A stretch of 64,000 nucleotides of DNA, from IMG/VR virus record IMGVR_UViG_3300045993_000918; one strand, 5' to 3'. The position numbers and the translations under genes are program-made. The notes under the pieces were generated by a model. The model searched no databases and was not told where the DNA came from. It worked only from the letters and a program-made list of their open reading frames with translations. This DNA comes from a virus. Below, piece after piece: positions 1 through 64,000 of the stretch (within the stretch, counting starts at the first letter, position 1; each line of letters begins with the position of its first letter).

Positions 1-3000
1 TGTCCGGCTCGGGGGTGGGGGTGGAGTCGTCCCCCTTCGTCATCGACCCATCGGTGTCGACCCGGAACCCGCGGCGGTTCGCCTCCGTGATCAGGCCGTG
101 CAGCCGGACCGGCGCGAGGCCGTCCGAGCCGTCGGCGAAGAACTTCGCGTCGGGTCCGAGTTCGGAGACCAGGTTGTTGACGTGCTGCTGGAGCTCCTCG
201 TCGGTGAGTTCGCGGATCGAGGCGTCGGTGCCGCGGAGCTGGCGGGTCAAGAAGTTGCTGTCGCCCGCGAACGCCTCAGCCGTGGCCTTGTCCGGGAATA
301 CGCCGCGCCCGCCGTTCTTCGACCCGTCGTCGTTGACCGTCCAGACCTCGTAGTGTCCGAAGTTCGGGTCGCGGGGGTCGAGGATCGGGAAGGAGCGGAG
401 CTCGGTGTCACCGAACGCCTCAGCGCGGGACTTCGTGCGGGCGTCGTCGGGGCCTGACGCCTTGTAGCTCGGGGCGTCGCCGAACTCGTCGGCCTCGCCC
501 TTCGCCCGCCGGACGGCCTCCTTGAGACGCGCGGTGAGCTTCCCACTGTCGACCGCCCCGGGGTCGGTCCGGATCGTCTCGGCGGCGTACTGCGAGAGCG
601 CCCCAAAGAACTCCGCGTCGAGGTCGGAGTCCTGAACGACGTCGACGCTGTCCGCGACGTTCTCGGCCCACTCGATCGCGGCGGCTCCGCCGTCCTCGCG
701 GTTCCCCGTGTGGTCCGAGGCGAGGCCCCAGACGGTGGAGGAGAAGCTCGGGCCGAGCCGCTTTAGCCGCTCGTCGACGACGTCGGCGCGGGCACCCAGC
801 GCAGCCTCGCGGTTCTGCTGCAGGCCGCCTACGCGGTCGTCTACGTCGAGGTACTCGCGGAGCGCGTCGGTCACGGCGCGGAGGTCCTCGTTCCGGCTCT
901 CGCCGAGCCGGTCGACGATCAGCTGCAGCGCGTTGGAGTTCTGGTCTTCGAGCGCCCGCTTCCCGACGATGCTGTTGAGCTGTTCCTTCACCGCCCAACC
1001 GAGGCCGTCGATCGCCTGGTAGTCGTCGAGGTAGTCGTCCGGGTCCTCGTAGCCGAGGCCGCCAGCGATGTCCAGCATGTTCTGGTAGGCGCGAACGAGT
1101 CGAGGCTCGAACTCGCCGTCGTTCTCGGTCGGGTCGGTACCCGACTCGAGCATGCTCCGGAACTCGTCGATCCGGGCGTCGAGGTTCCCGCCCTCGGTCC
1201 AGCTCGGGGTGTCGAAGTCCTCGAGGTTCGGACGCTGCGTCAGCGTCGTACCCTCGGGGCCGGACTCGAGCAGGTCGGAGTCGGCGAAGGGGTCGCCCCC
1301 GAGGCCCATCGACGCCGCCCGGCGCTCCTTCTCGGCCTCGAGTGCGTCGAGGATCTGCCGGTCCGACCGGCCGAACGAGCCGGGAGCCTGCTTCTCGATC
1401 TGGTGGTAGGTCTGGATCTCGTTGCTGAGCCTGCTGTCGCGCAGTGTGGTGAGGTCCGTGGTGTTGAACCTGGACTGCAGCTCCTTCTGCAGCGTAGCGG
1501 AGTCCGCGGCGGACTTCTCTGCCGCCATCTGCGACTCGGTGGTCATCCCCATCTCGTTGGCGATCCTGGTCAGCTCGTCGGGGACGGGGCGACCCTTCGA
1601 CGGAGGCGGCTCGAACCCGGCCTGCTCCGCGATCCCCGCGAGCTTCTCCATCCCGGACGGACCGTTCGGGTCGGGCGTGCCCGGGAGCGCGAGCGCGTCG
1701 GGAGGAACGACGGTGGCGTCGCCGGGGCCGGAGGGATCCCCGAAGAGCCCCTCAGCGATCGAACGGGCGGCGACCACCGACTGGCCGTGCTCGGCCTCGG
1801 GGTCGCCGTCGTAGCCCTCAGCGTCCGCAGGGTCGAGGTAACCCCACGACTCCTCCTCGCGATCGAGCACCTCAGCCAGCTTTGCGCCGAGCTGGTCGCT
1901 CAGTCCGGGCTGTTCCTTCGCGGCGGCCTCGAAGTCCGAAGCGACCGTGAGCGGGACGTTGACGGCGTCGACCAGGTCCTGACCCGCGTACCCCGCCAGG
2001 ATGTCATCCGGGTCGCCGCGGAGGAACAGGTCGCCCTGAGTCGCATCGTCCCCGACGCCAGGGTCGGCGGGGGCGCCGTCCGCCTCGGGGCGGTGCGGGA
2101 GGTCGCCGTCGTTCATGTCGGCGTAGCCGTCCTGGAGGTACCCCGACATGTCGTCGGCGGCGTCGGCCATGGCCGCGGAGTCGCCGGAGCGGATCGCCGT
2201 CGCGAGCGCGTCCATCCGAGTCTTCAGGTCGCTGTCGACCCAGGGGTCCTCGGCATCCTCGACGTTCGCCTCCTGGTAACCCTGCGCCTCGCTGAAGACC
2301 GCCTTCGCGTAGTCCTCGTTCGTCTTCGGGTCGGGGTCCCCGGAGCGCCAGTCGGAGTCGATGCCCTCGTAGTCCGCGGCGTCGTAGCCAGCCAGGTCGC
2401 CACCGTCGAAGGCGTCCGGGACGGACGGCTCGACGACGTCGGGGCCGACGGCGTGGTCGTCCTCGTACGGGCCGCCGCCCATCTCGAGGTTGTCGGCTGC
2501 CTGCTTGATCAGGTCCTCGTTGTCGCTGTCGAGCTGGAGCTCGGCGAACAGGTCGCGCAGCCCGCTCCTCTCGGTGCCGCTGGCCTGGCTCATGTCCCAG
2601 TTGCTCAGCACCTCAAGCGCGTCGTCCGGCGTCAGCTGGTCAGCGGTGTAGTCAGCGATGAACCGCTTGTAGTCGGCGCCCTCGTCGGCCTGGTCCACCT
2701 GGTCCGTGAAGGCCTTGTCGCGCTCGGGATCGTCCGGGCCGCCGCCCCAGCTCGGGTCGGCCTCGCTCTGGGCCTCGTCGGGGTGCTCCTCGTCGGAGCG
2801 GAGCTTCGCGAGGTGGGAGTCGGCGGACCCGCCGTCGAGCCGGGCCTTCGCGTCCGGGGCGTTGTCGAGGTTCTTCGGCTCGACCTCGATCAGGCTGCCG
2901 TCGTCGAGCTGGACCTGCACGACGATGTGCTTGCCCACGTTGTCCCGCGAGACTCCGACGGCCGTACCCTGCTTGCTCGGCTTGGCGAACCCGGCGCCGT

Positions 3001-3265
3001 CGTAGACGTTGACCCGGCCGCCGTTCTCGATGAACTGGCCGTCGCGACCGCGCGGGTGCAGCGCCTCGCTCCAGGCGGTCTTGATGCCCCTGACGACCTT
3101 GTCCCCGGCCCCGGCCGTGAGGCCCCAGCCCTCCGGGATCTGAGCCTCGGCGCCGAACGCCCGCGCCCTCCGGGTGACGTACCACCGGCTCTTCGGGTTC
3201 CGGTCCGCGTAGCGGATCGCCCCGTCCAGGTCAGCTGCCGAGGCCACAACGGGCACAGTGGACAT
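1..3265 (-). CDS. large acidic virion-associated protein, C-terminus runs off left edge (>1088 aa)
   Basis: Absent from track because no stop lies in the window. Hand translation of the minus strand is open from ATG 3265 (SD GGAGATGGAGA) to base 2 with high GC3: MSTVPVVASAADLDG... Asp/Glu-rich. Carries WSEALHPRGRDGQFIE module shared with 5150..12055. Confidence 0.75.
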   Translation of the reverse strand, partial: MSTVPVVASAADLDGAIRYADRNPKSRWYVTRRARAFGAEAQIPEGWGLTAGAGDKVVRGIKTAWSEALHPRGRDGQFIENGGRVNVYDGAGFAKPSKQGTAVGVSRDNVGKHIVVQVQLDDGSLIEVEPKNLDNAPDAKARLDGGSADSHLAKLRSDEEHPDEAQSEADPSWGGGPDDPERDKAFTDQVDQADEGADYKRFIADYTADQLTPDDALEVLSNWDMSQASGTERSGLRDLFAELQLDSDNEDLIKQAADNLEMGGGPYEDDHAVGPDVVEPSVPDAFDGGDLAGYDAADYEGIDSDWRSGDPDPKTNEDYAKAVFSEAQGYQEANVEDAEDPWVDSDLKTRMDALATAIRSGDSAAMADAADDMSGYLQDGYADMNDGDLPHRPEADGAPADPGVGDDATQGDLFLRGDPDDILAGYAGQDLVDAVNVPLTVASDFEAAAKEQPGLSDQLGAKLAEVLDREEESWGYLDPADAEGYDGDPEAEHGQSVVAARSIAEGLFGDPSGPGDATVVPPDALALPGTPDPNGPSGMEKLAGIAEQAGFEPPPSKGRPVPDELTRIANEMGMTTESQMAAEKSAADSATLQKELQSRFNTTDLTTLRDSRLSNEIQTYHQIEKQAPGSFGRSDRQILDALEAEKERRAASMGLGGDPFADSDLLESGPEGTTLTQRPNLEDFDTPSWTEGGNLDARIDEFRSMLESGTDPTENDGEFEPRLVRAYQNMLDIAGGLGYEDPDDYLDDYQAIDGLGWAVKEQLNSIVGKRALEDQNSNALQLIVDRLGESRNEDLRAVTDALREYLDVDDRVGGLQQNREAALGARADVVDERLKRLGPSFSSTVWGLASDHTGNREDGGAAAIEWAENVADSVDVVQDSDLDAEFFGALSQYAAETIRTDPGAVDSGKLTARLKEAVRRAKGEADEFGDAPSYKASGPDDARTKSRAEAFGDTELRSFPILDPRDPNFGHYEVWTVNDDGSKNGGRGVFPDKATAEAFAGDSNFLTRQLRGTDASIRELTDEELQQHVNNLVSELGPDAKFFADGSDGLAPVRLHGLITEANRRGFRVDTDGSMTKGDDSTPTPEPD

Positions 3266-3336
3266 CCGTATCTCCATCTCCGACGCCCTTGGCGGGGTTC
3301 GAGCTCGAGTTTATCAGACTTGAGGACAGCGAGGTA

Positions 3337-3972
3337 TCAGGACGCGTTCGCACCCCACCTCGCCTGGGCGCGCTCAAGGGCCCATGACCCGGGGCGCAGG
3401 TCGAGGGCCGCGGAGCGCTCCTTCAGGTCCTCGGGGACCTTCGCGGGCCATCTGGTCGCGAGCTCCTGCAGAGACTCGTCGTCACCCGTTCGTGCGGCCT
3501 TGAGCAGCATGCTCGTGAGCCGGGCGTCGTGCCCCATCCGGAACCGGCCGCCCTTCGTCGGCTCGCCGCAGCACTCGCAGCGTCCGGCCTTCCTCGAGGC
3601 GGTCGGCGTGCGGAAGGCGTCGGTGCCGACCGCCGAGTCGGCCTTCCGCTTCGCGTTCTGGGCCACGAGCTCGGACGCGGACTTCCCGGTCCACGCCTGC
3701 GGTGGGGTCTGCCCGTGATTGTAGCCCGCCAGGATCGCGGCGGCGCAGTTCGCCCGGTCGTGGCACTCGCCGTTCGAGTCGACCTCGTCCGGGCGTCGCG
3801 CCCGGCCGCACTGGTTGCAGCGCGCTCCGCGACTGTAGTCGCAGCCGCAGCCGCAGCGACCGGGCGCCTCGCACTCGGCGTGCGCGTCGACGGGCCGGAC
3901 CGCGGCGCTGATCCTGCCCTCCGCGAGCAGCCTAGCTGTCACGCAGGAGGAGCACACGACCGCGGCGGTCAT
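3337..3972 (-). CDS. Cys-rich hypothetical protein (211 aa)
   Basis: Track ORF with ATGA overlap to upstream stop. Motif CECCGEPTKGGRFRMGHDARL is paralogous to CGCAITPKGKNATFGMGHDIRL of the next gene. Confidence 0.7.
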   Translation of the reverse strand: MTAAVVCSSCVTARLLAEGRISAAVRPVDAHAECEAPGRCGCGCDYSRGARCNQCGRARRPDEVDSNGECHDRANCAAAILAGYNHGQTPPQAWTGKSASELVAQNAKRKADSAVGTDAFRTPTASRKAGRCECCGEPTKGGRFRMGHDARLTSMLLKAARTGDDESLQELATRWPAKVPEDLKERSAALDLRPGSWALERAQARWGANAS

Positions 3973-4736
3973 GAGACCTTCGCCAGCTTGCCATCAGCGG
4001 TCTTGCGGACGACGTGGACGACGCCCTTCGCGTCGCTGTACTCGAACTCGATCTCAGCGCCCTTCTTGTAGATCGCGACGACGCGACCGTCGTAGGACCA
4101 GCGCCCGATCTTGAGCAGCTCGCGGTCGCCGACCATCGGGCCGGTAGCTGCGGCGAGCACGGCCTTGTCGGCGTGCTTCCCGCGGTTCGCGATCCGGTCG
4201 ACGCCCGCAGCGACCGACGCCGACCAGTCGAGCTTGTCGGTGCTGTAGAAGGCGGCGAAGTCGATCGGATCGTGCTGACGGTGCGAGTCGTTGGCCGGGT
4301 CGACTTCGACGACCTTCGCTCCGGCCGCGGCGGCGCGGATCAGCTTCCCGCGCAGGCGGATGTCGTGGCCCATGCCGAAGGTGGCGTTCTTCCCCTTCGG
4401 CGTAATGGCGCAGCCACACGGGCAGTCGCCGGGAGTGATCGCGAGGATCAGGGCGGACGGGTACTGCTCACGCAGCGACCCGACGCGGTAGTCGACCGAG
4501 CTGTCGTCGATCGGCGCGTACTTGCCGGGGGTCCATCGGTTCATCTTGATTCTCCTCGTCGGGCGGCCCGTGGTTGAGCCGCAGTCTGTGTCCTGGTCGT
4601 CCTGGTCGTGCTGCGCTTCGCACCCGGGGAGGCACCCCGGCCGTGTGCACGGAAGCGTCCGGCCCTCGCTGATCCACTCGACGGGGATCAGGACCTCGGT
4701 GGCCTCGCACCAGCATGTCGCGGTGACTTGTCGCAT
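3969..4736 (-). CDS. hypothetical protein (255 aa) with Cys cluster and GMGHDxRL motif
   Basis: Track ORF. SD TGAGAGGAG upstream of ATG 4736. First gene behind promoter 4783..4812. Confidence 0.75.
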   Translation of the reverse strand: MRQVTATCWCEATEVLIPVEWISEGRTLPCTRPGCLPGCEAQHDQDDQDTDCGSTTGRPTRRIKMNRWTPGKYAPIDDSSVDYRVGSLREQYPSALILAITPGDCPCGCAITPKGKNATFGMGHDIRLRGKLIRAAAAGAKVVEVDPANDSHRQHDPIDFAAFYSTDKLDWSASVAAGVDRIANRGKHADKAVLAAATGPMVGDRELLKIGRWSYDGRVVAIYKKGAEIEFEYSDAKGVVHVVRKTADGKLAKVS

Positions 4737-4782
4737 GTCAGCCGACTCCTCTCAGAAGACGGGGTGGCCCGTCCTGGAGTCA

Positions 4783-4812
4783 AGTAAACCACACCGGGTG
4801 TCTCAAAGGCAA
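4783..4812 (-). promoter_or_regulatory. promoter: -35 TTGCCT, 18-nt spacer, TGG-TTTACT
   Basis: Minus strand CTTGCCTTTGAGACACCCGGTGTGGTTTACT, then hairpin leader and CTGAGAGGAG SD. Confidence 0.5.
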
Positions 4813-4869
4813 GACGGAGACAAAAGTCGCGCCCCGACCGCGAGACCAGTGGCGCGAGCGTCAGGTGGC

Positions 4870-5148
4870 TCAGTGGATGGCGACGCCGGGGCCCTCCGGC
4901 GGGGCGGGCTCGCTCTCCGCGACGAAGCCCGGGATCGACGCGACGACAGCGGCCAGCGTCTCGGGGTCGTCGACCGAGACGGCTCGCTGCTCGCCAGACG
5001 GTGCGGCTCCGACGTAGACTAGCTCGCCATACGCCAGCGCCACCTCGATCTCGACCCACAGCGGGCCGGTCGCGACGTACCGGCCGGGCCTCGCGAACAG
5101 GAACTCGCGCTGCCCACCGACCGTGCCGACCAGGACAACATCCGTCAT
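4870..5148 (-). CDS. hypothetical protein (92 aa)
   Basis: Track ORF. ATG 2 nt after the stop of the giant gene. Non-Arg-rich composition. Confidence 0.6.
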   Translation of the reverse strand: MTDVVLVGTVGGQREFLFARPGRYVATGPLWVEIEVALAYGELVYVGAAPSGEQRAVSVDDPETLAAVVASIPGFVAESEPAPPEGPGVAIH

Positions 5149-5149
5149 C

Positions 5150-8100
5150 TCACACCGCCTTCAGCTTTGCACCCGGAGTGCCAGGCTTGAGACCGCGTCG
5201 GACGGCCGAGTGCTCCTGGGCGAGCAGCACAATCCCGAGGTACCAGGCGCGCATCCACTTGGCCCGGTCGCGAGTCGCCTGCTCCGAGACCGGAGACACA
5301 TCGGACCGGTCGCCGAGCACGGCCTCGGACGTCATCGTCAGCAGCTCGTAGCTCGCGGTGTGCGATCCGATCTTGTCGTCGGCCCAGCTGCCCGGCGCGT
5401 ACACCTTCCCGACGTACGGACTGTAGAACTCGTCGCGGAAGGCGATCTCGTACTTGCTGTAGCCGTCGCCCGGCAGGATCGTCGCCAGCTTGGTCTTCCG
5501 GTACTTGAACAGCTCCTTCGCAGTGCCCTTCTTGACCTTCCGTTCGCCCGGCTTCCCGCGGTAGCACGAGTCGGTCATCGCAGCCCACTCGAGCCGCTTC
5601 ACCCACGCAGCATTGTTCTCGACTGCGTGGTGTTCCTCGTGGATCACCGTCGAGACGGCTTCGTGGTCGCTCGGGAGGCTCAGCTCCGCGGTGCCGCGCG
5701 AGCCGCGGCGAGCGGCCCGCACCGTCACCTTGTGGCCGTCGCCCCAGGCCGTCTCGACCATGGCGGTCGGCATCTGGCGCAGGCCTTCCTTGATCCCGCG
5801 GGCCTGCACCCGGTCCGTGCTTTCGAGCGTGACCGGAGCCTCGTGCCAGGCGTAGCTCGGAAGGCGGTCGGCTGACGTTCCGTCGCTGTACTCGAAGTGC
5901 CAGGATCCATCGGACTCCTGGCGCACGACCGTGACCGTGACCGCGCGCTTGAACTTCGTCGGCCGGTTCCGGTCGCCGCCCGAGGAGACGAGGGTGCCGA
6001 CCTTGAGCTGGCTCGGGGAGACCCACGACCGATCGGTGTCCCAGACGTACGGCGCGTCGATCTCTTCGGGCGCCCCGAACGGCACACCCAGGCGCTGCAG
6101 CAGCTCGACGTAGATCGCCTTCCGGCGCTCGAAGTACAGTCGACGCTCGTTCCCGAGCGGGTTCCCGGTGCGTGACTTGAGCGTCTGCTCGAGCCGCTCC
6201 GCCCAGGCAGCGAGCTCGGGCCCCACGGCTGCGTCGTAGTCGCGCTCCCAGTCAGAGTCGATGTAGTTCTCGTGGTAGACGTGGTCGGTCCGGTCGAGCC
6301 AGGCCATGATGTAGTCGCGCCGGTTGGTCACGCCGCGGCTCTTCAGCACGTCGGCTGCGGCCTCGTCGAACGCCTGCCACTTCGCGTCGTCGAAGTCCGC
6401 CAGCAGCTGCCGGTACTTCTTGACCTCGGTCGCGTCGGGGAAGATCTTCGCGGCGTCGAGCCCTTCGGCGGCGAGCTGCGCATCGACCTCGTCCTCGAGC
6501 GCCTGGCCCATCGCGACGACGGCCTCGAGCTGCGCGACCGTCGTCTCGCCCGGGCCACCGTCCGGCATGTAGTCGACCTGCTGGATCGAGTTCTGACCAC
6601 GCTCGAGGCGCTTCTTGAGCATCAGACGGTTGCCCTCGAGCGCGTCCCGCGCTCGGTACCGGAAGTCAGCCGCCTCCTCCGCCTGCCTGCTCATCGAGAC
6701 GGAGAGGTAGTAGTCGTCGGTGTTGGTGTGACTCCAGTAGTACGGCGACGCGTAGTTCCTGACTCGCGAGAGGAAGGCCGGATCGAACTCGTTGGCCGGG
6801 TCGAGAACCGAAGCCGGAGGCTCGACCAGCGTGATGTCCTCCGGGTCCTTCATCCCGGCGTGCTGGATCGCCTCGTACCACACGGCCAGCGCGTTGCGGC
6901 GACGCTCGTAGAACTCCGCGAGGTTCTTCTTCTTGACGTAGCCCGCGTCGGTCTCAGGGGTCCACGACCCGTCCGCGAGGGCTCGGGCGTTCGCGGCCTT
7001 CTCGGTCGAGTCGGCGGCGTTCTTGCGCAGCCTCCGCGCCCGCTTCACCGGATCCCAGTTCTCCAGCGTCTCATCGCGCAGGTTCGACTTCCCAGGGACG
7101 CCGAACGTCTCGTAGGAACCGACGCGCATGACGTACTGGAACCCGTCAGTCGTGCGCTTCCCAAGCACCCGCACTGTGCTCTTCGGGGGCGGCACGTCCT
7201 CGCTGCTGGGGTGGTCCCAGTCGTTGACGAACCCACCTGGCTCGGCGGCCCGACGCTCATACTCCGCCCGGACAGCATCGACCCAGTCCTCCCAGGCCTT
7301 CGCCTCGGCCAGGTGGGCCGTGGCCTCGCGCTCGTAGCGCCCGACCATCGCGTCCTGCTCCGGGTCCCGGTCGCCCGTCGTCAGTCCGATCTCGCTCGGG
7401 TCGTCCGGGAGCTTCTCGCGTGCCCGCGCCACGCGTGCGTGCGCACGCTCGACCGCTTCCGGGCTGAGCACGGGGAGGAACCCAGTGACCGGATCGGCGG
7501 TCAGCCCCATCTGCTCTGGAGAGATCGCGTCGGCCGGGCCGGACCGCCCTCCGGCCTCACCTTCGGAGAATATCGGGCGGTAGTCCTCGAACCGGAGCGA
7601 GCCGTCGGGGTTCTGGTGGTTCGAGACGTCGTCATCCCAGTTCTGGTTCGTGGTATAGAGCGTCTTCCCCGAGCTGAGCTTGACTTCGGGGTGTGCCCGG
7701 CTCTCGTAGGTGAAGTGGTGCTCACCGACGGCCTCGAAGTCCGCGAACTTTGGCGGAGCGTCGACATGCCCGACCCACCGGGCGAAGTGCAGGTCACCGT
7801 CGACGTCGACGGTCACCATCGCGGTGCGCGACTTCTCCGACGTACGCTTGAAGTCCCAGGGTCCCTCAGCCCCGACCTCCATCGGCGCTGCGGTCACGAG
7901 GATGTGGTTCGCGTCGACGACCTCCGCGGCCTCGATCCAGTAGATGTGGTTCGCGTCGTCGTTCGGGAGCAGCTGGCGCCCTCCGTCACTGACGTGCAGC
8001 GTCCCGCCGTCCTGCGTGATCGCGCTGGAGTGGACCATCCCGTTGTTCCCGCTGAATGTGTCGCCGTAGAGCCAGACGGAGCGGTCCCCGGGGAGGTCGA

Positions 8101-11100
8101 TCGAGAGCGAGACATCGGCGGCGCCCCACTCCGCGGTCGGGACCTTCGACCACATCGCCGCGAACCCAGCCGCACTAGTCGGAGCGGCCACCCGCGCCTT
8201 GGCCGGGACGGAGACGTGCGGTGTCTCCTGCGCCGAGATGCTAGTCTGCGGGAGCGGCGGCGCGATGGCGTCGGGGGAGTCGGCGTCAGCGTCGTCACCG
8301 TCGAGCATCGAGATCCCGACGCCAGACAGCGCAAGCGCTGCGGCTCCGCTCGCGACCAGCTTCCGGATCAGCGAGGTGCGCATCCAGTTGTGACTGTGCA
8401 CCTGCCGGGTATCCAGCGACCTGGTCTTCGCCAGGATCTCCTCGGCGGTCGGGACGACCTCCAGGACCTCGTGCACCTCGTCCGCGTCGTACGGCAGGAC
8501 GTGGTCCCCGACCCTGATCTCGGACGCGGGCGAGCTCGCGTAGTGCCGCGGCGCCCAGCTCGAGCCTTCCCACCGGTCCGACTCGTCCACGGACGGCGCG
8601 GGGCCGGACGGCGCGGGGCCGGACGGCGCGTCGCGGCGCTCCCGGCCGCCCCCTCGCACGTGGTAACCCTCGTCGATCGACTCGGCGCTGACGGAGCCCG
8701 CCGAGCCACCCGCCGACGGACGCCACCGGCCGTCTTCGAGCTTCGTGTAGAACTGACGGCCGGGTCGCTCAACGATCGTACCAGGCGAGAGCGCGTCGAG
8801 CTCTCCGAGGCTCAGCCCCTCCTTCGGGTCGAAAGGTGTAGCAGTGTACGAGCCGTCGTCGTTGATCCACCCGGCGAACGGGTCGTCGACGCGGTTCTTC
8901 TTGGTCTTCTTCCGGTGGCTCGCGACCATCCCGGCGCGCACCTCGTCCGGGTCGACCCCACGCTTCTCAGCGATCGCAGCGACGACGATCTCCATCGCCT
9001 CCCAGCTCGCGCGCTTCTGCGAGTCGGGCTTGTAGCTCCAACCGATGTAGTCCGCGGCGCCGCTCCACCAGTTCAGCGCGGCGCGCTCGGTGCGGAACGT
9101 CTCGCGGATCCCGCCGTCGTTGATCACCAGCGGCTCGCCCGTGGCCGTCGGCGCGTTGGCCTTCGCCTGCGCCTCACGCTCGAGCTTCGCTTGCGCCCGG
9201 AGTTCGCGGTCCTCCGCGGCCTTCCGCTCGTCGGGGGAGAAGATCCTGGTCTTCCGGTTCAGCGCGCTGACCGGTGCGGTCGGGTAGCACGTCGTGCAGG
9301 CCCTCTCACCAGCGTCACCGACGATCCGGTCCTCCTTCTCGTCGGCATACTCCGGCAGCCAGATGAACTCAGTGCCGCCCGACCAGGTCCCGTCGGGGCG
9401 GTACTGCCCGGGGCGGCAGGTCGAGCACTCCCGGCTCTTGTGTACGTGCCCCCCGCCGGAGGACGTCACGAGGAAGGCGCGCGTCCACCTGCCGCGGCGG
9501 TGGAACTCGCCCCTGTAGACCTCTTCGGCGGCTACCGCGACGCGACGCCTCTCCTGCAGCGCGTCGTACCGGGTACGCAGGTCGACGGTCCCGTACTCCT
9601 GAGTGGTGTAGTTGTACTCCTGCTTCGGCTCGTAGGCCGCGAGCACGTCAGCGAACGGCATCGCGTACAGGCGGTCATCCTCGCGCCACTTCGGCTTCTC
9701 ACCGGCCTTCTCGGTCCCGCCCGGCGTCGCGCGCCGGATCTGGTCCTGCAGTCGCGCAACCTCAGTCGCGACCTCGTACTGCTCGACCCAGGTCTGCTCG
9801 GTGTTGACGTCGATCTGCTTCGGTGAGAGGTCCTGGATCGCCGCGACGTCCGGATGCAGCCAGTCCTCGGTGAGTGCGGGTCGGACCGGCGGAGGGGTGT
9901 CTACGGGGTCGGAGACCTCCAGCGGAGGCGGAGGGACGGGCGCAGGCTCCGGGTCCACCGCAACCGGACCCGGAGGCGTCTTCTGGTCTACGTACGCAGC
10001 GCCGCGGTGATCGGTGGCGCTGAGCGCGTCGCGGATGGCATCGGCGCGACTGCGGAACCCGAACCGCTCACGCTGCGTACCGGGGAGCACGCCGGGCTCC
10101 GGGGCCCACGACCAGAGCGTCGCGTCCTTCCGGCTGCTCACGATCCGGCCGGAGCCTGGGCTCTTCTTGTCGATGTACCCCTCGTACGACTTGACACGGC
10201 CGAGCTTGGTTCCGTCCGGGGCGTACACACCGTAGGCCTTGCCGTCCCCCGAGCCGCTCTCGAGGACGACGGCGAACGTCTCCGGTGCGACGGGCCCCGG
10301 GTTCGGTGCGATGGGCCTCGGGAGGCCTTCGTCGGCCTTCTCGGGGGCGACGTCGCCGCGGAGCAGAGCGGCCTTCCGCTGCAGCGCCCGCAGCTGCTCC
10401 TCACGGTCGAGCTGGTAACCAGCAGCGACAGCCCGCCGCACAGCATCGGTCAGGCTGTTCGTGTCGATCGTGTCCTGAGCGCCGATAAGGGCGACGCGAA
10501 GGTCCTCGTCGTCTCCGGCGGACACGGCGTAACGCAACCCGCCCCTGCGGGAGTAGTAAGTGTGGACGACGGCGCGGGTCTGCCGGTCGCCGACGTACAC
10601 GTCGAACGTGCTGGCGTACTGGGCGACCGCCCCGGTATCGGGTCGGACCCACACGGCCTCGCCATTTGAACCGTCCACGCCCTCGATCGGGACAGACCAA
10701 CGCCCATCGGAATCCTGCCGCGCCTGGGACGGCGGGGTCAGCCCGACGCCGATGGGCTTCTCGACCACCGGAGGCGGAAGCTCCGCGGGGTCGGCCGCCT
10801 CGACGGGCTCCGATCCGCCCCTCGCCTCCTTCAGCGCGGCGTCCCGGGCGTCCGACATGTCGGTCATGCCGGTGACGGCCATGTAGCGCTGGACAGCCGC
10901 GTTGCGGGTGTCCCGCTTCTTCATCTTCTCCCGGTCGCCCTTGGGGGACGCCTGCCAGGTCGCCTCGGCCTCCGCGACCGCCGCGGCGGCCGAAGCGCGG
11001 TCGGCGCCGGGCTCCGGTACGTTCGGGGCGGGGTCGGGCTTCGGCGTCGGTGGGATGACCGCCTTCTTCCTCGGGGTCGGGTTCGTGCCGCGCTTCGTCA

Positions 11101-12055
11101 GGGCCATGGTGACGGCACCGCGGCGAGCGGCGAGCTTTGCGGAGCTGGAGCGGTACTGCGCCATCAGCTCGTCGTGCGGGAGATCGGACCGGTTGGTGAC
11201 GTCCATCTCGTCGTAGTACTCGGCATCGGCCCGGCTCATCCGGAGGACGGCCCACAGCGCGATCACCTCGCCGGTGTTGATCGACTCGCCGCGAGCGATC
11301 TTCCGAGCTCCGGAGCCGATCCTGTCGGCGAGCTCCTCGAGGGTCGGAGCGCGGTCCTTGCCCTTCTTCTCATCGTAAACCGCGGAGAGGTTGTTGAGCC
11401 CTTGAGCGCGCAGGCCGTTGAACGCGTCCTCGAGGGTGCGACCGGTCTCCGGGTCGACCACGACCTGCTCGGTCGTCCACCCGACCCGGCCCGACTTGAT
11501 CGTGTCCTCGATCTCGTACGGAGTCATCGGCCGACCGTCGTCGCCCAGCGGCGGCCACTCCGAGCTGGTCGGCCCCGAGCTCGAGGGGATCTCGGCCTTG
11601 ACCGAGGCGGTCTGGACCTGGTCGTAGTCGAAAGTCGCGTCGGTACCTCCGGCGGCCTCGGACCGAAGCACGACCTTCCCGTCGCTGAACCCGACGACGC
11701 GGCCGGACGCTACCTCCCGTGCCCCGTCGAAGACCTGCGCGAACGCGCCGACCTCGATGAACCTCCCGTCCCGCCCGCGCGGGTGGGCGTCGGCGTCCCA
11801 GACGCGCCCGAGGGCGCCCGCGACGTCGGGTGCGATGCTTGCGTGCTCAGCCATGCGGCCGATTGTACTCGCAGTCAAGCCCATTTCACGACCGCGTCGC
11901 ACGATGTGCGTGGCCGAGCCGAAGAGGTCCGGCGTACGTCCGGCTGCGAGCAGCGCCGCGATCACGTCGTCGACGTCCTCGATCGGGAGCCGACCGTCCG
12001 GCGTGGCGACGCCAGCGCGGGCCGCCTCGGCAACCCGGGACGGGGTCCAGATCAC
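5150..12055 (-). CDS. giant mosaic (polyvalent-type) virion protein, 2301 aa
   Basis: Track ORF 5150..12433. First 126 codons are Arg-rich and overlap the portal gene, so start set to GTG 12055 (GTGA overlap with portal stop). Modules: HPRGRDGRFIE, Cys/His Zn-ribbon-like GHVHKSRECSTC...ACTTC, hydrophobic helix, WLYGDTF domain, C-terminal HEEHH (HExxH). Confidence 0.8.
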   Translation of the reverse strand: MIWTPSRVAEAARAGVATPDGRLPIEDVDDVIAALLAAGRTPDLFGSATHIVRRGREMGLTASTIGRMAEHASIAPDVAGALGRVWDADAHPRGRDGRFIEVGAFAQVFDGAREVASGRVVGFSDGKVVLRSEAAGGTDATFDYDQVQTASVKAEIPSSSGPTSSEWPPLGDDGRPMTPYEIEDTIKSGRVGWTTEQVVVDPETGRTLEDAFNGLRAQGLNNLSAVYDEKKGKDRAPTLEELADRIGSGARKIARGESINTGEVIALWAVLRMSRADAEYYDEMDVTNRSDLPHDELMAQYRSSSAKLAARRGAVTMALTKRGTNPTPRKKAVIPPTPKPDPAPNVPEPGADRASAAAAVAEAEATWQASPKGDREKMKKRDTRNAAVQRYMAVTGMTDMSDARDAALKEARGGSEPVEAADPAELPPPVVEKPIGVGLTPPSQARQDSDGRWSVPIEGVDGSNGEAVWVRPDTGAVAQYASTFDVYVGDRQTRAVVHTYYSRRGGLRYAVSAGDDEDLRVALIGAQDTIDTNSLTDAVRRAVAAGYQLDREEQLRALQRKAALLRGDVAPEKADEGLPRPIAPNPGPVAPETFAVVLESGSGDGKAYGVYAPDGTKLGRVKSYEGYIDKKSPGSGRIVSSRKDATLWSWAPEPGVLPGTQRERFGFRSRADAIRDALSATDHRGAAYVDQKTPPGPVAVDPEPAPVPPPPLEVSDPVDTPPPVRPALTEDWLHPDVAAIQDLSPKQIDVNTEQTWVEQYEVATEVARLQDQIRRATPGGTEKAGEKPKWREDDRLYAMPFADVLAAYEPKQEYNYTTQEYGTVDLRTRYDALQERRRVAVAAEEVYRGEFHRRGRWTRAFLVTSSGGGHVHKSRECSTCRPGQYRPDGTWSGGTEFIWLPEYADEKEDRIVGDAGERACTTCYPTAPVSALNRKTRIFSPDERKAAEDRELRAQAKLEREAQAKANAPTATGEPLVINDGGIRETFRTERAALNWWSGAADYIGWSYKPDSQKRASWEAMEIVVAAIAEKRGVDPDEVRAGMVASHRKKTKKNRVDDPFAGWINDDGSYTATPFDPKEGLSLGELDALSPGTIVERPGRQFYTKLEDGRWRPSAGGSAGSVSAESIDEGYHVRGGGRERRDAPSGPAPSGPAPSVDESDRWEGSSWAPRHYASSPASEIRVGDHVLPYDADEVHEVLEVVPTAEEILAKTRSLDTRQVHSHNWMRTSLIRKLVASGAAALALSGVGISMLDGDDADADSPDAIAPPLPQTSISAQETPHVSVPAKARVAAPTSAAGFAAMWSKVPTAEWGAADVSLSIDLPGDRSVWLYGDTFSGNNGMVHSSAITQDGGTLHVSDGGRQLLPNDDANHIYWIEAAEVVDANHILVTAAPMEVGAEGPWDFKRTSEKSRTAMVTVDVDGDLHFARWVGHVDAPPKFADFEAVGEHHFTYESRAHPEVKLSSGKTLYTTNQNWDDDVSNHQNPDGSLRFEDYRPIFSEGEAGGRSGPADAISPEQMGLTADPVTGFLPVLSPEAVERAHARVARAREKLPDDPSEIGLTTGDRDPEQDAMVGRYEREATAHLAEAKAWEDWVDAVRAEYERRAAEPGGFVNDWDHPSSEDVPPPKSTVRVLGKRTTDGFQYVMRVGSYETFGVPGKSNLRDETLENWDPVKRARRLRKNAADSTEKAANARALADGSWTPETDAGYVKKKNLAEFYERRRNALAVWYEAIQHAGMKDPEDITLVEPPASVLDPANEFDPAFLSRVRNYASPYYWSHTNTDDYYLSVSMSRQAEEAADFRYRARDALEGNRLMLKKRLERGQNSIQQVDYMPDGGPGETTVAQLEAVVAMGQALEDEVDAQLAAEGLDAAKIFPDATEVKKYRQLLADFDDAKWQAFDEAAADVLKSRGVTNRRDYIMAWLDRTDHVYHENYIDSDWERDYDAAVGPELAAWAERLEQTLKSRTGNPLGNERRLYFERRKAIYVELLQRLGVPFGAPEEIDAPYVWDTDRSWVSPSQLKVGTLVSSGGDRNRPTKFKRAVTVTVVRQESDGSWHFEYSDGTSADRLPSYAWHEAPVTLESTDRVQARGIKEGLRQMPTAMVETAWGDGHKVTVRAARRGSRGTAELSLPSDHEAVSTVIHEEHHAVENNAAWVKRLEWAAMTDSCYRGKPGERKVKKGTAKELFKYRKTKLATILPGDGYSKYEIAFRDEFYSPYVGKVYAPGSWADDKIGSHTASYELLTMTSEAVLGDRSDVSPVSEQATRDRAKWMRAWYLGIVLLAQEHSAVRRGLKPGTPGAKLKAV

Positions 12056-13635
12056 GCCGGGACCTCCTCCTGCATCGGCACGGCCGAGAGGCCCGGGGGC
12101 GCTGCCTCGATCGCGACCGGAGCCGGAGCGGATGTGGCGGCGAGCTGCTCCTGCAGCCCGGGCGGGAACGGACTGGCCGACTGGTTCGAGGTCTGCGCCT
12201 TCTTGAGCACCTCGGGCATGAGGAACATCAGCAGCGCCTGCGAGATCTCCTCCGGGATGATCGCCTTCTCGACTGCCATCCGCCAGGTGATCTCCTCCTC
12301 GGTCGGCGCGTCGTTGTCGCCGAACCCGTGCGCCGCGCGCCAGGCCTCGCCGGAGAGGATGTACTTCTCGTACCCGCTGTCGGCGTCGTTGCTGCGGTTC
12401 GGCCGGACGACGACCTCGGACGGGTCGTACCACACGACGATCCGGTTGACATCCTCGGTCTCGTAGCCCGCGGCGCGCAGCAGCGGCCGGAGGTAGATGT
12501 CCGTGATCGCGTCGCAGAACATCAGCGCCAGCGGCTCGATGTGCGCCTTGTACAGGCCCTCGTCGATCTGGATCGCGTTGCTGTATTTGACGTTGGCCAG
12601 ACCGGTCACGATGTCCTTCGGCACGTCGATCCCCTGCAGGATCCGCTCGAGCACGCGCTCAGCCCGGTTGACCAGCGCCTCGTCGCTGTCGCGGCTCAGC
12701 TGGATGTACGCGATCTTCTCACCCTGCTCGGCCGGACCGCGAACCAGCAGCGGGACAACGCTCGCGGCGCTGCCCTCGTCGCTGATCGGCTGGGTCATCG
12801 CGGCGACGAGCTCGACCTCGAACGGATCCTCGCCCTCGGTCTCCTCCTCCCCGGGTGTGCGGGCCGAGATCGAGAGCGAGTCGGGCACGAACAGCAGACC
12901 GGCGTTGAGCCGGGAGCGGGTCGTCGCCCGGATCATCCGGCTCAGCAGCAGCAGCTCCTCGCAGTCCCCGCGGAGCGCCTTCATCGAGCTGTCCGGGTCG
13001 GCGCTGAACCGCGGGTGCGCCCGCCAGATCCGGCCGATCGGGGTGTCCTTCGGGATGACCTTCTCCCGGGCGGTGCTGGTCGAGACCGAGGCCTTGAGCA
13101 CGATCCGCCCGGCGCTGTTGACCCGCAGCTCGTCGACGGACTTCACACTCCACCGGTTCTCGATGCACACGAGGTAGCACTCGCCCGGGACGCTCATGTT
13201 CAGGCCGTAGGAGCGCAGCATCGCCGGGATCCCGTCGCCCTGACTCAGCTGCTCCATGAAGCGCTGGGCGTCCTTCGCCAGCCTGGGGTCGATCGGAGTC
13301 AGGCCCTGCAGCGGGCCGTCGTCGGCGTACTGCCCCTCGCCTTTGACGCCCGCGGCATCCGTGACGTTCGTCGGCGGGGCGTCAGAGTTGAGCACGGCGG
13401 AGGCGACGAGACGCACCCGGCTCAGCACGTTCGCGACCAGACCAAACCCGAACTTGACCTCGCCGATCGCGTCGTAGTACGCCCAGGCCTCGGCCTGCCA
13501 CTCGGCGTTCGGGCCGCTCAGACGCTCGCGCATCTGCTCGGCCTCGCCCTTCTTCGAGAGCGAGACCTTCGCAGCCGACGCAGTCAGCGTGCGGGTCTGG
13601 TTGTACGGAGCGGCCCTAGGCCTTCCGAACACCAC
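12052..13635 (-). CDS. portal protein
   Basis: 527-aa track ORF downstream of the terminase genes. Size and composition typical of SPP1-type portals. Alternative start ATG 13533 (MRERLSG). Confidence 0.75.
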   Translation of the reverse strand: MVFGRPRAAPYNQTRTLTASAAKVSLSKKGEAEQMRERLSGPNAEWQAEAWAYYDAIGEVKFGFGLVANVLSRVRLVASAVLNSDAPPTNVTDAAGVKGEGQYADDGPLQGLTPIDPRLAKDAQRFMEQLSQGDGIPAMLRSYGLNMSVPGECYLVCIENRWSVKSVDELRVNSAGRIVLKASVSTSTAREKVIPKDTPIGRIWRAHPRFSADPDSSMKALRGDCEELLLLSRMIRATTRSRLNAGLLFVPDSLSISARTPGEEETEGEDPFEVELVAAMTQPISDEGSAASVVPLLVRGPAEQGEKIAYIQLSRDSDEALVNRAERVLERILQGIDVPKDIVTGLANVKYSNAIQIDEGLYKAHIEPLALMFCDAITDIYLRPLLRAAGYETEDVNRIVVWYDPSEVVVRPNRSNDADSGYEKYILSGEAWRAAHGFGDNDAPTEEEITWRMAVEKAIIPEEISQALLMFLMPEVLKKAQTSNQSASPFPPGLQEQLAATSAPAPVAIEAAPPGLSAVPMQEEVPA

Positions 13636-13924
13636 GCGTGACCACCGCCTCTGAGACGACCGACTGGACGTACGAAGTTGAGTTTACCACGGCGGTCGTT
13701 GCCGCGGCCAGAGCCAGAGCGTACCGCAACTTCGGGGGCACCAACCCCGTCGCCACGGCCAGCCCTGCCCACAGGCTGACGCAGTGCGGACACTCGAACC
13801 AGTATGCCAGCGGACTGTCCGGCCACCGCTCGTTGACTGCTTCGCGCGCCGGACGAGTGATCTCGTCCTGCGTGACCAGCCGAGCGATGCGCCAGACAGC
13901 CGCAGCGTCGATCAGGACGCCCAT
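13616..13924 (-). CDS. membrane protein, DUF1360-like
   Basis: 102 aa; RLVTQDEITRP...WFECPHCVSLWAG pattern plus hydrophobic C-terminal half. Confidence 0.6.
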   Translation of the reverse strand: MGVLIDAAAVWRIARLVTQDEITRPAREAVNERWPDSPLAYWFECPHCVSLWAGLAVATGLVPPKLRYALALAAATTAVVNSTSYVQSVVSEAVVTRGVRKA

Positions 13925-13927
13925 CGG

Positions 13928-14326
13928 TCAGGCGGCCAGCGAGAGACTACCCTGCCCGGCGGGAACCGGGACCACCTGGGTGCGGTTGAACATGGCCAAC
14001 GCGATAGCCGAGACGGCGATGATGGCCCCGGTCTGCTCAGAAGTGAGATGAGCTCCGAATCCGATCGCCAGTGCGATCACGGTGTCGAGCAGGCCCAGGA
14101 TCAACGATGCCAGGGTCTGGAGGGTGACGTAGGCGACGTAGACCGCAAGAGCCGCGGCAACGACACCGTTGATCAGACCGATCTGCTCTGGGCTCATCAC
14201 GGCCCAGAACGCGGTGACTGCGACGAGCGCTGCCTTGATGAACCCGGCGACCAGGGCCGGTTCCCTACCGAAGATCACGATGGGCTCTCCTTCAGTTGGC
14301 GGGGCGACGCGGATCGCCGCTCCCAT
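13928..14326 (-). CDS. multi-pass membrane protein (holin-like)
   Basis: 132 aa, 3-4 hydrophobic helices. Better SD (GAAGGAGAG) precedes an internal GTG at 14278, which is an alternative start. Confidence 0.6.
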   Translation of the reverse strand: MGAAIRVAPPTEGEPIVIFGREPALVAGFIKAALVAVTAFWAVMSPEQIGLINGVVAAALAVYVAYVTLQTLASLILGLLDTVIALAIGFGAHLTSEQTGAIIAVSAIALAMFNRTQVVPVPAGQGSLSLAA

Positions 14327-14354
14327 CTTACCGCTGATCGCGGTTGCTTTGGGC

Positions 14355-14906
14355 TCATCGCAGTGAGATGAGCACGGTCACGATGCCCAGGATGATGATA
14401 ACCAGCCCACCGAAGGCCGCCCACATCGCGTAGAGTCGGGCCTGCTGCGCGGCCTGGCCGCTGTCCTTGCCGGTGTTCTGGTCCATCCGCGAGGCCAAGA
14501 CGACGTAGCGCTCGTTGTTGACCAGCCGCTCGGCGTCGAAGCGCTCGAGCAGAGACTGGAAGCGGACCTCGGCCTCGGACCGAGACATGAGGGTGGCGGC
14601 CTGGTCCGCGAGCTGGCCGCGGAACTCGTTGACCGACTCGAAGCGCTTCTCACTCGACGCCTCCGACTTAGCCACGGCCTCCTTTGCCGACTCCAGGGCG
14701 GCCTGCACCGCCTTGTCGGCGGCGATGAACGCGGTCTGCATGGCAGTGGTCTGCGCGACGTAGGCAGCGTCGGTGGCCTTGGTCTGCGTCTCGTAGCGCT
14801 CGTTGAGCTGGTCGCGCAGGTCGTCGTGCTGTCGCTGCATGAACTGCAGCGCGGTGTCCACAGTCCACCCACTGGGCTGCTGCTCCGTCTCCCCGCTCAT
14901 CGTCAT
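14355..14906 (-). CDS. coiled-coil protein with C-terminal transmembrane anchor
   Basis: 183 aa; Gln/Ala/Glu-rich helical region then AFGGLVIIILGIVTVLISL; ATGA overlap with upstream stop. Confidence 0.65.
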   Translation of the reverse strand: MTMSGETEQQPSGWTVDTALQFMQRQHDDLRDQLNERYETQTKATDAAYVAQTTAMQTAFIAADKAVQAALESAKEAVAKSEASSEKRFESVNEFRGQLADQAATLMSRSEAEVRFQSLLERFDAERLVNNERYVVLASRMDQNTGKDSGQAAQQARLYAMWAAFGGLVIIILGIVTVLISLR

Positions 14907-15061
14907 TCACCCTCCCGCCGGTGCTTGTGATCTTCGACCGAGTGCGAACCGCACTCATCGTCGTGCTCGTTGCGTCCGGTCGGCCAGTGGTAGGCGGCAA
15001 ACATCAGGATCGCAGTCTGGACCGCCGCAATCAGGGGCGCGAGGACGTAGGACCAGTCCAT
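14903..15061 (-). CDS. small membrane protein (52 aa)
   Basis: In-frame tail of track ORF 14903..15322. ATG 15061 overlaps upstream stop (TGATG). MDWSYVLAPLIAAVQTAILMFAAY helix. Confidence 0.5.
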   Translation of the reverse strand: MDWSYVLAPLIAAVQTAILMFAAYHWPTGRNEHDDECGSHSVEDHKHRREGE

Positions 15062-15453
15062 CAGGCCCCCGCCGAGGCCCTCTGGTCCGCTTTCTCCAGC
15101 AGGTAAGACCCGCTGGCGACCACCACCCAGCAGACCGAGAGCCACAGGCCCTCCAGCGTGATGTTCCCAGGGTTGACCAGCACGATCAGCCAGAACCTCG
15201 TCGCCCACACGAAGGAGGCCAGCAGCAGGCCCACCTCGGCCAAGCGCTGCGAGCTGCGGACCCAGCCAGCGACCAGGACGCCCGCAGTCAGTAGCGCCGA
15301 TCCAGCCAGCAGGTCGGCCCATGACGAGCTGTTGAGCACCCCGACGTTGGTGACCGCCGCCCAGGCGATGATGAGCATCGTGATCGTCAGCGCTAGGGCC
15401 ACGGGCTTGACTGGGCGCCCCCAGACCTTCCAGCGCAGGTTCATCGGCGGCAT
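15061..15453 (-). CDS. four-helix membrane protein (130 aa)
   Basis: Tail of track ORF 15061..15576. ATG 15453 in TGATG overlap with MuF-like stop. Four hydrophobic segments. Confidence 0.6.
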   Translation of the reverse strand: MPPMNLRWKVWGRPVKPVALALTITMLIIAWAAVTNVGVLNSSSWADLLAGSALLTAGVLVAGWVRSSQRLAEVGLLLASFVWATRFWLIVLVNPGNITLEGLWLSVCWVVVASGSYLLEKADQRASAGA

Positions 15454-16244
15454 CAGACTGGCACCGTCCGCTCGGACCGGATCACCGGGCCGACCTCCGG
15501 ACTGGTCAGCTCGATGACGCTCTCGCCCCGCTGGAACGTGCGCACCGTGGTCGGGACCAAGTAAGCCAGCCGACAACGGCAGTTCGCCGTCTCCCCGATC
15601 GGTGCGGCCGGGTCGCCGGGGTACAGGATCTCGCTGCCGTCGACGGTCACGAACGGCTCCCCGAGCGGCCGAGTCTCACCCTCGAGCGCACCGTGCGTGA
15701 GCCGGACTCGATCGTCCTTCCGGGTCCGCCAGGTCCCGCCCTCAGCACCGAGGCCCTCAGCGAGCTGAGAGCGCACCATCTCCCGGGCCCGGGTGGTCCC
15801 GGTCTGCGCCAGTCGGGCCGACCCGACCCGGACTCGGCGGTAGATGTCGGCGGTGAGCTCGTGCTGCGGCTTCGGCTTCACGACGGCGGCGCCCGGGGCG
15901 AGCCGCTCCCCGGCGGCCTGATAGGTCCCGGCGAGGCCGTCAGCGATCTGCGTCACCATCTCATCGTGCACAGCCGGTACGATCTCGTCGACTACCCGGG
16001 CGGCCGGAGCCCCGGTGACTCCTGAGCGAGTCAGGAACCGGAACGCGGTGCGCACCAGGTAGGCCTTCAGCGCGAGGCCGATCGCGTCCTGTACGAGCCC
16101 CGGCCAGGGGGCCGCGGTGAGTGACATCGGTGACGGCGTCGCTGGGTCGGTCGAAGCGAGCGCCCCCGCCAGCGCTGTGGCGATCAGCCTCTCCGTCTCG
16201 GTGGCGTCCTGCTCGTCGACGTCGTCGACGGTCCGGGCGGCCAT
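15453..16244 (-). CDS. MuF-like (SPP1 gp7 family) minor head protein
   Basis: WRTRKDDRVRLTHGALEGE...YPGDP...NCRCRL motif. Start ATG 16244 in TGATG overlap; upstream part of track ORF is Arg-rich. Confidence 0.7.
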   Translation of the reverse strand: MAARTVDDVDEQDATETERLIATALAGALASTDPATPSPMSLTAAPWPGLVQDAIGLALKAYLVRTAFRFLTRSGVTGAPAARVVDEIVPAVHDEMVTQIADGLAGTYQAAGERLAPGAAVVKPKPQHELTADIYRRVRVGSARLAQTGTTRAREMVRSQLAEGLGAEGGTWRTRKDDRVRLTHGALEGETRPLGEPFVTVDGSEILYPGDPAAPIGETANCRCRLAYLVPTTVRTFQRGESVIELTSPEVGPVIRSERTVPV

Positions 16245-16558
16245 CAGATCCCGACCTGGACGTGCCCGCGGCCCTCGTACGGGTCGAACCGACGCAGCCT
16301 CGAGCCGCAACCGCACCGGCCGGACCGGGTCACGACCACGATCCCCTCGACGACCTGCACGGCGAACCCGGAGGTGTGCGCCCCCTCGTAGCTGACGATC
16401 ACCGAGTGGTAGACGCGCTCCGGACCGGCGACCGAATCTTTCCAGATCGAGAGCTCGCCGTCGCCGAGGATGACCCGGGCGGGCTCGAAGATGAGGTCGC
16501 CGACCGGGTACCGGGCCTTGGCCGGGAACATGTCGAAGACGACCTGGACAGCGCTCAC
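16244..16558 (-). CDS. hypothetical protein (104 aa)
   Basis: Track ORF. GTG start 7 nt downstream of TGGTAGAAT (leaderless arrangement). Confidence 0.6.
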   Translation of the reverse strand: MSAVQVVFDMFPAKARYPVGDLIFEPARVILGDGELSIWKDSVAGPERVYHSVIVSYEGAHTSGFAVQVVEGIVVVTRSGRCGCGSRLRRFDPYEGRGHVQVGI

Positions 16559-16565
16559 GTCGACG

Positions 16566-16574
16566 ATTCTACCA
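16566..16574 (-). promoter_or_regulatory. extended -10 TGGTAGAAT, leaderless start
   Basis: 7 nt upstream of GTG 16558. Confidence 0.45.
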
Positions 16575-16596
16575 AAGCCGACGTCCGCGCACCAGA

Positions 16597-18051
16597 TTAG
16601 CCTGCACGGCGGCCGTTGATCGAGTTGCGCGAGGTCACCGCGGCTGCGCCGGTCGGAATCCGGCCGCGAGAGCCGGGGCCGGAGACGCTGGTCGAGCCGA
16701 CCCCGCTCCGGACCGCGGCCGGTACGATCAGCGCGGTCATCCCGTGCACCATCGCATCGAGCCGGTCCGGACTCTTCGCGGTCTCACCCGGGACCCAGGT
16801 CGTCATCTGGTCCTCGAGGCTGAGGAACCGGCCGACGTGGTGGATCCGGTGCTGGTCGTAGGCCAGCGTGACCGGCTCGGCGCGCAGCGCCTTGCCCTGC
16901 TTGGCGTGCACCAGCTTGACCGCGACCCCGGGGTCTAGGCTGTGGATGACCTCGCGCACCAGCGCCCCGCCCTGGTTCGCCTCCGCCACGATCGGGCAGC
17001 TGTACGTTCGCGCAGCCTCGACCGCCGCGGCGGCCCAGACGCTCGGCGGTCCGAGCACGGACCGGTCCGCGAGCACGAACGCCTGGCGCTCGATCGGCCG
17101 GATCTCGGAGGTCGCACCGCACACGACGATCCCGCACTCATCGCCAGGCTCGTCCGCGACCGAAGGGTCGACGCCGACGACGCGCAGCGGCGGGAGTTGG
17201 AACCCGTGCGACTCGACCCGGTCGGCGTCAATCTCCTCGAGCTTCCAGAGCGCACCCTGGACGTCGGCGAGCATCTGCGCGTACAGCTCCTGCGCACCGA
17301 GCCGGGTGCCCTCGTACCGGCGCAGGATGACGTCGAGGTAGACCTGCGCGAGGTGCGGGTTGTCGAACGTCGAAGCGGTGTGCAGCTCGACCTCGTTGGT
17401 CTCTTCCTCAGCCAGCGCGTATAGTTCACGCATAACCGGCGTGCGCTTCGGTGTGGTCGTGACGAACAGCTGCGGGTGGCTCCCGAGCCGGGTCGCGATC
17501 TGCGCGTTGTCCCAGGCGGTCAACCCGGAGTCGTCCGGCTTGTGGTCCCAGGCCGCAAGCTCGTCCGCCCAGGTGTAGTGGAACTGCGGACCTCGGAGCT
17601 GACTCGGCTCCTCAGCGCTGAAGCACAGCGCCTCGGAGCCGTTGGCGAACTCGACCTTTCGTAGGCTCGGGATGTAGCGCGGTCGCTGGCTCGGCGGGTA
17701 GACTGCGAGCAGCCCGGACTCGCCTTGGACCATGACGTCACGCACGTCGGCGACCGTGCGCCCGACCAACGCCAGCCGCACGGGTGAGTCGTGCGGCCCG
17801 GTCTTGTCCCGGATCCACTCGGCGCCGGAGCGCGTCTTACCTGATCCGCGGCCAGCGCTGAACAGGATGATCCGAGCCAGCGACCGGACCGCGGCGAGCT
17901 GGCTGGGCCGCCCCATGTAGTCCCAGTCGTGCAGTAGCGCGTCGAGCTCGAGCTCTACCAGGATCAGCGAGCGCTCCTCCTCCGAGAGGATAGCGACGCG
18001 AGACTCGAGGCTGAGGTCGAGCGGTGGCGCCTCAGGCAGCAGGGTCGTCAT
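16597..18051 (-). CDS. terL: terminase large subunit
   Basis: Walker A SAGRGSGKTRSG plus C-terminal nuclease-like region. Start uncertain (18051 MTTLLPE or 18096). Confidence 0.85.
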   Translation of the reverse strand: MTTLLPEAPPLDLSLESRVAILSEEERSLILVELELDALLHDWDYMGRPSQLAAVRSLARIILFSAGRGSGKTRSGAEWIRDKTGPHDSPVRLALVGRTVADVRDVMVQGESGLLAVYPPSQRPRYIPSLRKVEFANGSEALCFSAEEPSQLRGPQFHYTWADELAAWDHKPDDSGLTAWDNAQIATRLGSHPQLFVTTTPKRTPVMRELYALAEEETNEVELHTASTFDNPHLAQVYLDVILRRYEGTRLGAQELYAQMLADVQGALWKLEEIDADRVESHGFQLPPLRVVGVDPSVADEPGDECGIVVCGATSEIRPIERQAFVLADRSVLGPPSVWAAAAVEAARTYSCPIVAEANQGGALVREVIHSLDPGVAVKLVHAKQGKALRAEPVTLAYDQHRIHHVGRFLSLEDQMTTWVPGETAKSPDRLDAMVHGMTALIVPAAVRSGVGSTSVSGPGSRGRIPTGAAAVTSRNSINGRRAG

Positions 18052-18832
18052 CGCCCACCAGCTCAGCCTCGAAGATCTCTTCGACCGAGAGGCCACGAGC
18101 GGACGCCTCGAGCTGGACCATGGCCGCGCTGTTGAGTCGGTCGAGCCGCTCCGCGATCACCTGGGCCGGGGAAGGCCGCCCGTCGTCCTCAACGTCAGCC
18201 GCGCCGAGTCGGAGCGTGGAGGTCGGGCCGACCCCGACGCGGTCGAGTACGGCGACCGCGGCGTCGAGCCGGACCTTCTCCGAGCGGCCGTGGTCGAGCA
18301 GGTCCTCGATCACGCCGACGGCCCGCTCCGAGAGCCCGAGCAGGTGGTCCGCGACCATGCGGCTGACCATCTCGCGGTCGGCGGTCGACATGGTCTGCGC
18401 ACCGTGCCGGTGGCAGAGCTCGGACCCGGCCGGAGGCTGACGGAAGCAGCCCGGCTCGGTGCAGAGCTTCGGCGCCTCGGGGTAGAACGGGCTGGCCAGC
18501 CCGCCGACGCCGATCCGGTCCACGGCGGTGAGACCGAACTGGGTAGCGTAGTCGTCCGCGAGCAGCTTCGCGCCGACCAGGTGCGGGCTGTCCTCCCGGC
18601 GTAGCACGCGGACGACCCGCTCATGCCGGTAGAACTCGTTGAAGCTCCAACGGGTCGCGATGTGCTTCGCGGCCTCGGCCCGCTGCGCGTCGAGGTTCGT
18701 CGGCTGCAGCGCCATCCACTCGTAGAACGGTGGGATCTTCGGCTTCCGGGGCCGCTTCGCCGGTACCGGGGCAGAGCCAGCAGCGACCACGACCTTTGAG
18801 GGCGTGGGCCTCTTCGCCGGGACAGGTGCCAT
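18032..18832 (-). CDS. terS: terminase small subunit (by position)
   Basis: 266 aa directly upstream of and overlapping terL. Basic Pro/Lys N-terminus. ATG 18832 lies 6 nt downstream of TACAAT. Confidence 0.55.
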   Translation of the reverse strand: MAPVPAKRPTPSKVVVAAGSAPVPAKRPRKPKIPPFYEWMALQPTNLDAQRAEAAKHIATRWSFNEFYRHERVVRVLRREDSPHLVGAKLLADDYATQFGLTAVDRIGVGGLASPFYPEAPKLCTEPGCFRQPPAGSELCHRHGAQTMSTADREMVSRMVADHLLGLSERAVGVIEDLLDHGRSEKVRLDAAVAVLDRVGVGPTSTLRLGAADVEDDGRPSPAQVIAERLDRLNSAAMVQLEASARGLSVEEIFEAELVGDDDPAA

Positions 18833-18838
18833 GCGGCC

Positions 18839-18844
18839 ATTGTA
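18839..18844 (-). promoter_or_regulatory. -10 TACAAT, leaderless start of terS (late operon)
   Basis: 6 nt upstream of ATG 18832. Confidence 0.45.
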
Positions 18845-18960
18845 CCGGCACTTGACTTTGCGCGCCAGGTGGGGGTTTGCCCGGAAGGGCCCCTTCCCGC
18901 CCCGAAAAGCCGCACTCCCGGCCCTCACGGGTCGGGAGCGGGCGTTCGGGCCGCGAGCGG

Positions 18961-19260
18961 TCAGCGAGGGGCGTTCCGCCACTCGAAGAACGACGCGACC
19001 ACGGCCTCCGGCGTGGTCCGCCACTCCCGGCAGCAGACCCAGCAGACGCGGTCGGCCTGGGGCGCGAGCCGCGGGTGCACGCCGACCCAGTCGGCGTGGG
19101 TGAACTGGCGGCAGGCCGTGTGGCCCGGGTCGAGCGACGCGAGGTGCAGCTCGATCGGCTGCGACGGGATCCGGCGGACGAGCAGGATGCCGGTCTTCTC
19201 AGCCAGATCGGCTGCAGCGCGCTCACGGGTGAAGATCGTTGCGGTGCTTGGTGCGGGCAT
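18961..19260 (-). CDS. hypothetical protein (99 aa)
   Basis: Tail of track ORF 18961..19443; ATG 19260 preceded by AAGGAGGGG. Confidence 0.6.
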   Translation of the reverse strand: MPAPSTATIFTRERAAADLAEKTGILLVRRIPSQPIELHLASLDPGHTACRQFTHADWVGVHPRLAPQADRVCWVCCREWRTTPEAVVASFFEWRNAPR

Positions 19261-19316
19261 GGCCCCTCCTTGGGGGTTCGTCCCGGGCCACCTGTGCGGC
19301 CCGGGGGGTCTGTGGG

Positions 19317-19622
19317 TCAGAGCTCCCGGCGGGAGCGCTCGGTGTCGTCGGTGCGGCCGTTGTCGGCAGCGGCCCAGTCGACGAAGCCGCAGGAGCGGCA
19401 CTTCCCGTCCCGCATCACGTCGGTCCGGAAGCAGCGCTCGCACTGGCCGGGCTCGAGCTCGGGCGTCGGGCGGTCCGGCTGGGTGGGGCGCTGGGTCGCG
19501 GCCTGCAGGTCGTCGCAGAGCTTGTCGCAGCGGGCGCAGATCGGGACGCCGCCCAGGATCGGGTGCGGTCGCGTGAGCGTCGCCTCATTGTGGCAATTGA
19601 GGTACCACTGGCACTCGGCCAT
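19317..19622 (-). CDS. Cys-rich hypothetical protein (101 aa)
   Basis: MAECQWYLNCHNE...CARCDKLC...CERC...CRSCG. ATG 19622 in TGATG overlap. Confidence 0.6.
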   Translation of the reverse strand: MAECQWYLNCHNEATLTRPHPILGGVPICARCDKLCDDLQAATQRPTQPDRPTPELEPGQCERCFRTDVMRDGKCRSCGFVDWAAADNGRTDDTERSRREL

Positions 19623-19951
19623 CAGAGCTCGCCGATGACGGTCTGGCAGCGCGGGCAGTAGACCCAGCCGGTCGATTCGGTGAGCCGACCCGCGACGTGG
19701 ACGATCTCGCCGGGGTAGACACAGAACGCGCCGAGGTGGGCGCAGGACGCAGCGCGGGCAGTGCGCCCGAGGCGAGCCTTGAGCTCGGCGGCGCTCGGGC
19801 TGTGCGTCTCGGTGTAGTGCTTCGCGTAGCGTGCTGGGACGGTCGCGTTCTTCCGCTCCTCGATCCGCTCGCCGCACGCCGGGCAGGTCACGGCGTCCCC
19901 GTCGTCGACCCAGGTCGCGAACGGGACGCCGGTGGTGATCTTGGCGGTCAT
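19622..19951 (-). CDS. zinc-ribbon hypothetical protein (109 aa)
   Basis: ATG 19951 behind conserved leader CTGAGAGGAGCACCACC; CPACG...CPRC. Confidence 0.65.
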   Translation of the reverse strand: MTAKITTGVPFATWVDDGDAVTCPACGERIEERKNATVPARYAKHYTETHSPSAAELKARLGRTARAASCAHLGAFCVYPGEIVHVAGRLTESTGWVYCPRCQTVIGEL

Positions 19952-19995
19952 GGTGGTGCTCCTCTCAGCCGGTGGGCGTGCCCCACCGTGCCCCA

Positions 19996-20024
19996 ATTCA
20001 ATCACGCCGTTGCCTTCGAGGCAA
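19996..20024 (-). promoter_or_regulatory. promoter: -35 TTGCCT inside palindrome TTGCCTCGAAGGCAA, 17 nt, TGA-TTGAAT
   Basis: Followed by hairpin GGTGGGGCACGCCCACC and CTGAGAGGAGCACCACC-ATG. Confidence 0.5.
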
Positions 20025-20034
20025 GCCGGGGTGC

Positions 20035-20700
20035 TCAAGGCGCGAGCAGCGGGTGCTCCGCCGAGGCGATCAGCTCGAACCCTTCCGGCCCGGCGCCGAT
20101 CGCCGGGAGCTCCGGGCGGTGCAGCCGGATCGGCTCGATCGAGGGCTCGACGGTGGCGAACCGCGGATCCTGCGGGAGCTGGATCAGCCAGCCGCGCTGA
20201 AGGTCGGCCAGCGTCTCGCGCAGCAGCCGGATGCCCATCGGGAAGAGCGCCTCGGCCCACAGGTCGCTGGGGGTCCAGCGCGGGTCGACGTGGCAGAAGT
20301 CCTGCTTCGCGATCGGGCCGGTGTCGACCCCGGCGTCGGCGTAGAACCAGGTGAACCCGGTGACCGGGTCGCCCATCCGGACGGTCCACTCGACGCTCGA
20401 GCGCCCACGGTGCCGCGGGAGCAGGGAGGGGTGCCCGACCAGCGCACCGAGCCGGGTCGCCGCTCGGCTGTCCTTCCCGATGTAGGCGTGACAGTGTGCC
20501 GCGACGATCAGGTCGGCCTGCACCATCTTTACCCAGGCCGGGTGGAGCTCCGGCGCCCAGCTGAGGCCGTGGCGACCCGCAGCGTCATGCAGCTTGTCGT
20601 CGAGCGGCGCGACCACGCCGACGACTGCGTGCCCGTCCTTGAGCACCTGCTCGAGCGCGGCGACGCCGAACGACTTCGTGCCTGCAACGATGACCCTCAT
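20035..20700 (-). CDS. formyltransferase (Fmt/PurN/ArnA-like N-terminal domain)
   Basis: MRVIVAGTKSFG...HPSLLPRHRGRSSVEW...DAGVDTGPI motifs; SD AAGAGGTAGGGG. Confidence 0.7.
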   Translation of the reverse strand: MRVIVAGTKSFGVAALEQVLKDGHAVVGVVAPLDDKLHDAAGRHGLSWAPELHPAWVKMVQADLIVAAHCHAYIGKDSRAATRLGALVGHPSLLPRHRGRSSVEWTVRMGDPVTGFTWFYADAGVDTGPIAKQDFCHVDPRWTPSDLWAEALFPMGIRLLRETLADLQRGWLIQLPQDPRFATVEPSIEPIRLHRPELPAIGAGPEGFELIASAEHPLLAP

Positions 20701-20705
20701 GACCC

Positions 20706-21233
20706 CTACCTCTTGTACCTGAACCCGGCGACGCTTCTCCAATGGCCTCCAAACTCCATCTTCAAGTCCTTGCTCACCCGGCTCCCGGCCCCGCCGATCA
20801 GCTTCTGGCTGACCTGGTGCCAGTCCGGGTTCCGACGCAGCGCAGCGCAGAGCGCGGGGTGCGCGGTGTGCATCAGCGTCGGGACGGGCGAGCCGATGAA
20901 GCCGTCGCCGAGGAACTCGCGCTCAGCCAGGTGGTTCAGGAACCGCAGGCCCACGCCAGCACCCTGCCACTCCGGGTGCGTCACCATCCGGCAGGCTCGG
21001 GCGATCCGACGCTGGCCCGCCCAGAACCCGCTCATCCCGAGGAAGACGACCGGGTCGCCGCTGACCGCCTCGAACCCGGTGTAGGCGGTGCTGAACGGCA
21101 TCGGCTTCGCGTCGTGGAGGTAGTGGTGGTAGCGCGCCCACTCGAACCATGGACCCCAGCCCGTCTCGACCACCTCGAGCACGATCGGCTCGCGCTGGAA
21201 GATCTCGGGCGCCGCGAGCACCAGCTGCGTCAT
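20706..21233 (-). CDS. GNAT-like acetyltransferase
   Basis: 175 aa; THPEWQGAGVGLRFLNHL (Q/RxxGxG-type acetyl-CoA loop); ATGA overlap with ATPase stop. Confidence 0.55.
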   Translation of the reverse strand: MTQLVLAAPEIFQREPIVLEVVETGWGPWFEWARYHHYLHDAKPMPFSTAYTGFEAVSGDPVVFLGMSGFWAGQRRIARACRMVTHPEWQGAGVGLRFLNHLAEREFLGDGFIGSPVPTLMHTAHPALCAALRRNPDWHQVSQKLIGGAGSRVSKDLKMEFGGHWRSVAGFRYKR

Positions 21234-21922
21234 GCGACCACCTGGCCGACCGTGGGTGAGTCGAAGCCGTCGCGGCGCGTGACCGTCGGCTCGACGGCCG
21301 ACCAGTCGTCGCCTACGGTCGGGACGCCCTCGAGGCTCGTGCGCAGCACCCAGTCGGGCTGGAGCCAGGGCAGGATGTCGTCGTGCGGGGTCAGCATGAC
21401 GATCCGGCGTTCCTCCCCGCGACGCCACGCCTTCGCGAATGCGCCCGCCCCCACACGTGCGACGTTCCGGTCCAGCACGCTGGTGAACTCGTCGAACCAG
21501 ACCCGGTCCGGACGGTCGGCGAGCAGCCGGGCGAGCTCGGCGCGGTACTTCTCGCCGTTCGAGAGGACGTGGTAGGGCCGGAGCCACGAAGGTACCGTTC
21601 CGAGGCCGACGGAGGCCAGCACGGACGTCACGGCGTCGAAGTCGCCGTCGGGGGCGATCGCGTCGATGAGGGCCGAAGAAGGCCACGGTTCGGAGCCCCA
21701 CTCGGTCCAGCCCTCGGCGCTCAGCGCCCGGCCGACGCTGGTCTTCCCCGAGCCGGACGGCCCGACGACGACGCCGATCCGCCAGCCGTCCTCCTCGACC
21801 GGGATCTCGACGTCGAAGCAGAACTCCGCACCCATGCTCTCTTGGACGTTGAAAAGCCCCAGCGCGCGGTCGACGCGGTAAGAGCGCGGGAGCTCCAGGC
21901 GGTTCCGTACCTCGATCCTCAT
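21230..21922 (-). CDS. ABC-type ATPase
   Basis: Walker A GPSGSGKT, signature-like LSNGEKYRAELARLL, Walker B VWFDEF; TGATG overlap with ParB-like stop. Confidence 0.7.
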   Translation of the reverse strand: MRIEVRNRLELPRSYRVDRALGLFNVQESMGAEFCFDVEIPVEEDGWRIGVVVGPSGSGKTSVGRALSAEGWTEWGSEPWPSSALIDAIAPDGDFDAVTSVLASVGLGTVPSWLRPYHVLSNGEKYRAELARLLADRPDRVWFDEFTSVLDRNVARVGAGAFAKAWRRGEERRIVMLTPHDDILPWLQPDWVLRTSLEGVPTVGDDWSAVEPTVTRRDGFDSPTVGQVVA

Positions 21923-22494
21923 CAGATCGCCACGACGCGGACGGTCAGCCCTTCGGCCACGAATCGGTCGTAGAGCTCGCGCTGGTGGTCCTCGTCGCGG
22001 CACTCGATCACCAGGCCGAACTGGCGCTCGAAGTCCTCGTCGTCAGGCTCGGGCACGATCTTCTCGTCCTCGTCGACGAACACCGCGAGCTCCTCGAGGT
22101 CGACGTCGAAGCCCGTGCCGGTCAGGTCGCCGAGCTCCTCGAGCACGCGGTCGAGGATGTCGCGGTTGTAGCCCGCCCGGTCGGAGGTGGCGTTGTCCGC
22201 GAGCAGAATCCGGATCGCCTCGACGTCGTCGGCGACCACGACCATGCACGGGACCTCCGCGATCCCCTTGCGCCGGGCAGACTCGACCCGGCCGTGCCCG
22301 GCGAGGATCTGCCAGGCCTGGGCGGGGAGGCCGTCGTCGGCCGGGAGCTCGCGGACGGTGACGGTGCCGTAGAAGTCGTTGGTCTCCATCGAGCTGTCGA
22401 TCGCGGCCTCGTCATGAGTGCGCGGGTTGTCCGGGTGCGGGACCAGCTGCACGATCGGGAGGGTCAGGAACTGCTGCTCACGGATGACTGCCAT
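21922..22494 (-). CDS. ParB/Srx-like N-terminal (nuclease) domain protein
   Basis: LVPHPDNPRTHDE...LAGHGRVESARRKG motif. ATG 6 nt downstream of TGATAGACT. Confidence 0.7.
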   Translation of the reverse strand: MAVIREQQFLTLPIVQLVPHPDNPRTHDEAAIDSSMETNDFYGTVTVRELPADDGLPAQAWQILAGHGRVESARRKGIAEVPCMVVVADDVEAIRILLADNATSDRAGYNRDILDRVLEELGDLTGTGFDVDLEELAVFVDEDEKIVPEPDDEDFERQFGLVIECRDEDHQRELYDRFVAEGLTVRVVAI

Positions 22495-22500
22495 GACGCC

Positions 22501-22509
22501 AGTCTATCA
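22501..22509 (-). promoter_or_regulatory. extended -10 TGATAGACT, leaderless
   Basis: 6 nt upstream of ATG 22494. Confidence 0.45.
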
Positions 22510-22532
22510 TGCCTAGCGGGCACTCTGTAACC

Positions 22533-22781
22533 CTACGACGACCGCGGTTGCACCAGGTCGACGTACCCGTCGCGGATGAGCATCGTGATGTTCGCGCACG
22601 AGGCGCAGGTGATCCGGTCGTGCACCGTCACAGGAGCCGGGACCAAGTCGGTCCGGATCCCGCATAGGGTGCGGCCAGCCCCCATGATCGAGACATGGAG
22701 CTGGCCGCGGTACCCATCCTGGAGGTAGATCGTCCCGACCGTAGGTCGGGCCATCTGCCCTGTCTTCGGTATCCTGCCCAT
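22533..22781 (-). CDS. hypothetical protein (82 aa)
   Basis: Track ORF, plausible composition, abuts upstream stop. Confidence 0.55.
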   Translation of the reverse strand: MGRIPKTGQMARPTVGTIYLQDGYRGQLHVSIMGAGRTLCGIRTDLVPAPVTVHDRITCASCANITMLIRDGYVDLVQPRSS

Positions 22782-23638
22782 TACCCGCCCGTGCTCCCGA
22801 ACCCACGTTCACCGCGACCGTCCCCGGGGACGGCGGCGAACTCCTCCGGCGTAGCCCAGCTTGCGAAGTACTGGTTCGCGACGAGGTCGTGGAGGATCAG
22901 CTGCGCAACGCGCTCGCCAGCCTCCAGTATCACCTGCGTCGGAGACAGGTTCCGGACTCCGGCGAACAGCGGCCCGCGGTACCCCTGGTCGATGACCCCG
23001 TCGGCGACGAGCAGGCCCTTCCGCCGCAGCGTCGAGCTCCGACCGGTGATCCGCGCCCAGACCCCGGGCGGGAGGGCCGCGCGGACGCCGCACGGGACGT
23101 CAACGAATGAGTCGTGCCGGACCACGGTGCGCTCCGCGACGTAGAGGTCGAAGGCAGCGTCGCCCTCGTAGGCCCGGGTCGGGAGCACCGCGTCCGGATA
23201 GTCCGGCTCGGCCATGAACCGGAGCGGCTCACCAGCCAGCGCGGCAGTCTGCTCCCCGACCCAGGCCGCGAGACCGGGGGCGGAGGCGGTGCTGAACGGG
23301 AACCGGCGGCAGTCGGTCGCCGACCAGAGGTTCCCGTCCGCGACCACGGCGACGGGCTTCAGCATCGAGCGGGCGGCCTCGATCTCGCGCCCGACCCCGA
23401 GCGTCGGGATCCCCGGCGGGAGCAGCGCGACGACCACGTCGGCGGACCGCAGCGCCTCACGGTTGACGCGCTCGAGCCGAGGGTCCGGGGAGACCTGCGG
23501 GTGGACCAGGAACGCGCGCTCCGGACGGTAGACCAGGTGCTCCTGGAACCGAAGCTCGGAATCGATCTCGTCGAGGACGTGGTGCCAGCCGTCATCCTCT
23601 CCGGACCGGTCGACGGGTCGCGCCCTGTAGACGAACAT
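22781..23638 (-). CDS. fusion: nucleoside 2-deoxyribosyltransferase-like domain + trimeric dUTPase/dCTP deaminase-fold domain
   Basis: N-terminal ADVVVALLPPGIPTLGVGREIEAARSMLKPV (NDT/Rcl-like pattern). C-terminal GVIDQGYRGPLFAGVRN...GERVAQLIL...GERGFGSTG (dUTPase motifs). Confidence 0.65.
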   Translation of the reverse strand: MFVYRARPVDRSGEDDGWHHVLDEIDSELRFQEHLVYRPERAFLVHPQVSPDPRLERVNREALRSADVVVALLPPGIPTLGVGREIEAARSMLKPVAVVADGNLWSATDCRRFPFSTASAPGLAAWVGEQTAALAGEPLRFMAEPDYPDAVLPTRAYEGDAAFDLYVAERTVVRHDSFVDVPCGVRAALPPGVWARITGRSSTLRRKGLLVADGVIDQGYRGPLFAGVRNLSPTQVILEAGERVAQLILHDLVANQYFASWATPEEFAAVPGDGRGERGFGSTGG

Positions 23639-23943
23639 CAGGCCACCAGACCTTCGACCCGGGAGCAGAGCTGGTCCGAGAGAGCCTCGAGCTCGAACGG
23701 AGTGGTGCCGGGGTGGATCCTCGTCCGCTCGTGCTCCTCGTGGAACGCAGAGCGACCGCCAGGCCGCACCCAGGTGTCCACCACGAACTCACCCCCAGCG
23801 TACGCAGTCCGGACCCAGATCTCGCCGCTCGGATTGACCAGCTCGCCCGCGCTGTTCGCGTGGACGAACCCACAGGCGAGCAGCCTGTTGCGGAAGCCCT
23901 TGACCATCGCGGCGAGCCGCTCCGTCTGCTCCGTCGATCCCAT
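23638..23943 (-). CDS. hypothetical protein (101 aa)
   Basis: Track ORF; SD AGGAGTAAC. Confidence 0.6.
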   Translation of the reverse strand: MGSTEQTERLAAMVKGFRNRLLACGFVHANSAGELVNPSGEIWVRTAYAGGEFVVDTWVRPGGRSAFHEEHERTRIHPGTTPFELEALSDQLCSRVEGLVA

Positions 23944-24029
23944 GTTACTCCTAGCTCCGGCCCCGCAGCGTCCTGACGCGCAGGGCGTGTTGTACGACCC
24001 ATCCTAGCTGCCTGGCCGGGGATTCCGCC

Positions 24030-24356
24030 TCAGAGCACGCTGTGGTACTCCTCGTGGTAAGCCCGGGCGGCCCGCGAGAGCTGGATCCGATAGATCCCCT
24101 CGACGTACCTGGTGGCCGTCGCGGCGTCGCCCGCCTCCCACGCCCTCCGAGCCTCTTCGTACTTGGCCGGATCGCCGGTCTTGGCGAACAGCAGCGCCGC
24201 CCACACCGTCATCCCCGGGTGCATCGGCGTACGCTCACGCAGCCGCCGCATCGTCCAGTGGTAGAGCCAGTTCGGCAGCTGGTTCGCCGCCTGCGACTTC
24301 GCGATGAGGATCGCCTCAGCGTAGTCACGCTCGGTGACCTCACTCTCGTCAGCCAT
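24030..24356 (-). CDS. hypothetical protein (108 aa)
   Basis: Track ORF, overlaps upstream gene end. Confidence 0.6.
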   Translation of the reverse strand: MADESEVTERDYAEAILIAKSQAANQLPNWLYHWTMRRLRERTPMHPGMTVWAALLFAKTGDPAKYEEARRAWEAGDAATATRYVEGIYRIQLSRAARAYHEEYHSVL

Positions 24357-24630
24357 TGGTCCCCTCCTCCTCTCGCCGAGCGATCGATGCGTTGGCGAAG
24401 AACACGACCTCGTCGAGGTGCGTGAGTGCGAGCGCCTGCTCCCGGCTGGCGGGGGTCAGCTCCACGATCAGCCGGGCCAGGTGCAGCGCCCCGGAGCGGA
24501 GCGCGACGTAGCGCTCGGGCTGATCGCCCGTCGGTGCGTGGTAGCTGAACCGCGTGAGCAGCTCCTCGTCGGTCAGGAGCGCGTCAGTCCGGATGGTGAC
24601 CTCCACCGGGATCTTCGGCATCTGGGCCAT
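24349..24630 (-). CDS. hypothetical protein (93 aa)
   Basis: ATG 24630 in TGATG overlap; FSYHAPTGDQPERYVALR...SREQALALTHLDEVVFFANASIAR. Confidence 0.6.
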   Translation of the reverse strand: MAQMPKIPVEVTIRTDALLTDEELLTRFSYHAPTGDQPERYVALRSGALHLARLIVELTPASREQALALTHLDEVVFFANASIARREEEGTNG

Positions 24631-24887
24631 CAGACTACCTCCTCGTACGTGGCCTCGAAGATCTCGGGCTTGCACGGGTAGAACTCGCCCGCGACGCCGC
24701 AGATGATCCAGTCACCGAGGTCGGCGCGCATCGGCCCCTCGAGCGTCTGGATTAGCAGGAACGCGACGCGGTTGCCCTCCTTGACCATCGATGCCCCACA
24801 CCACTCAACGAGTGGCGCGTACGGCTGCTCGACCCGGCGGGCCTCGATCACGACCGGCAGCTTCCGGAACCGGCCCATCACGGCCAC
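24630..24887 (-). CDS. hypothetical protein (85 aa)
   Basis: Track ORF; KLPVVIEARRV...GDWIICGVAGEFYPCKPEIFEATYE. Confidence 0.6.
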   Translation of the reverse strand: MAVMGRFRKLPVVIEARRVEQPYAPLVEWCGASMVKEGNRVAFLLIQTLEGPMRADLGDWIICGVAGEFYPCKPEIFEATYEEVV

Positions 24888-25261
24888 CTCCCCGTCTCTC
24901 GTGCGAACATCGCCATCGAGGCGTACACCAGCGTGTCGCTCCAGGTGTCGAAGCTCGGCGTCTTGCCCTTGAGCATCGCATCGGCGACGCGCTGCACCTT
25001 CCCGTAGACGTAGAGGAAGCAGCCGATCTCGACGGCCTCCCGCTCCTCGATCTCGCGGCCCTGGCCGCGGGCGAAGATCCGGCCCATCTCGACCAGCGAG
25101 TTAGTCCCGTACTCCTCAGCCTTCGCCGCGATCGTCGGCGCGTTCGCGTCGACCCAGGCGTGGAACCAGTCCGGGTACGCGACCGGCGGGGCGACGACCC
25201 CGGTGATCGCGGACGGGTGCCGGGTCATCGACTCCGACCGCATGCCCTCCTCGTCCGTCAC
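24878..25261 (-). CDS. MazG-like all-alpha NTP pyrophosphohydrolase candidate (MazZ-like)
   Basis: 127 aa, GTGA-coupled to the purA-like gene. Acidic helix motifs AEEYG, EIEEREAVE, DTWSD. Assignment is by pattern and context only. Confidence 0.4.
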   Translation of the reverse strand: MTDEEGMRSESMTRHPSAITGVVAPPVAYPDWFHAWVDANAPTIAAKAEEYGTNSLVEMGRIFARGQGREIEEREAVEIGCFLYVYGKVQRVADAMLKGKTPSFDTWSDTLVYASMAMFARETGRWP

Positions 25262-26340
25262 AGCCAGGCCGATGGGTTGTAGACGCTCATCGTGTTCGGG
25301 CCCGTACCGACCAGCGCGACCGGCGCGGCAGCCTCGATCGCGATCGTGTCGAGGAAGTCGCGGTGCGTCTCCTTGAACTCGTCCGGCCGGGCATCACGCA
25401 GCTCCGGGTACTTCTGGTCGAGCATCGAGAGCGCGAGCACGACGTCGCGGCTCGGGCCGCCGTTCGCGCGCACCGCCTGGCTGACCCAGTCGGCGTCCCA
25501 GTCCCCGACGCGACGCACCTTCTTCGTCACCGTGGTCAGCTCCTCGGGCAGCCCGAGCGCCTCCCAGGTCGTCTCGGACGCGAGGTATCCGCTGTTGCCC
25601 GCGACGCGGATCGGATAGACCCGCACGACGACCACGACGCGGACCCGGCTCACGCCCTCGGCCCACGGGCTGACCCCGGCCATCGAGAGGAAGTCGATCG
25701 CCCGGCAGTCCGCCGTGGTGCACTTCGGGTAGTGCCCGGCGTGCAGCCCGAGCTGGTAGCCCTGGACGCCCTCGATCACGACGTGCCAGCCCTCGCTCAG
25801 GCGCCGGGAGAGCAGCGCCGCGGTGTTGACCACCCGGCCGGGCACCCCGCCGTTGACGGCGAAGTCGCCGATCAGCCGGGCGCCGCGCAGCATCCGGTCC
25901 GCCCGAGCGGCGCCGACGCCCTTCGCCGTCGAACCGATCGCCTTGTGCAGGTCGAGCGCAGCCTCGGTGTCCTTGTGCTTCTGCTCGATCACCGTCGACT
26001 CCGGGTCGACCCAGAGCCGATCCGCGATCCGGTGCCCGGCGGCCTCGAGCTCGGAGACCTCGGACCGGAGCACGTCGAGGTCGATCTCGGACCCGGCGGC
26101 GATCACCAGCGCGGCGTTCGGGTTGACGAAGCTGACGGGCACGTGCCGGAGTGGCCAGGCGCGGCCGGAGTCGTCGTAGACCGTGTGCCCAGCCTGGCTC
26201 CCCCCGACCCGCACCCCGACATGCGGGGTCTTCGAGCTCGCGTCCTCGTAGGCGAGGAAGCCGGTCGCGGCCCCCTTCGCCTCCGAGCCCGCCTGGCCGC
26301 CTACCACCACGGTGATCAGGCCCTGTCGTGAGATGGTCAT
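25258..26340 (-). CDS. purZ: short adenylosuccinate synthetase homologue, PurZ candidate
   Basis: 360 aa. Aligns by eye to PurA: GGQAGSEAKGA vs GDEGKGK P-loop (Asp to Ser), GGSQAGHTV, IGSTAKGVG, IEGVQGYQLG..GHYP, TTVTKKVRRVGDWD, VGTGPN. SD AGGAGGA. Confidence 0.7.
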   Translation of the reverse strand: MTISRQGLITVVVGGQAGSEAKGAATGFLAYEDASSKTPHVGVRVGGSQAGHTVYDDSGRAWPLRHVPVSFVNPNAALVIAAGSEIDLDVLRSEVSELEAAGHRIADRLWVDPESTVIEQKHKDTEAALDLHKAIGSTAKGVGAARADRMLRGARLIGDFAVNGGVPGRVVNTAALLSRRLSEGWHVVIEGVQGYQLGLHAGHYPKCTTADCRAIDFLSMAGVSPWAEGVSRVRVVVVVRVYPIRVAGNSGYLASETTWEALGLPEELTTVTKKVRRVGDWDADWVSQAVRANGGPSRDVVLALSMLDQKYPELRDARPDEFKETHRDFLDTIAIEAAAPVALVGTGPNTMSVYNPSAWL

Positions 26341-26371
26341 CAGTCCTCCTGCTAGGGGCGGTCGGGAACAG

Positions 26372-26406
26372 CCCGGCCCGGCCCCAATCGTAGCAGCCGG
26401 GCCGGG
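26372..26406 (-). promoter_or_regulatory. perfect 11-bp stem-loop in purZ leader
   Basis: cccggcccggc / gccgggccggg arms, 13-nt loop, about 30 nt upstream of ATG 26340. Confidence 0.6.
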
Positions 26407-26417
26407 ACTCTAGCTCG

Positions 26418-26426
26418 AGGCTACCA
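26418..26426 (-). promoter_or_regulatory. extended -10 TGGTAGCCT upstream of purZ candidate
   Basis: Overlaps the stop of the upstream gene. Transcript would begin just before the 11-bp hairpin at 26372..26406. Confidence 0.35.
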
Positions 26427-27020
26427 GCACTGCTTCGGCGGGTAGCTCCAGTTCGAGCGCCCCTTGCCACCAGCGAAGAGCTTGTAGAACGCGGCGTCCT
26501 GGATCGCGCTCGAGTAGTCCTTCGCCGAGCCGGGCAGGCCGGTCACGGCCCGCCAGGTCGAGTCGATGAACTGGTACGCGCCAGACGCACTCGAGTAGCG
26601 ATTCTGCGCCCGGTAGTTCCCGTGGCTCTCCCGGGCAACGATGCAGCGCCGGACCGCCTCGACCCAGGCCGAGCCGCGCGCCGCTGGCGGCAGCGCCTTC
26701 GGCTTCTGGACGACCTTCTTCTTCTGCTGGACGACCGCCTCCTTGACCGCGGGCCTCGGAGCGGCCTTCTTCGCCGCGGGCGCGACCACGGCCACCCGCG
26801 TGGTCGTTCGCGAGGCGGGCGGTGCGAGCCGCAGGCGGGCGACCGGGTCCGGCACGAGGTCCGGGGACGCCCCGTCGTACACCACGTTGGGGGTCTCGGC
26901 GGCCTGAGCGACCTGGGTCGGGCCGTCGGGCCCGAGGGCCGCCCCGAGAACGACGAAAGCCCCGGCGACTGCGATCGCGGCCAGGGCCTTCGGGGAGCGA
27001 ACAGAGCTGTGTACCTTCAC
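26421..27020 (-). CDS. secreted peptidoglycan hydrolase, Rpf/transglycosylase-like C-terminal domain
   Basis: GTG 27020 after GAGGAAGAGG. N-terminal signal/TM ALAAIAVAGAFVVLGAA. C-terminal CIVARESHGNYRAQNRYSSASGAYQFIDSTW. Confidence 0.65.
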   Translation of the reverse strand: MKVHSSVRSPKALAAIAVAGAFVVLGAALGPDGPTQVAQAAETPNVVYDGASPDLVPDPVARLRLAPPASRTTTRVAVVAPAAKKAAPRPAVKEAVVQQKKKVVQKPKALPPAARGSAWVEAVRRCIVARESHGNYRAQNRYSSASGAYQFIDSTWRAVTGLPGSAKDYSSAIQDAAFYKLFAGGKGRSNWSYPPKQCW

Positions 27021-27200
27021 TTCGACCTCTTCCTCGTGGCCGACGCTGACCCTGAGGCACGGTCCCGCGAGGTACCGCGCCCGGTTCGAATGCTCGCGTT
27101 CACGATGAGCAGAGATGGGCCAGCGTCGACGTGCGAGGGTGGCCGGTCGGTTGACCGACCACCGCCGAACCCGCGGTAGCAAGCCCGCGGGGACTCACCC

Positions 27201-27209
27201 AGCCTACCA
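27201..27209 (-). promoter_or_regulatory. extended -10 TGGTAGGCT
   Basis: Starts the leader of about 175 nt for the Rpf-like gene. Confidence 0.4.
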
Positions 27210-27222
27210 CAGGCCGGGCGAC

Positions 27223-27498
27223 TCAGGCACCAGGGACGACCCCGGCCCCCGCGCACGGCCACGAGTTCCGGACGCTCGAGCCCACGCGGTGCGACCCGAC
27301 CGAGCCGTCCACCCGGAGGTTGACCTCCGCGCCGCATACCGGACACGCGATCGTCGGCGACCCGCTCCGGCCCGAGGACAGGTTCCGGACCGTGCTGAGC
27401 TCGGTGTTCGGCTTCCCGATGAGCGCGGTGCCGCCCCCGGCTGCGCGTCCGCCGCGCCCCTTGCCCCGGTTCCCGTACCGCCCCGGCTTACTCGACAT
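27223..27498 (-). CDS. small zinc-ribbon protein (91 aa)
   Basis: Track ORF. ACPVCGAEVNLRVDGSVGSHRV...PC is paralogous to 33599..33751. Confidence 0.5.
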   Translation of the reverse strand: MSSKPGRYGNRGKGRGGRAAGGGTALIGKPNTELSTVRNLSSGRSGSPTIACPVCGAEVNLRVDGSVGSHRVGSSVRNSWPCAGAGVVPGA

Positions 27499-27778
27499 CG
27501 GGAGCCTGCTCCCGGGCGACGGGCGGTGTGGACTCGGCGTGGACCATCGCCCACCACTCGATGATCCACTGGCAGACCGGGCAGTCCGGGTCGAGCGGCC
27601 CCTCCATGCAGCTGCAGCCGATCGGCCCGCCGCAGTGGTAGCAGTGCTCGTCGAACCAGGCGCTCTCGCCCTTCCCGAGGTGGCGGTACCCGACCCCGGT
27701 CGACGTCCCGTCGCCGTTGTTGGTCGGGAGCTCGGTCGGTCGGGTGGCTAGCAGCTCGTCTCGCGTTCTGGCGGCCAT
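27488..27778 (-). CDS. Cys-rich hypothetical protein (96 aa)
   Basis: ATG 27778 behind leader CTGAGAGGAGCACCACC; CYHCGGPIGCSC...CPVC. Confidence 0.65.
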   Translation of the reverse strand: MAARTRDELLATRPTELPTNNGDGTSTGVGYRHLGKGESAWFDEHCYHCGGPIGCSCMEGPLDPDCPVCQWIIEWWAMVHAESTPPVAREQAPDVE

Positions 27779-27818
27779 GGTGGTGCTCCTCTCAGGTCGG
27801 GCGTAAGTGCCCGGCCCG

Positions 27819-27848
27819 ATTTTACCACACGGCTTGCCTAAGAGGCCA
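27819..27848 (-). promoter_or_regulatory. promoter: -35 TGGCCT, 18 nt, TGG-TAAAAT
   Basis: GGCTGGCCTCTTAGGCAAGCCGTGTGGTAAAAT, hairpin leader, CTGAGAGGAGCACCACC-ATG. Confidence 0.55.
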
Positions 27849-27857
27849 GCCGGGAGC

Positions 27858-28337
27858 TCAAGGCTTCGGGGCGGCCAGCCGGATCGCGGCGGCGTCGAGC
27901 CGCAGGGCCGAGATGCCCACCGCCTCCGCGTCCTTCGCGTGCCCGCCATGCCCGTGCGCCCGCCACTGGTACCCGAGCGCGGAGGCGCGCTGGATCGAGG
28001 CCGAGCGGTTGGACGGCTCGATCGGGATCAGCGGCACCCCGGCCCAGCGGCACAGCGTCCGGATCACCCCGATCAGCTCGACCTCGGGGAACGTCGAGCC
28101 CTGCTGCTGCAGCGCGCCCTGACCGCCCCGCAGCCGGAAGGTCTCGTACGCGACTCCGAGACCACCGTTCGTCCCTACCGCGAGCAGATCACGCAGTGTG
28201 TCGGCGAAGTCGTTCGGCGTCAGCTCGACCGCGCTAGCGCAGGCCCAGAACCCCGGGTCGTCGGACCAGGTCGAGACGCCGACGTGCACACCGCCCGGGT
28301 CGACGGCGATCAGCCGGTGCAGCACGGGGTCAGGCAC
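27858..28337 (-). CDS. ruvC: RuvC-like Holliday junction resolvase
   Basis: IAVDPGGVHVG N-terminal Asp motif, HAKDAEAVG C-terminal motif, 159 aa. Confidence 0.7.
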   Translation of the reverse strand: MPDPVLHRLIAVDPGGVHVGVSTWSDDPGFWACASAVELTPNDFADTLRDLLAVGTNGGLGVAYETFRLRGGQGALQQQGSTFPEVELIGVIRTLCRWAGVPLIPIEPSNRSASIQRASALGYQWRAHGHGGHAKDAEAVGISALRLDAAAIRLAAPKP

Positions 28338-28455
28338 GGTTGGCCAGCAAGGTGACCAGCAGCGTGGTCAGCAACAGCAGCGCGAGCGCGGCCGTCCAGG
28401 CGCCGAGCACCAGCATCGCCCGGAGCTGACCGCAGCGGACGGGCTCCTCAGTCAC
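28330..28455 (-). CDS. small membrane protein (41 aa; shorter ATG start possible)
   Basis: Hand-found ORF below the track cutoff; LVLGAWTAALALLLLTTLLVTLL helix; overlaps both neighbours. Confidence 0.4.
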   Translation of the reverse strand: MTEEPVRCGQLRAMLVLGAWTAALALLLLTTLLVTLLANRA

Positions 28456-28669
28456 AGCCGCACGCCCCGTTCCTGGCCTTCACCATGAAGCAGCGCGGGC
28501 AGGTCTCCGTCGGCTCGGGCGGGCGGACCGCCGTCGCGCAGCCCTCGTGCACCGTGACCAGCTCGCCGTCGCCACCCACGTCGGACCACGTCACAGCGTC
28601 GCCGGGGTCGATCGGGTCATCGCAGGCCCGGCAGCGCCCGGCGTAGTGCGCGGGCCAGGACGGGGTCAT
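28448..28669 (-). CDS. Cys-rich hypothetical protein (73 aa)
   Basis: Track ORF; CRAC...CPRC...CGC. Confidence 0.6.
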   Translation of the reverse strand: MTPSWPAHYAGRCRACDDPIDPGDAVTWSDVGGDGELVTVHEGCATAVRPPEPTETCPRCFMVKARNGACGCD

Positions 28670-28776
28670 GACGCCAGCCCCAGCGCCTCGAGCAGCAGGG
28701 CGCAGTCATCCGCGTCGACCGCGCATGCGGCGACGACGCGCCGGGCCAGGTCAGCAAGCTCAGGCTCCACGGTCAT
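28666..28776 (-). CDS. possible 36-aa protein
   Basis: Hand-found. SD GAGGAGCGGG before ATG 28776. ATGA overlap with next gene. Overlaps upstream gene by 17 nt. Confidence 0.3.
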   Translation of the reverse strand: MTVEPELADLARRVVAACAVDADDCALLLEALGLAS

Positions 28777-29143
28777 CCCGCTCCTCATCAGCTCGGTCGT
28801 TGTCATCATCAGCTCGTCCATCGGGGTCCTCCAGGGTGGGCAGCACGGGCAACGTGATCACCACGCCGTACTCGAGCCGGATCGGCACCGGGGGCAGACC
28901 CCAGAGGCCGACGTTCCGCACGTGCGTCCGGGCGATCGCGCCCGCCACATCGGGTCTGAGCCCGGCGGTGACGAGGATCCCCATGTAGCGCAGCACGTCG
29001 ATCTGCAGCCCGGAGAGCTCGCGGGCGTAGCCCGAACCGGGCGTGAACTCCGGCCGGTTCCCGTCGACGAACCCAGCCCGGAGCCAGTAGTCGATCTTGC
29101 GGTAGCTGAGCCCGGTCTGCTTCGAGAGCACTCTGGTGATCAC
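28760..29143 (-). CDS. MerR-like helix-turn-helix DNA-binding protein
   Basis: N-terminal VLSKQTGLSYRKIDYWLRAG; acidic tail. Confidence 0.55.
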   Translation of the reverse strand: MITRVLSKQTGLSYRKIDYWLRAGFVDGNRPEFTPGSGYARELSGLQIDVLRYMGILVTAGLRPDVAGAIARTHVRNVGLWGLPPVPIRLEYGVVITLPVLPTLEDPDGRADDDNDRADEERDDRGA

Positions 29144-29164
29144 CGGCCCGCCCCGGCCAGCGCC

Positions 29165-29296
29165 CTACGCATCGCGGCTCGCCCTGCTGTCGCGGACGGC
29201 GAACCGGACGAGCCAGTACAGGAGCCCAGCCGGGATCAGCAGGACCGCCCCGTACACGAGCAGGAACAGCAGCGTGCCGAGTGCGTCGTCGAGCAT
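29165..29296 (-). CDS. small membrane protein (43 aa)
   Basis: Hand-found; SD GGAGGGAAG; LGTLLFLLVYGAVLLIPAGLLYWLV helix. Confidence 0.45.
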   Translation of the reverse strand: MLDDALGTLLFLLVYGAVLLIPAGLLYWLVRFAVRDSRASRDA

Positions 29297-29339
29297 CACA
29301 GCGCTTCCCTCCAGTCGATCGTTCCCGGGCATCGGGCCC

Positions 29340-29348
29340 AGCGTACCA
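29340..29348 (-). promoter_or_regulatory. extended -10 TGGTACGCT
   Basis: Intergenic, upstream of 29165..29296. Confidence 0.35.
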
Positions 29349-29362
29349 CGCTGGGTCGGGCT

Positions 29363-29563
29363 TCAGGGATCGACGCGCACGACCCGGCATACGACGGGCA
29401 GCATCGCGGCGTGGAATCTGGCCGCGGACTCGGCTGAGCGCCTGAACCAGAAGAGCATGTCGGGGTCGGCGTTGCACAAGTCGGCGAGGTCCTGGCTGAG
29501 CGTGAGCAGCCCGCCCGTCGGAGCGTCAACCGGGGAGGCTACGACCCTCCAGCGCTTCCTCAC
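29363..29563 (-). CDS. hypothetical protein (66 aa)
   Basis: Track ORF, ATGA-type overlap with upstream stop. Confidence 0.5.
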   Translation of the reverse strand: MRKRWRVVASPVDAPTGGLLTLSQDLADLCNADPDMLFWFRRSAESAARFHAAMLPVVCRVVRVDP

Positions 29564-30021
29564 GTCCCCGCCTCCGTCGTCGGCTCAGCCGGGGCGCGAC
29601 GGATGTCCGCTGCCATCTGCGTCCGCACGCGGGCCTCGATGAGCGGGAGGACGGCGGCTACGGCGAGTGCGGCGAACTTCTCCCGCTCGTGGAGGTGCAG
29701 CGGACCCTCACTGACCTCGGAGTCGGCCATCGCCTCGCTCGCAGCCCGCACGATCGCCTCGTCGGAGATGTTCTCGCTGACGAGACGACGGCCGTGCCGT
29801 TCGATCGCGGCCAGGTGGTTCAGGAAGTCGGGGTGCGACGAGAAGGTGATGCCGCACTCCACACACTTGACTGGGCGGTACTCCACTACGGCTCGGTCGG
29901 TGGTCGGTGCGGGAGCGACGTAGGAGGGGCAGGCGCAACCTTCCTTGAAGCATTGAGGCCCTGCGGAGAAGTGCTGATACTTGTCGTGCGCGCAGTTGGC
30001 GCAGGCTCGGTCGGTGGTCAC
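29560..30021 (-). CDS. zinc-finger hypothetical protein (153 aa)
   Basis: Track ORF; CANCAHDKYQH...CFKEGCAC...CVECG. Confidence 0.65.
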   Translation of the reverse strand: MTTDRACANCAHDKYQHFSAGPQCFKEGCACPSYVAPAPTTDRAVVEYRPVKCVECGITFSSHPDFLNHLAAIERHGRRLVSENISDEAIVRAASEAMADSEVSEGPLHLHEREKFAALAVAAVLPLIEARVRTQMAADIRRAPAEPTTEAGT

Positions 30022-32009
30022 TTCTCGAACCCGCTCTCATCGCAGCTGCCGGGGATCCCGAAGTGCTCGAGCCAGGACTCGGCGGTCATCGCCTTGATCT
30101 GCGCGACGATCTCGTCGGCCTCGTCCTCGCGGAGGTCCAGGAGGACGGAGTCGTGGACGGTCAGCACCAGGGCCTCCTGCGGGGCGGTGAGCCGCTCGAC
30201 CATCGGGAGCCAGACGTTCCCGACCCAGCGCGCGAGGCTGCCCTGGACCCGGCGGTTCCAGGCCGTGTTCGGGTAGTCGGTCGGGCCGCCCATCCAGCTG
30301 AACGTCCCATCGTAGAGCGGCACCCGCTTGTTGACCTGCGCGTAGTCGCTCCAGCTCTCGTACTCAACGCCGAACTCCGGGTAGGACGCGCGCCAGGCCA
30401 CCACAGCGTCGCGGCAGCGCGAGAGCTCCCACTTGACCCCGGCGAGCTGCATCAGCGTCGCCTGGAACCGCGGCGCGCCGATCATGAAGATCGAGCCGAA
30501 GGTCAGCCGCTTCGCGATATCCCGGTACTCGCTCCAGCCCTCGTCGCCGGGGTGCAGCCCGAAGACCTGCGTGGTGGTCCGGCCGTGGAAGTCGGCCCCC
30601 TCGGCGAGGTCGGTGACCATGGGCTTGCAGTCCGCGAGCTGCGCAGCGATCCGGAGCTCAGCCTGCGCGAGGTCGAGGTTGACCCGCCGACGGCCCTCCG
30701 GCACGCCGAAGAGGCTGCGCGGCTCCGGCAGCACGTCCCCGAGCAGCGTGATCCCCGTGTGCTTCGGCAGCGCCTGCGCCTGGAACCGCTCGACGCTCAT
30801 CCGCCCCGACTTGACCCAGGCCTGGCGGAAGGACGTGCGCAGCCGACGGTCCGGTCCGGCGAGCTCCGCGTAGTTCCGGTAGAACATCCGGTTCGCCATC
30901 GTGAGGTCGACGAACTCCGCGTACTCGGCCGCGCCCGGCACGCCCTGGGCCGCCATCCGGCGCGAGACGTCAACGGTCAGCGTGCCCTGCTTCTCGACCT
31001 TCGTCTCGCCGGGCTTCTTGAGGTTCGGCGCGAGTACGCGGCGCTCCTCGCCCGGCTCCCACGGCGCGAGCCCGAGCTCGTCGAAGAAGTACGCCGTCGC
31101 GACCGTCGCAGTGGCCGGGGAGAACGGGAGCGCCGTCGCGAGGTCCGCGATCCGGGCCTCGACCCGGTCCGCGATCGCAGCGGAGCGCTCGACCTCGTAC
31201 GGCCCGAGGCCGCGGCGCTCGATCCGGTACAGGATCCGGGCCAGCCGGACCGCCGCGGCGTACTCCTCGTACGGCAGCTCGCCAGAGTCGATCCGCTCCA
31301 TCTGGAGCTCATGGAGCCGGAGCGCGAGCACCGCGTCAGCGAAGACGTACGGCCCGAGGATCTCCCACGGCACGAGGTCGTAGCGGGGCCCGTGCTCGGC
31401 CCGGAGCCCGTAGCGCTTCTTCACGTCGATCAGCGCCTGCCTCTGGTCGGCGGCCTCCTCGACCGCCTCAGCTCCCCAGTACCTCGCCGCGGTCGGCTTC
31501 AGCGACGTGGTCCCGGCGGTCGGGTCGAGCACGCTCGTGCCCAGCATCGTGTCGTAGAGCTTCCCGGCCGGGATGTACGGCTCGATGTCGACACCGCACC
31601 AGCCCCAGGGCGCCCCGCCGCGGAGCATGTGCATGTCGAACTTGACGTTCTGGTTGACGTACCCGACGCGGCTCACGGCGCGTACGATCCAGTCCAGCAG
31701 GTAGTCCCACTCCTCACGGGGGAGGTTCGGCTGCGGGTCCTCCCAGCTGTCGTTGCCCCCGCGGGCGGCGCCGGACTTGAGTCGCTGGACCGAGAAGCCC
31801 TTCCGGGCGGAGTCCCCGACGTCGAACGGGAAACCGTGCGCCTGGATGAAGCCGGGGTCGTCGGAGCGGCGGTAGGCCAGGCCGCCCGCGACGGTGTAGG
31901 CGCCGTCGTCGACGAACAGCCCGGTCGTCTCCAGGTCGGCGCACAGCGGCCCGACGAGCAGCTCCGGGTCGGGCAGGACCATGCTGGGAAGCTCGAGTTC
32001 GAAGGTCAT
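30018..32009 (-). CDS. family A DNA polymerase with 3'-5' exonuclease domain (DpoZ candidate)
   Basis: Exo I CADLETTG; motif A NLDLAQAELRIAA; motif B RDIAKRLTFGSIFMIG; motif C VLTVHDSVLLD. ATG 6 nt downstream of TGGTAGGCT. Confidence 0.85.
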   Translation of the reverse strand: MTFELELPSMVLPDPELLVGPLCADLETTGLFVDDGAYTVAGGLAYRRSDDPGFIQAHGFPFDVGDSARKGFSVQRLKSGAARGGNDSWEDPQPNLPREEWDYLLDWIVRAVSRVGYVNQNVKFDMHMLRGGAPWGWCGVDIEPYIPAGKLYDTMLGTSVLDPTAGTTSLKPTAARYWGAEAVEEAADQRQALIDVKKRYGLRAEHGPRYDLVPWEILGPYVFADAVLALRLHELQMERIDSGELPYEEYAAAVRLARILYRIERRGLGPYEVERSAAIADRVEARIADLATALPFSPATATVATAYFFDELGLAPWEPGEERRVLAPNLKKPGETKVEKQGTLTVDVSRRMAAQGVPGAAEYAEFVDLTMANRMFYRNYAELAGPDRRLRTSFRQAWVKSGRMSVERFQAQALPKHTGITLLGDVLPEPRSLFGVPEGRRRVNLDLAQAELRIAAQLADCKPMVTDLAEGADFHGRTTTQVFGLHPGDEGWSEYRDIAKRLTFGSIFMIGAPRFQATLMQLAGVKWELSRCRDAVVAWRASYPEFGVEYESWSDYAQVNKRVPLYDGTFSWMGGPTDYPNTAWNRRVQGSLARWVGNVWLPMVERLTAPQEALVLTVHDSVLLDLREDEADEIVAQIKAMTAESWLEHFGIPGSCDESGFEK

Positions 32010-32015
32010 GGGACC

Positions 32016-32024
32016 AGCCTACCA
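32016..32024 (-). promoter_or_regulatory. extended -10 TGGTAGGCT, leaderless DNA polymerase start
   Basis: 6 nt upstream of ATG 32009. Confidence 0.45.
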
Positions 32025-32049
32025 CAGGGGTCCGACAATCGGGCTCCCC

Positions 32050-32213
32050 CGCACAAGAGCGGAGGCGGCCGAAGGCTTGGGGCCCCGGCCGCCTCCTGAC
32101 CCGCCTAGGGCCGCACTGATCGGCGGGGTCGTACCGAATCCGGGTGCGCACCCGGGCGGCCCTCGTTCACGACCCCGGCGGGGCGGAAGGCACCAACCCA
32201 CACCCCGCCGGGG
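32050..32213 (-). ncRNA. candidate small RNA 2 (about 160 nt)
   Basis: Starts at 11-bp hairpin 32173..32213 behind TGGTACGCT, contains CCGGGTGCGCACCCGG, ends at hairpin 32062..32095. Confidence 0.3.
32062..32095 (-). terminator. 9-bp GC stem-loop (gaggcggcc / ggccgcctc)
   Basis: Perfect inverted repeat, followed on the minus strand by CGCTCTTGT. Sits just upstream of the polymerase promoter. Confidence 0.45.
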
Positions 32214-32219
32214 AGCCCC

Positions 32220-32228
32220 AGCGTACCA
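32220..32228 (-). promoter_or_regulatory. extended -10 TGGTACGCT inside non-coding region
   Basis: Directly followed by the 11-bp hairpin 32173..32213. Confidence 0.35.
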
Positions 32229-32249
32229 CGCGGAGGCACGACTCTGGCT

Positions 32250-32478
32250 CGGAGGAAAGAGGCCTCGGCCCCCGAGGTCACCGTGGCTGAAGACGGAACC
32301 TCGAGGGCCGAGCCTGCCCGTTCCCTAGTTCTGCTCTCCAGACACACACGCGGTGGGCCAACCGTCCTGGAGCGGCTCCGCGGTAACGACCGGCATGCCG
32401 CGGTTTCTCAAGTGGGGCCCCGCCGCTACTGTTGTCCCCGTAGGCAGTGCGCTCCGAACCCGACCCGGTCTGAGATCT
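32250..32478 (-). ncRNA. candidate small RNA 1 (about 225 nt)
   Basis: Bounded by the TGGTACGAT promoter and hairpin CCUCGG-GGG-CCGAGG followed by CUCUUUCC. Internal stems CCGCGG...CCGCGG and GGAGC-C-GCUCC. No convincing SD-led ORF. Confidence 0.3.
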
Positions 32479-32484
32479 GAACCG

Positions 32485-32493
32485 ATCGTACCA
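32485..32493 (-). promoter_or_regulatory. extended -10 TGGTACGAT inside non-coding region
   Basis: Just downstream of the stop at 32519. Confidence 0.35.
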
Positions 32494-32518
32494 GCCGACC
32501 TGGCTACTCTGTCTCGCG

Positions 32519-32779
32519 CTACTCGTCCCGCCCGTACGACCCGTCGCGGGCCTTCCGCAGCAGCCGGATCAGCCGGTTGATCGCGGACCGGTCGAGGTTC
32601 TCGGTGTAGAGCCCGTCGCGGTACGCCTCGAGCTCGTTGGCCGGGGCGGTCACCCCGAGCTGGACCGTCCCGACGTTGTCCCAGCCGATGTCGATCCGGC
32701 TGACGACTACGCCTTCGACCTCGCGGCCGTCCGCATCTGCGACGGTCCGGCTCACGCTTACGCTCTCCCTGGGCATCAC
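32519..32779 (-). CDS. hypothetical protein (86 aa)
   Basis: Track ORF; SD GGAAGGAGGG. Confidence 0.6.
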   Translation of the reverse strand: MMPRESVSVSRTVADADGREVEGVVVSRIDIGWDNVGTVQLGVTAPANELEAYRDGLYTENLDRSAINRLIRLLRKARDGSYGRDE

Positions 32780-32875
32780 GCCCTCCTTCCTGTGCCCGGC
32801 TCACCCGGGCGTGCTGCGGCGGAAAGCCGCGGACCCGAGCCTACCGTGCGGCTCGGGTCCGAGGGAAGAGGGCGG

Positions 32876-33517
32876 TCAGCCGGGGTACCCGCCCGGGTAG
32901 TTGACCTGACGGCGGATCAGGCCGTTGCGCATGTCCGCGCCCTTCGGGCAGGTCAGGTGCGTCCCGTCGATGAGGTACCCGGGCGTGGCCGCGATCGAGC
33001 TCCACGCGACGTACTCGACGCCCGCGAGCCCGGCGACGTAGTCGTTGAGGTACGCAGACTCAGCCGGGTACCCGGAGCGGTAGACGTCGACCCAGACCAG
33101 CCGGGTCGTCGGCGGCAGTACGATCCGGGCGCGCTGGACCTGGCGCCGCACCTGGTACGGGTAGTTCAGGTCGTTGGTCCCGGCAGCGAGCACGACCACT
33201 GCGGGCGAGCGGAGGTCAGCGTCCGCGACAAGCAGGTCGACCGCAGTCGTCACGGTCCGGCCCCAGCGACCGTCGACGGCGAGCCCGAGGTCGAGCAGGC
33301 CAGCCCAGCTCTGGACGGTGATCGAGTCGCCGTAGAGGTAGGTCCGCGCGGTGTGGAACGTCGCGGCGGAGCTCCGGACGTACCGAGCGGCGCCGATCGC
33401 GTCCTCGGGGAGTAGGCAGGGGGCCGACGCGGACGCGGCGGTCGGGGTCACAGCGAGCACCGAGGCGGCCAGCGCGAGTGCGGCGGCAGCTCCGGTCAGG
33501 GTGCGGGTCAGGGTCAT
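32876..33517 (-). CDS. secreted SGNH/GDSL-family hydrolase (esterase)
   Basis: ATG 33517 after GAGAGGAAGCACC. Signal peptide MTLTRTLTGAAAALALAASVLAVTPTAASA. Block I YLYGDSIT. AAGTND. DGTHL near C-terminus. Confidence 0.7.
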   Translation of the reverse strand: MTLTRTLTGAAAALALAASVLAVTPTAASASAPCLLPEDAIGAARYVRSSAATFHTARTYLYGDSITVQSWAGLLDLGLAVDGRWGRTVTTAVDLLVADADLRSPAVVVLAAGTNDLNYPYQVRRQVQRARIVLPPTTRLVWVDVYRSGYPAESAYLNDYVAGLAGVEYVAWSSIAATPGYLIDGTHLTCPKGADMRNGLIRRQVNYPGGYPG

Positions 33518-33549
33518 GGTGCTTCCTCTCATGGGTGTACCGTGCCTCC

Positions 33550-33555
33550 ATTGTA
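33550..33555 (-). promoter_or_regulatory. -10 TACAAT upstream of SGNH hydrolase gene
   Basis: GGGAGTACAATGGAGG...GAGAGGAAGCACC-ATG. Confidence 0.3.
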
Positions 33556-33598
33556 CTCCCACGGAGGCCCCCGACGCCTGCCGAAGACGGATGTGGGG

Positions 33599-33751
33599 TC
33601 ACACCGCCCTGCGGGGGCAGGGCAGGTCGCGGAACGTCTTCCCGACCGGTCGGTGGCCCGGAAGTGCGCCGTCGTTCCTGAGCCGGAGCTGACGGGTGCA
33701 GGTCGGGCAGCGCACCCAACCGGGCAGCAGCCGGTGCGGTCGCTGGCTCAC
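33599..33751 (-). CDS. small zinc-ribbon protein (50 aa)
   Basis: Tail of track ORF 33599..33949. GTGA start. RCPTCTRQLRLRNDGALPGHRPV...PC is a paralogue of 27223..27498. Confidence 0.4.
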   Translation of the reverse strand: MSQRPHRLLPGWVRCPTCTRQLRLRNDGALPGHRPVGKTFRDLPCPRRAV

Positions 33752-33873
33752 GCTCCGGCCGCCGGGGCGAAGGCCTCGCGCAGCCCGACCTCGAGGTGAT
33801 CGAGGCAGAACGCTACGCCGTCGATCCCGGTCAGGTGCTTGGTCGAGCCGCAGTCGCGGCAGGTAGAGCTCAT
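33748..33873 (-). CDS. small Cys protein (41 aa)
   Basis: Hand-found; SD GAGGAGAACG before ATG; MSSTCRDCGSTKH... Confidence 0.4.
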   Translation of the reverse strand: MSSTCRDCGSTKHLTGIDGVAFCLDHLEVGLREAFAPAAGA

Positions 33874-33936
33874 CGTTCTCCTCATGGCGGGGTCCGAGCC
33901 AGGGGTCGTGCGGGGGCGCGCGCTGCGGCTCGGGCT

Positions 33937-34071
33937 CTAGGGCAGCCACCTGCTCTGCTGCGCCGGGCAGCCCGCGCAGAACCGGACCTGGACCCAGCCC
34001 TCGTCCGGGTCCTCCGGGTCGGCGTCGGCCCAGGGACTCCAGTTGTGGCGGTGCAGCGTCAAGAGCTTCAC
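33937..34071 (-). CDS. small protein (44 aa)
   Basis: GTGA overlap with methyltransferase stop; MKLLTLHRHNWSPW...FCAGC. Confidence 0.35.
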   Translation of the reverse strand: MKLLTLHRHNWSPWADADPEDPDEGWVQVRFCAGCPAQQSRWLP

Positions 34072-34646
34072 AGCGGCCTCCGATCGAAGAGGAACGTGGA
34101 CGTCACGACACCCACCTTGTGCGCACTCGAGCCCGGGAACGCCTCGAGGAACCGCTCGACGCTCCAGTCGTCCTCGACGTGCGTCTCGTAGGGGTTCCCG
34201 TCGATCGGGCCCTGCGGGAAGTGCATGGTCGGGAGGCTGACCACGACGAGCTCGGCCCACTCGCGCATGCGCGCGAGCAGCACCCTCGCCTCGTCCTCAG
34301 CCATGTGCTCGAGCACGTCGCCGAGGATCGCGACCCGGGTCGGCTCCTCGTTCCACTCCGCCCACGGGTTCGGGACCTCGCTCAGGTCGAACTCGCGGAC
34401 GTCCGCGCAGACGACCTGCCAGTACCGGACCCCGAGGTCGAACCGGGCGATGCTCGGCTCCCACACCTCGAGCGCGACCCAGGCCTGCCGAGCTCCGATG
34501 TCCTGCAGAGCGGAGTGGACCACGTCGAGCCAGGTCCCACCCCCAGCCCCGACGTCTAGGAAGAGGTACGGACGGCCGGTCGCGAGGGCGTCACGGCGGA
34601 TCGCCGAAGCGGCCCACCACTTCCCCTCGGTCGAGGACCAGGGCAT
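34068..34646 (-). CDS. class I SAM-dependent methyltransferase
   Basis: Motif I LFLDVGAGGGTW and acidic loop. ATG 34646 in TGATG overlap. No DPPY/NPPY DNA-MTase motif seen. Confidence 0.6.
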   Translation of the reverse strand: MPWSSTEGKWWAASAIRRDALATGRPYLFLDVGAGGGTWLDVVHSALQDIGARQAWVALEVWEPSIARFDLGVRYWQVVCADVREFDLSEVPNPWAEWNEEPTRVAILGDVLEHMAEDEARVLLARMREWAELVVVSLPTMHFPQGPIDGNPYETHVEDDWSVERFLEAFPGSSAHKVGVVTSTFLFDRRPL

Positions 34647-35392
34647 CAGGCGACCCGCAGGTCGACCGCAGCGAGCATGCCTGGCCCGGGCGTCGTGAGG
34701 TCGCCGCGGAGCCAGCCGAGGCTGTGCGTCACGGCGGCCTGGTAGCGGTAGACCGCCTCCGTCATCGCCTTCGTCTCGTTCCCGTAGTAGCCGGTCGCAC
34801 CGTTCGGGTTGAGCGTCCCGAGCCGTCCGACCTTCGCGAGGAACGCCCGGAGCGCCCGCTGGTAGACCAGCACGTCGTTGTTCCGGAGCCCGTAGCGCAG
34901 CAGCGCGAGGTGCACGGCCGGTCGGGTCAGAGCGTCGCGCGCAGCAGCGATGTCCGCTGGGTACCGGTCGTACCAGCGCTGGAACGCGGCCTGGATCATC
35001 GACCAGGCCTCGAGGTTCGAGTCGTGGAGGTTCCCAGCCCAGCCGGTGAGCCCGAGCCCCCAGGTCCCCCAGTTCGATCCCCCGCCGGTCCACTTGAACG
35101 CGAGCGAGGCGTTGAATGCGGGCTCGAGGATCTTCGCCCAGTCCGCCTCACCGATCCCGGGACGGTGCACGCTCTCGTTGATCTGGAACAGCCCGTAGTC
35201 GTACGAGCCGTTCGGGTTCGGTCCGCCGACGATGTCGTAGTACCCGCCGGACTCGGCCATCGCCTTCGCCCAGGCGGTCCGGCGCCGGTAGAGACCGACC
35301 GGGCTGGTGGTGGTCGGGTAGTCCGGGTCGGGGAATCCCGCCTCGATGAGGGCCTGGTCGAGCGCGAGGGCGTCGAGCTTGTGTAGGGTCAT
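34646..35392 (-). CDS. lysozyme-like lytic transglycosylase with C-terminal cell-wall-binding-like domain
   Basis: AESGGYYD...YDYGLFQINESVH (GH23/SLT-type motif). C-terminal LVYQRALRAFL...GYYGNETKAMTEAVYRYQ. Confidence 0.65.
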   Translation of the reverse strand: MTLHKLDALALDQALIEAGFPDPDYPTTTSPVGLYRRRTAWAKAMAESGGYYDIVGGPNPNGSYDYGLFQINESVHRPGIGEADWAKILEPAFNASLAFKWTGGGSNWGTWGLGLTGWAGNLHDSNLEAWSMIQAAFQRWYDRYPADIAAARDALTRPAVHLALLRYGLRNNDVLVYQRALRAFLAKVGRLGTLNPNGATGYYGNETKAMTEAVYRYQAAVTHSLGWLRGDLTTPGPGMLAAVDLRVA

Positions 35393-35721
35393 GCCGACGA
35401 GTCTACCGGACCGTCCCCTTGCTCAAGCTCTACCGTGGTCTCGGCCACCAGCCGCTGCACCACGTCCTCGGCGGGGTCCTCCTGATCGCGCTTGGCGATG
35501 TCGGCTTCCTGGGCGACCTCGACCCGGGCCGCCTGCCACGCGGACCAGTGACCCGAGACCAGCGCCCACAGCGAGAGCGCGGAGACGTAGGCGACGATGT
35601 TGACCCAGCCGGTGGCGAAGCTGACCGGGATCATCGCCACCCAGAAGATCGTCAACCAGCCGTTCACCCGGCGCATGAAGACCGGGTCGCCCTGCACCGA
35701 GGCCCACAGCGACTTGATCAC
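35389..35721 (-). CDS. two-helix membrane protein (holin-like, by position)
   Basis: GTG 35721 (GTGA overlap); WLTIFWVAMIPVSFATGWVNIVAYVSALSLWALV; ATGA-coupled to the transglycosylase. Confidence 0.5.
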   Translation of the reverse strand: MIKSLWASVQGDPVFMRRVNGWLTIFWVAMIPVSFATGWVNIVAYVSALSLWALVSGHWSAWQAARVEVAQEADIAKRDQEDPAEDVVQRLVAETTVELEQGDGPVDSSA

Positions 35722-35906
35722 GCGATCGCCCTCCCGCTCTGGGCGGCGCAGTCGGAGCACTCAGCCCCGGTCTGGATCCGGTCGTAGATCCCATCGGACG
35801 GGAACGTCACGTGCCGCAGGTACCGCTCGCCCGGATCGATCCGCCGATCGCATCCCCCGCACCGGTGCGGCTTCCGGGCGGTGCGAGTCTGCACCTTCCA
35901 GCTCAC
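35718..35906 (-). CDS. small Cys protein (62 aa)
   Basis: GTGA-coupled; HRCGGCDRRI...CSDC. Confidence 0.45.
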   Translation of the reverse strand: MSWKVQTRTARKPHRCGGCDRRIDPGERYLRHVTFPSDGIYDRIQTGAECSDCAAQSGRAIA

Positions 35907-36085
35907 GCGGTCGCCCTCCAGGTCGCCGCGATCGCGCCGCGCAGCCACTCCGCTGCGCAGGACTCCGCCTCGTACGGGGACCAGTCGTCGGCCAGGAGCT
36001 TGGCTCGGAGTCCCTTCGCCGCCTCTAGGATCGGGTCCAGCTGCTCCATCGCGGTGACCAGGGCCTCGGCCAGTTCGTCGCTCAC
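35903..36085 (-). CDS. small helical protein (60 aa)
   Basis: GTGA overlap with purB stop; MSDELAEALVTAMEQL... Confidence 0.45.
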   Translation of the reverse strand: MSDELAEALVTAMEQLDPILEAAKGLRAKLLADDWSPYEAESCAAEWLRGAIAATWRATA

Positions 36086-37278
36086 GACGAGCCCTCCTCG
36101 TCGGCCACGGAGGCCTCTTTCGTCGCCTCGGGGGCACCGGTGGGTCCTGGCCCCCGACCGGCCCCTCGCCCGACCTCGTAGGCGGCTTCGTGGCTCATCC
36201 CGTCGGCGACCCGACGCCACAGCTCGGCTGGGCTCTCCGGGATCCGGGCGAGGTTCGCCTCGCAGACCCGGGCGTCGACGGTCAGACCGCGAGCGACGTT
36301 CGTCGCCTCGACCAGGCAGTACGCCGTGAGTCCGACCAGCTGGGGGACCACGACCCGCTCGACGCTGCTCGCGGAGAGGTCGCGCTGGTCCCACCAGACG
36401 ACGTTGGCGTCGAGCGCCCCCGCTAGTGCCCGCGTGACGCGCTCGAGCCCACAGATCCGCTCGGACCGAGTCGGGTTCTGCTTGAACGCCATGCTCGAGC
36501 TCCCGACGTAGCGCGAGACTCCGGTCGGCTCGAAGAGCTCACCGTCGCGGGCCCCGAGCCGGACCTGTAGCGCGAAGTGCGCCGCGGCGGTCGCGAGGTC
36601 GGCGACGCTCCGGCCCCACCGCGCGATCTGGTCCCGCCGGACAGCCTGCTCCGAGTGCGACTCGAGCACGACTCCGAGCATACCGGAGGCCCGTACGGCA
36701 GCCTGCCGACTGAACGTCTCGTACCGCCCCGTCGGACCGCCGAGGCTGGCCCGGAGCCCGGCGGTGGCGTCGAAGAGCTCCATCCTGGCGCCGAGCACCC
36801 GGGCGGCCCAGGCCTGGCCCTGGACCGAGAGGTACGAGGCCTCCGCGAGCTGGCCGTGCGTCCTAGAGGCCCGCGCCACCGAGGGCAGCGCTTCGAGCGT
36901 CTGACCGAGCGTCCCAGCCTCTGCCCCGAGCCAGGAGGCCGCGGAGTGCAGCGTCATCACCAGGCTCGTGTCGACCAGATTCGAGGACGTGAGCCCGAAG
37001 TGGACCCAGTCCCGGGTATCGGACGCGACGACTTCGCGGACCACGGAGAGGAACGCAGCGACGTCGTGCCCGAGCTCAGCCTCCCTCTGGGCCATCACGA
37101 CGAAGTCGGTCTCGTTGAACCGGTCCGGGACCGTGTCAGGCTCGACCGAGCTCGGGACCAGCCCGTGGGCCCGGGCAGCCCGGAGCACCTCGCGGCTCAC
37201 GGCCAGCCACCCCGCAGCGGTCGCCTCGGCGGAGAACAGGTCCTCGACCCACTGGACAGAGTAGCGATCGGTCGTCAT
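36082..37278 (-). CDS. purB: adenylosuccinate lyase
   Basis: Fumarate-lyase signature GSSSMAFKQNPTRSE, WVHFGLTSSNLVDTSL, RTHGQLAE, WWDQRDLSASSVER. Collinear by eye with bacterial PurB. ATG 7 nt downstream of TGGTAGACT. Confidence 0.85.
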   Translation of the reverse strand: MTTDRYSVQWVEDLFSAEATAAGWLAVSREVLRAARAHGLVPSSVEPDTVPDRFNETDFVVMAQREAELGHDVAAFLSVVREVVASDTRDWVHFGLTSSNLVDTSLVMTLHSAASWLGAEAGTLGQTLEALPSVARASRTHGQLAEASYLSVQGQAWAARVLGARMELFDATAGLRASLGGPTGRYETFSRQAAVRASGMLGVVLESHSEQAVRRDQIARWGRSVADLATAAAHFALQVRLGARDGELFEPTGVSRYVGSSSMAFKQNPTRSERICGLERVTRALAGALDANVVWWDQRDLSASSVERVVVPQLVGLTAYCLVEATNVARGLTVDARVCEANLARIPESPAELWRRVADGMSHEAAYEVGRGAGRGPGPTGAPEATKEASVADEEGSS

Positions 37279-37280
37279 GC

Positions 37281-37445
37281 TCAGGAGTCTACCACAGGGA
37301 CGCGGAGCTCGAGCTCCTGGCGGCCAGTACCGGCGCAGCGCGGACAGCGAGCCAGCGTGCTGAGCAGAGCCCCGGTGAGCCGGTCGGTGACCGTCACGGG
37401 CACTCGACCGTCCGAGCAGCTCGGGCAGGGCGCGGACTCAGCCAC
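37281..37445 (-). CDS. small zinc-ribbon protein (54 aa)
   Basis: Hand-found; CPSCSDG...CPRCAGTG; overlaps upstream stop. Confidence 0.4.
   Translation of the reverse strand: MAESAPCPSCSDGRVPVTVTDRLTGALLSTLARCPRCAGTGRQELELRVPVVDS
37286..37294 (-). promoter_or_regulatory. extended -10 TGGTAGACT, leaderless purB start
   Basis: 7 nt upstream of ATG 37278. Confidence 0.45.
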
Positions 37446-37719
37446 GGCCGCTCGCCTCCCGACGCATCTCGTCCTGGACCCGACCGAGCTCGGCCAGAGC
37501 GGCGAGGCGAACGTCCGTGGTGCTCTGCTCGGCCCACGGGGTCGTGCGTCGGGTCACGCCCCAGGCCGTCGCCGCAGCCAGCGCCAGCGTCGCGTGGACC
37601 TGAGCCTCGAGCAGCTCGGTGGTCGCCTCGAGGCTGTCGAGCTCCCCTGCGGCCTCGATCGCCGCCAGGGCCGCCTGACCTTCCCGGACGTACCGGTCGT
37701 ACTCACCCTGCTCGCTCAC
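37438..37719 (-). CDS. hypothetical helical protein (93 aa)
   Basis: Tail of track ORF 37438..38016; GTG 37719 after GGAGG. Confidence 0.5.
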   Translation of the reverse strand: MSEQGEYDRYVREGQAALAAIEAAGELDSLEATTELLEAQVHATLALAAATAWGVTRRTTPWAEQSTTDVRLAALAELGRVQDEMRREASGRG

Positions 37720-37792
37720 GCCGTGCCTCCGAGGTCCAAATCTGCTATTTTGTCCGGGGCGGAACTCGTGGCCCCGTACTAGAATTGCTCCC

Positions 37793-37798
37793 ATCCTA
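37793..37798 (-). promoter_or_regulatory. -10 TAGGAT
   Basis: CGGTAGGAT, then hairpin CGGGGC...GCCCCG and GGAGG before GTG 37719. Confidence 0.3.
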
Positions 37799-37830
37799 CC
37801 GCCGACCTGCGCGGTTCCGTCTCCTGGGCT

Positions 37831-38134
37831 GATTGGGCGATGTCCCCGCGGACCTCGCGCGTTACGGCGCAAGCGCGCGGCGCGAGACGTACGCGGCGCC
37901 CGCGTGCATAACCCCGTCTGATCGCCCATACCGCCCAATGACCCCTTTAAGACCCTCTTTTCCGCGGAAGAAGCATTGGCCGGACCCCTCCCAATGACCT
38001 CCCAATCGCCGCCCAATGACCCCCTCCCAGCCGCCCAATCGCCTCGTTTGCCTCAAAGGCCCGCACCTCCCAGTCACGCCCCCCATACTGATTGGGAAGC
38101 CCCATTGGGCGGCTATTGGGTGGGTCATTGGGCG
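37831..38134. repeat. iteron array: CCCAAT(G/C)(A/G)CC direct copies facing inverted ATTGGG copies
   Basis: Direct copies at about 37933, 37990, 38001, 38012, 38034. Inverted copies at about 37832, 38081, 38104, 38115, 38127. Palindrome TTGCCTCAAAGGCC at 38048..38061 lies between the two sets. Confidence 0.7.
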
Positions 38135-38137
38135 ACC

Positions 38138-41083
38138 TCAGCCGCCCGCGACGACGGTCCGAGCGTGCTTCGTCAGCACCCGGTACTCCGCCATGCCGCC
38201 CTTGTACCGAGCGACGTAGCGGACCGGCTTCCCGTCCTCGTCGGCCACGCACAGAGCCGAGATCTGGTTCTCGATCGCGTTCTTCGCGACGTTCCTCACG
38301 TCGTCACTCACCCCTGCCCTCCGCCCCTCGTCCGAGGTCGCCCAGAGGTAGAGCTCGCGCCCTCGCACGGCCACCATCAGCGTCTCCGCCTCCTCCGGGT
38401 TGACCAGCCCCGAGGCTACGATCCGGATCACGGGCGGAGCCTTCGTCCGCACCACCTCGGTCCCTCCGACCGTCCGGGCGTCGAAGCCCTCTTGGCAGGC
38501 TCGCCCCAGCAGCGTCGAGGGCGAGACCTCGTCCTCCAGCACCTTCTGCCACTCGGCCTTCGTCACTGTGAACGCCTTCGTCGCACTCGCGCTGGCCAGC
38601 GCTCGAGGCAGCAGCTCCGTGGCTGCGTAGGTGTCCAGCCCGGCGTATGCCAGCTCCCGCGAGAGCGCCTCGCGCTCGGCCGCCTCCCTCGCGACCGTAG
38701 CCTCGATCAGGTCCGCCTCTTCGTCGTACCCCCACACCCTCAGCCAGTCAGCCAGCACTACCGCTCCGACCCGCAGGAACCGGCCTACCCGGGCCTCACG
38801 CGCTCCCGTGGGCGCTCCGACCCGGTCGTCCCACGCGACCCCTCGGCTCGCCTTCCACAGCCCGCGGACGACCCAGCCCGCGTAGTCGGTCAGGATCTCG
38901 TGGTCGTAGAGGTCGCCCGCCCCCAGCTTCAGCATGTCGTCCCACTGCGGACGAGAAGGGTCCTTCCGGCTCATCCGGTCCTGCGCCCGCTCCGTGAACT
39001 CCACCGAGACCATCCGGTCGCGCATCGCCTTCTCCTCGCCACGCGACTCCGCCTCCGCCGAGATCACGATCAGCGCCTCGCTCTTCTGCTCGATCGTCGC
39101 GCTGTCGGTGTCGGCCTTCGCCCTGACCCTCCCGCCCCCGGTTGCAGCTCCGCGGATCGCGGAGAGGATCTCCTCCATCGCGGGTCCGGCCTCGTCGTCG
39201 AGCCAGTACGGCCCGGTCCCCGTTGCGACGTCCCGGCCGAATGCGGCCACCGTCGTGTTCGACTGGCCGTACCCCAGCGACCCGAACGCCCTCAGCGCCA
39301 GCCGCAGGTACGTCGTCTTCCCTGTGTTCGAGAGTCCGTGCACGCTCACCACTCGCAGCATCCCGGCTACGGCGTCCGTGACCGGCCGCACCGTGTTCGC
39401 GGCCAGCGCCGCGAGCAGCACGCACGACTCCTCGGGCCGCCTGAACCACACGAGCTCGGCGACCTGCCGAGCAGCCACGGACTCGCCTGACTCCTCGCCC
39501 TCCGGAGCGCCCAACCCGTACCGCCACAGCTCGCGGGTCCGATCGGCCCGGATCGCCTGCCCCGTACCGATCACGGCCCCTTCGTAGCCCGCGAAGTGCC
39601 ACTCCCGGTCCTGCTGGTTCCAGCCGCAGACGGGCCGGACCATCGTCGGGGTCAGCCGCCCGCTGTGGTGCCGCAGCCAGGTCGAGATCGAAGGTACTCC
39701 GCCGTTCCGCCCGCCCAGCAGCTGCAGCGCCCCACCGGTCGGGACGGCGACCTTCCCGGCCCAGCTCTGCGCCGACGCGATCGCGGCGGCCTCGATCCGG
39801 AACGTCCGGAGCTCACCGGTCTCGACCTCGGCCCACTCGACGCTCCAGGCTGCGTGCGTCCCTTCGGGGTCGACCTCGACGCCGACGACCTCGGGTGCGA
39901 CCGCGAGCACGGGCACGAGCGTGAACCCGGCCATCGCGTCGAGCGGCTCCCCGCCTCCCTCCTTCGCCTTCGCGCGCCCACGCGTGACGTGACAGAGCAC
40001 GGCGTGCGTCGAGTCCGGCGGGACGGTCGTGACCAGCATGCCGGTCTGGACGGAGAACTCGCCGTACGGGTCCTCGGCCTCGAGGTCCTCGTCCGTGACC
40101 TCCCCGACCACCATCCGCTCGCGCCACTTCAGCCCGTAGAAGTCGACGGCCTGCGCGAGGTCCCTCGCACGCTCCGGCGGGTACAGGATCTCGACGCTGC
40201 TCCCGCCTGCGATCAGCGAGGGTCCCACGGCCCCGACGATCCGCGCTACGCGCCTCCGCCCAGCGGGGTCGTTGTCCCCGACTACGACGACCCGGACCAC
40301 CCGCCCGACGCAGAGCTCCGCCACGGCGTTCGCGATCCGCTCGACGTCCTCGTTCGCCCCGCCTCCGGCGGTGGTCGCGATCCGGCCCTCAGCTCCGGCG
40401 ACGGGTTTCTTCGCAGCCTTGTCCGCCTCGAACTGGAGTTGGGCGAAGTACGCGTCCTTCTCGCCCTCGGTGAGCCAGAGCTCGGCCCCGCCCGCGGCTG
40501 CCCAGGCCCGGAGCTCCGGCCCGCGCCACAGCGGCTCGAGCTCGTACTCGCCCCTCCCGGGCTCCCAGGCGTCCTTCCCGACGTAGTGCTTCCAGATGAA
40601 CTTCGCGCCCTCGGTGAGCCGGTACTCCCGGACGTGCGCAGCAACGATCGCGTCGGCGCGGCCCTCCTCCTCGACCCCGCACCAGTGGTACTCGGTGCTC
40701 ATCGGGGAGAGCTGGTACATCTGGAGCTCGAGCGCGGCCACGACCTCGGTGGTCTCGCACGAGGCCTGGCACTTGACCAGCACCCGGCCGTCCGGGGTCA
40801 CGCTCCAGCGCAGCGACTCGACCCGGTCGTCGTGGGCTGGGCAGGTCACCGTGTAGTTCCCGCTCAGGTCCGGGCGCCCCATCGCGATCCCGCGCAGCCC
40901 TAGCGCCCGGACCCAGACCGCCTCCGGCTCCTGGCCGATCCGCCGTACGTAGGCCTCGACCCGTTCGCCCGCAGGCAACGGGGCCGCTTCGTCGCCCTCG
41001 GACGCGCTCCCGGGCCGATCGGACCCGGACCCTCCGTCTGTGCTCGTCGTTAGGCCTTCGTTGCCCTCGTCCGGGTCCGACAC
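38138..41083 (-). CDS. DNA primase-helicase (zinc finger + Toprim + P-loop helicase)
   Basis: CPAHDDRVESL...CQASC zinc motif. Toprim LWLTEGEKDA and VVVVGDNDPAGRR. Walker A GLSNTGKTT. GTG after GAGAGGAGCGGGGC. Confidence 0.85.
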   Translation of the reverse strand: MSDPDEGNEGLTTSTDGGSGSDRPGSASEGDEAAPLPAGERVEAYVRRIGQEPEAVWVRALGLRGIAMGRPDLSGNYTVTCPAHDDRVESLRWSVTPDGRVLVKCQASCETTEVVAALELQMYQLSPMSTEYHWCGVEEEGRADAIVAAHVREYRLTEGAKFIWKHYVGKDAWEPGRGEYELEPLWRGPELRAWAAAGGAELWLTEGEKDAYFAQLQFEADKAAKKPVAGAEGRIATTAGGGANEDVERIANAVAELCVGRVVRVVVVGDNDPAGRRRVARIVGAVGPSLIAGGSSVEILYPPERARDLAQAVDFYGLKWRERMVVGEVTDEDLEAEDPYGEFSVQTGMLVTTVPPDSTHAVLCHVTRGRAKAKEGGGEPLDAMAGFTLVPVLAVAPEVVGVEVDPEGTHAAWSVEWAEVETGELRTFRIEAAAIASAQSWAGKVAVPTGGALQLLGGRNGGVPSISTWLRHHSGRLTPTMVRPVCGWNQQDREWHFAGYEGAVIGTGQAIRADRTRELWRYGLGAPEGEESGESVAARQVAELVWFRRPEESCVLLAALAANTVRPVTDAVAGMLRVVSVHGLSNTGKTTYLRLALRAFGSLGYGQSNTTVAAFGRDVATGTGPYWLDDEAGPAMEEILSAIRGAATGGGRVRAKADTDSATIEQKSEALIVISAEAESRGEEKAMRDRMVSVEFTERAQDRMSRKDPSRPQWDDMLKLGAGDLYDHEILTDYAGWVVRGLWKASRGVAWDDRVGAPTGAREARVGRFLRVGAVVLADWLRVWGYDEEADLIEATVAREAAEREALSRELAYAGLDTYAATELLPRALASASATKAFTVTKAEWQKVLEDEVSPSTLLGRACQEGFDARTVGGTEVVRTKAPPVIRIVASGLVNPEEAETLMVAVRGRELYLWATSDEGRRAGVSDDVRNVAKNAIENQISALCVADEDGKPVRYVARYKGGMAEYRVLTKHARTVVAGG

Positions 41084-41128
41084 GCCCCGCTCCTCTCATG
41101 CCTCCCGGTCAGCAGACCGGGGTCCCCA

Positions 41129-41157
41129 ACGATACCACTCGCGTCGGCGGGAGGCCA
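41129..41157 (-). promoter_or_regulatory. promoter: -35 TGGCCT, 17 nt, TGG-TATCGT (primase-helicase)
   Basis: Leader hairpin CCCGGTC...GACCGGG then GAGAGGAGCGGGGC-GTG. Confidence 0.5.
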
Positions 41158-41223
41158 GACACGTCGGCCCCGGACCGGAGTCTCCTCCGACCCGGGGCCG
41201 TGTGCCTTCCCCGACCCCGCGGA

Positions 41224-41706
41224 TCAGAACTCCGCGGGGTTCACCTTTGCCACTCCGGCGCCGACCTTCGACTCGGTCTTCCCGGCCGCGGCGGCGGGCG
41301 GCGCCGCAGCGTCCCCGTCCGGCAGCGTCGCGTCGACGTTGTTCCCGAGCTGGCCGGTCTTCGCGCCGGACTGGATCACGCGCTGGCTGACCACCAGCCG
41401 GACGGTCCCGCCCAGCAGCTCGTCGGTGTGCGTGTCGCTCCCGACGCCGAAGGCGTCGAAGAACTCCTTGACCTTCCACAGCGCGGTCTCGACGAAGACC
41501 AGGTTGGTCCAGAGGTACCGGCCGGTGTGCGGCCCCTCGATGACCTCCCACTCGGCGGTCCACATCGAGTTGCCCGTCGACGCGGTCTTCGGCGTCACGG
41601 ACCGGAGCCGGGCGCGGTACTCGTCCGGGGGCAGTGGCTCCCGGCTACCGGCGGTCGACTCCTGAGCGTCGACCTGCTTCGCGAGGTCGTCATTGAGCCT
41701 GGGCAT
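41224..41706 (-). CDS. DUF669-like protein (SSB-like partner of Sak4-type ATPases)
   Basis: 160 aa; position next to the ATPase; PPDEYRARL...GNSMWTAEWEVIEGPHTGRYLW pattern. Confidence 0.55.
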   Translation of the reverse strand: MPRLNDDLAKQVDAQESTAGSREPLPPDEYRARLRSVTPKTASTGNSMWTAEWEVIEGPHTGRYLWTNLVFVETALWKVKEFFDAFGVGSDTHTDELLGGTVRLVVSQRVIQSGAKTGQLGNNVDATLPDGDAAAPPAAAAGKTESKVGAGVAKVNPAEF

Positions 41707-41768
41707 ACTCGTCTCTTCTCTACTCTGCTCGCCGCGGCGGGCTGTCCGCCCGGTGGCCTAACCCGACT

Positions 41769-41774
41769 ATCCTA
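41769..41774 (-). promoter_or_regulatory. -10 TAGGAT
   Basis: GGGTAGGAT overlapping the ATPase stop codon, upstream of the DUF669-like gene. Confidence 0.3.
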
Positions 41775-42677
41775 CCCCTCGGCCGACGCTTCCGTCTCGG
41801 CAGCCTCGGGCTCGACGACCCCTCCTCCCTCGACCTTCTCGGCCACCACGGCGGCGGCCTCGCCAGCGGCGGCCATCGCGGCGTCGCGGGCGGCCTGCTG
41901 GCGCGGGTCCTCGCTACGCTCGAGGTTCCCGTCGATGTACGCGACCATCCGGAGTGCGGAGGGGTCGACCATCCGGCCGGGCAGCAGCCCGAACCGGTCC
42001 TTCGCCTTCCGCTTGTTGATCGGCGTCGTGGTCCCGAGGTAGAACGTCTCGTCCCCGATCGGCTCGACCGTGTTGTAGCAGACCACGTCGACGAGTCCCA
42101 TCGTGTCGTTCGCGATCGAGGGCCCCATCGCCGGGCCGTACGCGACCGACCCGTCGTCGTCCTGGTCCCGACGCTCGAGGGCGGTCAGCACGACGTGCAA
42201 CGGCAGGTCGGTGAACCGGCGCAGCACCGAGCGCATCATCGAGCTGCTCGTCCCGTAGTCCTCGAGGTTGATCTGGAACCGGTCGCGCTGCTTCCCGAGC
42301 CGGGCGGCCTTCTCCAGTGCGGCCTTCGTCACCGTCTCGAGCAGCCGACGCGAGAGCTCGGTCATTGAGTCGATCATGACCCCGGCGTAGGCGTTCGGGT
42401 CATCCAGCAGCTCGGTCCGGAGCTCGACGTACATCGCCTCGACCGCATCGTAGGTCAGCGCCTCGGGCCCGTCCGGCGGCCACAGCAGGATGTTCTTCGC
42501 GACCACGCCGTGCTGCTCGAGCGCCCGCTTCTTCGCGCCACCCTCAGCGTCGATCACGATCAGCGGGCCGAGCTGCGAGAGCGACGCGCCCGCGGTGGTC
42601 TTCCCCGTTCCGGGCGGCCCGTAGTTCAGCACCCGGAGGTACGTCCTCTGCTCGGTGAGCGGCTTCCCGATCGTCAC
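41772..42677 (-). CDS. RecA-fold P-loop ATPase (Sak4-like)
   Basis: Walker A NYGPPGTGKTT; Walker B-like GVMIDSMTE; 301 aa. Confidence 0.7.
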   Translation of the reverse strand: MTIGKPLTEQRTYLRVLNYGPPGTGKTTAGASLSQLGPLIVIDAEGGAKKRALEQHGVVAKNILLWPPDGPEALTYDAVEAMYVELRTELLDDPNAYAGVMIDSMTELSRRLLETVTKAALEKAARLGKQRDRFQINLEDYGTSSSMMRSVLRRFTDLPLHVVLTALERRDQDDDGSVAYGPAMGPSIANDTMGLVDVVCYNTVEPIGDETFYLGTTTPINKRKAKDRFGLLPGRMVDPSALRMVAYIDGNLERSEDPRQQAARDAAMAAAGEAAAVVAEKVEGGGVVEPEAAETEASAEG

Positions 42678-42721
42678 TTGGTTTCTCCTCTACTCGGTCC
42701 GCCTCCGGCGGACTACCCCGA

Positions 42722-42916
42722 TCAATCCCGATCGGGGCGTGGTCCCGATCCTACCAGCCCGGACGGGTACTCGGGGACGAACGGGAGCAGCGGGTACCGC
42801 ATCCTGTCGTCGCGCACCAGCACGAGGATCTCGAACTCCTTCGTGGCCGGGTGCCCCGTCCCGTCGGCGTGAGCGCACCAGCCGAGCAGCACCACCGTCC
42901 CGCGGACCAGTTCCAA
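42722..42916 (-). CDS. small protein (64 aa, TTG start)
   Basis: Tail of track ORF 42722..43111; SD GAGGAGGA 9 nt upstream of TTG. Confidence 0.4.
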   Translation of the reverse strand: MELVRGTVVLLGWCAHADGTGHPATKEFEILVLVRDDRMRYPLLPFVPEYPSGLVGSGPRPDRD

Positions 42917-42921
42917 CGCTC

Positions 42922-43086
42922 TCAGTCCTCCTCGGACCAGCTCTCGAGCACGCCCATCGCCCGCTCCCGGCGGTATACGTCGCGTAGCGTCCGGTCGCGC
43001 CGGAACCGCAGCTCGCGCTGCGCCCAGACGACAGCGAGCCCGACCAGCAGCCCGACTAGCGCGGGGACGACCAGCCCGCCGATCAC
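42922..43086 (-). CDS. small membrane protein (54 aa)
   Basis: Hand-found; GTGA overlap; MIGGLVVPALVGLLVGLAVVW helix. Confidence 0.45.
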   Translation of the reverse strand: MIGGLVVPALVGLLVGLAVVWAQRELRFRRDRTLRDVYRRERAMGVLESWSEED

Positions 43087-43394
43087 GCCACCCACCTCCG
43101 CAGCGCCTCACGGACCTGCGGGCTCAGCGCCGCAGCGTCGACCCCGGATCCGTTCGTGCCGCGCCCGAGCTCGATCTGGATCGAGCCGAGCTCCCCGCCG
43201 AACTCCATACTGACCGAGACGACCCGCACGCCGTCGAACTCGATCGGCTTCGACTCGGGCACGGCCAGCCCGGCTGCTACGAGCAGCAGCCCGAGCCCGG
43301 TCAGCGCGAACTGCCAGTGGTACGGGCTCCAGATCGCGACGAGCAGCGACGCGCCCGCACCGGCCCCGACGACCCAGGGCAGGTTGTGCCTCAC
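43083..43394 (-). CDS. membrane protein (103 aa)
   Basis: Track ORF; two hydrophobic helices at the N-terminus. Confidence 0.6.
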   Translation of the reverse strand: MRHNLPWVVGAGAGASLLVAIWSPYHWQFALTGLGLLLVAAGLAVPESKPIEFDGVRVVSVSMEFGGELGSIQIELGRGTNGSGVDAAALSPQVREALRRWVA

Positions 43395-43636
43395 CCTTCC
43401 TCACGCTCCACGTCGTCCATGACCTCGTAGTCGCCGTCCTCGAGCTGCAGGATCCGGATCGCGTACTCCTCCGCGAGCTTTCGCACCTCATCCTCGGTCT
43501 CGGCGACGACGGTCAGGCCCACCATCTCCGAGCTCTCGTGGTCGAAGACCATCGCGCCCCAGCGCGGCCCCTCCGCGGCGTCCCAGCCGCGGGTGTCGCC
43601 CGTCACTCGCGACAACAGTTCGGCGTCGGTCAGCAT
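43391..43636 (-). CDS. acidic hypothetical protein (81 aa)
   Basis: Track ORF. Confidence 0.6.
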   Translation of the reverse strand: MLTDAELLSRVTGDTRGWDAAEGPRWGAMVFDHESSEMVGLTVVAETEDEVRKLAEEYAIRILQLEDGDYEVMDDVEREEG

Positions 43637-43755
43637 GGCTCACCCTCCTCGTCCAGCAGCGCCAGCAGCGCCACGACCCCGGAGTCGTCGAGCCTGTACT
43701 CGACCATCACCGGGTGCCCCTCGTCGTTAACGTAGTGGATCGAGATCCTGCGCAT
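43630..43755 (-). CDS. small protein (41 aa)
   Basis: Hand-found; TGATG overlap with exonuclease stop; MRRISIHYVNDEGHPVMVEY... Confidence 0.4.
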   Translation of the reverse strand: MRRISIHYVNDEGHPVMVEYRLDDSGVVALLALLDEEGEPC

Positions 43756-44726
43756 CACGACGCGGCCTCCTTCACCGCAGCGAGTCCGGCGTCGGCCGCC
43801 TCCTTCTCGGCAGCGCGGCGAGCCTCGTCCTCGCGGTGCGTGTCCGGCACCCAGCCGAACCCGGACACCGCGTCGGCCATCGAGCGCCCGGACCGGCGAG
43901 CGTGGAGGTGCGCCTCCTTCGCGTCACACTTCCACTTGCACTCGGACGGGTTCGGCGAGCTGTAGGGCTCCTCCGGGCGGCGTTGCGTCGTGAGCATCGC
44001 GCGGGCGACCTTCCCGGCGTCGACCCACAGCGCGCGGAGCTCCTCCTCTCCGCGGAACACCAGCGTCCGGCCGGAGCGTTCCTCCAGCGTCATCTTCCGC
44101 ACCAGCTTGTCGCTCCGGAGCCGACCGTAGACCGCACCGAAGACGTCGATCCCCTCACGCTGCATCGCGGCGATGTAGATCCCGAGCTGGTCGTCGATGT
44201 CCAGCTCGCGGTCGTACGCCGCGCCGGAGGCGTCGCGCCCCTTCGCAGTCTTCCAGTCGATGATCCAGATCCGACCCTGCAGGTCGCTCACCAGCAGGTC
44301 GGCGCGGTACTGCATCCGGACGTGCTCGCCCGCGGAGCGGGTCAGGAACGCGTCACCCTTGACCTCGACGCCGAGGATCTCCCTCCACTCCGGATCGACC
44401 CTATAGCGCTCGACGTAGCCCTCGTACATCCAGGCCACGTTCGCGATCGTCTCCGCGTCGAGTCCGGCCTGGCCCTCGAACCCGTCGGCCCAGTCCTGGA
44501 GCACCGCGTCGACCGCGGCGCCCGCCTCGATGAGGTTCCGCGGGCGACCCTCCCCGTCGTTGCGCTGCAGCGAGCGGAAGTGCGCCTCCATCACGGCGTG
44601 CAGGCACGAGCCCTGCGAGAGCGCGTGGGCCTGCTCCGGCGGCCGGAGCCGCAGCGTGTAGTGGACGTAGTGCTTGAGCGGGCACTGGCGGTACGTGTCG
44701 AGCTCGCTGTAGCTCGTCTTGATCAT
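43755..44726 (-). CDS. PD-(D/E)XK exonuclease, Cas4/RecB-like
   Basis: N-terminal SYSELDTYRQCPLKHY, IWIIDWKTAKG, C-terminal Cys residues CKWKC. Confidence 0.75.
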   Translation of the reverse strand: MIKTSYSELDTYRQCPLKHYVHYTLRLRPPEQAHALSQGSCLHAVMEAHFRSLQRNDGEGRPRNLIEAGAAVDAVLQDWADGFEGQAGLDAETIANVAWMYEGYVERYRVDPEWREILGVEVKGDAFLTRSAGEHVRMQYRADLLVSDLQGRIWIIDWKTAKGRDASGAAYDRELDIDDQLGIYIAAMQREGIDVFGAVYGRLRSDKLVRKMTLEERSGRTLVFRGEEELRALWVDAGKVARAMLTTQRRPEEPYSSPNPSECKWKCDAKEAHLHARRSGRSMADAVSGFGWVPDTHREDEARRAAEKEAADAGLAAVKEAAS

Positions 44727-45043
44727 GACTCATCCTCTCCTGGTTCCTGGCTGGCCGGGATGATCGTCGCGATCAGCTCGGCGATCGATCGTACCGCGGC
44801 TGCCCGGATCTCGAGCACCGTCCGTTCGCGCAGCTCCGGCTCGAGCGCCTCGAGTGCCAGCACGATCGGGTCACCGTCGACCGGGACCCCGGTCCACGTC
44901 TCGCTCCAGCCCCGGCCGTCCAGCGCCCGGAGCAGCGAGATCTTCGCCAGCGACGTCCCGTCGTACGGGCTGGGCGCGTCCAGCGTGGCGAGCACGGCGG
45001 CCCCGATCAGCGGCCGAGCGGTGATCGACACGAGGCCCGTCAC
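44723..45043 (-). CDS. hypothetical protein (106 aa)
   Basis: GTG 45043 (GTGA overlap); tail of track ORF 44723..45163. Confidence 0.5.
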   Translation of the reverse strand: MTGLVSITARPLIGAAVLATLDAPSPYDGTSLAKISLLRALDGRGWSETWTGVPVDGDPIVLALEALEPELRERTVLEIRAAAVRSIAELIATIIPASQEPGEDES

Positions 45044-45300
45044 TGTCCGCCCCTGTCCGGTCCGCGGGTCTCTCCGTACCCGACGTCCTCCTTGTCCAGG
45101 AAGATCGTGGTGAAGCGCCGACCCCGCTCTGGGCTGGCCGGGTACAGCGCCCTGAACCCCCAACCGTCCGGGACGGTCAGGATCAGCGTCTCGCCGTCGT
45201 CGACCAGCTTCAACTCAGCTCGGCCGCGCTCGAGCGAGAGCGCGATCACTGCCCTCGGCTCGGGCTCGGCCTCGACGATGGCCGTCCTGTCCTCGCTCAT
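45040..45300 (-). CDS. hypothetical protein (86 aa)
   Basis: Track ORF. Confidence 0.6.
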   Translation of the reverse strand: MSEDRTAIVEAEPEPRAVIALSLERGRAELKLVDDGETLILTVPDGWGFRALYPASPERGRRFTTIFLDKEDVGYGETRGPDRGGQ

Positions 45301-45851
45301 CTCTGTCCTCTCGTGTTGCGCCGGAGCGGTACGCCCAGCGTGCGTCTTAGCTGGCTCAGTGCGTTCAGTAGGGAGCGGTGGTCGCTGGCCGTGACGGGCA
45401 GCGTCACCAGCCGGTCGCCGTTCGAGTTCGAGACGGCTAGGTGCTTCCCGCCCTGCTCAACCTCGAACCCGTCGGCTCGTAGCATCGTGATGAGCTCCTC
45501 CCAGCTCGTCGGGTTCAGGTTCCCCGCCCCACCTCGCCCCCGGGCGACCCCGGTCGTGTTCTTCGCGACCTCGGCCTTCCTCGCGGCCGTCTCCGCCCGG
45601 GCCTCGTCCATCTGGTCCGGCGTGCGCACCCGGAACCCGACGACGATGTCCAGCGTGGACAGCACCGCGGTGACGTGGCCGTCGTGGACCTGCAGCCCGC
45701 CGAACGGGTGGTCGTGCGGGGTCGAGTGGTACGAGCCGCGTCTGCTCCGGTGTCGGAGCGCGAGCGCCGCTACCTCGTCGGCGATCCCGTCGCGGATCGC
45801 TCGGTCTAGTACGGACGGCGCCCACGGGACGCCTCCGTGCCAGGCGCTCAT
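45297..45851 (-). CDS. protein with C-terminal HicA-like domain
   Basis: C-terminal SWEELITMLRADGFEVEQGGKHLAVSNSNGDRLVTLPV...SLLNALSQLRR resembles the HicA/YcfA pattern (GF..., G-x-H, tvP). Confidence 0.5.
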   Translation of the reverse strand: MSAWHGGVPWAPSVLDRAIRDGIADEVAALALRHRSRRGSYHSTPHDHPFGGLQVHDGHVTAVLSTLDIVVGFRVRTPDQMDEARAETAARKAEVAKNTTGVARGRGGAGNLNPTSWEELITMLRADGFEVEQGGKHLAVSNSNGDRLVTLPVTASDHRSLLNALSQLRRTLGVPLRRNTRGQR

Positions 45852-46117
45852 CGCCCTCCCCTCCCCGCCCGCCCCGGACGGAAGATACCCACGACGACCC
45901 GTTCGTTGGTCGCGGAGACGTACTCCCAGTCGTAGCGCCGTCCGTCGACGGCGCCCGCGTCAGCGACGCACCAACCGCCGGAGTCGCGACGCCAGCCGTC
46001 GAGCCACTGGCCGTTCCCGCCGGAGCGGGTCACGACCACGGAGCCGTACTCCGGCTCATCCTCGAAGTCCAGCCCGAACGCGCTGACCTGCGCGAGCGGG
46101 AGCGGCTTGTCAGCCAT
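45848..46117 (-). CDS. hypothetical protein (89 aa)
   Basis: Tail of track ORF 45848..46237, start ATG 46117. Confidence 0.55.
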   Translation of the reverse strand: MADKPLPLAQVSAFGLDFEDEPEYGSVVVTRSGGNGQWLDGWRRDSGGWCVADAGAVDGRRYDWEYVSATNERVVVGIFRPGRAGRGGR

Positions 46118-46247
46118 GAGTCCACCCCCACAGCGCGAGCACAGCCATGAGCACCAGTAGCGCGAGCAGTGCAGCGCCGATGGTCGGGCCAGGCAGCTCC
46201 ACCATCTCGCGGTCCGGGTTCGGCTTCGGCGCTCCATAACCTCTCAT
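46110..46247 (-). CDS. small membrane protein (45 aa)
   Basis: Hand-found; ATGA/ATGGCTGA overlaps; GPTIGAALLALLVLMAVLALWGW. Confidence 0.45.
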   Translation of the reverse strand: MRGYGAPKPNPDREMVELPGPTIGAALLALLVLMAVLALWGWTHG

Positions 46248-46372
46248 CGGATCCATCCTTCGATTGCGGCGGGCAGGGACAGGGCCAGCACCAGCCCGAC
46301 CAGCACCACGCTGGGTACGACCACCCAGCGTACCACCGACCGGAGCTGGCGGCCCCGGCGGGTCAGAGTCAC
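46244..46372 (-). CDS. small membrane protein (42 aa)
   Basis: Hand-found; GTGA overlap; VVVPSVVLVGLVLALSLPAAI. Confidence 0.45.
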   Translation of the reverse strand: MTLTRRGRQLRSVVRWVVVPSVVLVGLVLALSLPAAIEGWIR

Positions 46373-46854
46373 ATCGGCTCCCACTCGGAGACGATCCAGA
46401 CCTCGGACGCCTGGGTCAGCCACTTCTCGACCAGCGTGTCGAAGGTGACCGGTACTCCGGCCTGGCGCGGGCCCGACACGAACCAGCGGTCGGTGATCTT
46501 GATCGCCGTGTAGGTGAACACCGTCGGCGCCCCGGAGAACCGGACCTTGAACAGCAGCACGGTCTCGTCCGGGTAGTCCTCGTCAGTGCCGAACTGCGAC
46601 ACGGCCTCGGCCCTGGCGTACAGGCGCTCGAGCCTGCGCTCGGCCCTCTCGATCTCGCTCTGAACGTGCGTCATCGCCTTGCTCCTCTCACCGGTTCTGA
46701 TCTCGATTCCCGGGTGGATGAATCCACCGCAGCTGCAGCCCCTTCGGCTACAGCGGATGTCCGGCACGAACGCCGGTACGTGGTCACTGATGTCAGCGGC
46801 CCAGTCCAGAGCTTCGCTCTGGTCCTCGTAGTAGCGGGCCATCTCGCCGATCAT
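46369..46854 (-). CDS. hypothetical protein (161 aa; strong internal SD before Met at 46680)
   Basis: Tail of track ORF 46369..47004. ATG 46854. In-frame GGTGAGAGGAGCAAGGCG-ATG inside the gene. Confidence 0.55.
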   Translation of the reverse strand: MIGEMARYYEDQSEALDWAADISDHVPAFVPDIRCSRRGCSCGGFIHPGIEIRTGERSKAMTHVQSEIERAERRLERLYARAEAVSQFGTDEDYPDETVLLFKVRFSGAPTVFTYTAIKITDRWFVSGPRQAGVPVTFDTLVEKWLTQASEVWIVSEWEPM

Positions 46855-46858
46855 GACC

Positions 46859-47236
46859 TCACCCCTCCACGTCGTCAAAGCGCGAGTCCCAGGCAGCGTC
46901 CGGGTCCGGACCGTGCTCGTCGCGCTCGTCCTCCTCGTACTCGTGCCCACAGACCGGGCAGCCCCAGTGCAGCGCGCCGCTAGACGCCCAGGCGTAGACC
47001 TCACCGTCGATGAATGGGCACCGCTCAGCGGTCAGGGTCACGGCCGCAGCCGCGAGCTCTGCCGCCGTCGTGGCGCGCGGGTTGCGCTGCACCCCGACCA
47101 GCATGCGCTGCGCCTCGACACCGAGGATCGCGATCTCGACGTCGACCTGGTCGCAGCTCCGCTCGATCTCGCCCTCCCAGGACGGCCCGGCGATCGCTCT
47201 CTCGCGGCCGGTCACGCCCGGCGGGTAGTTGCTCAT
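46859..47236 (-). CDS. hypothetical protein (125 aa)
   Basis: Track ORF; CPFIDG...CPVCGHEYEEDE. Confidence 0.6.
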   Translation of the reverse strand: MSNYPPGVTGRERAIAGPSWEGEIERSCDQVDVEIAILGVEAQRMLVGVQRNPRATTAAELAAAAVTLTAERCPFIDGEVYAWASSGALHWGCPVCGHEYEEDERDEHGPDPDAAWDSRFDDVEG

Positions 47237-47448
47237 CGCCGATCACCCTCCTTCAACAGCGCCTTGTTGGGCGCGTCGGGCAGGCACTCCGGGCTGCAGG
47301 CGAAGAACTCGGCCTGCAGGCCACAGGACGCGTCCCTCACCATCCCGGTCCAGCCGTACTCCAACACCTCGCCCTTTGGGATGAAGTACGTCTTCCCGCA
47401 GCTGTCGCAGGTGAACTCGGTCACCGAGATCGTCCGCTTGCTCATCAC
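47233..47448 (-). CDS. zinc-ribbon protein (71 aa)
   Basis: Track ORF; CDSCGKTYF...CSPEC. Confidence 0.6.
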   Translation of the reverse strand: MMSKRTISVTEFTCDSCGKTYFIPKGEVLEYGWTGMVRDASCGLQAEFFACSPECLPDAPNKALLKEGDRR

Positions 47449-47900
47449 CGATCACCCTTTCGCCACGCCGTGTTGATCCGGGCCCGCACCACGGCCTGCA
47501 GTGCGTCGATCTCCGGGAAGCTGCGGCAGTTGGCCGCGATCGCCTCGAGCTCACGCAGCGCGTGGTCCAGCTCGCCCGGCTTGGCCATTCGCTTCTCGGC
47601 GTCATTCTTTCGCTTCTCGAGCCTGTCGGCCTGGTCGCGCGCCTGCAGGATCAGGACCTCGTCGCCGTCCAGGTCGAGCTCGTTCAGGGACTCGGGCGGG
47701 TAGGCGCGTGCGCCACCGCTCTCGCCCCGGAGCACCCGCACCTGGTAGGCGCCCCCGACCACCCGCCCGGCCAGCTTCGGCCACAGTCCCTCGGACCCGC
47801 TCGGGTCGCGCCAGCAGTGCACCAACCGGCCGTCACGAGCCAGCCGCTGACCCAGGTAGACCCAGCGCTCGGTCGTCGGCTCGACCTTCAGCTCACTCAT
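47445..47900 (-). CDS. hypothetical protein (151 aa)
   Basis: Track ORF. Confidence 0.6.
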   Translation of the reverse strand: MSELKVEPTTERWVYLGQRLARDGRLVHCWRDPSGSEGLWPKLAGRVVGGAYQVRVLRGESGGARAYPPESLNELDLDGDEVLILQARDQADRLEKRKNDAEKRMAKPGELDHALRELEAIAANCRSFPEIDALQAVVRARINTAWRKGDR

Positions 47901-48270
47901 CCGAGCTCGCCTCCTCGCTGAACGAGTCGGCCAGCACCGTGAAGGTGACTTGGTTGTCCACGAACCGGCGCAGGCACAGCGCGCACAGCGTGCCGCCGAA
48001 CGCAGACTGGCGGCGGGGCGAGACCGAGATCTCCCGACCGACTGCGGTCCGGATCACCTCGGGCAGGTGCACGGTGCAGCACGACCGGCTGGCACGTCGC
48101 GTCTCCGGCTCGTCCGGCAAGACCTCGAGCGGCAGGGCCGCGCTCTTGATCGTCACGCTGGTGTTCGGGCGGTAGACGCCCTGCACCTGCCAGCGCGCCT
48201 GGTCGGACTCCGCCAGCTCGATGCTGTCGTAGATGTACTCCATCAGGCGGAGCACTCGAATCTTGCTCAT
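47893..48270 (-). CDS. hypothetical protein (125 aa)
   Basis: Track ORF; leader CTGAGAGGAGCAAGCTG. Confidence 0.6.
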   Translation of the reverse strand: MSKIRVLRLMEYIYDSIELAESDQARWQVQGVYRPNTSVTIKSAALPLEVLPDEPETRRASRSCCTVHLPEVIRTAVGREISVSPRRQSAFGGTLCALCLRRFVDNQVTFTVLADSFSEEASSDE

Positions 48271-48295
48271 CAGCTTGCTCCTCTCAGTGACTCGC

Positions 48296-48301
48296 AGTAT
48301 A
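48296..48301 (-). promoter_or_regulatory. -10 TATACT, palindromic with plus-strand TATACC
   Basis: In the divergent gap between 48270 (-) and 48343 (+). Confidence 0.3.
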
Positions 48302-48342
48302 CCGGGTGGGGTCGGGGTTCCATCTCAGGGGTCGCACCGGGT

Positions 48343-48801
48343 ATGCTTGGACCCGTGACTCTCTCCCTCCGTGACTGGCTGCTGGTCGACCTCGACGACG
48401 ACGTCGAAGAGTTGATCCGAGAAGTCGACGCCTCGGAGGACCGAGATCGGCGGCAGACCCGCCTGCTGGTGGCCATCCTGGCCGGACAACGACGATTGGA
48501 ACAGAAGATGACCGAGCTCAGCCAGGCAGTGGCCGACCTGCAGACCGCCGTGCAGGGGGTCGCCGACCGTGTCGGCCCGACCGTGCAGGACCTCAAGGAT
48601 CAGCTCGCCGCGGCTGCCGCGACCGCTGCCGAGATGGCCGCCGCGGACGCCACCGAGGACGCGAACTACGACCAGACCATCGCGGACCTGCAGGCCCAGC
48701 TCGCAGGTCAGCTGGCAGCTGCGACGGACGCCGCGACCACGATCGAGGCCAACGTCGGGCAGCTCAACGCGATCGCCGCGCCGGAGGCCCCTCCGGTCTG
48801 A
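48343..48801 (+). CDS. Ala/Gln-rich coiled-coil protein (152 aa), only plus-strand gene
   Basis: C-terminal part of track ORF 47950..48801. High GC3 from ATG 48343 (GTG 48356 is an alternative). ADLQ heptad-like repeats. Confidence 0.55.
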   Translation: MLGPVTLSLRDWLLVDLDDDVEELIREVDASEDRDRRQTRLLVAILAGQRRLEQKMTELSQAVADLQTAVQGVADRVGPTVQDLKDQLAAAAATAAEMAAADATEDANYDQTIADLQAQLAGQLAAATDAATTIEANVGQLNAIAAPEAPPV

Positions 48802-48812
48802 CCGACAGCTGC

Positions 48813-49199
48813 TCACGACGGCCGGGCCTCCAACGCCACGCGGAGCGCTCGGCCGTCGTGCGTGTAGTCCTGAATCTCGGGGTCGAGCTCGAGTCCGTGC
48901 GCGCGGGCCGCGGCGACCAGCCGGGTGGCGACGCCCTGACGTCGGGCGTTCGGCCGCACGATCAGCGAGACGGTACCGGGGCGGTCCCACCAGGGTGCGG
49001 GTGAGCCGACCGGGAAGTGCATCAGCGCGCCGCGCAGGAACCCGTTCTCGTCGTAGTCCAGGAAGGCGTCGATCGGGACGTCGAACCCGACCTCGGCCGC
49101 CGGGTCGTAGTAGCGCACCGAGTTCGGCTCCCCGACCATCGGGTAGCCCTCCTGGACGAAGTAGCTCCAGCGGTAGATCCGGGGCAGCTCAGCCATCAC
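48813..49199 (-). CDS. GNAT-family acetyltransferase
   Basis: 128 aa; VRPNARRQGVATRLVAAA acetyl-CoA loop pattern. Confidence 0.55.
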   Translation of the reverse strand: MMAELPRIYRWSYFVQEGYPMVGEPNSVRYYDPAAEVGFDVPIDAFLDYDENGFLRGALMHFPVGSPAPWWDRPGTVSLIVRPNARRQGVATRLVAAARAHGLELDPEIQDYTHDGRALRVALEARPS

Positions 49200-49434
49200 C
49201 GCGCCTCGTTCCGGCGCAGGTCCTCACGTAGATCTCACGCTCGACGGTGACGCAGACCATCGCGTCCGCGCCGCTCAGCGTGACGGGCGCCCAGATCGTG
49301 AGCTCGACGTAGTCGAGCGAGCCGGAGCCCAGGTCGACCAGCCGGGCGCCCTCGACCAGCCGGTACTTCTCGGTCAGCCCGCGGATCAGCACCCAGTCGG
49401 CCGACTTGACCTCGTCGGCGCGGATCGCCCTCAC
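49189..49434 (-). CDS. hypothetical protein (81 aa)
   Basis: Only the last 81 codons of track ORF 49189..50064 look coding; GTGA overlap with upstream stop. Confidence 0.5.
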   Translation of the reverse strand: MRAIRADEVKSADWVLIRGLTEKYRLVEGARLVDLGSGSLDYVELTIWAPVTLSGADAMVCVTVEREIYVRTCAGTRRGDG

Positions 49435-50123
49435 GGGAGGTCCACCTCGAGCGCGGCCCGGGCTGCGTCGCGCAGCTGCTCCATGGCCTCGTCGTCGGGC
49501 TCGTCGTTGTCGTCGGCGTCGACGGTGCCCTCGCCGTCGCAGGCGCTGCAGTCGATCTTGCCGGTGCCGGAGCAGGCGTCGCAGTCGAGCGTCTCGCCCT
49601 CGTTCTCGGGGTCTTCGAGCTGGCCCTCGCCGGAGCAGGTCTCGCACTCGATCTCGGTCTCGCCCTCGCAGTCCACGCACTGCTTCTTGAGCTCGACGTC
49701 GCTGAGGTCGATGCTCTCGATCTCGTCGGCCGCGGACTCCAGCGTGTCGGCGCGCTCGATCGAGTCCGGGCTCCACTCGGTGCCGTTGTCGTCGGTGCCC
49801 GCCTCGCGGTACTCCTCGCCGACCTCGCGCACGGCGCCCGCGTACTCTTCCAGCGCGGACTCGATGTCGGACTTGCAGCCCGCGCTCGAGAGCGCGTCCT
49901 CGAAGCTCTCCTGCGCGTCCCAGACGGTGGCCATCTTGCTGCCGTCGAGCTCGCTGTTCCGCGGGGTGCACTCGGGCTTCATGCACCGGATGCTGCGGTA
50001 CCGGGTGCGGAACCCGACCTTGTACCAGCGGTACGTGCTGCCCTTCGGCAGCTCCTCGCGGCACTTGCCGCAGGTGTAGGGCTTCAGGCTCTTCGTCACC
50101 GTGGTGACGCGGGCGATGCTCAT
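49431..50123 (-). CDS. protein with DnaJ-type CxxCxGxG zinc-finger repeats
   Basis: ATG 50123 behind leader. CVDCEGE..CETCSGEG..CDACSGTG..CSACDGEG. Acidic linker. Confidence 0.65.
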   Translation of the reverse strand: MSIARVTTVTKSLKPYTCGKCREELPKGSTYRWYKVGFRTRYRSIRCMKPECTPRNSELDGSKMATVWDAQESFEDALSSAGCKSDIESALEEYAGAVREVGEEYREAGTDDNGTEWSPDSIERADTLESAADEIESIDLSDVELKKQCVDCEGETEIECETCSGEGQLEDPENEGETLDCDACSGTGKIDCSACDGEGTVDADDNDEPDDEAMEQLRDAARAALEVDLP

Positions 50124-50155
50124 GGTGCTTCCTCTCAGGTGGGGTCCGGACGGCG

Positions 50156-50185
50156 ATTTTACCACACGGCTTGCCTAGCAGGCCA
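50156..50185 (-). promoter_or_regulatory. promoter: -35 TGGCCT, 18 nt, TGG-TAAAAT
   Basis: GGCTGGCCTGCTAGGCAAGCCGTGTGGTAAAAT; near-identical to 27819..27848. Confidence 0.55.
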
Positions 50186-50196
50186 GCCGGGGGTGC

Positions 50197-50544
50197 TCAA
50201 GCCGATCGGCGGGCCGCTCGCTTCGCCCTCCGGCGAGCTCGGGTCTCGGCCGCGGTGACCTTCGACTGCTCGTTGACCGAGCGGAACTGCGCCAGGATCG
50301 ACGGGGGCCGGTCCGGGCTGGGCGCGGTCAAGTCGATCACGACCACGCTCGGCCTGGACCACGTCGCGCCGATCAGCCACGGGATGATCCACAGCCCGCA
50401 GGTCACGATGGTCATGACGATGTTCCCGAGCACGTGGTTCTCGACTGGCTTGACCAGTACGACCTCAGTCTCGCTGCAGGCCTGGATCGAGTAGCCGTCC
50501 TCGAGCAGCTCCTGTATGTCGTAGCGCTGCAGGCTGTTGCTCAT
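50197..50544 (-). CDS. membrane protein (115 aa)
   Basis: Track ORF; GNIVMTIVTCGLWIIPWLIGATW helix; basic tail. Confidence 0.6.
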   Translation of the reverse strand: MSNSLQRYDIQELLEDGYSIQACSETEVVLVKPVENHVLGNIVMTIVTCGLWIIPWLIGATWSRPSVVVIDLTAPSPDRPPSILAQFRSVNEQSKVTAAETRARRRAKRAARRSA

Positions 50545-50564
50545 TCGTGCTTCCTCTCAAGTGG

Positions 50565-50585
50565 CCCTTCGTGGGGCACGAAGGG
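50565..50585 (-). promoter_or_regulatory. 9-bp stem, 3-nt loop hairpin abutting an SD
   Basis: cccttcgtg ggg cacgaaggg, immediately upstream of TTGAGAGGAAGC-ATG 50544. A second hairpin lies at 50612..50628. Confidence 0.4.
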
Positions 50586-50639
50586 GTCTTTCGCTGTCTG
50601 GGACGGTGGCCCGGCCCCGGAAGGGCCGAGCGGGTGCCG

Positions 50640-51599
50640 TCAGAGCCTTCCGCTGCAGACCGGGCCGATCCCGGCCTCGATCGAGCGCTCGTCGGTGAGC
50701 GTGCGCCCGCAGACGCAGCACGTGCCGTAGAGCGCGCCGAACGCCTTGGCGGCCTCGAGGCTCATCCGGTCGGCCGCGGTCAGCTTGCGGATCGCACCGG
50801 CCTCGTACTCGAAGCTGGCCTTCTCGCCGAACTCGCCGGGGACCAGGCGCTTCGCGTAGAGGTGGCCGGAGCCGTGGACCGCGAGCTGGACCTTGTAGAT
50901 CGCGCCGTCGGCGAGCTGGTACATCCCGGCCTCGATCGCGGAGTTGGCGGTCGTGACCGTCGCCCGCGGGAGGCCGAACAGCACGTCGATGAGCTTCGAC
51001 GCGACGTGCTTCGGGAGCTGGCTGGCCTCGGCCACGCCCGCGAGGTCGCAGGCCGTCGCGATGGCCTCGGCTGCGCCCTGCTTCTCGTTTGTGAGCTTCG
51101 CGATCAGGGCGGCCTGCTTCTCCGAGAGCACGGGCGCGTTCGGGACGCGTGGGTTCTGCGGCAGCGTCAGCAGCCACTCGATGAGGTCGGAGGCGTAGCG
51201 CTTGTTGAGCTCGCCGCGGCGGAACGCCGCGAGGGCGGCCTGCTCGCCGCCGGTCTCGGGGATCACGCGCTCAGCGACGAGCCGCGCGACGAAGGAGAGC
51301 TGTGCGGCGGAGGGAGTGTGGACCTTGAAGACGCCGTACTGGTTCGAGGCCGCGGCACCGCCCACCGGGCGGTTCGAGGCCAGCTCGGGCCGGGGCGTCG
51401 CGTCAGAGCGGACGCGCCCGGCGAGCTCGTCGAGGACGGTCAGGCGGAAGTGCGAGACTGCGATCTGGTAGTCGTTGTCCGGCTCGGCGTCGGAGATGAC
51501 GTCGAGGCTGATCTCGCGGTAGAGCGCGCGGGTCCCGGCGTCCGCGGCGATGACGGCGGCGCGGATCTGGTCCTGCACCTGCGGGCTGATCGTGGTCAT
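50640..51599 (-). CDS. hypothetical protein with C-terminal CxxCGR...GIGPVC motif
   Basis: ATG 51599 behind leader CTGAGAGGAGCACCCACC. C-terminal GTCCVCGRTLTDERSIEAGIGPVCSG. Confidence 0.65.
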   Translation of the reverse strand: MTTISPQVQDQIRAAVIAADAGTRALYREISLDVISDAEPDNDYQIAVSHFRLTVLDELAGRVRSDATPRPELASNRPVGGAAASNQYGVFKVHTPSAAQLSFVARLVAERVIPETGGEQAALAAFRRGELNKRYASDLIEWLLTLPQNPRVPNAPVLSEKQAALIAKLTNEKQGAAEAIATACDLAGVAEASQLPKHVASKLIDVLFGLPRATVTTANSAIEAGMYQLADGAIYKVQLAVHGSGHLYAKRLVPGEFGEKASFEYEAGAIRKLTAADRMSLEAAKAFGALYGTCCVCGRTLTDERSIEAGIGPVCSGRL

Positions 51600-51643
51600 G
51601 GTGGGTGCTCCTCTCAGGGTGGGTATGGGACCCACCGAGACCA

Positions 51644-51673
51644 AGTAAACCACGTCTAGTGCCTCAAAGGCAA
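51644..51673 (-). promoter_or_regulatory. promoter: -35 TTGCCT, 18 nt, TGG-TTTACT
   Basis: CTTGCCTTTGAGGCACTAGACGTGGTTTACT; hairpin GGTGGGT...ACCCACC; CTGAGAGGAGCACCCACC-ATG. Confidence 0.5.
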
Positions 51674-51831
51674 GTCGGGTCCTCGATCGCGTCCTCGGAC
51701 GCGGCGGTGTGCTGCTCGCCCCACTGGTCCGCGCGGGCACGCGTCTGCGTGGGCACGGAGGCCCAGCCGCAGGCGCAGGTGGCGACGAACAGGCCGTCGT
51801 GGCCGCGCTTGGTGACCGCGTTGTGCTTCAT
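51664..51831 (-). CDS. small protein (55 aa)
   Basis: Tail of track ORF 51664..52035; MKHNAVTKRGHDGLFVATCACGW... Confidence 0.45.
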   Translation of the reverse strand: MKHNAVTKRGHDGLFVATCACGWASVPTQTRARADQWGEQHTAASEDAIEDPTCL

Positions 51832-51848
51832 GTCCGGTAGCGTACCAG

Positions 51849-53183
51849 CTAGGCGGCTGACCTGATCTCGGCCGGGGTCAGCACGGCCCGGATGTGGGCG
51901 GCCTTCGCGAACAGGATGTCCCACTGGTTCCGGTCGACGGTCTTCGGCGTCACGAGCTGCCGGACCGTGACCGGCCGGAGCTGCCCGATCCGGTGCAGCC
52001 GCCGGACGACCTGCTCGACCTGGTCCGGGCGCCACGGTCGCTCGACGAGGATCAGCTCGTCGGAGGCGGTCAGCGTCAGGCCCTCGCCGATCACCAGCGC
52101 GGAGCCGATCAGCACGTCGAGCTCGCTACGCTGGAACGCTGCGATCGCCTCGCCTCGGGCCTTCGGGCTGGTGCTCTGTCCGACCGCGACGTAGCGCAGG
52201 CCCATCCGCTCGGCCACCCGGACCAGAGCCGCAGCCGTGTCCTTGAAGTAGCAGGCGACCAGCGTCGGCCGGTCGCGGTCCGAGAGCAGCTCGGCGACGG
52301 CGGCGAGCTTCCCGGAGTGCCGGTCGTCGGCGTCGGGATCAGCGACGCACAGTCCGGTGCTCATCATGCACAGCTTGATGAACTTCGAGGACGAGGTGAG
52401 CGCCTCGATCGAGACGCCCTCGGCCGGGAGCTCGGCGAGGAAGGTCTTCTCCATCTGCTTGTACGCCTGGCGTTGCGTCAGCGTCATCGGCGTGTAGAGC
52501 GGCTCGTCCACGCCGAGCAGCGGCGGGAGGTCGGGCTGGACGTCAGCGCGCAGCCGCCGGAGCATCCAGTCGGAGAGCTCCGCGTCGGCGAAGGCCTTCC
52601 AGTGCTCGCAGGACGACTCGAGGTTGATCGGCCCGCAGACGATCGGGTTGCAGCCCTTCAGCCCGGCGACCTCGTAGGCGGTCCACTGGCCGTGCACGAC
52701 GTCGAAGTACTGCCGCACCCAGTTCCAGTACGCCGGGCGCTCAGGGTCCAAGATCTTGAGCGGCGCCCAGAGCTCGACCGCCACGTTCGGGACCGGGGTG
52801 CCGGAGGCGAGGTGCACGCGGTCAGCGCGGTTCGCGAGCTTCGTCATCGCGAGGTTCCAGGACACCTTGCGGTCCTTGAGTCGGACGGCCTCGTCGGCGA
52901 GGACCACGGGGAAGGGGCGGCGGGTCGCCTCGGTCTTGACGATCTGGTGGTAGCTGATCACCGTGAGGTTCTCAGGATCGTGCCCGATCCGCTCGGCCTC
53001 CTGCTCCCAGACCTTCGCGTCCCGGATCATGCCCGGCGCAATCACGAGCGTCTCGACGTCGCCCGCGGCGGTCAGGAGCTGGGCGGTCTTCCCGACGCCA
53101 GCTTCGTCCGCGAGGTACGACCGCGGGTGCTCGCGCAGCCAGTCGACGCCCTGCTGCTGGTACGGGAAGAGCTCAGGCCGCAT
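51849..53183 (-). CDS. SNF2/RAD54-family helicase
   Basis: LFPYQQQGVDWL, LADEAGVGKT (motif I), VLADEAVRLKD (motif II), LTLTASDELILVERPWRPDQVEQVVRRLHRIGQ (motifs V-VI). Confidence 0.85.
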   Translation of the reverse strand: MRPELFPYQQQGVDWLREHPRSYLADEAGVGKTAQLLTAAGDVETLVIAPGMIRDAKVWEQEAERIGHDPENLTVISYHQIVKTEATRRPFPVVLADEAVRLKDRKVSWNLAMTKLANRADRVHLASGTPVPNVAVELWAPLKILDPERPAYWNWVRQYFDVVHGQWTAYEVAGLKGCNPIVCGPINLESSCEHWKAFADAELSDWMLRRLRADVQPDLPPLLGVDEPLYTPMTLTQRQAYKQMEKTFLAELPAEGVSIEALTSSSKFIKLCMMSTGLCVADPDADDRHSGKLAAVAELLSDRDRPTLVACYFKDTAAALVRVAERMGLRYVAVGQSTSPKARGEAIAAFQRSELDVLIGSALVIGEGLTLTASDELILVERPWRPDQVEQVVRRLHRIGQLRPVTVRQLVTPKTVDRNQWDILFAKAAHIRAVLTPAEIRSAA

Positions 53184-53418
53184 CGCCTGGGACCTCGAAG
53201 GCCCGGAACAACAGCTCCACCCACGGCTCACGCTCTCCGGAGCTCGCGAGCGCACTCGCCCGGGTGAGCTCGTCGAGCGAGACGCCGAACTCCTCCGCGA
53301 TCCTCACCGCGGTCCTCGGCGAGGCGATTCGCTCTCCGCGGCGCATGCGCGAGACAGCCGAATGGCTGAGGCCGAGCCTCTCGGCTACAGCATCGTTCGT
53401 CAGCTGGCTCATGGTCAT
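53173..53418 (-). CDS. XRE/Cro-like helix-turn-helix regulator
   Basis: 81 aa; LTNDAVAERLGLSHSAVSRMRRGER. First gene of the early block. ATG 6 nt downstream of TATACT. Confidence 0.7.
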   Translation of the reverse strand: MTMSQLTNDAVAERLGLSHSAVSRMRRGERIASPRTAVRIAEEFGVSLDELTRASALASSGEREPWVELLFRAFEVPGDAA

Positions 53419-53424
53419 GCTCCT

Positions 53425-53430
53425 AGTATA
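53425..53430 (-). promoter_or_regulatory. -10 TATACT, leaderless start of HTH gene (early operon)
   Basis: 6 nt upstream of ATG 53418. Confidence 0.45.
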
Positions 53431-53475
53431 CCCGACGGACTACCTGCGGCGCCAGCCTGCGAGACAAACCGCGAC

Positions 53476-53937
53476 CTACCAGATGATCCACCAGACGTGG
53501 ACTGACCCAGCGATCGCGATGTTGGCCTTGACCCAGTACGCCCGGAACCGGAACTGCGTGGCGGTGAACGACCCGGATATCGGCTGGACCGCGGCCACGT
53601 CGGTCCCGGCCTCGGCGATCGCGAGCCCCATGACCCCGGAGTCGGGAGTGAACCCGGCGCCGTGAGTCACCGTCGCCTCGCCGTTCGCGTCGGTAGTGAC
53701 CGTGTCCGTGCTGAAGGACGGCTTGTGGTTCGGCAGGTTCGTGTGGGTGTGGTTCCCGAGCGAGACCTGCGTGCTGCTGGTGCCGGTCGGGAGAGTCGCG
53801 ATCGTATGCGAGTGCGAGCTCGCGCTCTTGGCCGCCAGCGCCGTGTCGAGCGCGAGCGCGAGGTCCATGATCGCGTCCGGCCCGTCCGACGCGTCGAGGT
53901 AGGAGGGGTACGGCAGGCCGCCGGGAGTCGTAGGCAT
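53476..53937 (-). CDS. minor tail protein (fibre-like, 153 aa)
   Basis: ATG 53937 (ATGA overlap). N-terminal PGGLPYPSYLD motif common in actinophage tail fibres. Confidence 0.55.
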   Translation of the reverse strand: MPTTPGGLPYPSYLDASDGPDAIMDLALALDTALAAKSASSHSHTIATLPTGTSSTQVSLGNHTHTNLPNHKPSFSTDTVTTDANGEATVTHGAGFTPDSGVMGLAIAEAGTDVAAVQPISGSFTATQFRFRAYWVKANIAIAGSVHVWWIIW

Positions 53938-54878
53938 CAGCTCAGCCCCAGTCGTGTCCAGGTGGCGAGGTCGGTCTGCCCGGAGGCGGGCAGGCCGTGG
54001 CCGCGCTGGAAGGCGAGCAGCGCGTTGTGGTCGGTAGTGCCCCAGGTCGTCGACGGCCCGACCAAGTACCTGTGGCCGTAGCCGAGCACCGTCAGGGCGC
54101 AGCCGACCAGCAGCGCGTTGTGGCCCCGAGGCGTGAGCGTGCGCGGCCACGGAGTCTTCGGTACGGCCTGCTCCCACGCGCGCTTCCAGGTGAGCGAGCC
54201 GGGGTGCCCGTCGGCGTCCGAGCCACGCCAGCCCTCGCTGAGCTGGAAGGCCTTCGTCGCGGCTTCAACGCCGCTCGTCCAGCTGTGCGAGAGCTGGCCG
54301 GTGCGAAGGTGCCCGAGCAGAACCATCCGCGACCCCCACTCCAGGATCGAGTCGCTGCTCTTCCCGCTCTGGAACGCCGCGGCCCCGGGGAAGGTGGGCA
54401 CGGAGTTCCCGGGTCGCGGGTAGGCGGGGTTGAGCCACGGAGCCACCGGCGGGACTGGAGATGTCACCGGCTTGAGGTTGATCGCGCCGGAGGGCGTCCG
54501 GACGATCCAGCCGAGCTGCCGGAGGCCCCAGCTGTCGTGGACCAGCCTGAGCGGGACCTTGTCGATCTCGCCGCGCTTGAGGATGTCGTTGCTGTAGCAG
54601 TAGCCGCCCTCGGCCATGTAGACGACGTGCCCGGCCTCACCGCTGACCCGAGGATCGTCAAAGTAGACGAGGCTACCGGCCCGGGGCGTCCCGGTGCGCC
54701 GGTCGCGGGTTGGGGTCGCGTGCCAGGCGCCGAGCGCCGAGGCGGCCCAGCTGTTCGCGCCGACGCAGTTCCTCGCGAACATCTGGCAGAGTCGGTACCA
54801 GTCGTCCGGGTCGCCGGGTGGGTTCGGGTTCCGGCGCTGGCTCTCAGCGTACGCGAGGCCCGCGGCGTAGGACCTCAC
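53937..54878 (-). CDS. cell-wall hydrolase: NlpC/P60- or CHAP-like peptidase + two PG-binding repeats (lysin)
   Basis: GTG 54878. Cys in YRLCQMFARNC and His in GEAGHVVYMAEGG. C-terminal NALLAFQRGHGLPASGQTDLATWTRL. Confidence 0.65.
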   Translation of the reverse strand: MRSYAAGLAYAESQRRNPNPPGDPDDWYRLCQMFARNCVGANSWAASALGAWHATPTRDRRTGTPRAGSLVYFDDPRVSGEAGHVVYMAEGGYCYSNDILKRGEIDKVPLRLVHDSWGLRQLGWIVRTPSGAINLKPVTSPVPPVAPWLNPAYPRPGNSVPTFPGAAAFQSGKSSDSILEWGSRMVLLGHLRTGQLSHSWTSGVEAATKAFQLSEGWRGSDADGHPGSLTWKRAWEQAVPKTPWPRTLTPRGHNALLVGCALTVLGYGHRYLVGPSTTWGTTDHNALLAFQRGHGLPASGQTDLATWTRLGLS

Positions 54879-55042
54879 GTCTCGTCCTCGACGTCGGGCG
54901 CCGGGTCGGAGTCGACGTCCTGGACGAGCTCTTCGTCCTCGGCGAGGTCGGCGTACGGGAGAGGCGCGACCTCGACCTCCAGGTCCGCGGGGTCGATCGC
55001 CTCGGGGTCGTCGTCGTAGGCGCCCGCTTGCTCCTCCACCAT
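54875..55042 (-). CDS. small highly acidic protein (55 aa)
   Basis: Hand-found. SD GAGAGGAGGA before ATG 55042. MVEEQAGAYDDDPEAIDPADLEVE... GTGA overlap with lysin start. Confidence 0.45.
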   Translation of the reverse strand: MVEEQAGAYDDDPEAIDPADLEVEVAPLPYADLAEDEELVQDVDSDPAPDVEDET

Positions 55043-55108
55043 GCGTCCTCCTCTCTCCGGCCCCCATCGTACCTCAACGCGACCGGTCGAGTGAACCCGA
55101 CCTGGAAG

Positions 55109-56164
55109 TCACGCAGCCGCCTCGCACAGCGCGAGGTTCGACTGCAACCGCGGGACCTGGTCGCTCGGCGCCAGCTCGATCGCGGCCCTGGTCAGCTCGG
55201 CCGCTCGGGCGGGATAGCCGAGGTAGTACGACGCCACCCCGGCGACGTCGTACGGCGCCCAGCCCCAGGCATCCGGCTCGCAGAGGTAGACCATCGGCTT
55301 CTCGGTGATCGCCAGCGCCCGCTCGGCCGCCTCCAGCGCTTCGCTCCAGTCGCGGCTGGCTAGCCGGTCCCTCGAGAGATCCACCCACGGCTCGCGGAGG
55401 AACGGGCAGAGTTCCGTGGCGGCGACGAACCAGCGCGAGTCCCCTGTGATCTTCCCGAGGTAGCGCATCGAGGAAGCCCGCTCCGGCGCCCACACGGAGC
55501 TCGGCAGCGCGAGGTGCCGCCGGAACTCCGCCTCCGCGGCCCCGGGCTGGCCGGAGAAGAACAGGTCGCGAGCGTAGTAGTAGGCGTTCCGGTCGTTGTG
55601 CGGGTCTTCAGCGACGGCCATCGCGAGCAGCGGGAGGTACTGCGCCCGACTCTTGGCTGGGTCCGGGTGGTGGTGGATCTCGAGGTCGACGTAGCCTTCG
55701 ATCTGGACCTGCCCACCGTACGCGGAGCAGGTCTCGTGCACGGGTCCGCGCCAGCGGTATCCGCGCCGAGCGTGGATCTTGTCCCCTCCGTACTGCAGCC
55801 CGGGTGAGCCGTCCTCGTTCCAGCTCCAGGTGTAGACGTAGCGCGGCCGGGTCAGCCCGAGCTCGAAGCCCGCCTCGAGCGCGGCCCGCCAGCCCGGTAC
55901 GAGGACCTCGTCGAGGTCGAGCGCCACGCAGTAGTCGACATCGGCGCTGACGGCCGCAAGAGCGGCGTTCCGCGCGTCGTCGAACCGCCAAGGGGCGATC
56001 GTACCGTAGACCACCCGGCAGCCCGCTTCGGAGGCCTTCGTGGCCGTTTCGTCGGTACTCCCGGTGTCGAGCAGGACGATCTCGTCCGCCTCAGCGGCGC
56101 TGGCGGCCCAACGCTCGACGAACGCCTCCTCGTTAAGCGCGATGGCGTAGACAGCGACCTTCAT
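55109..56164 (-). CDS. family 2 glycosyltransferase with C-terminal TPR-like region
   Basis: ATG 56164 (TGATG overlap). MKVAVYAIALNEE...LLDTGSTDET...ALDLDE (DxD). Confidence 0.7.
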   Translation of the reverse strand: MKVAVYAIALNEEAFVERWAASAAEADEIVLLDTGSTDETATKASEAGCRVVYGTIAPWRFDDARNAALAAVSADVDYCVALDLDEVLVPGWRAALEAGFELGLTRPRYVYTWSWNEDGSPGLQYGGDKIHARRGYRWRGPVHETCSAYGGQVQIEGYVDLEIHHHPDPAKSRAQYLPLLAMAVAEDPHNDRNAYYYARDLFFSGQPGAAEAEFRRHLALPSSVWAPERASSMRYLGKITGDSRWFVAATELCPFLREPWVDLSRDRLASRDWSEALEAAERALAITEKPMVYLCEPDAWGWAPYDVAGVASYYLGYPARAAELTRAAIELAPSDQVPRLQSNLALCEAAA

Positions 56165-57057
56165 CAGACCCACTTCGTATAGGTGATCTTGAGCAGCGGC
56201 GGACTCGACTGGTTCGGGCCCCGGAAGTACCCGTAGTACTCGAGCGCGGTGGACGGACCTGGCCCGACCACGACCCCGTGGGTCGTGCTGGGCCAGTCGT
56301 CGGCCATCGCCGTGATGTTGCACCACTTCCCGCCGGACTTCGTCGACCAAGCCACGCGGACCTCGTCCTCGGCCGCGCTCGCGCCCGTGTGCGTGGCCGG
56401 TTCTGAGGTGAGGATGTGGTACCCGATCGAGGCGGTGCCCCCGGAGTCCGGCCCCCAGTGAATCGCGTAGAGCCACAGCTCAACCTTCGTCACCGTCGCG
56501 CCGGAGAGGTCAGACTGGATCGTAGCCGGGAACCCGATCAGGCTGCGCTGGTTCCCGTTGGTGCTGTCGAACTGACCCTGGTGCAGTTCGTCCGTCGCGC
56601 GCTTGTCGCCGTCCCCCTGGTACGAAGCTGCCCAGCTTGGCGCGTAGTTCTTGACGAACGTGGTCAGGACCTTCCGGACGACCGTCTTCGACGCCGAGGT
56701 CGAGGCCAGGTTTCCGGCTCCCGGGGTGTAGACCGCACGCCAGCTCCGGCTTGCCGCCTCGGTGTTCCCGGTGCGTGACCACGCTCCGGCAGAGACGGCG
56801 ACGGCTGCGCCCGAGTTGATCCAGCTGCCGCTGTAGTACTGGACTTGGACCGTGCCGTTCGTGACGTTCGCCCCAGCGAGCGTCTTGACCGTGCCGCTGA
56901 CGGTGAAGGCGGTATCACCGTTGGTAGAAGCCGGGACCGACGTCATCACCGTGGCAGTAGCGGCTGAGCCAGCGACGTTGAACGCCGCAGCCACGGGAGC
57001 GGCTGACGGGCGCCAGGCAGCGCCGTCCCACCACTTGACTCGATCGTAGGCGGCCAT
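56164..57057 (-). CDS. minor tail protein (297 aa)
   Basis: Track ORF; Ser/Thr/Gly/Ala-rich beta-type composition; tail module position. Confidence 0.6.
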   Translation of the reverse strand: MAAYDRVKWWDGAAWRPSAAPVAAAFNVAGSAATATVMTSVPASTNGDTAFTVSGTVKTLAGANVTNGTVQVQYYSGSWINSGAAVAVSAGAWSRTGNTEAASRSWRAVYTPGAGNLASTSASKTVVRKVLTTFVKNYAPSWAASYQGDGDKRATDELHQGQFDSTNGNQRSLIGFPATIQSDLSGATVTKVELWLYAIHWGPDSGGTASIGYHILTSEPATHTGASAAEDEVRVAWSTKSGGKWCNITAMADDWPSTTHGVVVGPGPSTALEYYGYFRGPNQSSPPLLKITYTKWV

Positions 57058-59540
57058 CAGGCCTCGCTCACGGTGATCTTCGTGAACCGACTGTTGCCGC
57101 GCGGGATGAAGTGGAACAGCGCCGAGAGCAGGCGAGCGGTGACGGCCGCTGCAGCGGTCCCGCCCAGGTAGTGCGCGAACTCGATGCTCGCTCCGACCCC
57201 TTCGTCGACCGCGCTAATCTCGATGACGTTCTGGCTGGTGAATCGCACCTCGCCGGTCGACGTGCCGCCGGTATGGCGGTTCTGTCCGTTGCTCTGCACG
57301 AGCTGGGTGGCCGTGCATCCGATCGCCGTCTTGGCGCGGACCTCCCAACCGATGAAGGCGTTCGCGGTGGAGCACTTCAGCAGCCCGCCGAAGTCGATGG
57401 TGAGCAGCCCGTCGCAGGGGAAGTCGATCGTCCAGGTGGACCAGCCCGCCTGCTCGAGGATCGTGCCGTTCAGAGTGCCCGGCGTGTGCTGCGTGCCTGA
57501 GTTGTTCTCCACCAGCACCCAGAACTCTTCGGCGTCGGCCTTCGAGGTGTCGTACCAACCTTGCCCGGGGTCGAGCACCGGCTCCGTGCCGGAGAATGTG
57601 ATCCCCGGCGGCGCGATCTCCTCCCAGTGTCCGACGCCGATCTCGTCCGAGGACCAGACCCAGCCAGTCGGACCACCCGCGGCGATGTCCTCGTCCGACG
57701 GCGGAAGCTGCAGGTCTCCGATCGTGGCCTGCTCGAATATCGCCTCCGTCGCGACCACCGAAGTGGCGATGACTCCGGCCGGTACGCGCACTGAGGCGTC
57801 GAGTCGGTAGATCTCGATCGAGTCCAGGTCGAAGACACCCGAGGCGCTGAGCCCGTTGACGACGCGGACGAACGGGCGCCAGTACCGCACGTCCTCGGCG
57901 ACCACGACGGCGGTATCCCAGTCGGCGTAGTAGACGGTGTCCGTGGTCGCGTACGCCCTGACATCGTCGACCCACGCCTGCTGCCCTGCGGTCGCGCCCC
58001 CCGACGGCCAGATCCCCAGGGTGTGGGCGGTGGCGGTCGGGACGAACTCCAGGGTGACCAGGTCGAACGCGTCCCTCACCGGGGACGAGTGCCCGACCTT
58101 CAGCCCGGCGATGACCAGTTGCAGCCCGGGGTGGCCGGTTGGCACGTACGCCTGGATGGTGACGCGGGTCACTTCGCCGACGGTGAGCCCAGTCAGCACG
58201 AGGCTGACGGTCGGCAGGAGACCGCCCGCGCCCCAGGTGATGAGCATGGACTTGGTGCCGACGTCGTAGGCGTGCGTGGCCGAGTTGGAGATGGCCGGTG
58301 GAACGGTCCCGCCCGTACTCCATGAGCCGGTCGTCCCGGCCTCGAACGAGGAATTCTCCGCGGACACCAGGTTGGTCAGCCCGCCCGCCCCGGACGGGAT
58401 CCGTTGCGCGCCCCCGACGTCGGCCCGACCCGAGATGTACGCTGCGGCGTTAGCTGGGATGTCGATCCAGGCGTCCGCGGACCCAGTCGGGATTGGGTAG
58501 TCGACCAGCGCGGAGTGCGGGTCGGTCAGCACCGCGGTGTTGTGCGCGTCGACGATGGTGGTGCGGTCCGCGGCGTAGCAGACGAACCCGGCGTGGATCG
58601 CGCCAGCGTTCGCGAATGCGGCGTTGGCCTTCCCTCGCATCCGGATCCGGTACAGGTCGTCGAGGCCGTACGGCAGCGGAGCTCCGAGCCACTCGGCCAT
58701 CGCGTCGTCCCCGGCCGCGGCGAGGGAGAACCGCATGACGCCCGGCACGGTCGGGGAGGCGGTGTCATTGTACCAAGCGACCGTCGAGGCGGCATCGCCC
58801 GCCACTTTCTCCCATGGGGAGATCCCCTGTTCCGGACCGAACCAGTTGATCAGCACGGGGTCGGTGACGATGTCGGCGATCACCGCGGCTGCAGGCGACC
58901 AGACGCCCGTGCCATCCGCCCCGGTGGCCGTGAGCACGTCCCCAGCCTCGACCGTCCCGACGAGCTGCGTGACCCGAAGGCCGCCGTCGAGGACGAGCAA
59001 GCCGGTCATCGTGTCGCCACCGACGTTGACGTAGGACGAGTCGTGGTTGTGCGCGTGGCCGTGCGCGTCGAAGGTCTGCTTGGTGATCGGCTCGAGCGGA
59101 GCTGTCGCGTCCGCTGACAGGACGAGCGGGCCAGTCATCGTGTCGCCGTCGATGTTGACGTAGACCGCGTCATGGCCGTGCGCGTCGAAGAACTGCTTGG
59201 TGACGGCCTCGAGCGGGTCCTCAGGGTCGAGTGCGAGGTAGAGGCGGCCGGTCATCGTGTCGCCAGACTTCAGCACGTACCCGACAGTTCCCGGGATCCC
59301 GGTGTCGCCTTCGATGGGGGTGTCCGTCGCGAGCGAGCCCACGACGACCATGCGCTCAGCTCGAGACAGGACGACCACGACGTCCTTGACTCGCGGCGAG
59401 TACGACCCGATCCGCGGGACTACGACGGCGGTCCCGGCCCCGAGGTCTACGCCGACCATCAGCGTGTCGCTGTAGATCTCCGTCAGCACCCCGGTGAGCA
59501 TCCGGACGGTGTCGGTCGGGAGGATCTGGCGCTCGGTCAC
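57057..59540 (-). CDS. tail fibre / minor tail protein (827 aa) with GDTMTG repeats
   Basis: Track ORF 57057..60407 trimmed to GTG 59540 (GTGA overlap). Three tandem repeats of about 40 aa: GDTMTGxL...PLE..TKQ.FDAHGH..YVN. Confidence 0.75.
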   Translation of the reverse strand: MTERQILPTDTVRMLTGVLTEIYSDTLMVGVDLGAGTAVVVPRIGSYSPRVKDVVVVLSRAERMVVVGSLATDTPIEGDTGIPGTVGYVLKSGDTMTGRLYLALDPEDPLEAVTKQFFDAHGHDAVYVNIDGDTMTGPLVLSADATAPLEPITKQTFDAHGHAHNHDSSYVNVGGDTMTGLLVLDGGLRVTQLVGTVEAGDVLTATGADGTGVWSPAAAVIADIVTDPVLINWFGPEQGISPWEKVAGDAASTVAWYNDTASPTVPGVMRFSLAAAGDDAMAEWLGAPLPYGLDDLYRIRMRGKANAAFANAGAIHAGFVCYAADRTTIVDAHNTAVLTDPHSALVDYPIPTGSADAWIDIPANAAAYISGRADVGGAQRIPSGAGGLTNLVSAENSSFEAGTTGSWSTGGTVPPAISNSATHAYDVGTKSMLITWGAGGLLPTVSLVLTGLTVGEVTRVTIQAYVPTGHPGLQLVIAGLKVGHSSPVRDAFDLVTLEFVPTATAHTLGIWPSGGATAGQQAWVDDVRAYATTDTVYYADWDTAVVVAEDVRYWRPFVRVVNGLSASGVFDLDSIEIYRLDASVRVPAGVIATSVVATEAIFEQATIGDLQLPPSDEDIAAGGPTGWVWSSDEIGVGHWEEIAPPGITFSGTEPVLDPGQGWYDTSKADAEEFWVLVENNSGTQHTPGTLNGTILEQAGWSTWTIDFPCDGLLTIDFGGLLKCSTANAFIGWEVRAKTAIGCTATQLVQSNGQNRHTGGTSTGEVRFTSQNVIEISAVDEGVGASIEFAHYLGGTAAAAVTARLLSALFHFIPRGNSRFTKITVSEA
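58986..59267 (-). repeat. three tandem GDTMTG-type repeats in the tail fibre
   Basis: SGDTMTGRLYL..PLEAVTKQFFDAHGHDAVYVNI / DGDTMTGPLVL..PLEPITKQTFDAHGHAHNHDSSYVNV / GGDTMTGLLVL. Confidence 0.75.
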
Positions 59541-60703
59541 GATGCACCTCCCCCACTCTCGAGCGCAGCGTCGAGTGCGGTCTTGCTCGCGGCCACGGTC
59601 AGCGACATCGGGCTGATCCTCTCCCCGAGCGGGATGGTGACGCCGATGACCTTGACCTTGATCTCGAGCTGGGAGGGTAGGACCAAGGTGAGGATGTCGT
59701 TCGGCTCGATCGCGGGGTTCGGCACGATCTGGACCGTGAACTGGACCTCCTGGTCCTTCTTGAGATTCGTCAGGCGGGTCCGGGCGCTGGCGTCGGCCGC
59801 GGCCTGCGTGGTGATGAACGGCGAGCTGAAGAACCCCGGGACCTGCCCGTACGGGCCGGTCCAGCGTGTCGGGCTGCTCGGGTCGTTGTCGTACGCCACC
59901 GACCAGTACGGCGCGATCGTTGCGCCGTCCTCGCCGCGAGCGACGATCGCATTGTAGATCGAGCTTCGGGAGTTGGTCGAGTCGATCGAGATCGCGACGC
60001 CCTGGCGTCCAGCTCCGATGCTCAGACCCGAGTCGACTGGAGTGGTGTGCTGCACGCGGAGGTCTCCGGCTCCGTCGATGTAGCAGTAGGCGTTGAGCGT
60101 AGAGGCGAGCTTCGCGACCGCTTCCGCTCGGTCCTCCTGGTAGACCAGGCCGCCCGGCGCGGCACGGTCGATCACGCGGAGGTCGACGACGCCCATCGGG
60201 ACGATCCCCGCGACTAGCCGAGCGATCTCCTGCAGGCAGGTGTTGCCGGGCACGGGCTGGGACTGCGTGACGAACCGGGCGTCGACGACCTTCGCCATCC
60301 GGTCCATGGCGTTGAGCGAGATGTCGGCGCCGGACCGGACCCAGTCCTCCCCGTTCGGGTGGACAGTCCACCGCTCGTCGGCTTTGAAGTCCTCGATCCG
60401 GAACCACCCCAGCTCGAGCGTCTCCTCCGAGCTCGGCCAGGCAACACCGGAGCGAACCCGCAGCTCCTGCCCGTAGACGTTGAGCGGGTCGTTCCCCTGC
60501 CGAGGCACCAGGTCGCCGATCCGGTCAGCCACCCGGATCGAGAGCTGGCCTTGCACCATGTCTGTGCGCGTGAGCGTGACCGTGCCACTCTCGATCGGGA
60601 GATCCGGGTAGACCAGCGCGCCGTCGTAGTAGGCGTCGACGTGCGACGCCACGGTGTGCGAACTCGCGACGGCGGCGAGGAACTCTGGAGAGGTGGCCTT
60701 CAT
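59537..60703 (-). CDS. Tal-like minor tail protein (388 aa)
   Basis: Track ORF; position after the Dit-like gene. Confidence 0.6.
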   Translation of the reverse strand: MKATSPEFLAAVASSHTVASHVDAYYDGALVYPDLPIESGTVTLTRTDMVQGQLSIRVADRIGDLVPRQGNDPLNVYGQELRVRSGVAWPSSEETLELGWFRIEDFKADERWTVHPNGEDWVRSGADISLNAMDRMAKVVDARFVTQSQPVPGNTCLQEIARLVAGIVPMGVVDLRVIDRAAPGGLVYQEDRAEAVAKLASTLNAYCYIDGAGDLRVQHTTPVDSGLSIGAGRQGVAISIDSTNSRSSIYNAIVARGEDGATIAPYWSVAYDNDPSSPTRWTGPYGQVPGFFSSPFITTQAAADASARTRLTNLKKDQEVQFTVQIVPNPAIEPNDILTLVLPSQLEIKVKVIGVTIPLGERISPMSLTVAASKTALDAALESGGGAS

Positions 60704-61543
60704 TCAGACCGCCGACGGGTCGTTCAGGGCCTGCAGCCAGGTCATGCCGCGGTCAAGCAGGACCTGCCACGTGGCGTTCCCGTCCTTGACCTCTTGCCAG
60801 GAGTTCCCGACCTTCGTCATCTGCGCGACGTCCGGCTCGGCTGCGACGGCATAGGGCAGCACCCAGCGCCGCTCCGGCCGACGGACGTCCGGTATGACTC
60901 GACTGATCGAGACGTCCCCGATCTGGGCGTAGAACATCGCGTGCTCGGGGTCGGCCTCCTCGGGGATCCGGACCAGCACGACTCGGCCGGAGCTGAGGAT
61001 GGCGCGCAGCGCCTCCGCTTCGTTGGCCGTGTGCGTGAGCACCTCGAAGGAACCGGAGGCGCTGGAGCGGACCCCGCCGACCGCGACACGGTCGGGTCTC
61101 CCGATCACGTCGAAGACCACCCCGCGAGCGGTGAGCGTCTGGTCCTGCGACCCGTACGACCAGGTGCCGACCGCCTCGAGCCCGGGGTTGACCGGGTCGT
61201 TGACCACGACTGGGTAGCAGCCCGCAGGCGAGCTCGGGAACGGCATCGTGATGTCGATCGTAGCCGAGTGGTCGATGGCGTCGACGGTGTACGTCACGTC
61301 GTAGTAGGTGATCCCGCCGAGGCGCGGGGCCGCGTCGGCGATCACTAGCACGTCGTTCCCGGAGACGGCCTCGGCGTTCGCGTTCGCGAGCGTCTGCGCG
61401 GTCAGCCGCTGGTTGTCACGCCGCTTGATCGTGATGACGGTCGGCTGGTTGGAGGCAGTGGTCGCGATGATCCGGACCGAGCCCTGAGTGGCGGGCTCCA
61501 CCAGGACGTTGCCGTAGACACCGATGACTGCTGAGCTGCTCAC
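60704..61543 (-). CDS. distal tail (Dit-like) minor tail protein
   Basis: 279 aa immediately downstream of the tape measure gene. Confidence 0.55.
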   Translation of the reverse strand: MSSSAVIGVYGNVLVEPATQGSVRIIATTASNQPTVITIKRRDNQRLTAQTLANANAEAVSGNDVLVIADAAPRLGGITYYDVTYTVDAIDHSATIDITMPFPSSPAGCYPVVVNDPVNPGLEAVGTWSYGSQDQTLTARGVVFDVIGRPDRVAVGGVRSSASGSFEVLTHTANEAEALRAILSSGRVVLVRIPEEADPEHAMFYAQIGDVSISRVIPDVRRPERRWVLPYAVAAEPDVAQMTKVGNSWQEVKDGNATWQVLLDRGMTWLQALNDPSAV

Positions 61544-64000
61544 AGCTGACCCACCCCGACCCTGGCGTAGACGGCGTTCCGCGCGGCGGCGCTGCTCCCG
61601 CGGTCGACCTCTACCTTCACGATGTCGGTGAGCTCGCGGTCGCCGATGAAGACCCGGACCTCTCCGACTCCCCCTCCCGTGAGTGCCGCGATCAGCGCCC
61701 TGTCACGGTTGCTCAGGCCGTTCTGGTCGAGCGGCTCGACGCGCTCCGGCCGACCCGCCTCGGCGATCGTTGCCAGCACGCCCCCAGGACGCGGGAAGAC
61801 GGTACCACCGGCGGCGAGCCGAGGGATCGTCGGGATATCCGGTCCGGGGACGTTGTTCAGGATGTCGATCGCGCCGTTCGCCTTGTCGATGATCCACTCG
61901 TTGATCCAGTCCTTGATCGAGTTGAAGGCGCCCTTCACCCCGTTAGAGACGGTGGTCCAGACGGCTCCGAGCACCTTGCCAAGACCCTCCCAGATCCCCT
62001 TGACCTGGTTGTATACGACCTGGAACGCCGTGCGGATCGGGTCTAGCGCTGTCCCGATCGCGCTGGTGATCGTGGACCAGACCCCGCTGATGAACGTGCC
62101 GATCCTCCCGAACCAGGTCGAGGCCCAGGTCCAGATCGATCGGAACACCCCGCCGATCCACCCGGCGACTGTACTGATCCGCGCCCAGATCCAGCCGAAG
62201 ACGGTCGAGACCACGGTCCAGACGGCGTTCCAGACGGTGCTGGCGACCTTGAACATGATCTGGAACCAGATCCCGATCATGGTGACGACCTTCCCGACGA
62301 TCGCGTAGATCGCCTGGAACACCCACGAGACGACACCCCACATGGCCTGGAAGGCCCCGACGAGTACGGTCCCGATGAACTTCCCGACCTCGAACAGGAC
62401 GTTCCACATCGCCGTGACGATCGGCACCACGTAGTCGCGGATCCAGCCGAACACGGTGACGGTGATGGCCCACAGCGCCTTGAACGCAGCGACCAGCACG
62501 TTGACGATGAACTTCCCGACCTCGAACAGGACGTTCCAGACGTTCCGGAGGATCGGGATCAGCGTGCCCGTGATCCAGCCGAAGACCGCCGTGAGGACGG
62601 CCCACCAGATCTTGAAGGCCCCGACCAGGACCCCTCCGACAAACTTCGCAACGGTGACCAGGATCGGGAAGACGTTATCTCGGATCCAGCCGAAGACGCT
62701 CTGGATGATCGGGAGCGCGGTGTCCTGGAACCAGGCCCAGACCGACTGCATCTTCTCCCACATCCAGAGGGCACCAGCTACGATCACTTCCCACGCCTTG
62801 TCGATCGCGGCGCGGAACCAGTCGACGTTGTTGTAGGCCCAGATCAGCCCGGCGATGAGCGCGGCGATCGCGGCGGCGATCACGATCAGCCATCCGACGC
62901 TGATCCCGAGCGCGGCAGACAGTGCCGCCACGGCTGGGATCACGATCGACCGGATGACCGTCGTTGCGATCCACTGCAGCAGACCGCCGACAAGCTTGAG
63001 TACCCCGCCGAACCCGGGGATGAAGCTGACCGCCTTGAGGAACGCGAAGATCGAGAGTGTCCACCCGGCGATCTGCCCGATGACTGGGGCGGCCAGGATC
63101 TTTGCCAGCACGGTGAAGACCGTCTGCAGGGCGGTGGTGAACGCGCCGAGCGCCCCGCTCTTTCCCATCTGCTCGAAGAAGTCGCCGATCGAGGCGAACA
63201 GCGCGCTCAGCCCTGGTCCGGCGTTGCTGAACGCTTTCGCGATCTGGACCAGTGTCGGGAGGATCTGCGTGCGGATCGTCTTGATGAACTCGATCGTACC
63301 CTTGTTCCCGCCCCCGGTCATGCCTTCACCCAGCAGCCGGAACACGTCGCCGATCAAGCCGTTGAACTCGTGCACCACGGGGAGCGCGTCGGCGAACCAC
63401 TTCGACATCTTGTTCTTCCCGCCGACCGAGCTCGTCCAGGTCGCCCACTTCAGCGTCAGCGCCTCGATCCGATCGAGCAGCGTCTGCCCGGCCGGAGAGG
63501 CGGCCTTGAGAACGTCCCAGATCGCGTAGAAGACGTTGTGGAAGATCCGCCCGAGTTGGCTCGCGCTCTTGCCAGCTCGCTCCATGAACGCAGCGAGCTT
63601 GCCGTTGGCCTCGCCGTTCTTCGCGGCGAGGTTCGCACCGACCGCGAGCTTCTCGACCCACTTCCCGAACTGCTCGGTGAGCGGTCGGGCGGCGGAGAGC
63701 AGGATGACCGCCGTGTCGGCGATCGCGACGAACGCTGTGCCGAAGCTGCGCAGGGCGTTGTTGTTGCCCTTCATCACGTTTGCGAGCCGGGCCTGGAACA
63801 GCGGGTTCTCCGTCATCGCGGCGAACTGGCCCGAGATGCGCCCGACGATCCGGCCAGTCTGGACGAGCCGAGCCTGCATCGTCGGGAGCACCGCGTCGGT
63901 GATCCGGGTCAGCGACTGCCCGAAGACCGGCAGCACCTCGCGCTGGATCGCCTGCCCGACCTTCGACCACTCCTTCCCGATCGCGGAGGTGACCTCCTTG
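61540..64000 (-). CDS. tape measure protein, N-terminus beyond right edge
   Basis: Reading frame stays open to base 64000. Hydrophobic helical repeats VFGWIRD..P....WNVLFEVGKFI..VLV.AF. Precedes Dit/Tal-like genes. Confidence 0.8.
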   Translation of the reverse strand, partial: KEVTSAIGKEWSKVGQAIQREVLPVFGQSLTRITDAVLPTMQARLVQTGRIVGRISGQFAAMTENPLFQARLANVMKGNNNALRSFGTAFVAIADTAVILLSAARPLTEQFGKWVEKLAVGANLAAKNGEANGKLAAFMERAGKSASQLGRIFHNVFYAIWDVLKAASPAGQTLLDRIEALTLKWATWTSSVGGKNKMSKWFADALPVVHEFNGLIGDVFRLLGEGMTGGGNKGTIEFIKTIRTQILPTLVQIAKAFSNAGPGLSALFASIGDFFEQMGKSGALGAFTTALQTVFTVLAKILAAPVIGQIAGWTLSIFAFLKAVSFIPGFGGVLKLVGGLLQWIATTVIRSIVIPAVAALSAALGISVGWLIVIAAAIAALIAGLIWAYNNVDWFRAAIDKAWEVIVAGALWMWEKMQSVWAWFQDTALPIIQSVFGWIRDNVFPILVTVAKFVGGVLVGAFKIWWAVLTAVFGWITGTLIPILRNVWNVLFEVGKFIVNVLVAAFKALWAITVTVFGWIRDYVVPIVTAMWNVLFEVGKFIGTVLVGAFQAMWGVVSWVFQAIYAIVGKVVTMIGIWFQIMFKVASTVWNAVWTVVSTVFGWIWARISTVAGWIGGVFRSIWTWASTWFGRIGTFISGVWSTITSAIGTALDPIRTAFQVVYNQVKGIWEGLGKVLGAVWTTVSNGVKGAFNSIKDWINEWIIDKANGAIDILNNVPGPDIPTIPRLAAGGTVFPRPGGVLATIAEAGRPERVEPLDQNGLSNRDRALIAALTGGGVGEVRVFIGDRELTDIVKVEVDRGSSAAARNAVYARVGVGQL
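62077..62754 (-). repeat. tandem hydrophobic repeats of about 37 aa inside the tape measure
   Basis: VFGWIRDNVFPIL.. / VFGWITGTLIPILRNVWNVLFEVGKFIVNVLVAAF / VFGWIRDYVVPIVTAMWNVLFEVGKFIGTVLVGAF / VFGWIWARI.. Confidence 0.7.

Follow-up and report, generated by a model that had tools for sequence, protein, structure and literature searches.

A deep-branching relative of Wayne-type DpoZ polymerases encoded alongside PurZ0 in an uncultured viral genome

The DNA analysed here (hereafter the window; 64,000 nucleotides of IMG/VR virus record IMGVR_UViG_3300045993_000918) encodes a family A DNA polymerase (PolA) on its minus strand, together with PurZ, a DmtZ-DutZ fusion, a PurB-like lyase and a primase/helicase-like protein (Table 1). 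The polymerase reading frame is uninterrupted from ATG to stop, and its GC content at third codon positions (GC3 = 0.96) matches that of genuine genes in this 70% GC window. An in-frame TAG (32021-32019) lies 5' of the ATG at 32009, so no start further upstream is possible. The initial annotation had carried the gene to 32024, a position that turns out to be the first base of a non-coding, extended -10-like element, TGGTAGGCT; the reading frame itself starts at 32009. The same type of pattern precedes purB (37278), a ParB-like gene (22494) and three more minus-strand ORF starts, and was found before none of the plus-strand ORF starts in the window. The element is probably a promoter that yields a leaderless PolA mRNA.

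Table 1. Positions of the polymerase gene, its motifs and the associated genes in the window
Feature	Position	Strand	Remarks
Family A DNA polymerase with 3'-5' proofreading domain; DpoZ-type candidate	30018..32009	-	663 aa; P0001
TGGTAGGCT extended -10-like element	32016..32024	-	6 nt 5' of PolA ATG
3'-5' exonuclease domain (limits approximate)	31275..31958	-	About residues 18-245; from motif columns and fold
Exo I, DLE	31929..31937	-	D25/E27
Motif A, DLAQAELR	30651..30674	-	D446, steric-gate E451; Ala455 directly after
Motif B (O-helix), RDIAKRLTFGSIF	30486..30524	-	R496, K500, B3 = F504, B4 = F508
Motif C, TVHDSV	30144..30161	-	H619, D620
PurZ (PurZ0 type)	25258..26340	-	360 aa; GSEAKG replaces GDEGKG of PurA (Asp-to-Ser signature)
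DmtZ-DutZ fusion	22781..23638	-	NDT-like N-terminus, dUTPase-fold C-terminus (Pfam dUTPase, 6e-22)
PurB-like adenylosuccinate lyase	36082..37278	-	TIGR00928, 199 bits, below its cut-off
Primase/helicase-like replication protein	38138..41083	-	Upstream of PolA, as Wayne gp45

The protein matches Pfam DNA_pol_A (PF00476, 2e-25) and phrog_17 'DNA polymerase' (1e-58), and it satisfies the patterns of family A motifs A (DxxxxE), B (RxxxKxxxFxxxY/F) and C (HD). These three motifs and Exo I had been recognized from the outset; all are present, and Exo II (D125) and Exo III (Y221/D225) were found too. In alignments with the D29 and Amok polymerases, the Exo I-III and motif A, B and C residues all fall in conserved columns, and D25/E27, D125 and Y221/D225 are invariant among 47 relatives. 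The Pfam exonuclease model PF01612 gave no match to the protein, so the exonuclease domain is assigned from the motif columns and the predicted fold. An AlphaFold2 model (pLDDT 94.2, pTM 0.91) has the Klenow structures 1kfs and 1d8y as its best Foldseek matches (E = 2e-24, about 680 aligned columns), in an alignment that spans the whole Klenow fragment with both its exonuclease and polymerase domains. The proofreading domain proposed in the initial annotation is borne out by the Exo columns together with this predicted Klenow-like fold. The protein is a complete family A polymerase with intact exonuclease carboxylates, and the model gives it two Klenow-like domains.

The genes run in the order primase, PolA, PurZ0, DmtZ-DutZ, which is also the order in Wayne and most relatives examined; on the strand of PolA, PurZ follows 3.7 kb and DmtZ-DutZ 6.4 kb downstream. 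PurZ scores 315 bits on NF038379 (cut-off 300), matches phrog_1211 at 2e-80 and is 45-52% identical to actinophage PurZ. The fusion (for DmtZ-DutZ, see PMC12884076) aligns end to end with Wayne gp53 (34% identity, E = 1e-44), and its Pfam match to Nuc_deoxyrib_tr is weak. Homologues of the PurB-like lyase occur in Ghobes, Galactica and L023/L024. Seven distinct relatives likewise carry PurZ downstream of the polymerase and in the same orientation: L009, L094, L012/13, L014/17 and L015, which share its subclade, and L174 and L175, which were both left out of the trees described below. A DutZ homologue usually comes after PurZ in these relatives. PurZ was absent from L010/L011, of the polymerase's inner clade, in a record estimated to be 72% complete, and from JackieB, L047, L052 and L050, whose genomes are complete or at least 91% complete.

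It could be argued that this is an ordinary PolA in a phage with ATGC DNA, the PurZ-like cluster being non-functional or otherwise employed. We regard this as very improbable, because PurZ is intact, above its curated cut-off and bears the Ser signature, and because PurB, DmtZ-DutZ and PolA are intact and syntenic across many relatives. Moreover, cultured phages bearing this gene set have Z genomes (PMC12884076). In favour of a DpoZ, published surveys find that the DpoZ-1 clade corresponds to the PolI enzymes of PurZ0 phages (PMC12884076).

Among cultured phages, tblastn placed the Ghobes, Sapo and Wayne-cluster polymerases first (31-34% identity over 97-100% of the length), and scores fell steeply below this group, canonical PolA reaching ~24% identity with E around 1e-13. 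Megablast of 18 kb of the window against phages gave no match. Scanning IMG/VR with the single protein returned distant matches only, and relatives were found by alignment-based scans; the closest proteins are metagenome sequences P0002 (84%) and P0003 (78%). The best NCBIfam model for the polymerase is NF038381 (phage_DpoZ_2) with 308.1 bits, short of the curated cut-off of 350 bits but far ahead of the second-ranked PolA model at 90 bits. On NF038381, Wayne scored 1145, PurZ-less JackieB 333, PurZ-linked L009 331, PurZ-less L036 298 and Amok 81. We rejected the NCBIfam score as a discriminator of Z use, since PurZ-linked and PurZ-less relatives overlap at 298-333 bits.

Trees built with FastTree (161 rows) and IQ-TREE LG+C20 (72 rows) both united Wayne, Ghobes and the polymerase studied here in a superclade with 100% support, outside which D29, Amok and VP5 fell. 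The initial annotation had named clustering with non-Z phage PolA as evidence against a DpoZ assignment, and D29 and Amok lie elsewhere in both trees; it had also suggested placing the protein against the phiVC8 and Wayne enzymes, and it groups with the Wayne type and apart from the phiVC8 type. Within the superclade it belongs to a 99%-supported sister subclade, all members of which are uncultured, and in neither tree does it lie inside the Wayne/Ghobes crown group of cultured, characterised DpoZ. The Wayne and Ghobes clade, separate from this subclade, itself includes PurZ-less members, and PurZ-less polymerases such as that of Streptomyces phage JackieB nest in the superclade. Since PurZ-linked lineages stand at the base of the superclade, the simplest account is that linkage to PurZ was ancestral and has been lost three or more times. 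By its sequence, the polymerase is thus a deep-branching relative of Wayne-type DpoZ, of a known kind and no new system.

Assignment to the phiVC8-type DpoZ (NCBIfam DpoZ_1, PDB 7PBK), with which the protein has Phe at B4 in common, is refuted by several features, and we give it practically no credence. The score on NF038380 is 35.3 bits against a cut-off of 500, the 7PBK chains are absent from the PDB sequence matches at E <= 1e-3, and B3 is Phe504, whereas phiVC8-type enzymes, VP5 included, have Leu. The VP5 polymerase also lies outside the superclade, and the partner genes here are DutZ and DmtZ, without DatZ and MazZ.

A change from Tyr to Phe at motif B position B4 has been put forward as a DpoZ marker (PMC8599892, PMC10201439). 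It is the only marker common to both DpoZ clades, and Phe508, at the position of Klenow Y766, gives our polymerase this DpoZ-typical state. We nevertheless rejected it as a specific marker of Z use, because the PurZ-less JackieB, L047, L050 and L052 retain Phe and the PurZ-linked Galactica polymerase has Tyr. In the PurZ-less L036 group, B3/B4 have reverted to Leu/Tyr, and in the metagenome group P0033-P0041 B4 is Tyr. Position 455 (Klenow M714 by counting) is Ala in our polymerase and, with a single exception, in the PurZ-linked polymerases compared (34 of 35 in the first comparison, and the further ones as well). It is Gly in all four PurZ-less lineages and in metagenome group P0028/P0043/P0047. 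The exception, PurZ-linked L110 with Gly, weakens Ala455 as a strict marker, and a test of position 455 against PurZ by independent pairs yielded only three contrasts, too few for significance. PurZ-less lineages often also lack Arg501, which our polymerase has beside the O-helix lysine.

Positions 455, 501 and 508 may therefore track Z use, to judge from these comparisons, and are candidates for mutagenesis tests of it; the residues that set Z selectivity have not yet been pinned down, phiVC8 DpoZ included (PMC8599892). The superclade amounts to a natural experiment, in that PurZ has disappeared from it three or more times and Ala455 changed to Gly independently in each PurZ-less lineage. A bolder possibility, which we find doubtful, is that the three positions are real determinants of the preference for Z over A in Wayne-type DpoZ, which would make the polymerase's subclade a third, deep lineage of DpoZ. 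If that were true, the Ala455/Arg501/Phe508 set would offer directly testable specificity mutations.

On the most likely reading, the gene belongs to an uncultured, high-GC actinophage, with tail genes of the long-tailed-phage type, whose DNA would carry 2-aminoadenine (Z) made through the PurZ0 pathway. In this scheme dGMP would be turned into dZMP by PurZ0 together with the phage's own PurB-like lyase, while dATP and dAMP would be depleted by DmtZ-DutZ. As the replicative enzyme, PolA would copy the genome by placing dZTP opposite template T, with proofreading by its intact 3'-5' exonuclease. In phiVC8 DpoZ, the preference for Z is reportedly due to backtracking and excision being easier at A:T than at Z:T termini. 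The presence of Z in the virion DNA, and discrimination between Z and A by the polymerase itself, are inferences. It seems that this polymerase and the characterised Wayne DpoZ derive from one PurZ-linked ancestor, and this shared ancestry, with Phe at B4, Ala455 and Arg501, makes a preference for Z over A likely. Our favoured interpretation, held with reasonable though not full confidence, is a DpoZ-type enzyme that most likely shares the Wayne-type preference.

The main competing explanation is that the polymerase is non-selective and merely accepts dZTP, adenine being kept out by editing of the nucleotide pool, in which DmtZ-DutZ destroys dATP and dAMP. The fusion is indeed present, and in cyanophage S-2L a selective polymerase is dispensable, DatZ and a non-selective PrimPol being enough (PMC10201439). 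PurZ-less relatives such as JackieB have much the same polymerase, B4 Phe included, so that the scaffold works with ordinary dATP, and the curated DpoZ_2 cut-off is missed. Yet Wayne DpoZ, which belongs to the same superclade and is surrounded by the same genes, reportedly favours Z (Pezo et al. 2021, cited in PMC10201439 and PMC12884076), and our polymerase keeps Ala455, Arg501 and Phe508, which several PurZ-less lineages have altered independently. On this evidence we consider a non-selective enzyme unlikely, although it deserves to be taken seriously.

The initial annotation's DpoZ candidate is in consequence strengthened in some respects and qualified in others. Placement with Wayne DpoZ, Phe at B4 and synteny with PurZ0 and DmtZ-DutZ speak for it; the position in a sister subclade only, a score of 308 rather than 350 bits, and the PurZ-less relatives with similar scores and Phe limit it. 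Because PurZ-less relatives match the polymerase in clade, score and Phe, selectivity for Z cannot be proved from sequence alone, and the case for DpoZ is carried mostly by gene context.

To our knowledge, DpoZ enzymes, which serve to make Z-DNA, are the only natural polymerases whose preference is shifted toward a non-canonical base pair. The polymerase described here adds a deep, wholly uncultured branch to the Wayne-type lineage. The current NCBI DpoZ model misses this branch, so automatic annotation would label the protein plainly as 'DNA polymerase I'. Conversely, the occurrence of PurZ-less phage polymerases inside the 'DpoZ' clade makes it risky to name a DpoZ from phylogeny or B4 Phe alone.

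Set against known systems, the protein has the Klenow-type fold and all catalytic motifs of D29-like mycobacteriophage PolA and E. coli Klenow, but these are ~23% identical to it, have Tyr at B4, serve ATGC genomes and lie outside the superclade. The phiVC8-like DpoZ, whose exonuclease is active and whose phage genome contains Z, is likewise a family A enzyme with Phe at B4; it differs in belonging to an unrelated PolA subfamily with Leu at B3, three specific insertions and DatZ and MazZ as partners. The PurZ-less polymerases of the superclade (Streptomyces phage JackieB gp61; IMG/VR L036, L047, L050 and L052) are about 30-31% identical to ours, but come from genomes without PurZ and DutZ, have Gly in place of Ala455 and have lost Arg501. 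Closest are the Wayne-like DpoZ (DpoZ-1 of PurZ0 phages, NF038381), among them gp47 of Arthrobacter phage Wayne and gp39 of Gordonia phage Ghobes. They are about 30-34% identical to our polymerase, with ~30% for Wayne, the sole biochemically characterised enzyme of the lineage, and Wayne gp47 is longer (697 against 663 residues). Like our polymerase, they combine exonuclease and polymerase domains without a 5' nuclease and have Phe at both B3 and B4, in the gene order primase, PolA, PurZ0, DmtZ-DutZ and in phages of Actinomycetota.

We confirmed P0001, the DpoZ candidate, as an intact proofreading PolA that has two domains and lacks a 5' nuclease domain; it is encoded in a single open frame of 663 aa (GC3 0.96) within a window of 70% GC whose minus strand carries almost all genes. 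It matched DNA_pol_A in Pfam (2e-25) and phrog_17 'DNA polymerase' in PHROGs (1e-58), and its phmmer alignment with the Klenow fragment recovered motif A (DLAQAELR vs DYSQIELR in Klenow), motif B (RDIAKRLTFGSIF vs RRSAKAINFGLIY) and motif C (VHD in both). The Pfam exonuclease model found no match on P0001; multiple alignments put Exo I (D25/E27), Exo II (D125) and Exo III (Y221/D225) in invariant columns common to the D29 and Amok PolA. AlphaFold2, given 47 relatives, produced a model (pLDDT 94.2, pTM 0.91) that aligned over ~680 columns with the whole Klenow fragment (1kfs, E = 2e-24). With motifs A, B and C, Exo I-III and a Klenow-like model all found, the family A polymerase with a proofreading domain proposed in the initial annotation stands. 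The end coordinate given there, 32024, is non-coding, being the first base of the TGGTAGGCT element, and an in-frame TAG (32021-32019) makes a start upstream of the ATG impossible.

The end of TGGTAGGCT lies 6 nt before this ATG, and the same TGNTANNNT-spacer-start pattern (5-8 nt from the start codon) also lies upstream of purB, a ParB-like gene and three further ORFs of the minus strand; none was found on the window's plus strand. Leaderless mRNAs occur in actinobacteria. The polymerase gene probably has its own promoter of leaderless type, and the recurrence of the motif suggests a family of promoters yielding such mRNAs.

Coordinates of the features discussed (window unless another phage is named)
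Feature	Position	Strand	Remark
Polymerase P0001	32009 (ATG) to 30018 (stop)	-	663 aa
Extended -10-like element	32016-32024	-	TG(G/A)TANNNT, upstream of polymerase
Other starts preceded by the element	37278 (purB), 22494 (ParB-like), 51831, 29332, 16558	-	
Residue 455 codon	30645-30647	-	
Residue 501 codon	30507-30509	-	
Primase/helicase-like protein	38138-41083	-	
PurB-like lyase	36082-37278	-	
PurZ	25258-26340	-	NF038379 315 bits (cut-off 300); phrog_1211 2e-80
285-aa DmtZ-DutZ-like protein	22781-23638	-	dUTPase-fold C-terminus, NDT-like N-terminus
Glycosyltransferase	55109-56476	-	phrog_13126, beta-1,4-glycosyltransferase, 4.5e-99
HicA-toxin-like domain	45297-45851	-	coordinates are those of the 184-aa ORF that has the domain at its C-terminus
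JackieB (L089) polymerase	11974-13986		
JackieB HicA-like gene	11176-11475		near polymerase
Galactica (L090) PolA	12476-14848		790 aa
Galactica PurZ	19995-21125		
Galactica PurB-like	25844-27229		

The top NCBIfam model for P0001, by a wide margin, was phage_DpoZ_2 (NF038381, Wayne-type) at 308 bits, which falls short of its curated 350-bit threshold; the PolA model ranked next scored 90 bits. Among 50,697 phage records the closest matches were the Gordonia phages Sapo, Frizzle and Ghobes (33-34% identity), followed by the Arthrobacter Wayne cluster and Microbacterium, Curtobacterium and Streptomyces JackieB-like phages (~30-31%), all over 97-100% of length, with an abrupt drop to ~24% (E ~1e-13) at canonical PolA such as that of Amok. 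The uncultured family is richer: a search of 5.8 billion proteins returned two relatives 84% and 78% identical to the query and ~45 more at 40-57%; one relative, 38% identical, is named DpoZ by NCBI. Five metagenome relatives (P0018, P0019, P0025, P0042, P0097) are ~1000-1050 aa long, and LAGLIDADG (PF14528) matches in P0018, P0019 and P0097 indicate that inteins have entered this polymerase family; the copy in the window is intein-free.

PolA relatives were gathered with flanks of up to 10 kb (80 loci from IMG/VR, 80 from JGI metagenomes, 10 from GTDB genomes), together with the PolA of Wayne, D29, JackieB, Galactica, VP5, Amok and Parvaparticeps. FastTree (161 rows) and IQ-TREE LG+C20 (72 rows) agreed on a superclade with 100% support that holds Wayne, Ghobes, all relatives at 29-51% identity and the query, and leaves weak matches outside. 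The phylogenetic check proposed in the initial annotation gave partial support: the query groups with Wayne, apart from D29 and Amok, and the phiVC8-type VP5 lies outside the superclade. A phiVC8-type identity was rejected on this ground and on three others: NF038380 gave only 35 bits (cut-off 500), the PDB sequence matches include no 7PBK chain, and motif B position B3 is Phe, not Leu. The query's subclade (99% support) consists of uncultured sequences and is sister to the clade of Wayne and Ghobes. PurZ follows PolA on the same strand in its members L009 (51%), L094 (46%), L012/L013, L014/L017 and L015, as it does in L174 and L175, MAG contigs of Actinomycetota outside the trees; a DutZ homologue usually comes next in PurZ-linked relatives. 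Parsimony requires three changes of PurZ linkage, and since the basal loci L059 and L034 are also PurZ-linked, the linkage is most simply read as ancestral in the superclade.

PurZ-less polymerases are nested in this superclade, which points to repeated loss of PurZ while the polymerase was retained. They include Streptomyces phage JackieB (complete genome), L047, L052, L050 and L036 (records estimated 91-100% complete) and, within the query's inner clade, L010/L011 (72%). Neither PurZ nor DutZ was seen in the phages of L089, L047, L052, L050, L036-L045 and L049-L055, some with complete genomes. The NF038381 score fails to separate the two kinds at similar distance (JackieB 333 and L036 298 bits vs 331, 332 and 298 for the PurZ-linked L009, L012 and L015). 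Tyr-to-Phe at B4, the Klenow Y766 position, is the only change common to both DpoZ clades (PMC8599892, PMC10201439). The query has Phe here (F508), as do the PurZ-less JackieB, L047, L050, L052 and L011, whereas PurZ-carrying Galactica has Tyr, so that clade membership and B4 Phe look necessary but insufficient as evidence of Z selectivity. At B3/B4 the L036 group carries Leu/Tyr. Galactica, whose PurZ is, among cultured phages, the nearest to the window's (51%), combines a Z-type gene set, including a Dut-like gene, with an atypical polymerase (202 bits on NF038381) on a long, unplaced superclade branch.

An exploratory scan sought columns at least 93% conserved in PurZ-linked polymerases and changed in PurZ-less lineages, with only three independent contrasts. 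Position 455, directly after motif A (Klenow M714, counting from D705), was Ala in 30/30 PurZ-linked sequences and Gly in 4/4 PurZ-less lineages; position 501, adjoining the O-helix Lys, was Arg/Lys in the former, and three of the four PurZ-less lineages had Val, Asn or Met there. When quartets of PurZ-linked sequences were drawn at random 500 times, 0.6% of the draws yielded a four-out-of-four column. Loci added later mostly fit the 455 pattern, with one exception (L110, PurZ-linked with Gly455). Both positions are candidates for tracking Z use. The metagenome relatives P0033-P0041 combine Gly455, Gln501 and Tyr508 and are predicted to lack PurZ. The query's F124, A455, R501 and F508 are all in the PurZ-linked state, which lends support to a Z-type reading without deciding it.

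Tape-measure, tail fibre, endolysin, helicase, terminase and portal genes identify the window as phage DNA; megablast against phages found no match. The tail and lysis genes flank a glycosyltransferase gene, and the early region includes a HicA-toxin-like domain. The intact polymerase, with its complete exonuclease site, is syntenic with a complete PurZ0-type set of Z genes, the order along the minus strand being primase/helicase-like, PurB-like lyase, polymerase, PurZ and a 285-aa Dut-like/NDT-like protein. The PurZ P-loop reads GSEAKG, the Asp-to-Ser change typical of PurZ. The 285-aa protein aligns end to end (34% identity, E = 1e-44) with Wayne gp53, a DmtZ-DutZ fusion (PMC12884076). In this reading the phage DNA would carry Z, and the polymerase would insert dZTP opposite T and disfavour A, as Wayne DpoZ is reported to do; in phiVC8 DpoZ, discrimination has been attributed to backtracking and excision, more efficient at A:T than Z:T termini (PMC8599892). 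The main rival, a non-selective polymerase with adenine kept out by DmtZ-DutZ pool editing alone, has a precedent in S-2L, where DatZ edits the pool beside a non-selective PrimPol (PMC10201439); we consider it unlikely here.

In summary, P0001 appears DpoZ-like by every in silico test available, though below the curated model threshold. The DpoZ candidacy raised initially gains from the Wayne-type clade, F508 and PurZ synteny, and is weakened by the missed NF038381 cut-off and by PurZ-less relatives that share clade and Phe; P0001 is, in our judgement, probably a Z-preferring DpoZ. Two DpoZ lineages with their gene contexts have already been published (PMC10201439, PMC12884076), and validation of new metagenomic homologues is under way (bioRxiv 10.1101/2025.10.22.683976). 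P0001 is placed as a new member of the Wayne-type lineage, one that branches deeply, and the window and Arthrobacter phage Wayne are alike in their gene order of primase, PolA, PurZ and Dut-like protein.

Follow-up and report, generated by a model that had tools for sequence, protein, structure and literature searches.

The purB-like gene occupies positions 36082..37278 on the minus strand of the window (the whole 64,000-nucleotide stretch of viral DNA analysed here) and encodes a protein of 398 aa from an ATG start. A motif resembling an extended -10 element, TGGTAGACT (hexamer TAGACT; 37294..37286, minus strand), lies 7 nt before this ATG; the initial annotation had assigned no strand to either feature, and both are on the minus strand. 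The motif falls within the last 15 nt of a candidate ORF of 54 codons (37281..37445, minus), which begins with GTG, has GGGAGG 9 nt upstream, ends in a TGA 2 nt before the purB ATG, and may encode a zinc-ribbon protein (CPSC...CPRCAGTG). This ORF is absent from the Logan gene calls, and a tblastn search against phages gave no match and no homologues. Upstream of it are a 93-aa gene (37438..37719, minus), which has a homologue in the diverged relative L004 that does not adjoin purB there, and the next promoter-like motif, CGGTAGGAT (37793..37801, minus), which would drive this gene as well as the 54-codon ORF. Downstream, the GTG start of a 60-aa ORF (35903..36085, minus) overlaps the purB stop (GTGA) and opens a run of three small ORFs that extends to 35389. 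An N-terminal extension of purB was considered, the frame being open back to 37437, and rejected: this stretch has a GC3 of 0.66 in the purB frame and contains no ATG, GTG or TTG, and homology begins at residue 4.

The initial annotation had called the gene a clear PurB on the basis of three motifs, and all three are present in the translation (GSSSMAFKQNPTRSE at residues 259-273, WVHFGLTSSNLVDTSL at residues 91-106 and RTHG at residues 139-142). The sole domain match is Lyase_1 (PF00206; E=2e-12), and the best NCBIfam match is TIGR00928 purB (E=1.6e-58, 198.6 bits). The best sequence matches in the PDB are the adenylosuccinate lyases (ASLs) of T. maritima and B. subtilis. An AF2 model (pLDDT 89.6, pTM 0.87) has the predicted three-domain helical fold of an ASL, and the top 50 Foldseek matches to this model in the PDB were all adenylosuccinate lyases, with TM scores of 0.74-0.81 (0.80 to 1c3c). 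3-Carboxymuconate cycloisomerase (pcaB) was rejected as the family: it scored lower (118.7 bits), the protein has the Arg-Tyr pair for the nucleotide phosphate, and its structural matches are ASLs. The family named in the initial annotation thus stands, with the qualification that the purB score falls below the curated NCBIfam cut-off of 326.2 bits and the C-terminal domain is shortened.

The residues retained in the protein are R5/Y6, H71/D72, H93, T97/S98, T140/H141, Q211, S260/S261, K266, N268, E273, R274, R299, S304 and R308. Among these, following the B. subtilis literature, we take R5/Y6 to contact the nucleotide phosphate, T140/H141 to provide the general acid, and S260/S261 to provide the base in the signature loop. 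Residue roles and the list of nucleotide- and ribose-binding residues are also given in PMC13539675. In B. subtilis the counterparts of T140-H141, H71-D72 and H93, which include the general acid and the His-Asp pair of region 1, are T140/H141, H68/D69 and H89. The superfamily signature loop G-S-x2-M-x2-K-x-N, with its catalytic Ser, is present as GSSSMAFKQN (residues 259-268). The change from MP to MA inside this loop is unusual. The residues expected to bind the 5'-phosphate and ribose (R5, Y6, Q211, R274, R299, S304 and R308) are invariant or nearly so within the clade of short proteins to which this one belongs, their L. major numbering having been transferred by motif equivalence rather than by direct alignment.

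The protein departs from cellular PurB at its C-terminus, where the last ~55 residues, corresponding to three helices of domain 3, are missing. The alignment stops at T. maritima residue 374 of 431, ADSL_C (PF10397) was not found, and the final ~21 residues (378-398) are predicted to be disordered. In comparison with cellular PurB of the B. subtilis/T. maritima type (TIGR00928; PDB 1c3c, 1f1o), it shares the fold, the catalytic His and Ser, the signature and the nucleotide-binding residues at 27-36% identity, and differs in its length, its sub-threshold score and a set of clade-specific substitutions. By sequence and predicted fold, we conclude that the protein is an adenylosuccinate lyase with the mappable catalytic and substrate-binding residues in place, and that its sequence is that of a divergent, C-terminally shortened form.

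We then considered how the gene may be expressed. In leaderless transcripts of Actinobacteria the -10 element is TANNNT and the start codon coincides with the transcription start. At purB the TANNNT hexamer is TAGACT, 7 nt before the start, the spacer between TGGTAGACT and the ATG at 37278 is CCTGAGC, and neither GGAGG nor any other Shine-Dalgarno sequence is present; leadered genes of the window have GGAGG-type sites. The motif belongs to a non-random family. TGGTANNNT occurs 18 times on the coding (minus) strand and never on the other, against 3.5 occurrences expected over both strands, and none of 100 shuffled sequences reached 18. A start codon is found at +6/+7 for six of the 21 TGNTANNNT sites, compared with 0.45 expected (p=4e-6). 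In total, 11 TANNNT sites lie 6-7 nt before a start codon, at least two of which look like internal chance matches. The motif is also conserved: the purB orthologues of L004 and two further diverged relatives, L005 and L024, have YGGTAnnnT 6-7 nt before the ATG despite differing upstream genes, and the promoters of PolA, SLT_3 and PurZ are likewise conserved gene by gene. We estimate that the window contains some 25-30 putative conserved promoters of this -10-only kind, roughly nine of them with convincing leaderless geometry. No -35 is recognisable at these motifs, and a generic sigma-70 (-35/-10) scan of 33-42 kb found nothing. The window motifs thus share with actinobacterial leaderless transcripts the TANNNT with a TGN/YGG extension 6-7 nt before ATG or GTG and the lack of both a Shine-Dalgarno sequence and a -35, the difference being that the window case is known from sequence alone. 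The suggestion of independent leaderless expression in the initial annotation is therefore strengthened: the motif family is genome-wide and strand-specific, other genes show the same geometry, and relatives conserve it. The promoter reading is well supported computationally, and we infer from it a transcription start at or beside the ATG.

The -10 motif lies inside a plausible ORF that stops 2 nt short of the ATG, and a longer mRNA with translational coupling into purB is thus another possibility. In its strict form this alternative holds that purB has no promoter of its own, is transcribed, like the 93-aa and 54-aa ORFs, from the 37793..37801 site, and depends on termination-reinitiation (TGA-GC-ATG) for its translation, TGGTAGACT being mere coding sequence (V-V-D-S-stop). 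The closeness of the stop, the good Shine-Dalgarno sequence and two CxxC pairs of the 54-codon ORF, and the two clade members (L026 and L028) in which a stop-start overlap precedes purB and TANNNT is absent, are all consistent with it. In these two genomes the small ORFs upstream of purB are unrelated to the 54-aa ORF and have a similar ...VVD/VVG-stop ending. Against it, enrichment of the motif family is strong and limited to one strand, between six and eleven starts have the 6-7 nt spacing, and three orthologous purB genes, with unrelated genes upstream, keep both motif and spacing in short intergenic regions (37-43 nt in L004 and L005). Moreover, GTA is a rare codon at a genome GC3 of ~0.9, and the SLT_3 promoter, which is conserved in L004, is also embedded in an upstream ORF. 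We therefore regard the absence of a dedicated promoter as rather unlikely. A dedicated promoter and termination-reinitiation at purB can coexist.

Given a dedicated promoter, purB would head a short transcription unit comprising itself and the three small ORFs down to 35389, which may be co-transcribed with it. TGGTAGACT would probably start this unit, with a transcript beginning at or beside the ATG, and the resulting mRNA would be leaderless and have no need of a Shine-Dalgarno sequence. The downstream limit of the unit is likely to be marked by CGGTAGACT (35400..35408, minus), the next leaderless-type promoter. The ATG (35392) of the SLT_3 lysozyme-like gene follows this motif after 7 nt, and here too the motif sits within the 3'-terminal part of the ORF before it.

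The gene lies in a replication/nucleotide module of a phage that carries the genes for substituting 2-aminoadenine (Z) for adenine. A candidate for PurZ, the succino-amino-deoxyadenylate synthase, had been placed 10 kb from purB; it lies 9.7 kb away (25258..26340, minus) and scores 314.9 bits against the NCBIfam model NF038379 'succino-amino-deoxyadenylate synthase PurZ', above the cut-off of 300 bits. In it Ser replaces PurA Asp13 (GSEAKG), the motif aligns with those of Ghobes and Hiyaa PurZ, and identity to actinophage PurZ is 47-51%. Its gene is preceded by a CAGGAGG Shine-Dalgarno sequence and, 46 nt upstream, by the -10-like motif TGCTACGAT. Between PurZ and purB lies a family-A DNA polymerase (30018..32009, minus; 33% identical to Ghobes PolI), with TGGTAGGCT (32016..32024) 6 nt before its ATG in a leaderless geometry that is conserved in L004 and L005. 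A fusion of an NDT-like domain to a dUTPase (22781..23788, minus; 335 aa) has the domain architecture of NDT-Dut from Arthrobacter phage Wayne (PMC12884076), with a dUTPase domain at E=8e-22 and a weak N-terminal Nuc_deoxyrib_tr match (E=0.009), and matches Hiyaa gp69 along its full length at 35% identity; this would be the predicted dATP/dGTP-removing enzyme of a Z cluster. No Rfam families, tRNAs or terminal redundancy were found in the window. From this gene set we infer Z-substitution of the phage DNA.

The published pathway comprises PurZ or PurZ0, host PurB, host kinases, and DatZ, MazZ, DutZ, DmtZ and DpoZ; the window has PurZ, an NDT-Dut fusion and a PolA. As the initial annotation had stated, the conversion of dSMP to dZMP is assigned to bacterial PurB (PMC12884076; PMC12783734; bioRxiv 10.1101/2025.10.22.683976), whereas here a phage gene is available for the step. 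With its own ASL beside the Z gene set, the phage is probably not reliant on host PurB for the second step in making Z.

The pairing of purB with purZ is not new, and the window purB is a real feature of a kind already known from annotated phages: both genes are annotated in Ghobes-like Gordonia and Hiyaa-like Streptomyces phages. In the co-occurrence survey that the initial annotation had proposed, all 11 GenBank records of bona fide actinophages with a PurB-like gene (six Gordonia, five Streptomyces) belonged to groups that also have PurZ. The reverse does not hold; purB is absent from most PurZ phages (Arthrobacter, Microbacterium, Vibrio, Acinetobacter), and is therefore not required for the Z pathway. 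In Ghobes, gp36 'adenylosuccinate lyase' (also in Frizzle, Sapo and Archimedes) is a phage ASL beside the genes for PurZ (gp50), PolI (gp39) and a Dut-like protein, in the window order purB, PolA, PurZ, Dut. It is 33% identical to the window protein, comprises 377 aa, also ends just past the 'AY' helix, and groups with the window clade in 100 of 100 bootstraps of a rough NJ tree. It differs in keeping TSSD, in having Tyr at the His93 position and HE for HD, in the placing of its gene on the strand opposite PolA and PurZ, and in the lack of a TANNNT 6-7 nt before the start. Hiyaa gp76 'PurB-like adenylosuccinate lyase' (also in Keanu, Spocter and Galactica) is encoded ~4.4 kb downstream of PurZ (gp67) and the NDT-Dut-like gp69; it is 32% identical to the window protein, with 457 aa, a full-length, different C-terminus and canonical TSSD, GSSAMPHKRNP and HHERD. 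The literature consulted contained no activity data for phage PurB-like proteins.

The gene might instead be a general auxiliary metabolic gene, an ordinary PurB that boosts purine supply (SAICAR to AICAR, adenylosuccinate to AMP) with no particular link to Z. Canonical PurB is bifunctional, the canonical residues are all kept, and some phages without an evident connection to Z, Microcystis phage MaAM05 for example, also have purB. Nevertheless, the confinement of GenBank actinophage PurB-like genes to PurZ-bearing groups and a gene order that links purB to PolA, PurZ and Dut argue against this, as does the expectation that extra AMP would run contrary to the dATP-depleting logic of Z phages (PMC12884076). 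In addition, the analysis identified no further gene for de novo purine synthesis, the formyltransferase-domain protein at 20035..20922 fitting Fmt better than PurN. We consider this explanation unlikely.

Clade-specific changes occur near the active site: TSSD to TSSN100, GSSAMPH to GSSSMAF, WHERD to WDQRD, and Gly70, which occupies the position of the ribose-contact Asn ahead of the conserved His. Because of these changes, and because the equivalent of His93 has been lost in several clade members, the substrate of the ASL could differ. That the protein is a diverged lyase acting on some other succinylated or carboxylated nucleotide for a different modification, or one that has lost catalysis, is nonetheless very improbable: its low purB score, truncated C-terminal subdomain, substitutions in conserved regions C1 and C3 and the absence of the His93 equivalent from nine of the 12 other clade members would fit such a history, but the general acid, the general base and all listed nucleotide-binding residues are invariant or nearly so across the clade, the phosphate-binding Arg-Tyr pair is invariant, the modelled fold matches ASLs rather than other superfamily members, and Ghobes gp36 is likewise truncated and likewise paired with PurZ.

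On balance we favour, with somewhat better than even confidence, a phage enzyme of the adenylosuccinate lyase family that would make the phage independent of the level or specificity of host PurB, encoded by the first gene of a short unit under a leaderless promoter. A more specific version, which we advance tentatively as possible but some way short of probable, is that the short clade (the window protein, 12 metagenomic clusters and perhaps Ghobes gp36) constitutes a dedicated 'PurB-Z'. Such an enzyme would be phage-specific and tuned to dSMP, a substrate with both the 2'-deoxy and the 2-amino feature, and might discriminate against adenylosuccinate, so that the A pool is not fed; its evolution would have involved loss of part of domain 3 and gain of Gly70, Asn100, NPTRSE and WWDQRD, and its gene would be kept under its own conserved leaderless promoter. 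If so, both committed steps of Z synthesis would be independent of the host.

In contrast to the host-PurB step of the published pathway, a phage lyase accompanies PurZ in three or more actinophage lineages, which suggests that host PurB can be limiting in some hosts, or that its substrate range is unsuited to the deoxy-2-amino intermediate. A compact, self-contained pair of PurZ and PurB would help in building Z-DNA synthesis into heterologous hosts, and the putative -10-only promoters already outline the transcription units of an uncultured high-GC phage.

The clade to which the protein belongs is rare. A megablast search with 35000-39000 gave no match among GenBank phages, and a closely related phage is therefore lacking among those sequenced; a clade-profile scan of IMG/VR recovered no relatives. 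Nothing but a cellular PurB of 25% identity was found in a scan of GTDB genomes, and the clade is therefore not a known prophage gene. Its 12 metagenomic clusters are located in phage replication modules; the relative L005 has purB, PolA and PurZ in the same order as the window. A scan of JGI metagenomes yielded one clade member (L007), the remaining matches being cellular PurBs with ~35% identity.

The purB-like reading frame lies on the minus strand, which carries almost all genes of the window (G+C 69.7%), and runs for 398 codons from an ATG at 37278 to a TGA at 36082–36084. Its translation contains all three peptide motifs quoted in the initial annotation, and the adenylosuccinate synthetase homologue, PurZ (25258..26340, minus strand), is 9.7 kb away; reading frame, motifs and distance were correctly described there, with the strand to be added. 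Because the purB stop codon overlaps the GTG of a 60-aa ORF (GTGA), and two further small ORFs precede the promoter of the lysozyme-like gene SLT_3, the transcription unit is likely to comprise purB and three small ORFs.

The protein matched Pfam Lyase_1 (E=2e-12). Its top NCBIfam match was purB TIGR00928 (198.6 bits, E=1.6e-58), which falls short of the curated cut-off (326.2) and spans model positions 3–380 of 436 only; pcaB was second at 118.7 bits. The best sequence matches among solved structures were the adenylosuccinate lyases (ASLs) of Thermotoga maritima (E=4e-35) and B. subtilis (E=2e-29). A confident AlphaFold2 model built from 26 sequences (pLDDT 89.6, pTM 0.87), in which residues 378–398 are predicted to be disordered, gave ASLs as all 50 top Foldseek matches in the PDB, with a TM score of about 0.8 to 1c3c. 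In the alignment, B. subtilis H68/D69, H89, T93/S94, T140/H141, Q212 and S262/S263 correspond to H71/D72, H93, T97/S98, T140/H141, Q211 and S260/S261 of the window protein, and K268, N270, E275, R301, S306 and R310 to K266, N268, E273, R299, S304 and R308; the N-terminal R–Y pair is kept as R5/Y6. The roles of these positions follow the mutagenesis literature on the B. subtilis enzyme and the catalytic and substrate-binding residues listed in PMC13539675. Family, predicted fold and mapped residues thus all point to the PurB identity originally proposed.

A search of 5.8 billion proteins placed the window protein with 12 clusters forming a sharply distinct clade; they are 37–62% identical to it and 358–428 aa long (all but one 358–394 aa), with Lyase_1 as their sole domain. 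Next below came cellular PurBs of 430–450 aa with ADSL_C, 30–36% identical to the window protein. Clade members scored 446–544 bits against the clade profile and cellular PurBs at most 294 bits; the single score in between, 304 bits, belongs to a fragment of 199 aa, encoded on a JGI metagenome contig, that shows 100% identity to the window protein. Clade proteins stop just past the ‘EAAYE’ helix and so lack the last ∼55 residues of PurB. PMC13539675 assigns every catalytic and substrate-binding residue on its list to domain 1 or 2, leaving domain 3 at the C-terminus without any. The clade has residues of its own: a Gly (G70) ahead of the first His, a conserved NPTRSE, and TSSN, GGPxG, WWDQRD and SASS where cellular PurBs have TSSD, SGAVG, LWHERD and SHSS. 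The equivalent of His93, kept in the window protein, is lost in nine of the 12 other members. Neither IMG/VR nor a set of 185,579 reference genomes yielded any relatives. Three clade members (P0005, P0006 and P0008) carry a Cys-rich C-terminal tail, for example PCLVCGDESGRLHACR, where the domain-3 helices are missing; the tail may be a small added zinc-binding element.

In Actinobacteria, leaderless mRNAs are marked by TANNNT 6–8 nt from the start codon and no Shine–Dalgarno sequence. On the same strand as purB, TGGTAGACT (37294..37286) is separated from the ATG by 7 nt (CCTGAGC), as the initial annotation had stated. There are 18 copies of TGGTANNNT in the window, always on the coding strand, against 3.5 copies expected on both strands, and none of 100 shuffles reached this number. 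Relaxing the motif to YGGTANNNT gives 31 copies on the coding strand vs five on the other, for example on the minus strand at 58767–58775, 50156–50164, 41129–41137, 32016–32024, 27819–27827 and 16566–16574. These −10-only, promoter-like motifs form a family spread across the genome; neither a −35 element nor any other conserved position was found alongside the motif in the window. At six of 21 TGNTANNNT sites, an ATG or GTG lies exactly 6–7 nt on and opens a high-GC3 ORF (0.45 expected, binomial p=4e-6); these genes are purB, DNA polymerase and four smaller ones. Across all TANNNT hexamers, plausible starts most often lie 6–7 nt away (11 cases, at least two of which look like internal chance matches). 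About one third of the motif family has this leaderless geometry and the rest have leaders; the leaderless-type genes have no Shine–Dalgarno sequence, whereas those with leaders of 18–90 nt, PurZ included, have GGAGG-type sites.

The purB motif is kept in three metagenomic relatives of the phage, as CGGTACGAT + 6 nt in L004, CGGTAGGAT + 6 nt in L005 and TGGTAAGGT + 7 nt (measured to the earlier of two neighbouring ATGs) in L024, although the gene upstream of purB is in each case unrelated to that in the window. The PolA motif TGGTAG(G/A)CT + 6 nt is shared by three phages (the window, L004 and L005) and the SLT_3 motif at +6/+7 by two (the window and L004); in two (the window and L005) a −10-like hexamer precedes PurZ by exactly 46 nt. 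Given these statistics and the gene-by-gene conservation, the purB promoter appears as one case of a genome-wide pattern, and the leaderless expression first suggested for it is supported, through enrichment, spacing and conservation, as far as sequence can take it; transcription would presumably start at or beside the ATG.

Alternatively, purB might have no dedicated promoter and be translated from a longer transcript arising at 37793..37801. The purB motif is embedded in the 3′ end of a 54-codon ORF (37281..37445), within its final 15 nt; 2 nt separate the stop of this ORF from the purB ATG, which makes translational coupling possible. A real gene is favoured by two CxxC pairs, a weak match to the DnaJ zinc finger, a GGGAGG lying 9 nt upstream of the GTG start and a GC3 of 0.80; against this, the ORF is absent from the Logan gene calls and no homologue was detected. 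Distant clade members in L026 and L028 lack TANNNT and have a stop–start overlap instead. The SLT_3 promoter (35400..35408), however, is likewise embedded in the preceding ORF, a parallel within this genome. Coupling could add to or replace the purB promoter; coupling with no dedicated promoter seems rather unlikely. In L026 (2170–2197) and L028 (713–740), unrelated small ORFs end ...GTGGTTG(G/A)CTGA just before the purB-like GTG; these ends resemble GTGGTAGACTCCTGA of the window, but T replaces the essential A of the −10 hexamer, and they could be decayed promoters or coincidence.

Other promoter-like sites were seen on the minus strand. One, TGGTAGCCT (26418–26426), precedes purZ and overlaps the TAG stop of a transglycosylase-like gene; TGCTACGAT (26387–26395) is 46 nt before the purZ ATG, the distance also found for CGGTAGGAT in L005. 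Sites at 50156–50200 and 27819–27863 share a nearly identical ∼35-nt block, CCCGGCTGGCCT(G/C)(C/T)TAGGCAAGCCGTGTGGTAAAAT, followed by a similar leader, CCTGAGAGGA..CACC-ATG, and may represent one regulated promoter or operator that has been duplicated. Some 500 nt upstream of the DNA polymerase gene (32025–32520) contain no convincing ORF, two more TGGTACG(A/C)T motifs (32485–32493 and 32220–32228) and several 11–15-nt inverted repeats; an Rfam search of this region gave no match, and it could hold small RNAs, a regulatory region or an origin.

An identical purB protein is encoded on a 59.5-kb Logan contig, and the same phage is also represented by a fragment in a JGI metagenome. Near purB are genes for an SNF2-type helicase, a PD-(D/E)XK nuclease, AAA_24, DUF669 and 981-aa proteins, a family-A DNA polymerase and two lysozyme/transglycosylase-like proteins. 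The window PurZ passes NF038379 (314.9 bits, cut-off 300) and has Ser in place of PurA Asp13. A 335-aa fusion (22781–23788, minus strand) joins a weak N-terminal Nuc_deoxyrib_tr (NDT) match to a dUTPase at the C-terminus. Aligned along its whole length, it shares 35% identity with Hiyaa gp69, and the architecture recurs in the DmtZ/DutZ protein of Arthrobacter phage Wayne (PMC12884076). These genes make up the replication and nucleotide module of a phage that encodes PurZ. Modules of the same kind surround the clade members. PolA is 84% identical to that of the window in L004 and 78% in L005, where PurZ (74%) lies about 9 kb downstream; in L024 the order is PD-(D/E)XK, AAA_24, DUF669, large protein, purB, PolA. 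PurZ was found in both clade members with contigs long enough to reach it.

Against GenBank phages, the window PurB matched 25 records, 11 of them actinophages and all 11 annotated ‘adenylosuccinate lyase’ or ‘PurB-like adenylosuccinate lyase’, including Gordonia phages Ghobes, Frizzle, Sapo and Archimedes and Streptomyces phages Hiyaa, Keanu, Spocter and Galactica. PurZ matched 199 records, with exactly six Gordonia and five Streptomyces phages among them. The two lists share all five Streptomyces records; for Gordonia, the overlap is drawn from the record count (six) and Ghobes itself. PurZ records from Arthrobacter (105), Microbacterium (18), Vibrio (38) and Acinetobacter (10) lacked a PurB match. 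The survey of co-occurrence that had been proposed therefore reveals pairing in the Gordonia and Streptomyces groups and, as Ghobes and Hiyaa carry annotated PurA-like (PurZ) genes besides PurB, this pairing already exists in public annotation. The window protein is new and divergent; phage PurB of such a type is already annotated. Ghobes has the window’s gene order, purB, PolI, PurZ, Dut, and its gp36 is truncated C-terminally at the same place as the clade. In a rough NJ tree, in which long-branch attraction is possible, the clade grouped with Ghobes gp36 in 100 of 100 bootstraps; support for a grouping with Hiyaa gp76 was weaker (73/100).

We propose that PurZ would join dGMP and aspartate to give dSMP, from which the phage lyase would remove fumarate to yield dZMP; host kinases would convert this to dZTP for incorporation by the phage polymerase, with the NDT–dUTPase fusion lowering the dATP pool. 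The phage DNA would then presumably be Z-substituted, and the level or specificity of host PurB may be why the gene is carried. An ordinary purine-supply role, set against the pairing with PurZ, seems unlikely, and a lyase with another substrate, given the ASL residues kept, very unlikely. Overall, the feature is real and was correctly interpreted. The Z-pathway papers surveyed all attribute the dSMP to dZMP step to the bacterial enzyme (PMC12884076; PMC12783734; bioRxiv 10.1101/2025.10.22.683976), and they make no mention of a phage PurB. With this step assigned to the host in those papers, a distinctive clade residue signature and a conserved promoter, the gene may merit specialists’ notice.

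Adjoining the nucleotide module is a formyltransferase-domain protein, unusual in a phage (20035–20922, minus strand; Formyl_trans_N E=7e-21), whose best NCBIfam matches, Fmt followed by ArnA and PurN, all fall far short of cut-off. Next to it on the minus strand come a P-loop/ABC-like ATPase and a protein with a ParB_N domain (21230–22042 and 21922–22494), the latter with its own leaderless-type promoter. Elsewhere, a 455-aa protein (55109–56476, minus strand) has both a family-2 glycosyltransferase domain and, at its C-terminus, TPR repeats, and a direct repeat of 132-nt period (62372–62540) lies within a large minus-strand ORF (61540..63999) that runs past the right end of the window.

Follow-up and report, generated by a model that had tools for sequence, protein, structure and literature searches.

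What is the role of a 418-bp stretch of DNA that lies between two genes of a phage-like genome and is filled with one short word, repeated in two opposing orientations? The stretch occupies positions 37720-38137 of a 64-kb window (the whole length of DNA analysed here), which is ~70% GC, phage-like in character, and carries nearly all of its genes on the minus strand. A first-pass annotation had described it as a non-coding region placed immediately downstream of a primase-helicase gene, and had proposed either a replication origin or a landing pad for a regulator. Indeed, the gap is the exact interval between two minus-strand genes: the gene for a 981-aa primase-helicase (38138..41083, stop codon at 38138-38140), whose product is our candidate initiator, and a 93-aa gene with no assigned function (37438..37719), which starts with GTG at 37719 behind the ribosome-binding site GGAGG at 37730-37726. 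GC3 is ~0.9 in the flanking genes and no reading frame within the gap reaches that value, so both the gene boundaries and the codon composition bear out a non-coding region of this extent. Its placement directly after the primase-helicase ORF holds equally, with the first repeat at +6 nt from the stop codon. The gap sequence is the same in two independent Logan assemblies, while a comparison with GenBank phages gave no DNA similarity match. A scan for tRNA genes found none, and Rfam returned only a spurious microRNA-hairpin match over the gap, far under threshold.

In transcription order, the surrounding replication module comprises a PD-(D/E)XK exonuclease, a Sak4-like AAA_24 ATPase, a DUF669 protein, the 981-aa protein and then the gap, past which follow the 93-aa protein, a PurB-like lyase, further genes and a family-A polymerase (PolA). 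The genome also encodes PurZ, with 314.9 bits against the NCBI curated cut-off of 300, and the best family match of the polymerase is DpoZ, at 308 bits and so under the model cut-off of 350. Because PurZ passes its cut-off and the polymerase best matches DpoZ, the gene content suggests that this is very probably a 2-aminoadenine (Z-genome) phage.

The repeated word is CCCAAT, which occurs 13 times in the window against an expectation of 6.9 +/- 2.3, with ten of the 13 copies confined to 300 bp (37832-38132). When all 64 kb are scanned without bias for 6-mer clusters, the gap array ranks first (p ~1e-16), the runner-up reaching 3e-7. The plus-strand copies lie at 37934, 37990, 38001, 38012 and 38034, and the minus-strand copies at 38091, 38104, 38115, 38127 and 37832, in agreement with the first-pass annotation, which had counted at least five direct copies (37933-38043), at least four inverted copies (38081-38134) and one more inverted copy at 37832. 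A degenerate copy, GCCAAT, is found on the minus strand at 37975-37980. The extended iteron consensus is c-g-CCCAAT-g/c-a/g-c-c, with the copies of one set spaced by 11/11/22 bp and those of the other by 13/11/12 bp. Outside the array there are only three isolated copies in the 64 kb (19992, 26383 and 58492), below chance expectation, and there is no second CCCAAT cluster in the window; the large gaps at 45.8-47.0 kb and 48.2-49.5 kb hold no repeat arrays comparable to that at 37720-38137. The word therefore does not recur at similar density elsewhere in the 64 kb, the check that had been proposed for the array. A scan of viral contigs for phased triple CCCAAT returned only unrelated low-GC tandem repeats.

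Read in the direction of transcription and numbered from the stop codon, the gap opens with a first set of four minus-strand CCCAAT iterons at +6, +18, +29 and +42 nt (38132-38127, 38120-38115, 38109-38104 and 38096-38091). A central spacer of 51 nt on the minus strand (38040..38090, +48 to +98), which contains GGCCTTTGAGGCAA, separates it from a second set of four plus-strand iterons, reading ATTGGG on the minus strand, at 38034, 38012, 38001 and 37990 (+99, +121, +132 and +143). Next comes the lowest-GC stretch of the gap, 50 nt at 58% GC (37940..37989, +149 to +198), which includes the GCCAAT copy and whose lowest-GC 30-mer, AATGCTTCTTCCGCGGAAAAGAGGGTCTTA, is 47% GC. It is bordered by an outlying plus-strand iteron in the orientation of the second set (37934..37939, +199), so that four or five plus-strand iterons (37934-38039) face four minus-strand iterons (38091-38132). 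A GC-rich block of 96 nt (37838..37933, +205 to +300; 73% GC, with CGCGCG runs) then leads to a lone minus-strand iteron in the orientation of the first set (37832..37837, +301). This last copy lies ~33 nt upstream of GGTAGGAT (37793..37800, minus strand), which we read from the sequence as a -10-like element of the downstream operon and which is followed by a small hairpin, the GGAGG and the GTG at +419. The central spacer is not AT-rich, at 67% GC against 70% for the genome, and we regard the low-GC stretch at 37940..37989 as the candidate unwinding region. The two sets together make up an imperfect inverted repeat whose stem is ~27 bp long and which, when folded as single-stranded DNA, scores z = -5.4 and -4.0 against shuffled sequence; a perfect 13-nt inverted repeat, CGCCCAATGACCC, delimits 37932-38134.

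A promoter-type palindrome had been placed at the centre of the array. The element in question, TTGCCTCAAAGGCC at 38048-38061 (GGCCTTTGAGGCAA on the minus strand, 38061-38048), does lie between both sets, and it is the -35/palindrome (operator) half of a phage promoter family whose recurrent motif, TTGCCT-N-AGGC, has six matches against 0.27 expected. In the five other family copies, at about 4811, 20024, 27847, 50184 and 51673, this half is followed 7 nt on by GGTAAAAT, GGTTTACT or ATTGAATT, and then by a leader hairpin and GAGAGGAGCACCACCATG. The copy in the gap has no -10, its slot holding the first iteron of the second set (GATTGGGC) instead of GGTAAAAT or GGTTTACT, and is therefore not an ordinary promoter; what stands of the earlier description is the position and the -35 module, not a complete promoter. 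Downstream, GGTAGGAT resembles the -10-only promoters of this phage, namely GGTATCGT, which precedes the primase-helicase gene, AGTACAAT, GGTATACT and GGTACGAT, while a generic scan of the gap for sigma-70 consensus promoters and terminators called nothing, GGTAGGAT included.

The 981-aa protein encoded directly upstream combines an N-terminal CHC2-type Zn-ribbon (C81, H84, C105, C109), a TOPRIM domain (E206-G-E208-D210, D270-x-D272) and an AAA+ helicase (Walker A K589-T590, Walker B D629-D630), all of these residues occupying conserved alignment columns, with a C-terminal domain of ~170 aa that carries the conserved motif WAxSDEGRRAGV (residues 914-925). Sequence searches overall give just weak primase or helicase matches, those from PHROG being to primases. 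Neither Pfam nor NCBIfam yielded a match for the SaPI Rep or Cch families, and homology to SaPI Rep is absent at the level of sequence, where the best PDB profile hit is Cch at E = 0.09. True relatives, at 25-40% identity and all from metagenome assemblies, came from an exhaustive HMMER search alone: two runs of another homology search missed them and retrieved distant P-loop matches only, the single protein used as a pattern query against IMG/VR gave no match, and scans with an alignment (A2) gave only weak N-terminal matches in IMG/VR and no match in the JGI metagenomes. An AlphaFold2 model built on 35 sequences (pLDDT 84.9) was compared with solved structures using Foldseek, and the best match is SCCmec Cch (5dgk, E 9e-10), followed by SaPIbov1 Rep (8tch, E 3.5e-9, TM 0.54-0.58) and, further down, by SaPI5 PriRep (7ola) and the SF3 origin-binding helicases AAV Rep, papillomavirus E1 and polyomavirus T antigen. 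The predicted fold of the 981-aa protein is thus closest to that of the Rep/Cch initiator-helicases. The C-terminal domain modelled alone (last 166 residues, pLDDT 80) consists of helices followed by a β-hairpin, for which a winged helix is plausible; used by itself as the query in Foldseek and in a PDB profile search, the domain gave nothing significant.

We compared contigs encoding relatives of the primase-helicase where the DNA downstream of the gene was present. Most such loci have a short word repeated almost solely there, starting at the stop codon. The word is CTCAAT in L016, where all eight copies of the locus follow the gene and a lone copy lies at +282; GATTAAC in L022 (5/5 copies, or 6/6 for the core GATTAA; lone copy at +310); and GGACCCC in L024 (12/14 copies), arranged as five copies, a centre of 46% GC and seven inverted copies. 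In L023 the word is GGGACCTC, 11 of whose 13 copies lie after the gene at +10, +21, +33 and +45, at +119, +132, +143, +154 and +165, at +219 and at +313. These offsets nearly superimpose on those of the window (+6 to +42; +99 to +199; +301), down to counterparts of the outlying copy (+219) and the lone copy (+313), yet the two gaps share no sequence. The array begins right after the primase-helicase gene in L015, L016, L022, L023 and L024, the arrays of L015 and L019 being partial, and unbiased scans of whole loci place the top cluster at the array position in L016, L022 and L023. In L018 and L020 there is no array beside the gene within the DNA examined.

Other elements of the layout recur as well. 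GC-rich blocks equivalent to 37838..37933 are found in L016, L022 and L023; the equivalent of the 37940..37989 stretch is 39% GC in L023, and AT-rich stretches are also present in L016 and L024, the latter being the locus with an AT-rich centre between the sets (46% against 71%). L023 and L024 differ in how the two sets face each other, the relative orientation in one being the reverse of that in the other. The gene downstream varies from locus to locus, being the 93-aa gene, Lyase_1, PolA or small ORFs, and the primase-helicase is the constant neighbour. The 93-aa protein, encoded by the first gene past the gap, was considered as a conserved partner of the array and rejected, being absent at this position in the relatives. 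Similarity among the words follows the relatedness of the proteins: P0031 and P0033, at 42% identity, are associated with GGGACCTC and GGGACCCC, and the window protein and P0024 with CCCAAT and CTCAAT. The closest relative, P0023, seemingly has another word (TGCACG) despite a common C-terminal motif. The C-terminal domain diverges faster than the remainder of the primase-helicase.

Several characterised systems share this design in part. SaPI origins lie directly downstream of rep and consist of 6-12 penta- or hexanucleotide iterons, at least two per side and in opposite orientation, which are read by the C-terminal winged helix of the self-loading Rep helicase, while in SaPI5 pri and rep are fused (PMC9371898). 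The gap resembles them in its position directly past the initiator-helicase ORF, with the first iteron at +6 nt; in the number of short iterons, ten exact CCCAAT and one GCCAAT in 300 bp; in their opposed arrangement, four against four or five; in a word that changes among lineages; in the SaPI5-like union of primase and helicase in one polypeptide; and in a predicted helicase fold similar to SaPIbov1 Rep (8tch) and SaPI5 PriRep (7ola). It differs in that the 981-aa protein lacks homology to theirs at the sequence level, its primase is of the Zn-ribbon/TOPRIM type, and the setting is a high-GC (70%) phage, probably with Z-DNA, rather than a low-GC satellite. Moreover, the SaPI centre is AT-rich, whereas that of the gap is 67% GC and holds a promoter-like module, with the low-GC stretch lying beyond the second set, and the gap has in addition a GC-rich block and a lone iteron at the downstream promoter.

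The best structural match to our model, SCCmec Cch, offers a second parallel, since Cch2 binds repeats just past its own gene at a proposed origin (PMC7581432); there, however, the repeats are only three 5-nt direct repeats, the primase is a separate CCPol-MP complex, and the element is an integrated cassette, not a phage. In plasmid pRN1 the origin is a stem-loop 54 bp downstream of the primase-SF3-helicase gene, and among related plasmids its structure is conserved and its sequence not (PMC4234260). The pRN1 protein ORF904 (prim-pol, SF3 helicase, winged helix) and the window protein thus have in common a neighbouring stem-loop potential that is conserved, which in the gap arises from the opposed iteron sets, but pRN1 lacks iterons, no specific binding was detected in that system, and it uses a prim-pol as its primase and lives in an archaeal host. 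The α protein of P4 joins a TOPRIM-type primase, an SF3-type helicase and a C-terminal origin-binding domain that reads 8-bp iterons in both orientations, and so shares with the window protein a TOPRIM-type primase and helicase in one polypeptide and short iterons in both orientations. P4 depends on a further cis site (crr), some kilobases off, and its ori is not directly after the α gene, whereas no second CCCAAT cluster exists in the 64-kb window, beyond which the genome may continue. Classical iteron origins (λ ori, P1 oriR, pSC101, R6K), with direct repeats of 17-22 bp, a non-helicase Rep or O protein, an AT-rich element and DnaA boxes, are not matched: the core here is 6 nt (~12 nt with flanks), the sets are opposed, there is no strongly AT-rich element and no separate Rep/O-type gene adjoins.

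Since the SaPI design of an origin after rep with opposed iterons matches the gap, as do the parallels with Cch2 and pRN1, we consider it probable, by analogy with these systems, that the gap is the replication origin of the phage, of SaPI type and read by the upstream primase-helicase. An origin beside the primase-helicase was one of the proposals of the first-pass annotation, and it is the best reading of the locus, supported by the relatives' arrays at the same place and by the predicted SaPI Rep/SCCmec Cch fold. GC skew is ambiguous as an indicator of an origin. It steps at 38 kb, exactly at the gap, while the cumulative minimum falls near 48-50 kb, and the bidirectional-origin signature of a cumulative minimum at 38 kb is absent; the single-strand gene layout means that transcription or gene composition could explain the skew.

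The same array could instead serve as an operator or enhancer for a regulator other than the helicase, switching between the upstream (early/replication) and downstream transcription units. The central element belongs, after all, to the -35/palindrome module of a five-member promoter family, the lone iteron sits ~33 nt upstream of the -10-like element, and the skew step exactly at the gap suggests a module boundary. However, CCCAAT is found at no other promoter, its three isolated outside copies being fewer than chance, the central promoter-like element has no -10, and in relatives the array follows the primase-helicase and not the differing downstream genes, while the layout and the predicted protein fold match SaPI-type origins (PMC9371898). 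With the word absent from other promoters and the array following the helicase gene, a pure operator is unlikely. The proposed regulator landing pad may nevertheless hold in part, on account of the lone iteron and the -35 module. A further possibility is that the functional feature is a nucleic-acid structure, either a long RNA hairpin at which the primase-helicase transcript is terminated or processed, or a signal that takes the form of a cruciform or of a single-strand hairpin. The region folds far better than shuffled sequence, as do the arrays of L023 (z = -4.1) and L024 (z = -9.4), the spurious Rfam hairpin match covers it, and the pRN1 origin is such a stem-loop (PMC4234260). What is conserved, however, is a short word at helical-turn spacing, with outlying and lone copies outside the stem; hairpin potential is weak in L016 (z = -2.7) and L022 (z = -1.3), and there is no U-tract. 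We judge this explanation rather improbable, and a cruciform-type origin would in any case be a variant of the origin reading, not a true rival to it.

A partition or repressor array, also suggested in the first-pass annotation, finds little support, the motif being absent from other promoters and no ParA- or ParM-type gene adjoining. The model for a partition function is R1 parC, in which two sets of direct repeats spaced by ~11 bp flank a promoter directly upstream of parM-parR, and the gap, which on this reading would be bound by an adaptor that segregates a plasmid prophage, shares with it the ~11-bp phasing and the two sets around a promoter-like core; a protein with a ParB_N domain is also encoded at 21922..22494. 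The parC repeats are all direct, though, whereas those of the gap are opposed and no partition NTPase gene, whether of ParA, ParM or TubZ type, adjoins them. The ParB_N gene lies 16 kb off in the vicinity of the terminase, with a generic P-loop ATPase as its neighbour, genes for an integrase or for plasmid maintenance were not seen, and in relatives the array stays with the primase-helicase gene, so that a centromere is very improbable. Least likely of these alternatives is that terminase binds the array as a pac site, or that a miniature mobile element, with several transposase-binding sites, has its ends there. Opposed sets of short repeats do characterise the pac site of P1 and the termini of Tn7 and Mu, and the perfect 13-nt inverted repeat delimits 37932-38134, but the large terminase gene (16597..18051) is ~20 kb distant, the arrays of distant relatives use different words at the same locus, and the window holds neither other copies nor a target-site duplication.

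Returning to the origin reading, initiator binding, melting, priming and regulation at the gap may be pictured by extension from the known systems. The primase-helicase would recognise CCCAAT hexamers, presumably via its C-terminal domain, and would assemble on the two opposed four-iteron sets, probably as two hexamers, with the iterons about one helical turn apart. The duplex would then open in or beside the array, the best candidate being the lowest-GC 50 bp between the second set and the outlying copy, and an alternative the central spacer with its promoter-like element. Priming could be carried out by the protein's own TOPRIM primase for the DpoZ-like family-A polymerase. The lone iteron probably couples occupancy by the initiator to transcription from GGTAGGAT, and the module so coupled would comprise the 93-aa gene, the PurB-like lyase and the further genes up to the polymerase gene.

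A more far-reaching proposal takes the probable Z-genome into account. Z:T pairs are held by three hydrogen bonds, and an AT-rich melting region therefore loses its advantage. If the origin works in DNA whose adenine is fully replaced by 2-aminoadenine, the additional features conserved in this origin family, namely cruciform-capable opposed sets, a central promoter-like module in place of an AT-rich core, the GC-rich block and the lone iteron, might represent a different opening mechanism of Z-genome phages, in which a helicase double hexamer would be joined by cruciform extrusion or local transcription, and the primase-helicase family might be a module travelling with PurZ/DpoZ. We put this forward as a possibility, albeit a doubtful one.

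Replication origins have been mapped in very few actinobacteriophages, and we know of no mapped origin in a 2-aminoadenine phage. The SaPI/SCCmec-type origin with a self-loading initiator-helicase is already known; what would be new here is its setting in a high-GC phage, probably with a Z-genome. The locus provides a concrete and testable pair of candidate origin and initiator, and its relatives supply natural specificity variants (CCCAAT, CTCAAT, GGGACCTC, GGGACCCC and GATTAAC) with which swap experiments are possible. Actinobacterial or Z-DNA vectors might also use it as a replicon part. The design in which an initiator-helicase reads iterons after its own gene would thereby reach beyond low-GC satellites and cassettes and take in high-GC, lytic-type phages that have only the fold in common with them. 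Were the origin to work on Z-DNA, it would reveal how a duplex can be opened without the weakness of A:T pairs.

Four predicted products of minus-strand genes in the window, PurZ (25258-26340), a family-A polymerase (30018-32009), a PurB-like adenylosuccinate lyase (36082-37278) and a dUTPase/dCTP-deaminase-like protein (22781-23638), make up the set that marks a phage with a 2-aminoadenine (Z) genome. PurZ scores 314.9 bits, above the NCBIfam curated cut-off of 300, while the top match of the polymerase is DpoZ_2, at 308 bits and below the cut-off of 350. In the metagenome locus L020, purZ adjoins the gene for a relative of the 981-residue primase-helicase. Just upstream of purZ in the window lies a strong GC hairpin (CCCGGCCCGGC...GCCGGGCCGGG, 26360-26410), with a single CCCAAT in its loop.

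This is one of three isolated CCCAAT copies found in the window outside the iteron array. Another, at 19992, falls inside the -10 region of a promoter at about 20024, and both this copy and that in the hairpin loop are probably coincidental. A scan for three phased CCCAAT copies returned viral contigs from IMG/VR 3300045988 (L003, L006, L007 and L008), in which the repeats read ATCGCCACCCAATCGCCACCCAATCACC(A/C)CCCAATCGCC (about position 1625 in L003). These contigs are low in GC (about 40%), and the sequence around the repeats appears coding-like by eye. They have the CCCAAT word in common with this phage but are unrelated to it.

Five near-identical promoter and leader modules are present in the window, all on the minus strand (about 4753-4830, 19966-20040, 27793-27870, 50136-50200 and 51615-51690). 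Each runs from a TTGCCT/GGCCT-NNN-AGGCAA palindrome at -35 through 7 nt to GGTAAAAT, GGTTTACT or ATTGAATT, a leader hairpin and GAGAGGAGCACCACCATG, and three of the five share an upstream CTTGAGCNCCCGGCT box. The -35 palindrome may be an operator for a phage regulator.

Over the first 38 kb the plus-strand GC skew stays near -0.03. In the next 10 kb, up to 48 kb, where the early and replication genes are found, it falls to values of -0.09 to -0.20, and past 48 kb it is close to 0. The steps, at 38000 and 48000, fall at the non-coding iteron gap and at a promoter near 48285, and gene strand is identical across all three segments. Transcription, composition and replication are each candidate causes of these steps.

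Among the remaining minus-strand genes, one (24349-24630) encodes a 93-residue protein with a clear Acb2/Tad1 hairpin domain (E = 1.2e-16), which probably counters CBASS or Thoeris defence by sequestering the cyclic-nucleotide signal. Genes for an SNF2-type helicase (51849-53255), a DUF6011 protein (50640-51740) and a protein with a weak match to HicA toxins (45297-45851) lie in the early region; DUF6011 is also found near the primase-helicase in L020 and in a second such locus, L022. Towards the right end of the window, large ORFs of the minus strand contain two long tandem duplications (59056-59279 and 62373-62628), with periods of 117 and 132 nt; each comprises about 1.9 copies, at 74-78% matches. 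One of them is in or near a DUF5047-containing protein, and both probably encode repeats of tail or host-recognition proteins.

Iteron layout varies among the loci encoding primase-helicase relatives. L023 (8818-9140) and L024 (6824-7160) carry similar iteron words (GGGACCTC, GGGACCCC), yet the relative orientation of the two sets is reversed, and the AT-rich stretch lies beyond set 2 in L023 but centrally in L024. Alignment of the relatives reveals one helicase and C-terminal module fused to differing primases. Of the 35 members, 13 have Prim-Pol/PriCT_1, while the window protein is among those with TOPRIM/Zn-ribbon; an intein-like LAGLIDADG/Hint insertion is present in one member. The presence of differing primases on the same helicase and C-terminal module suggests that primase type is swapped as a module within this family.
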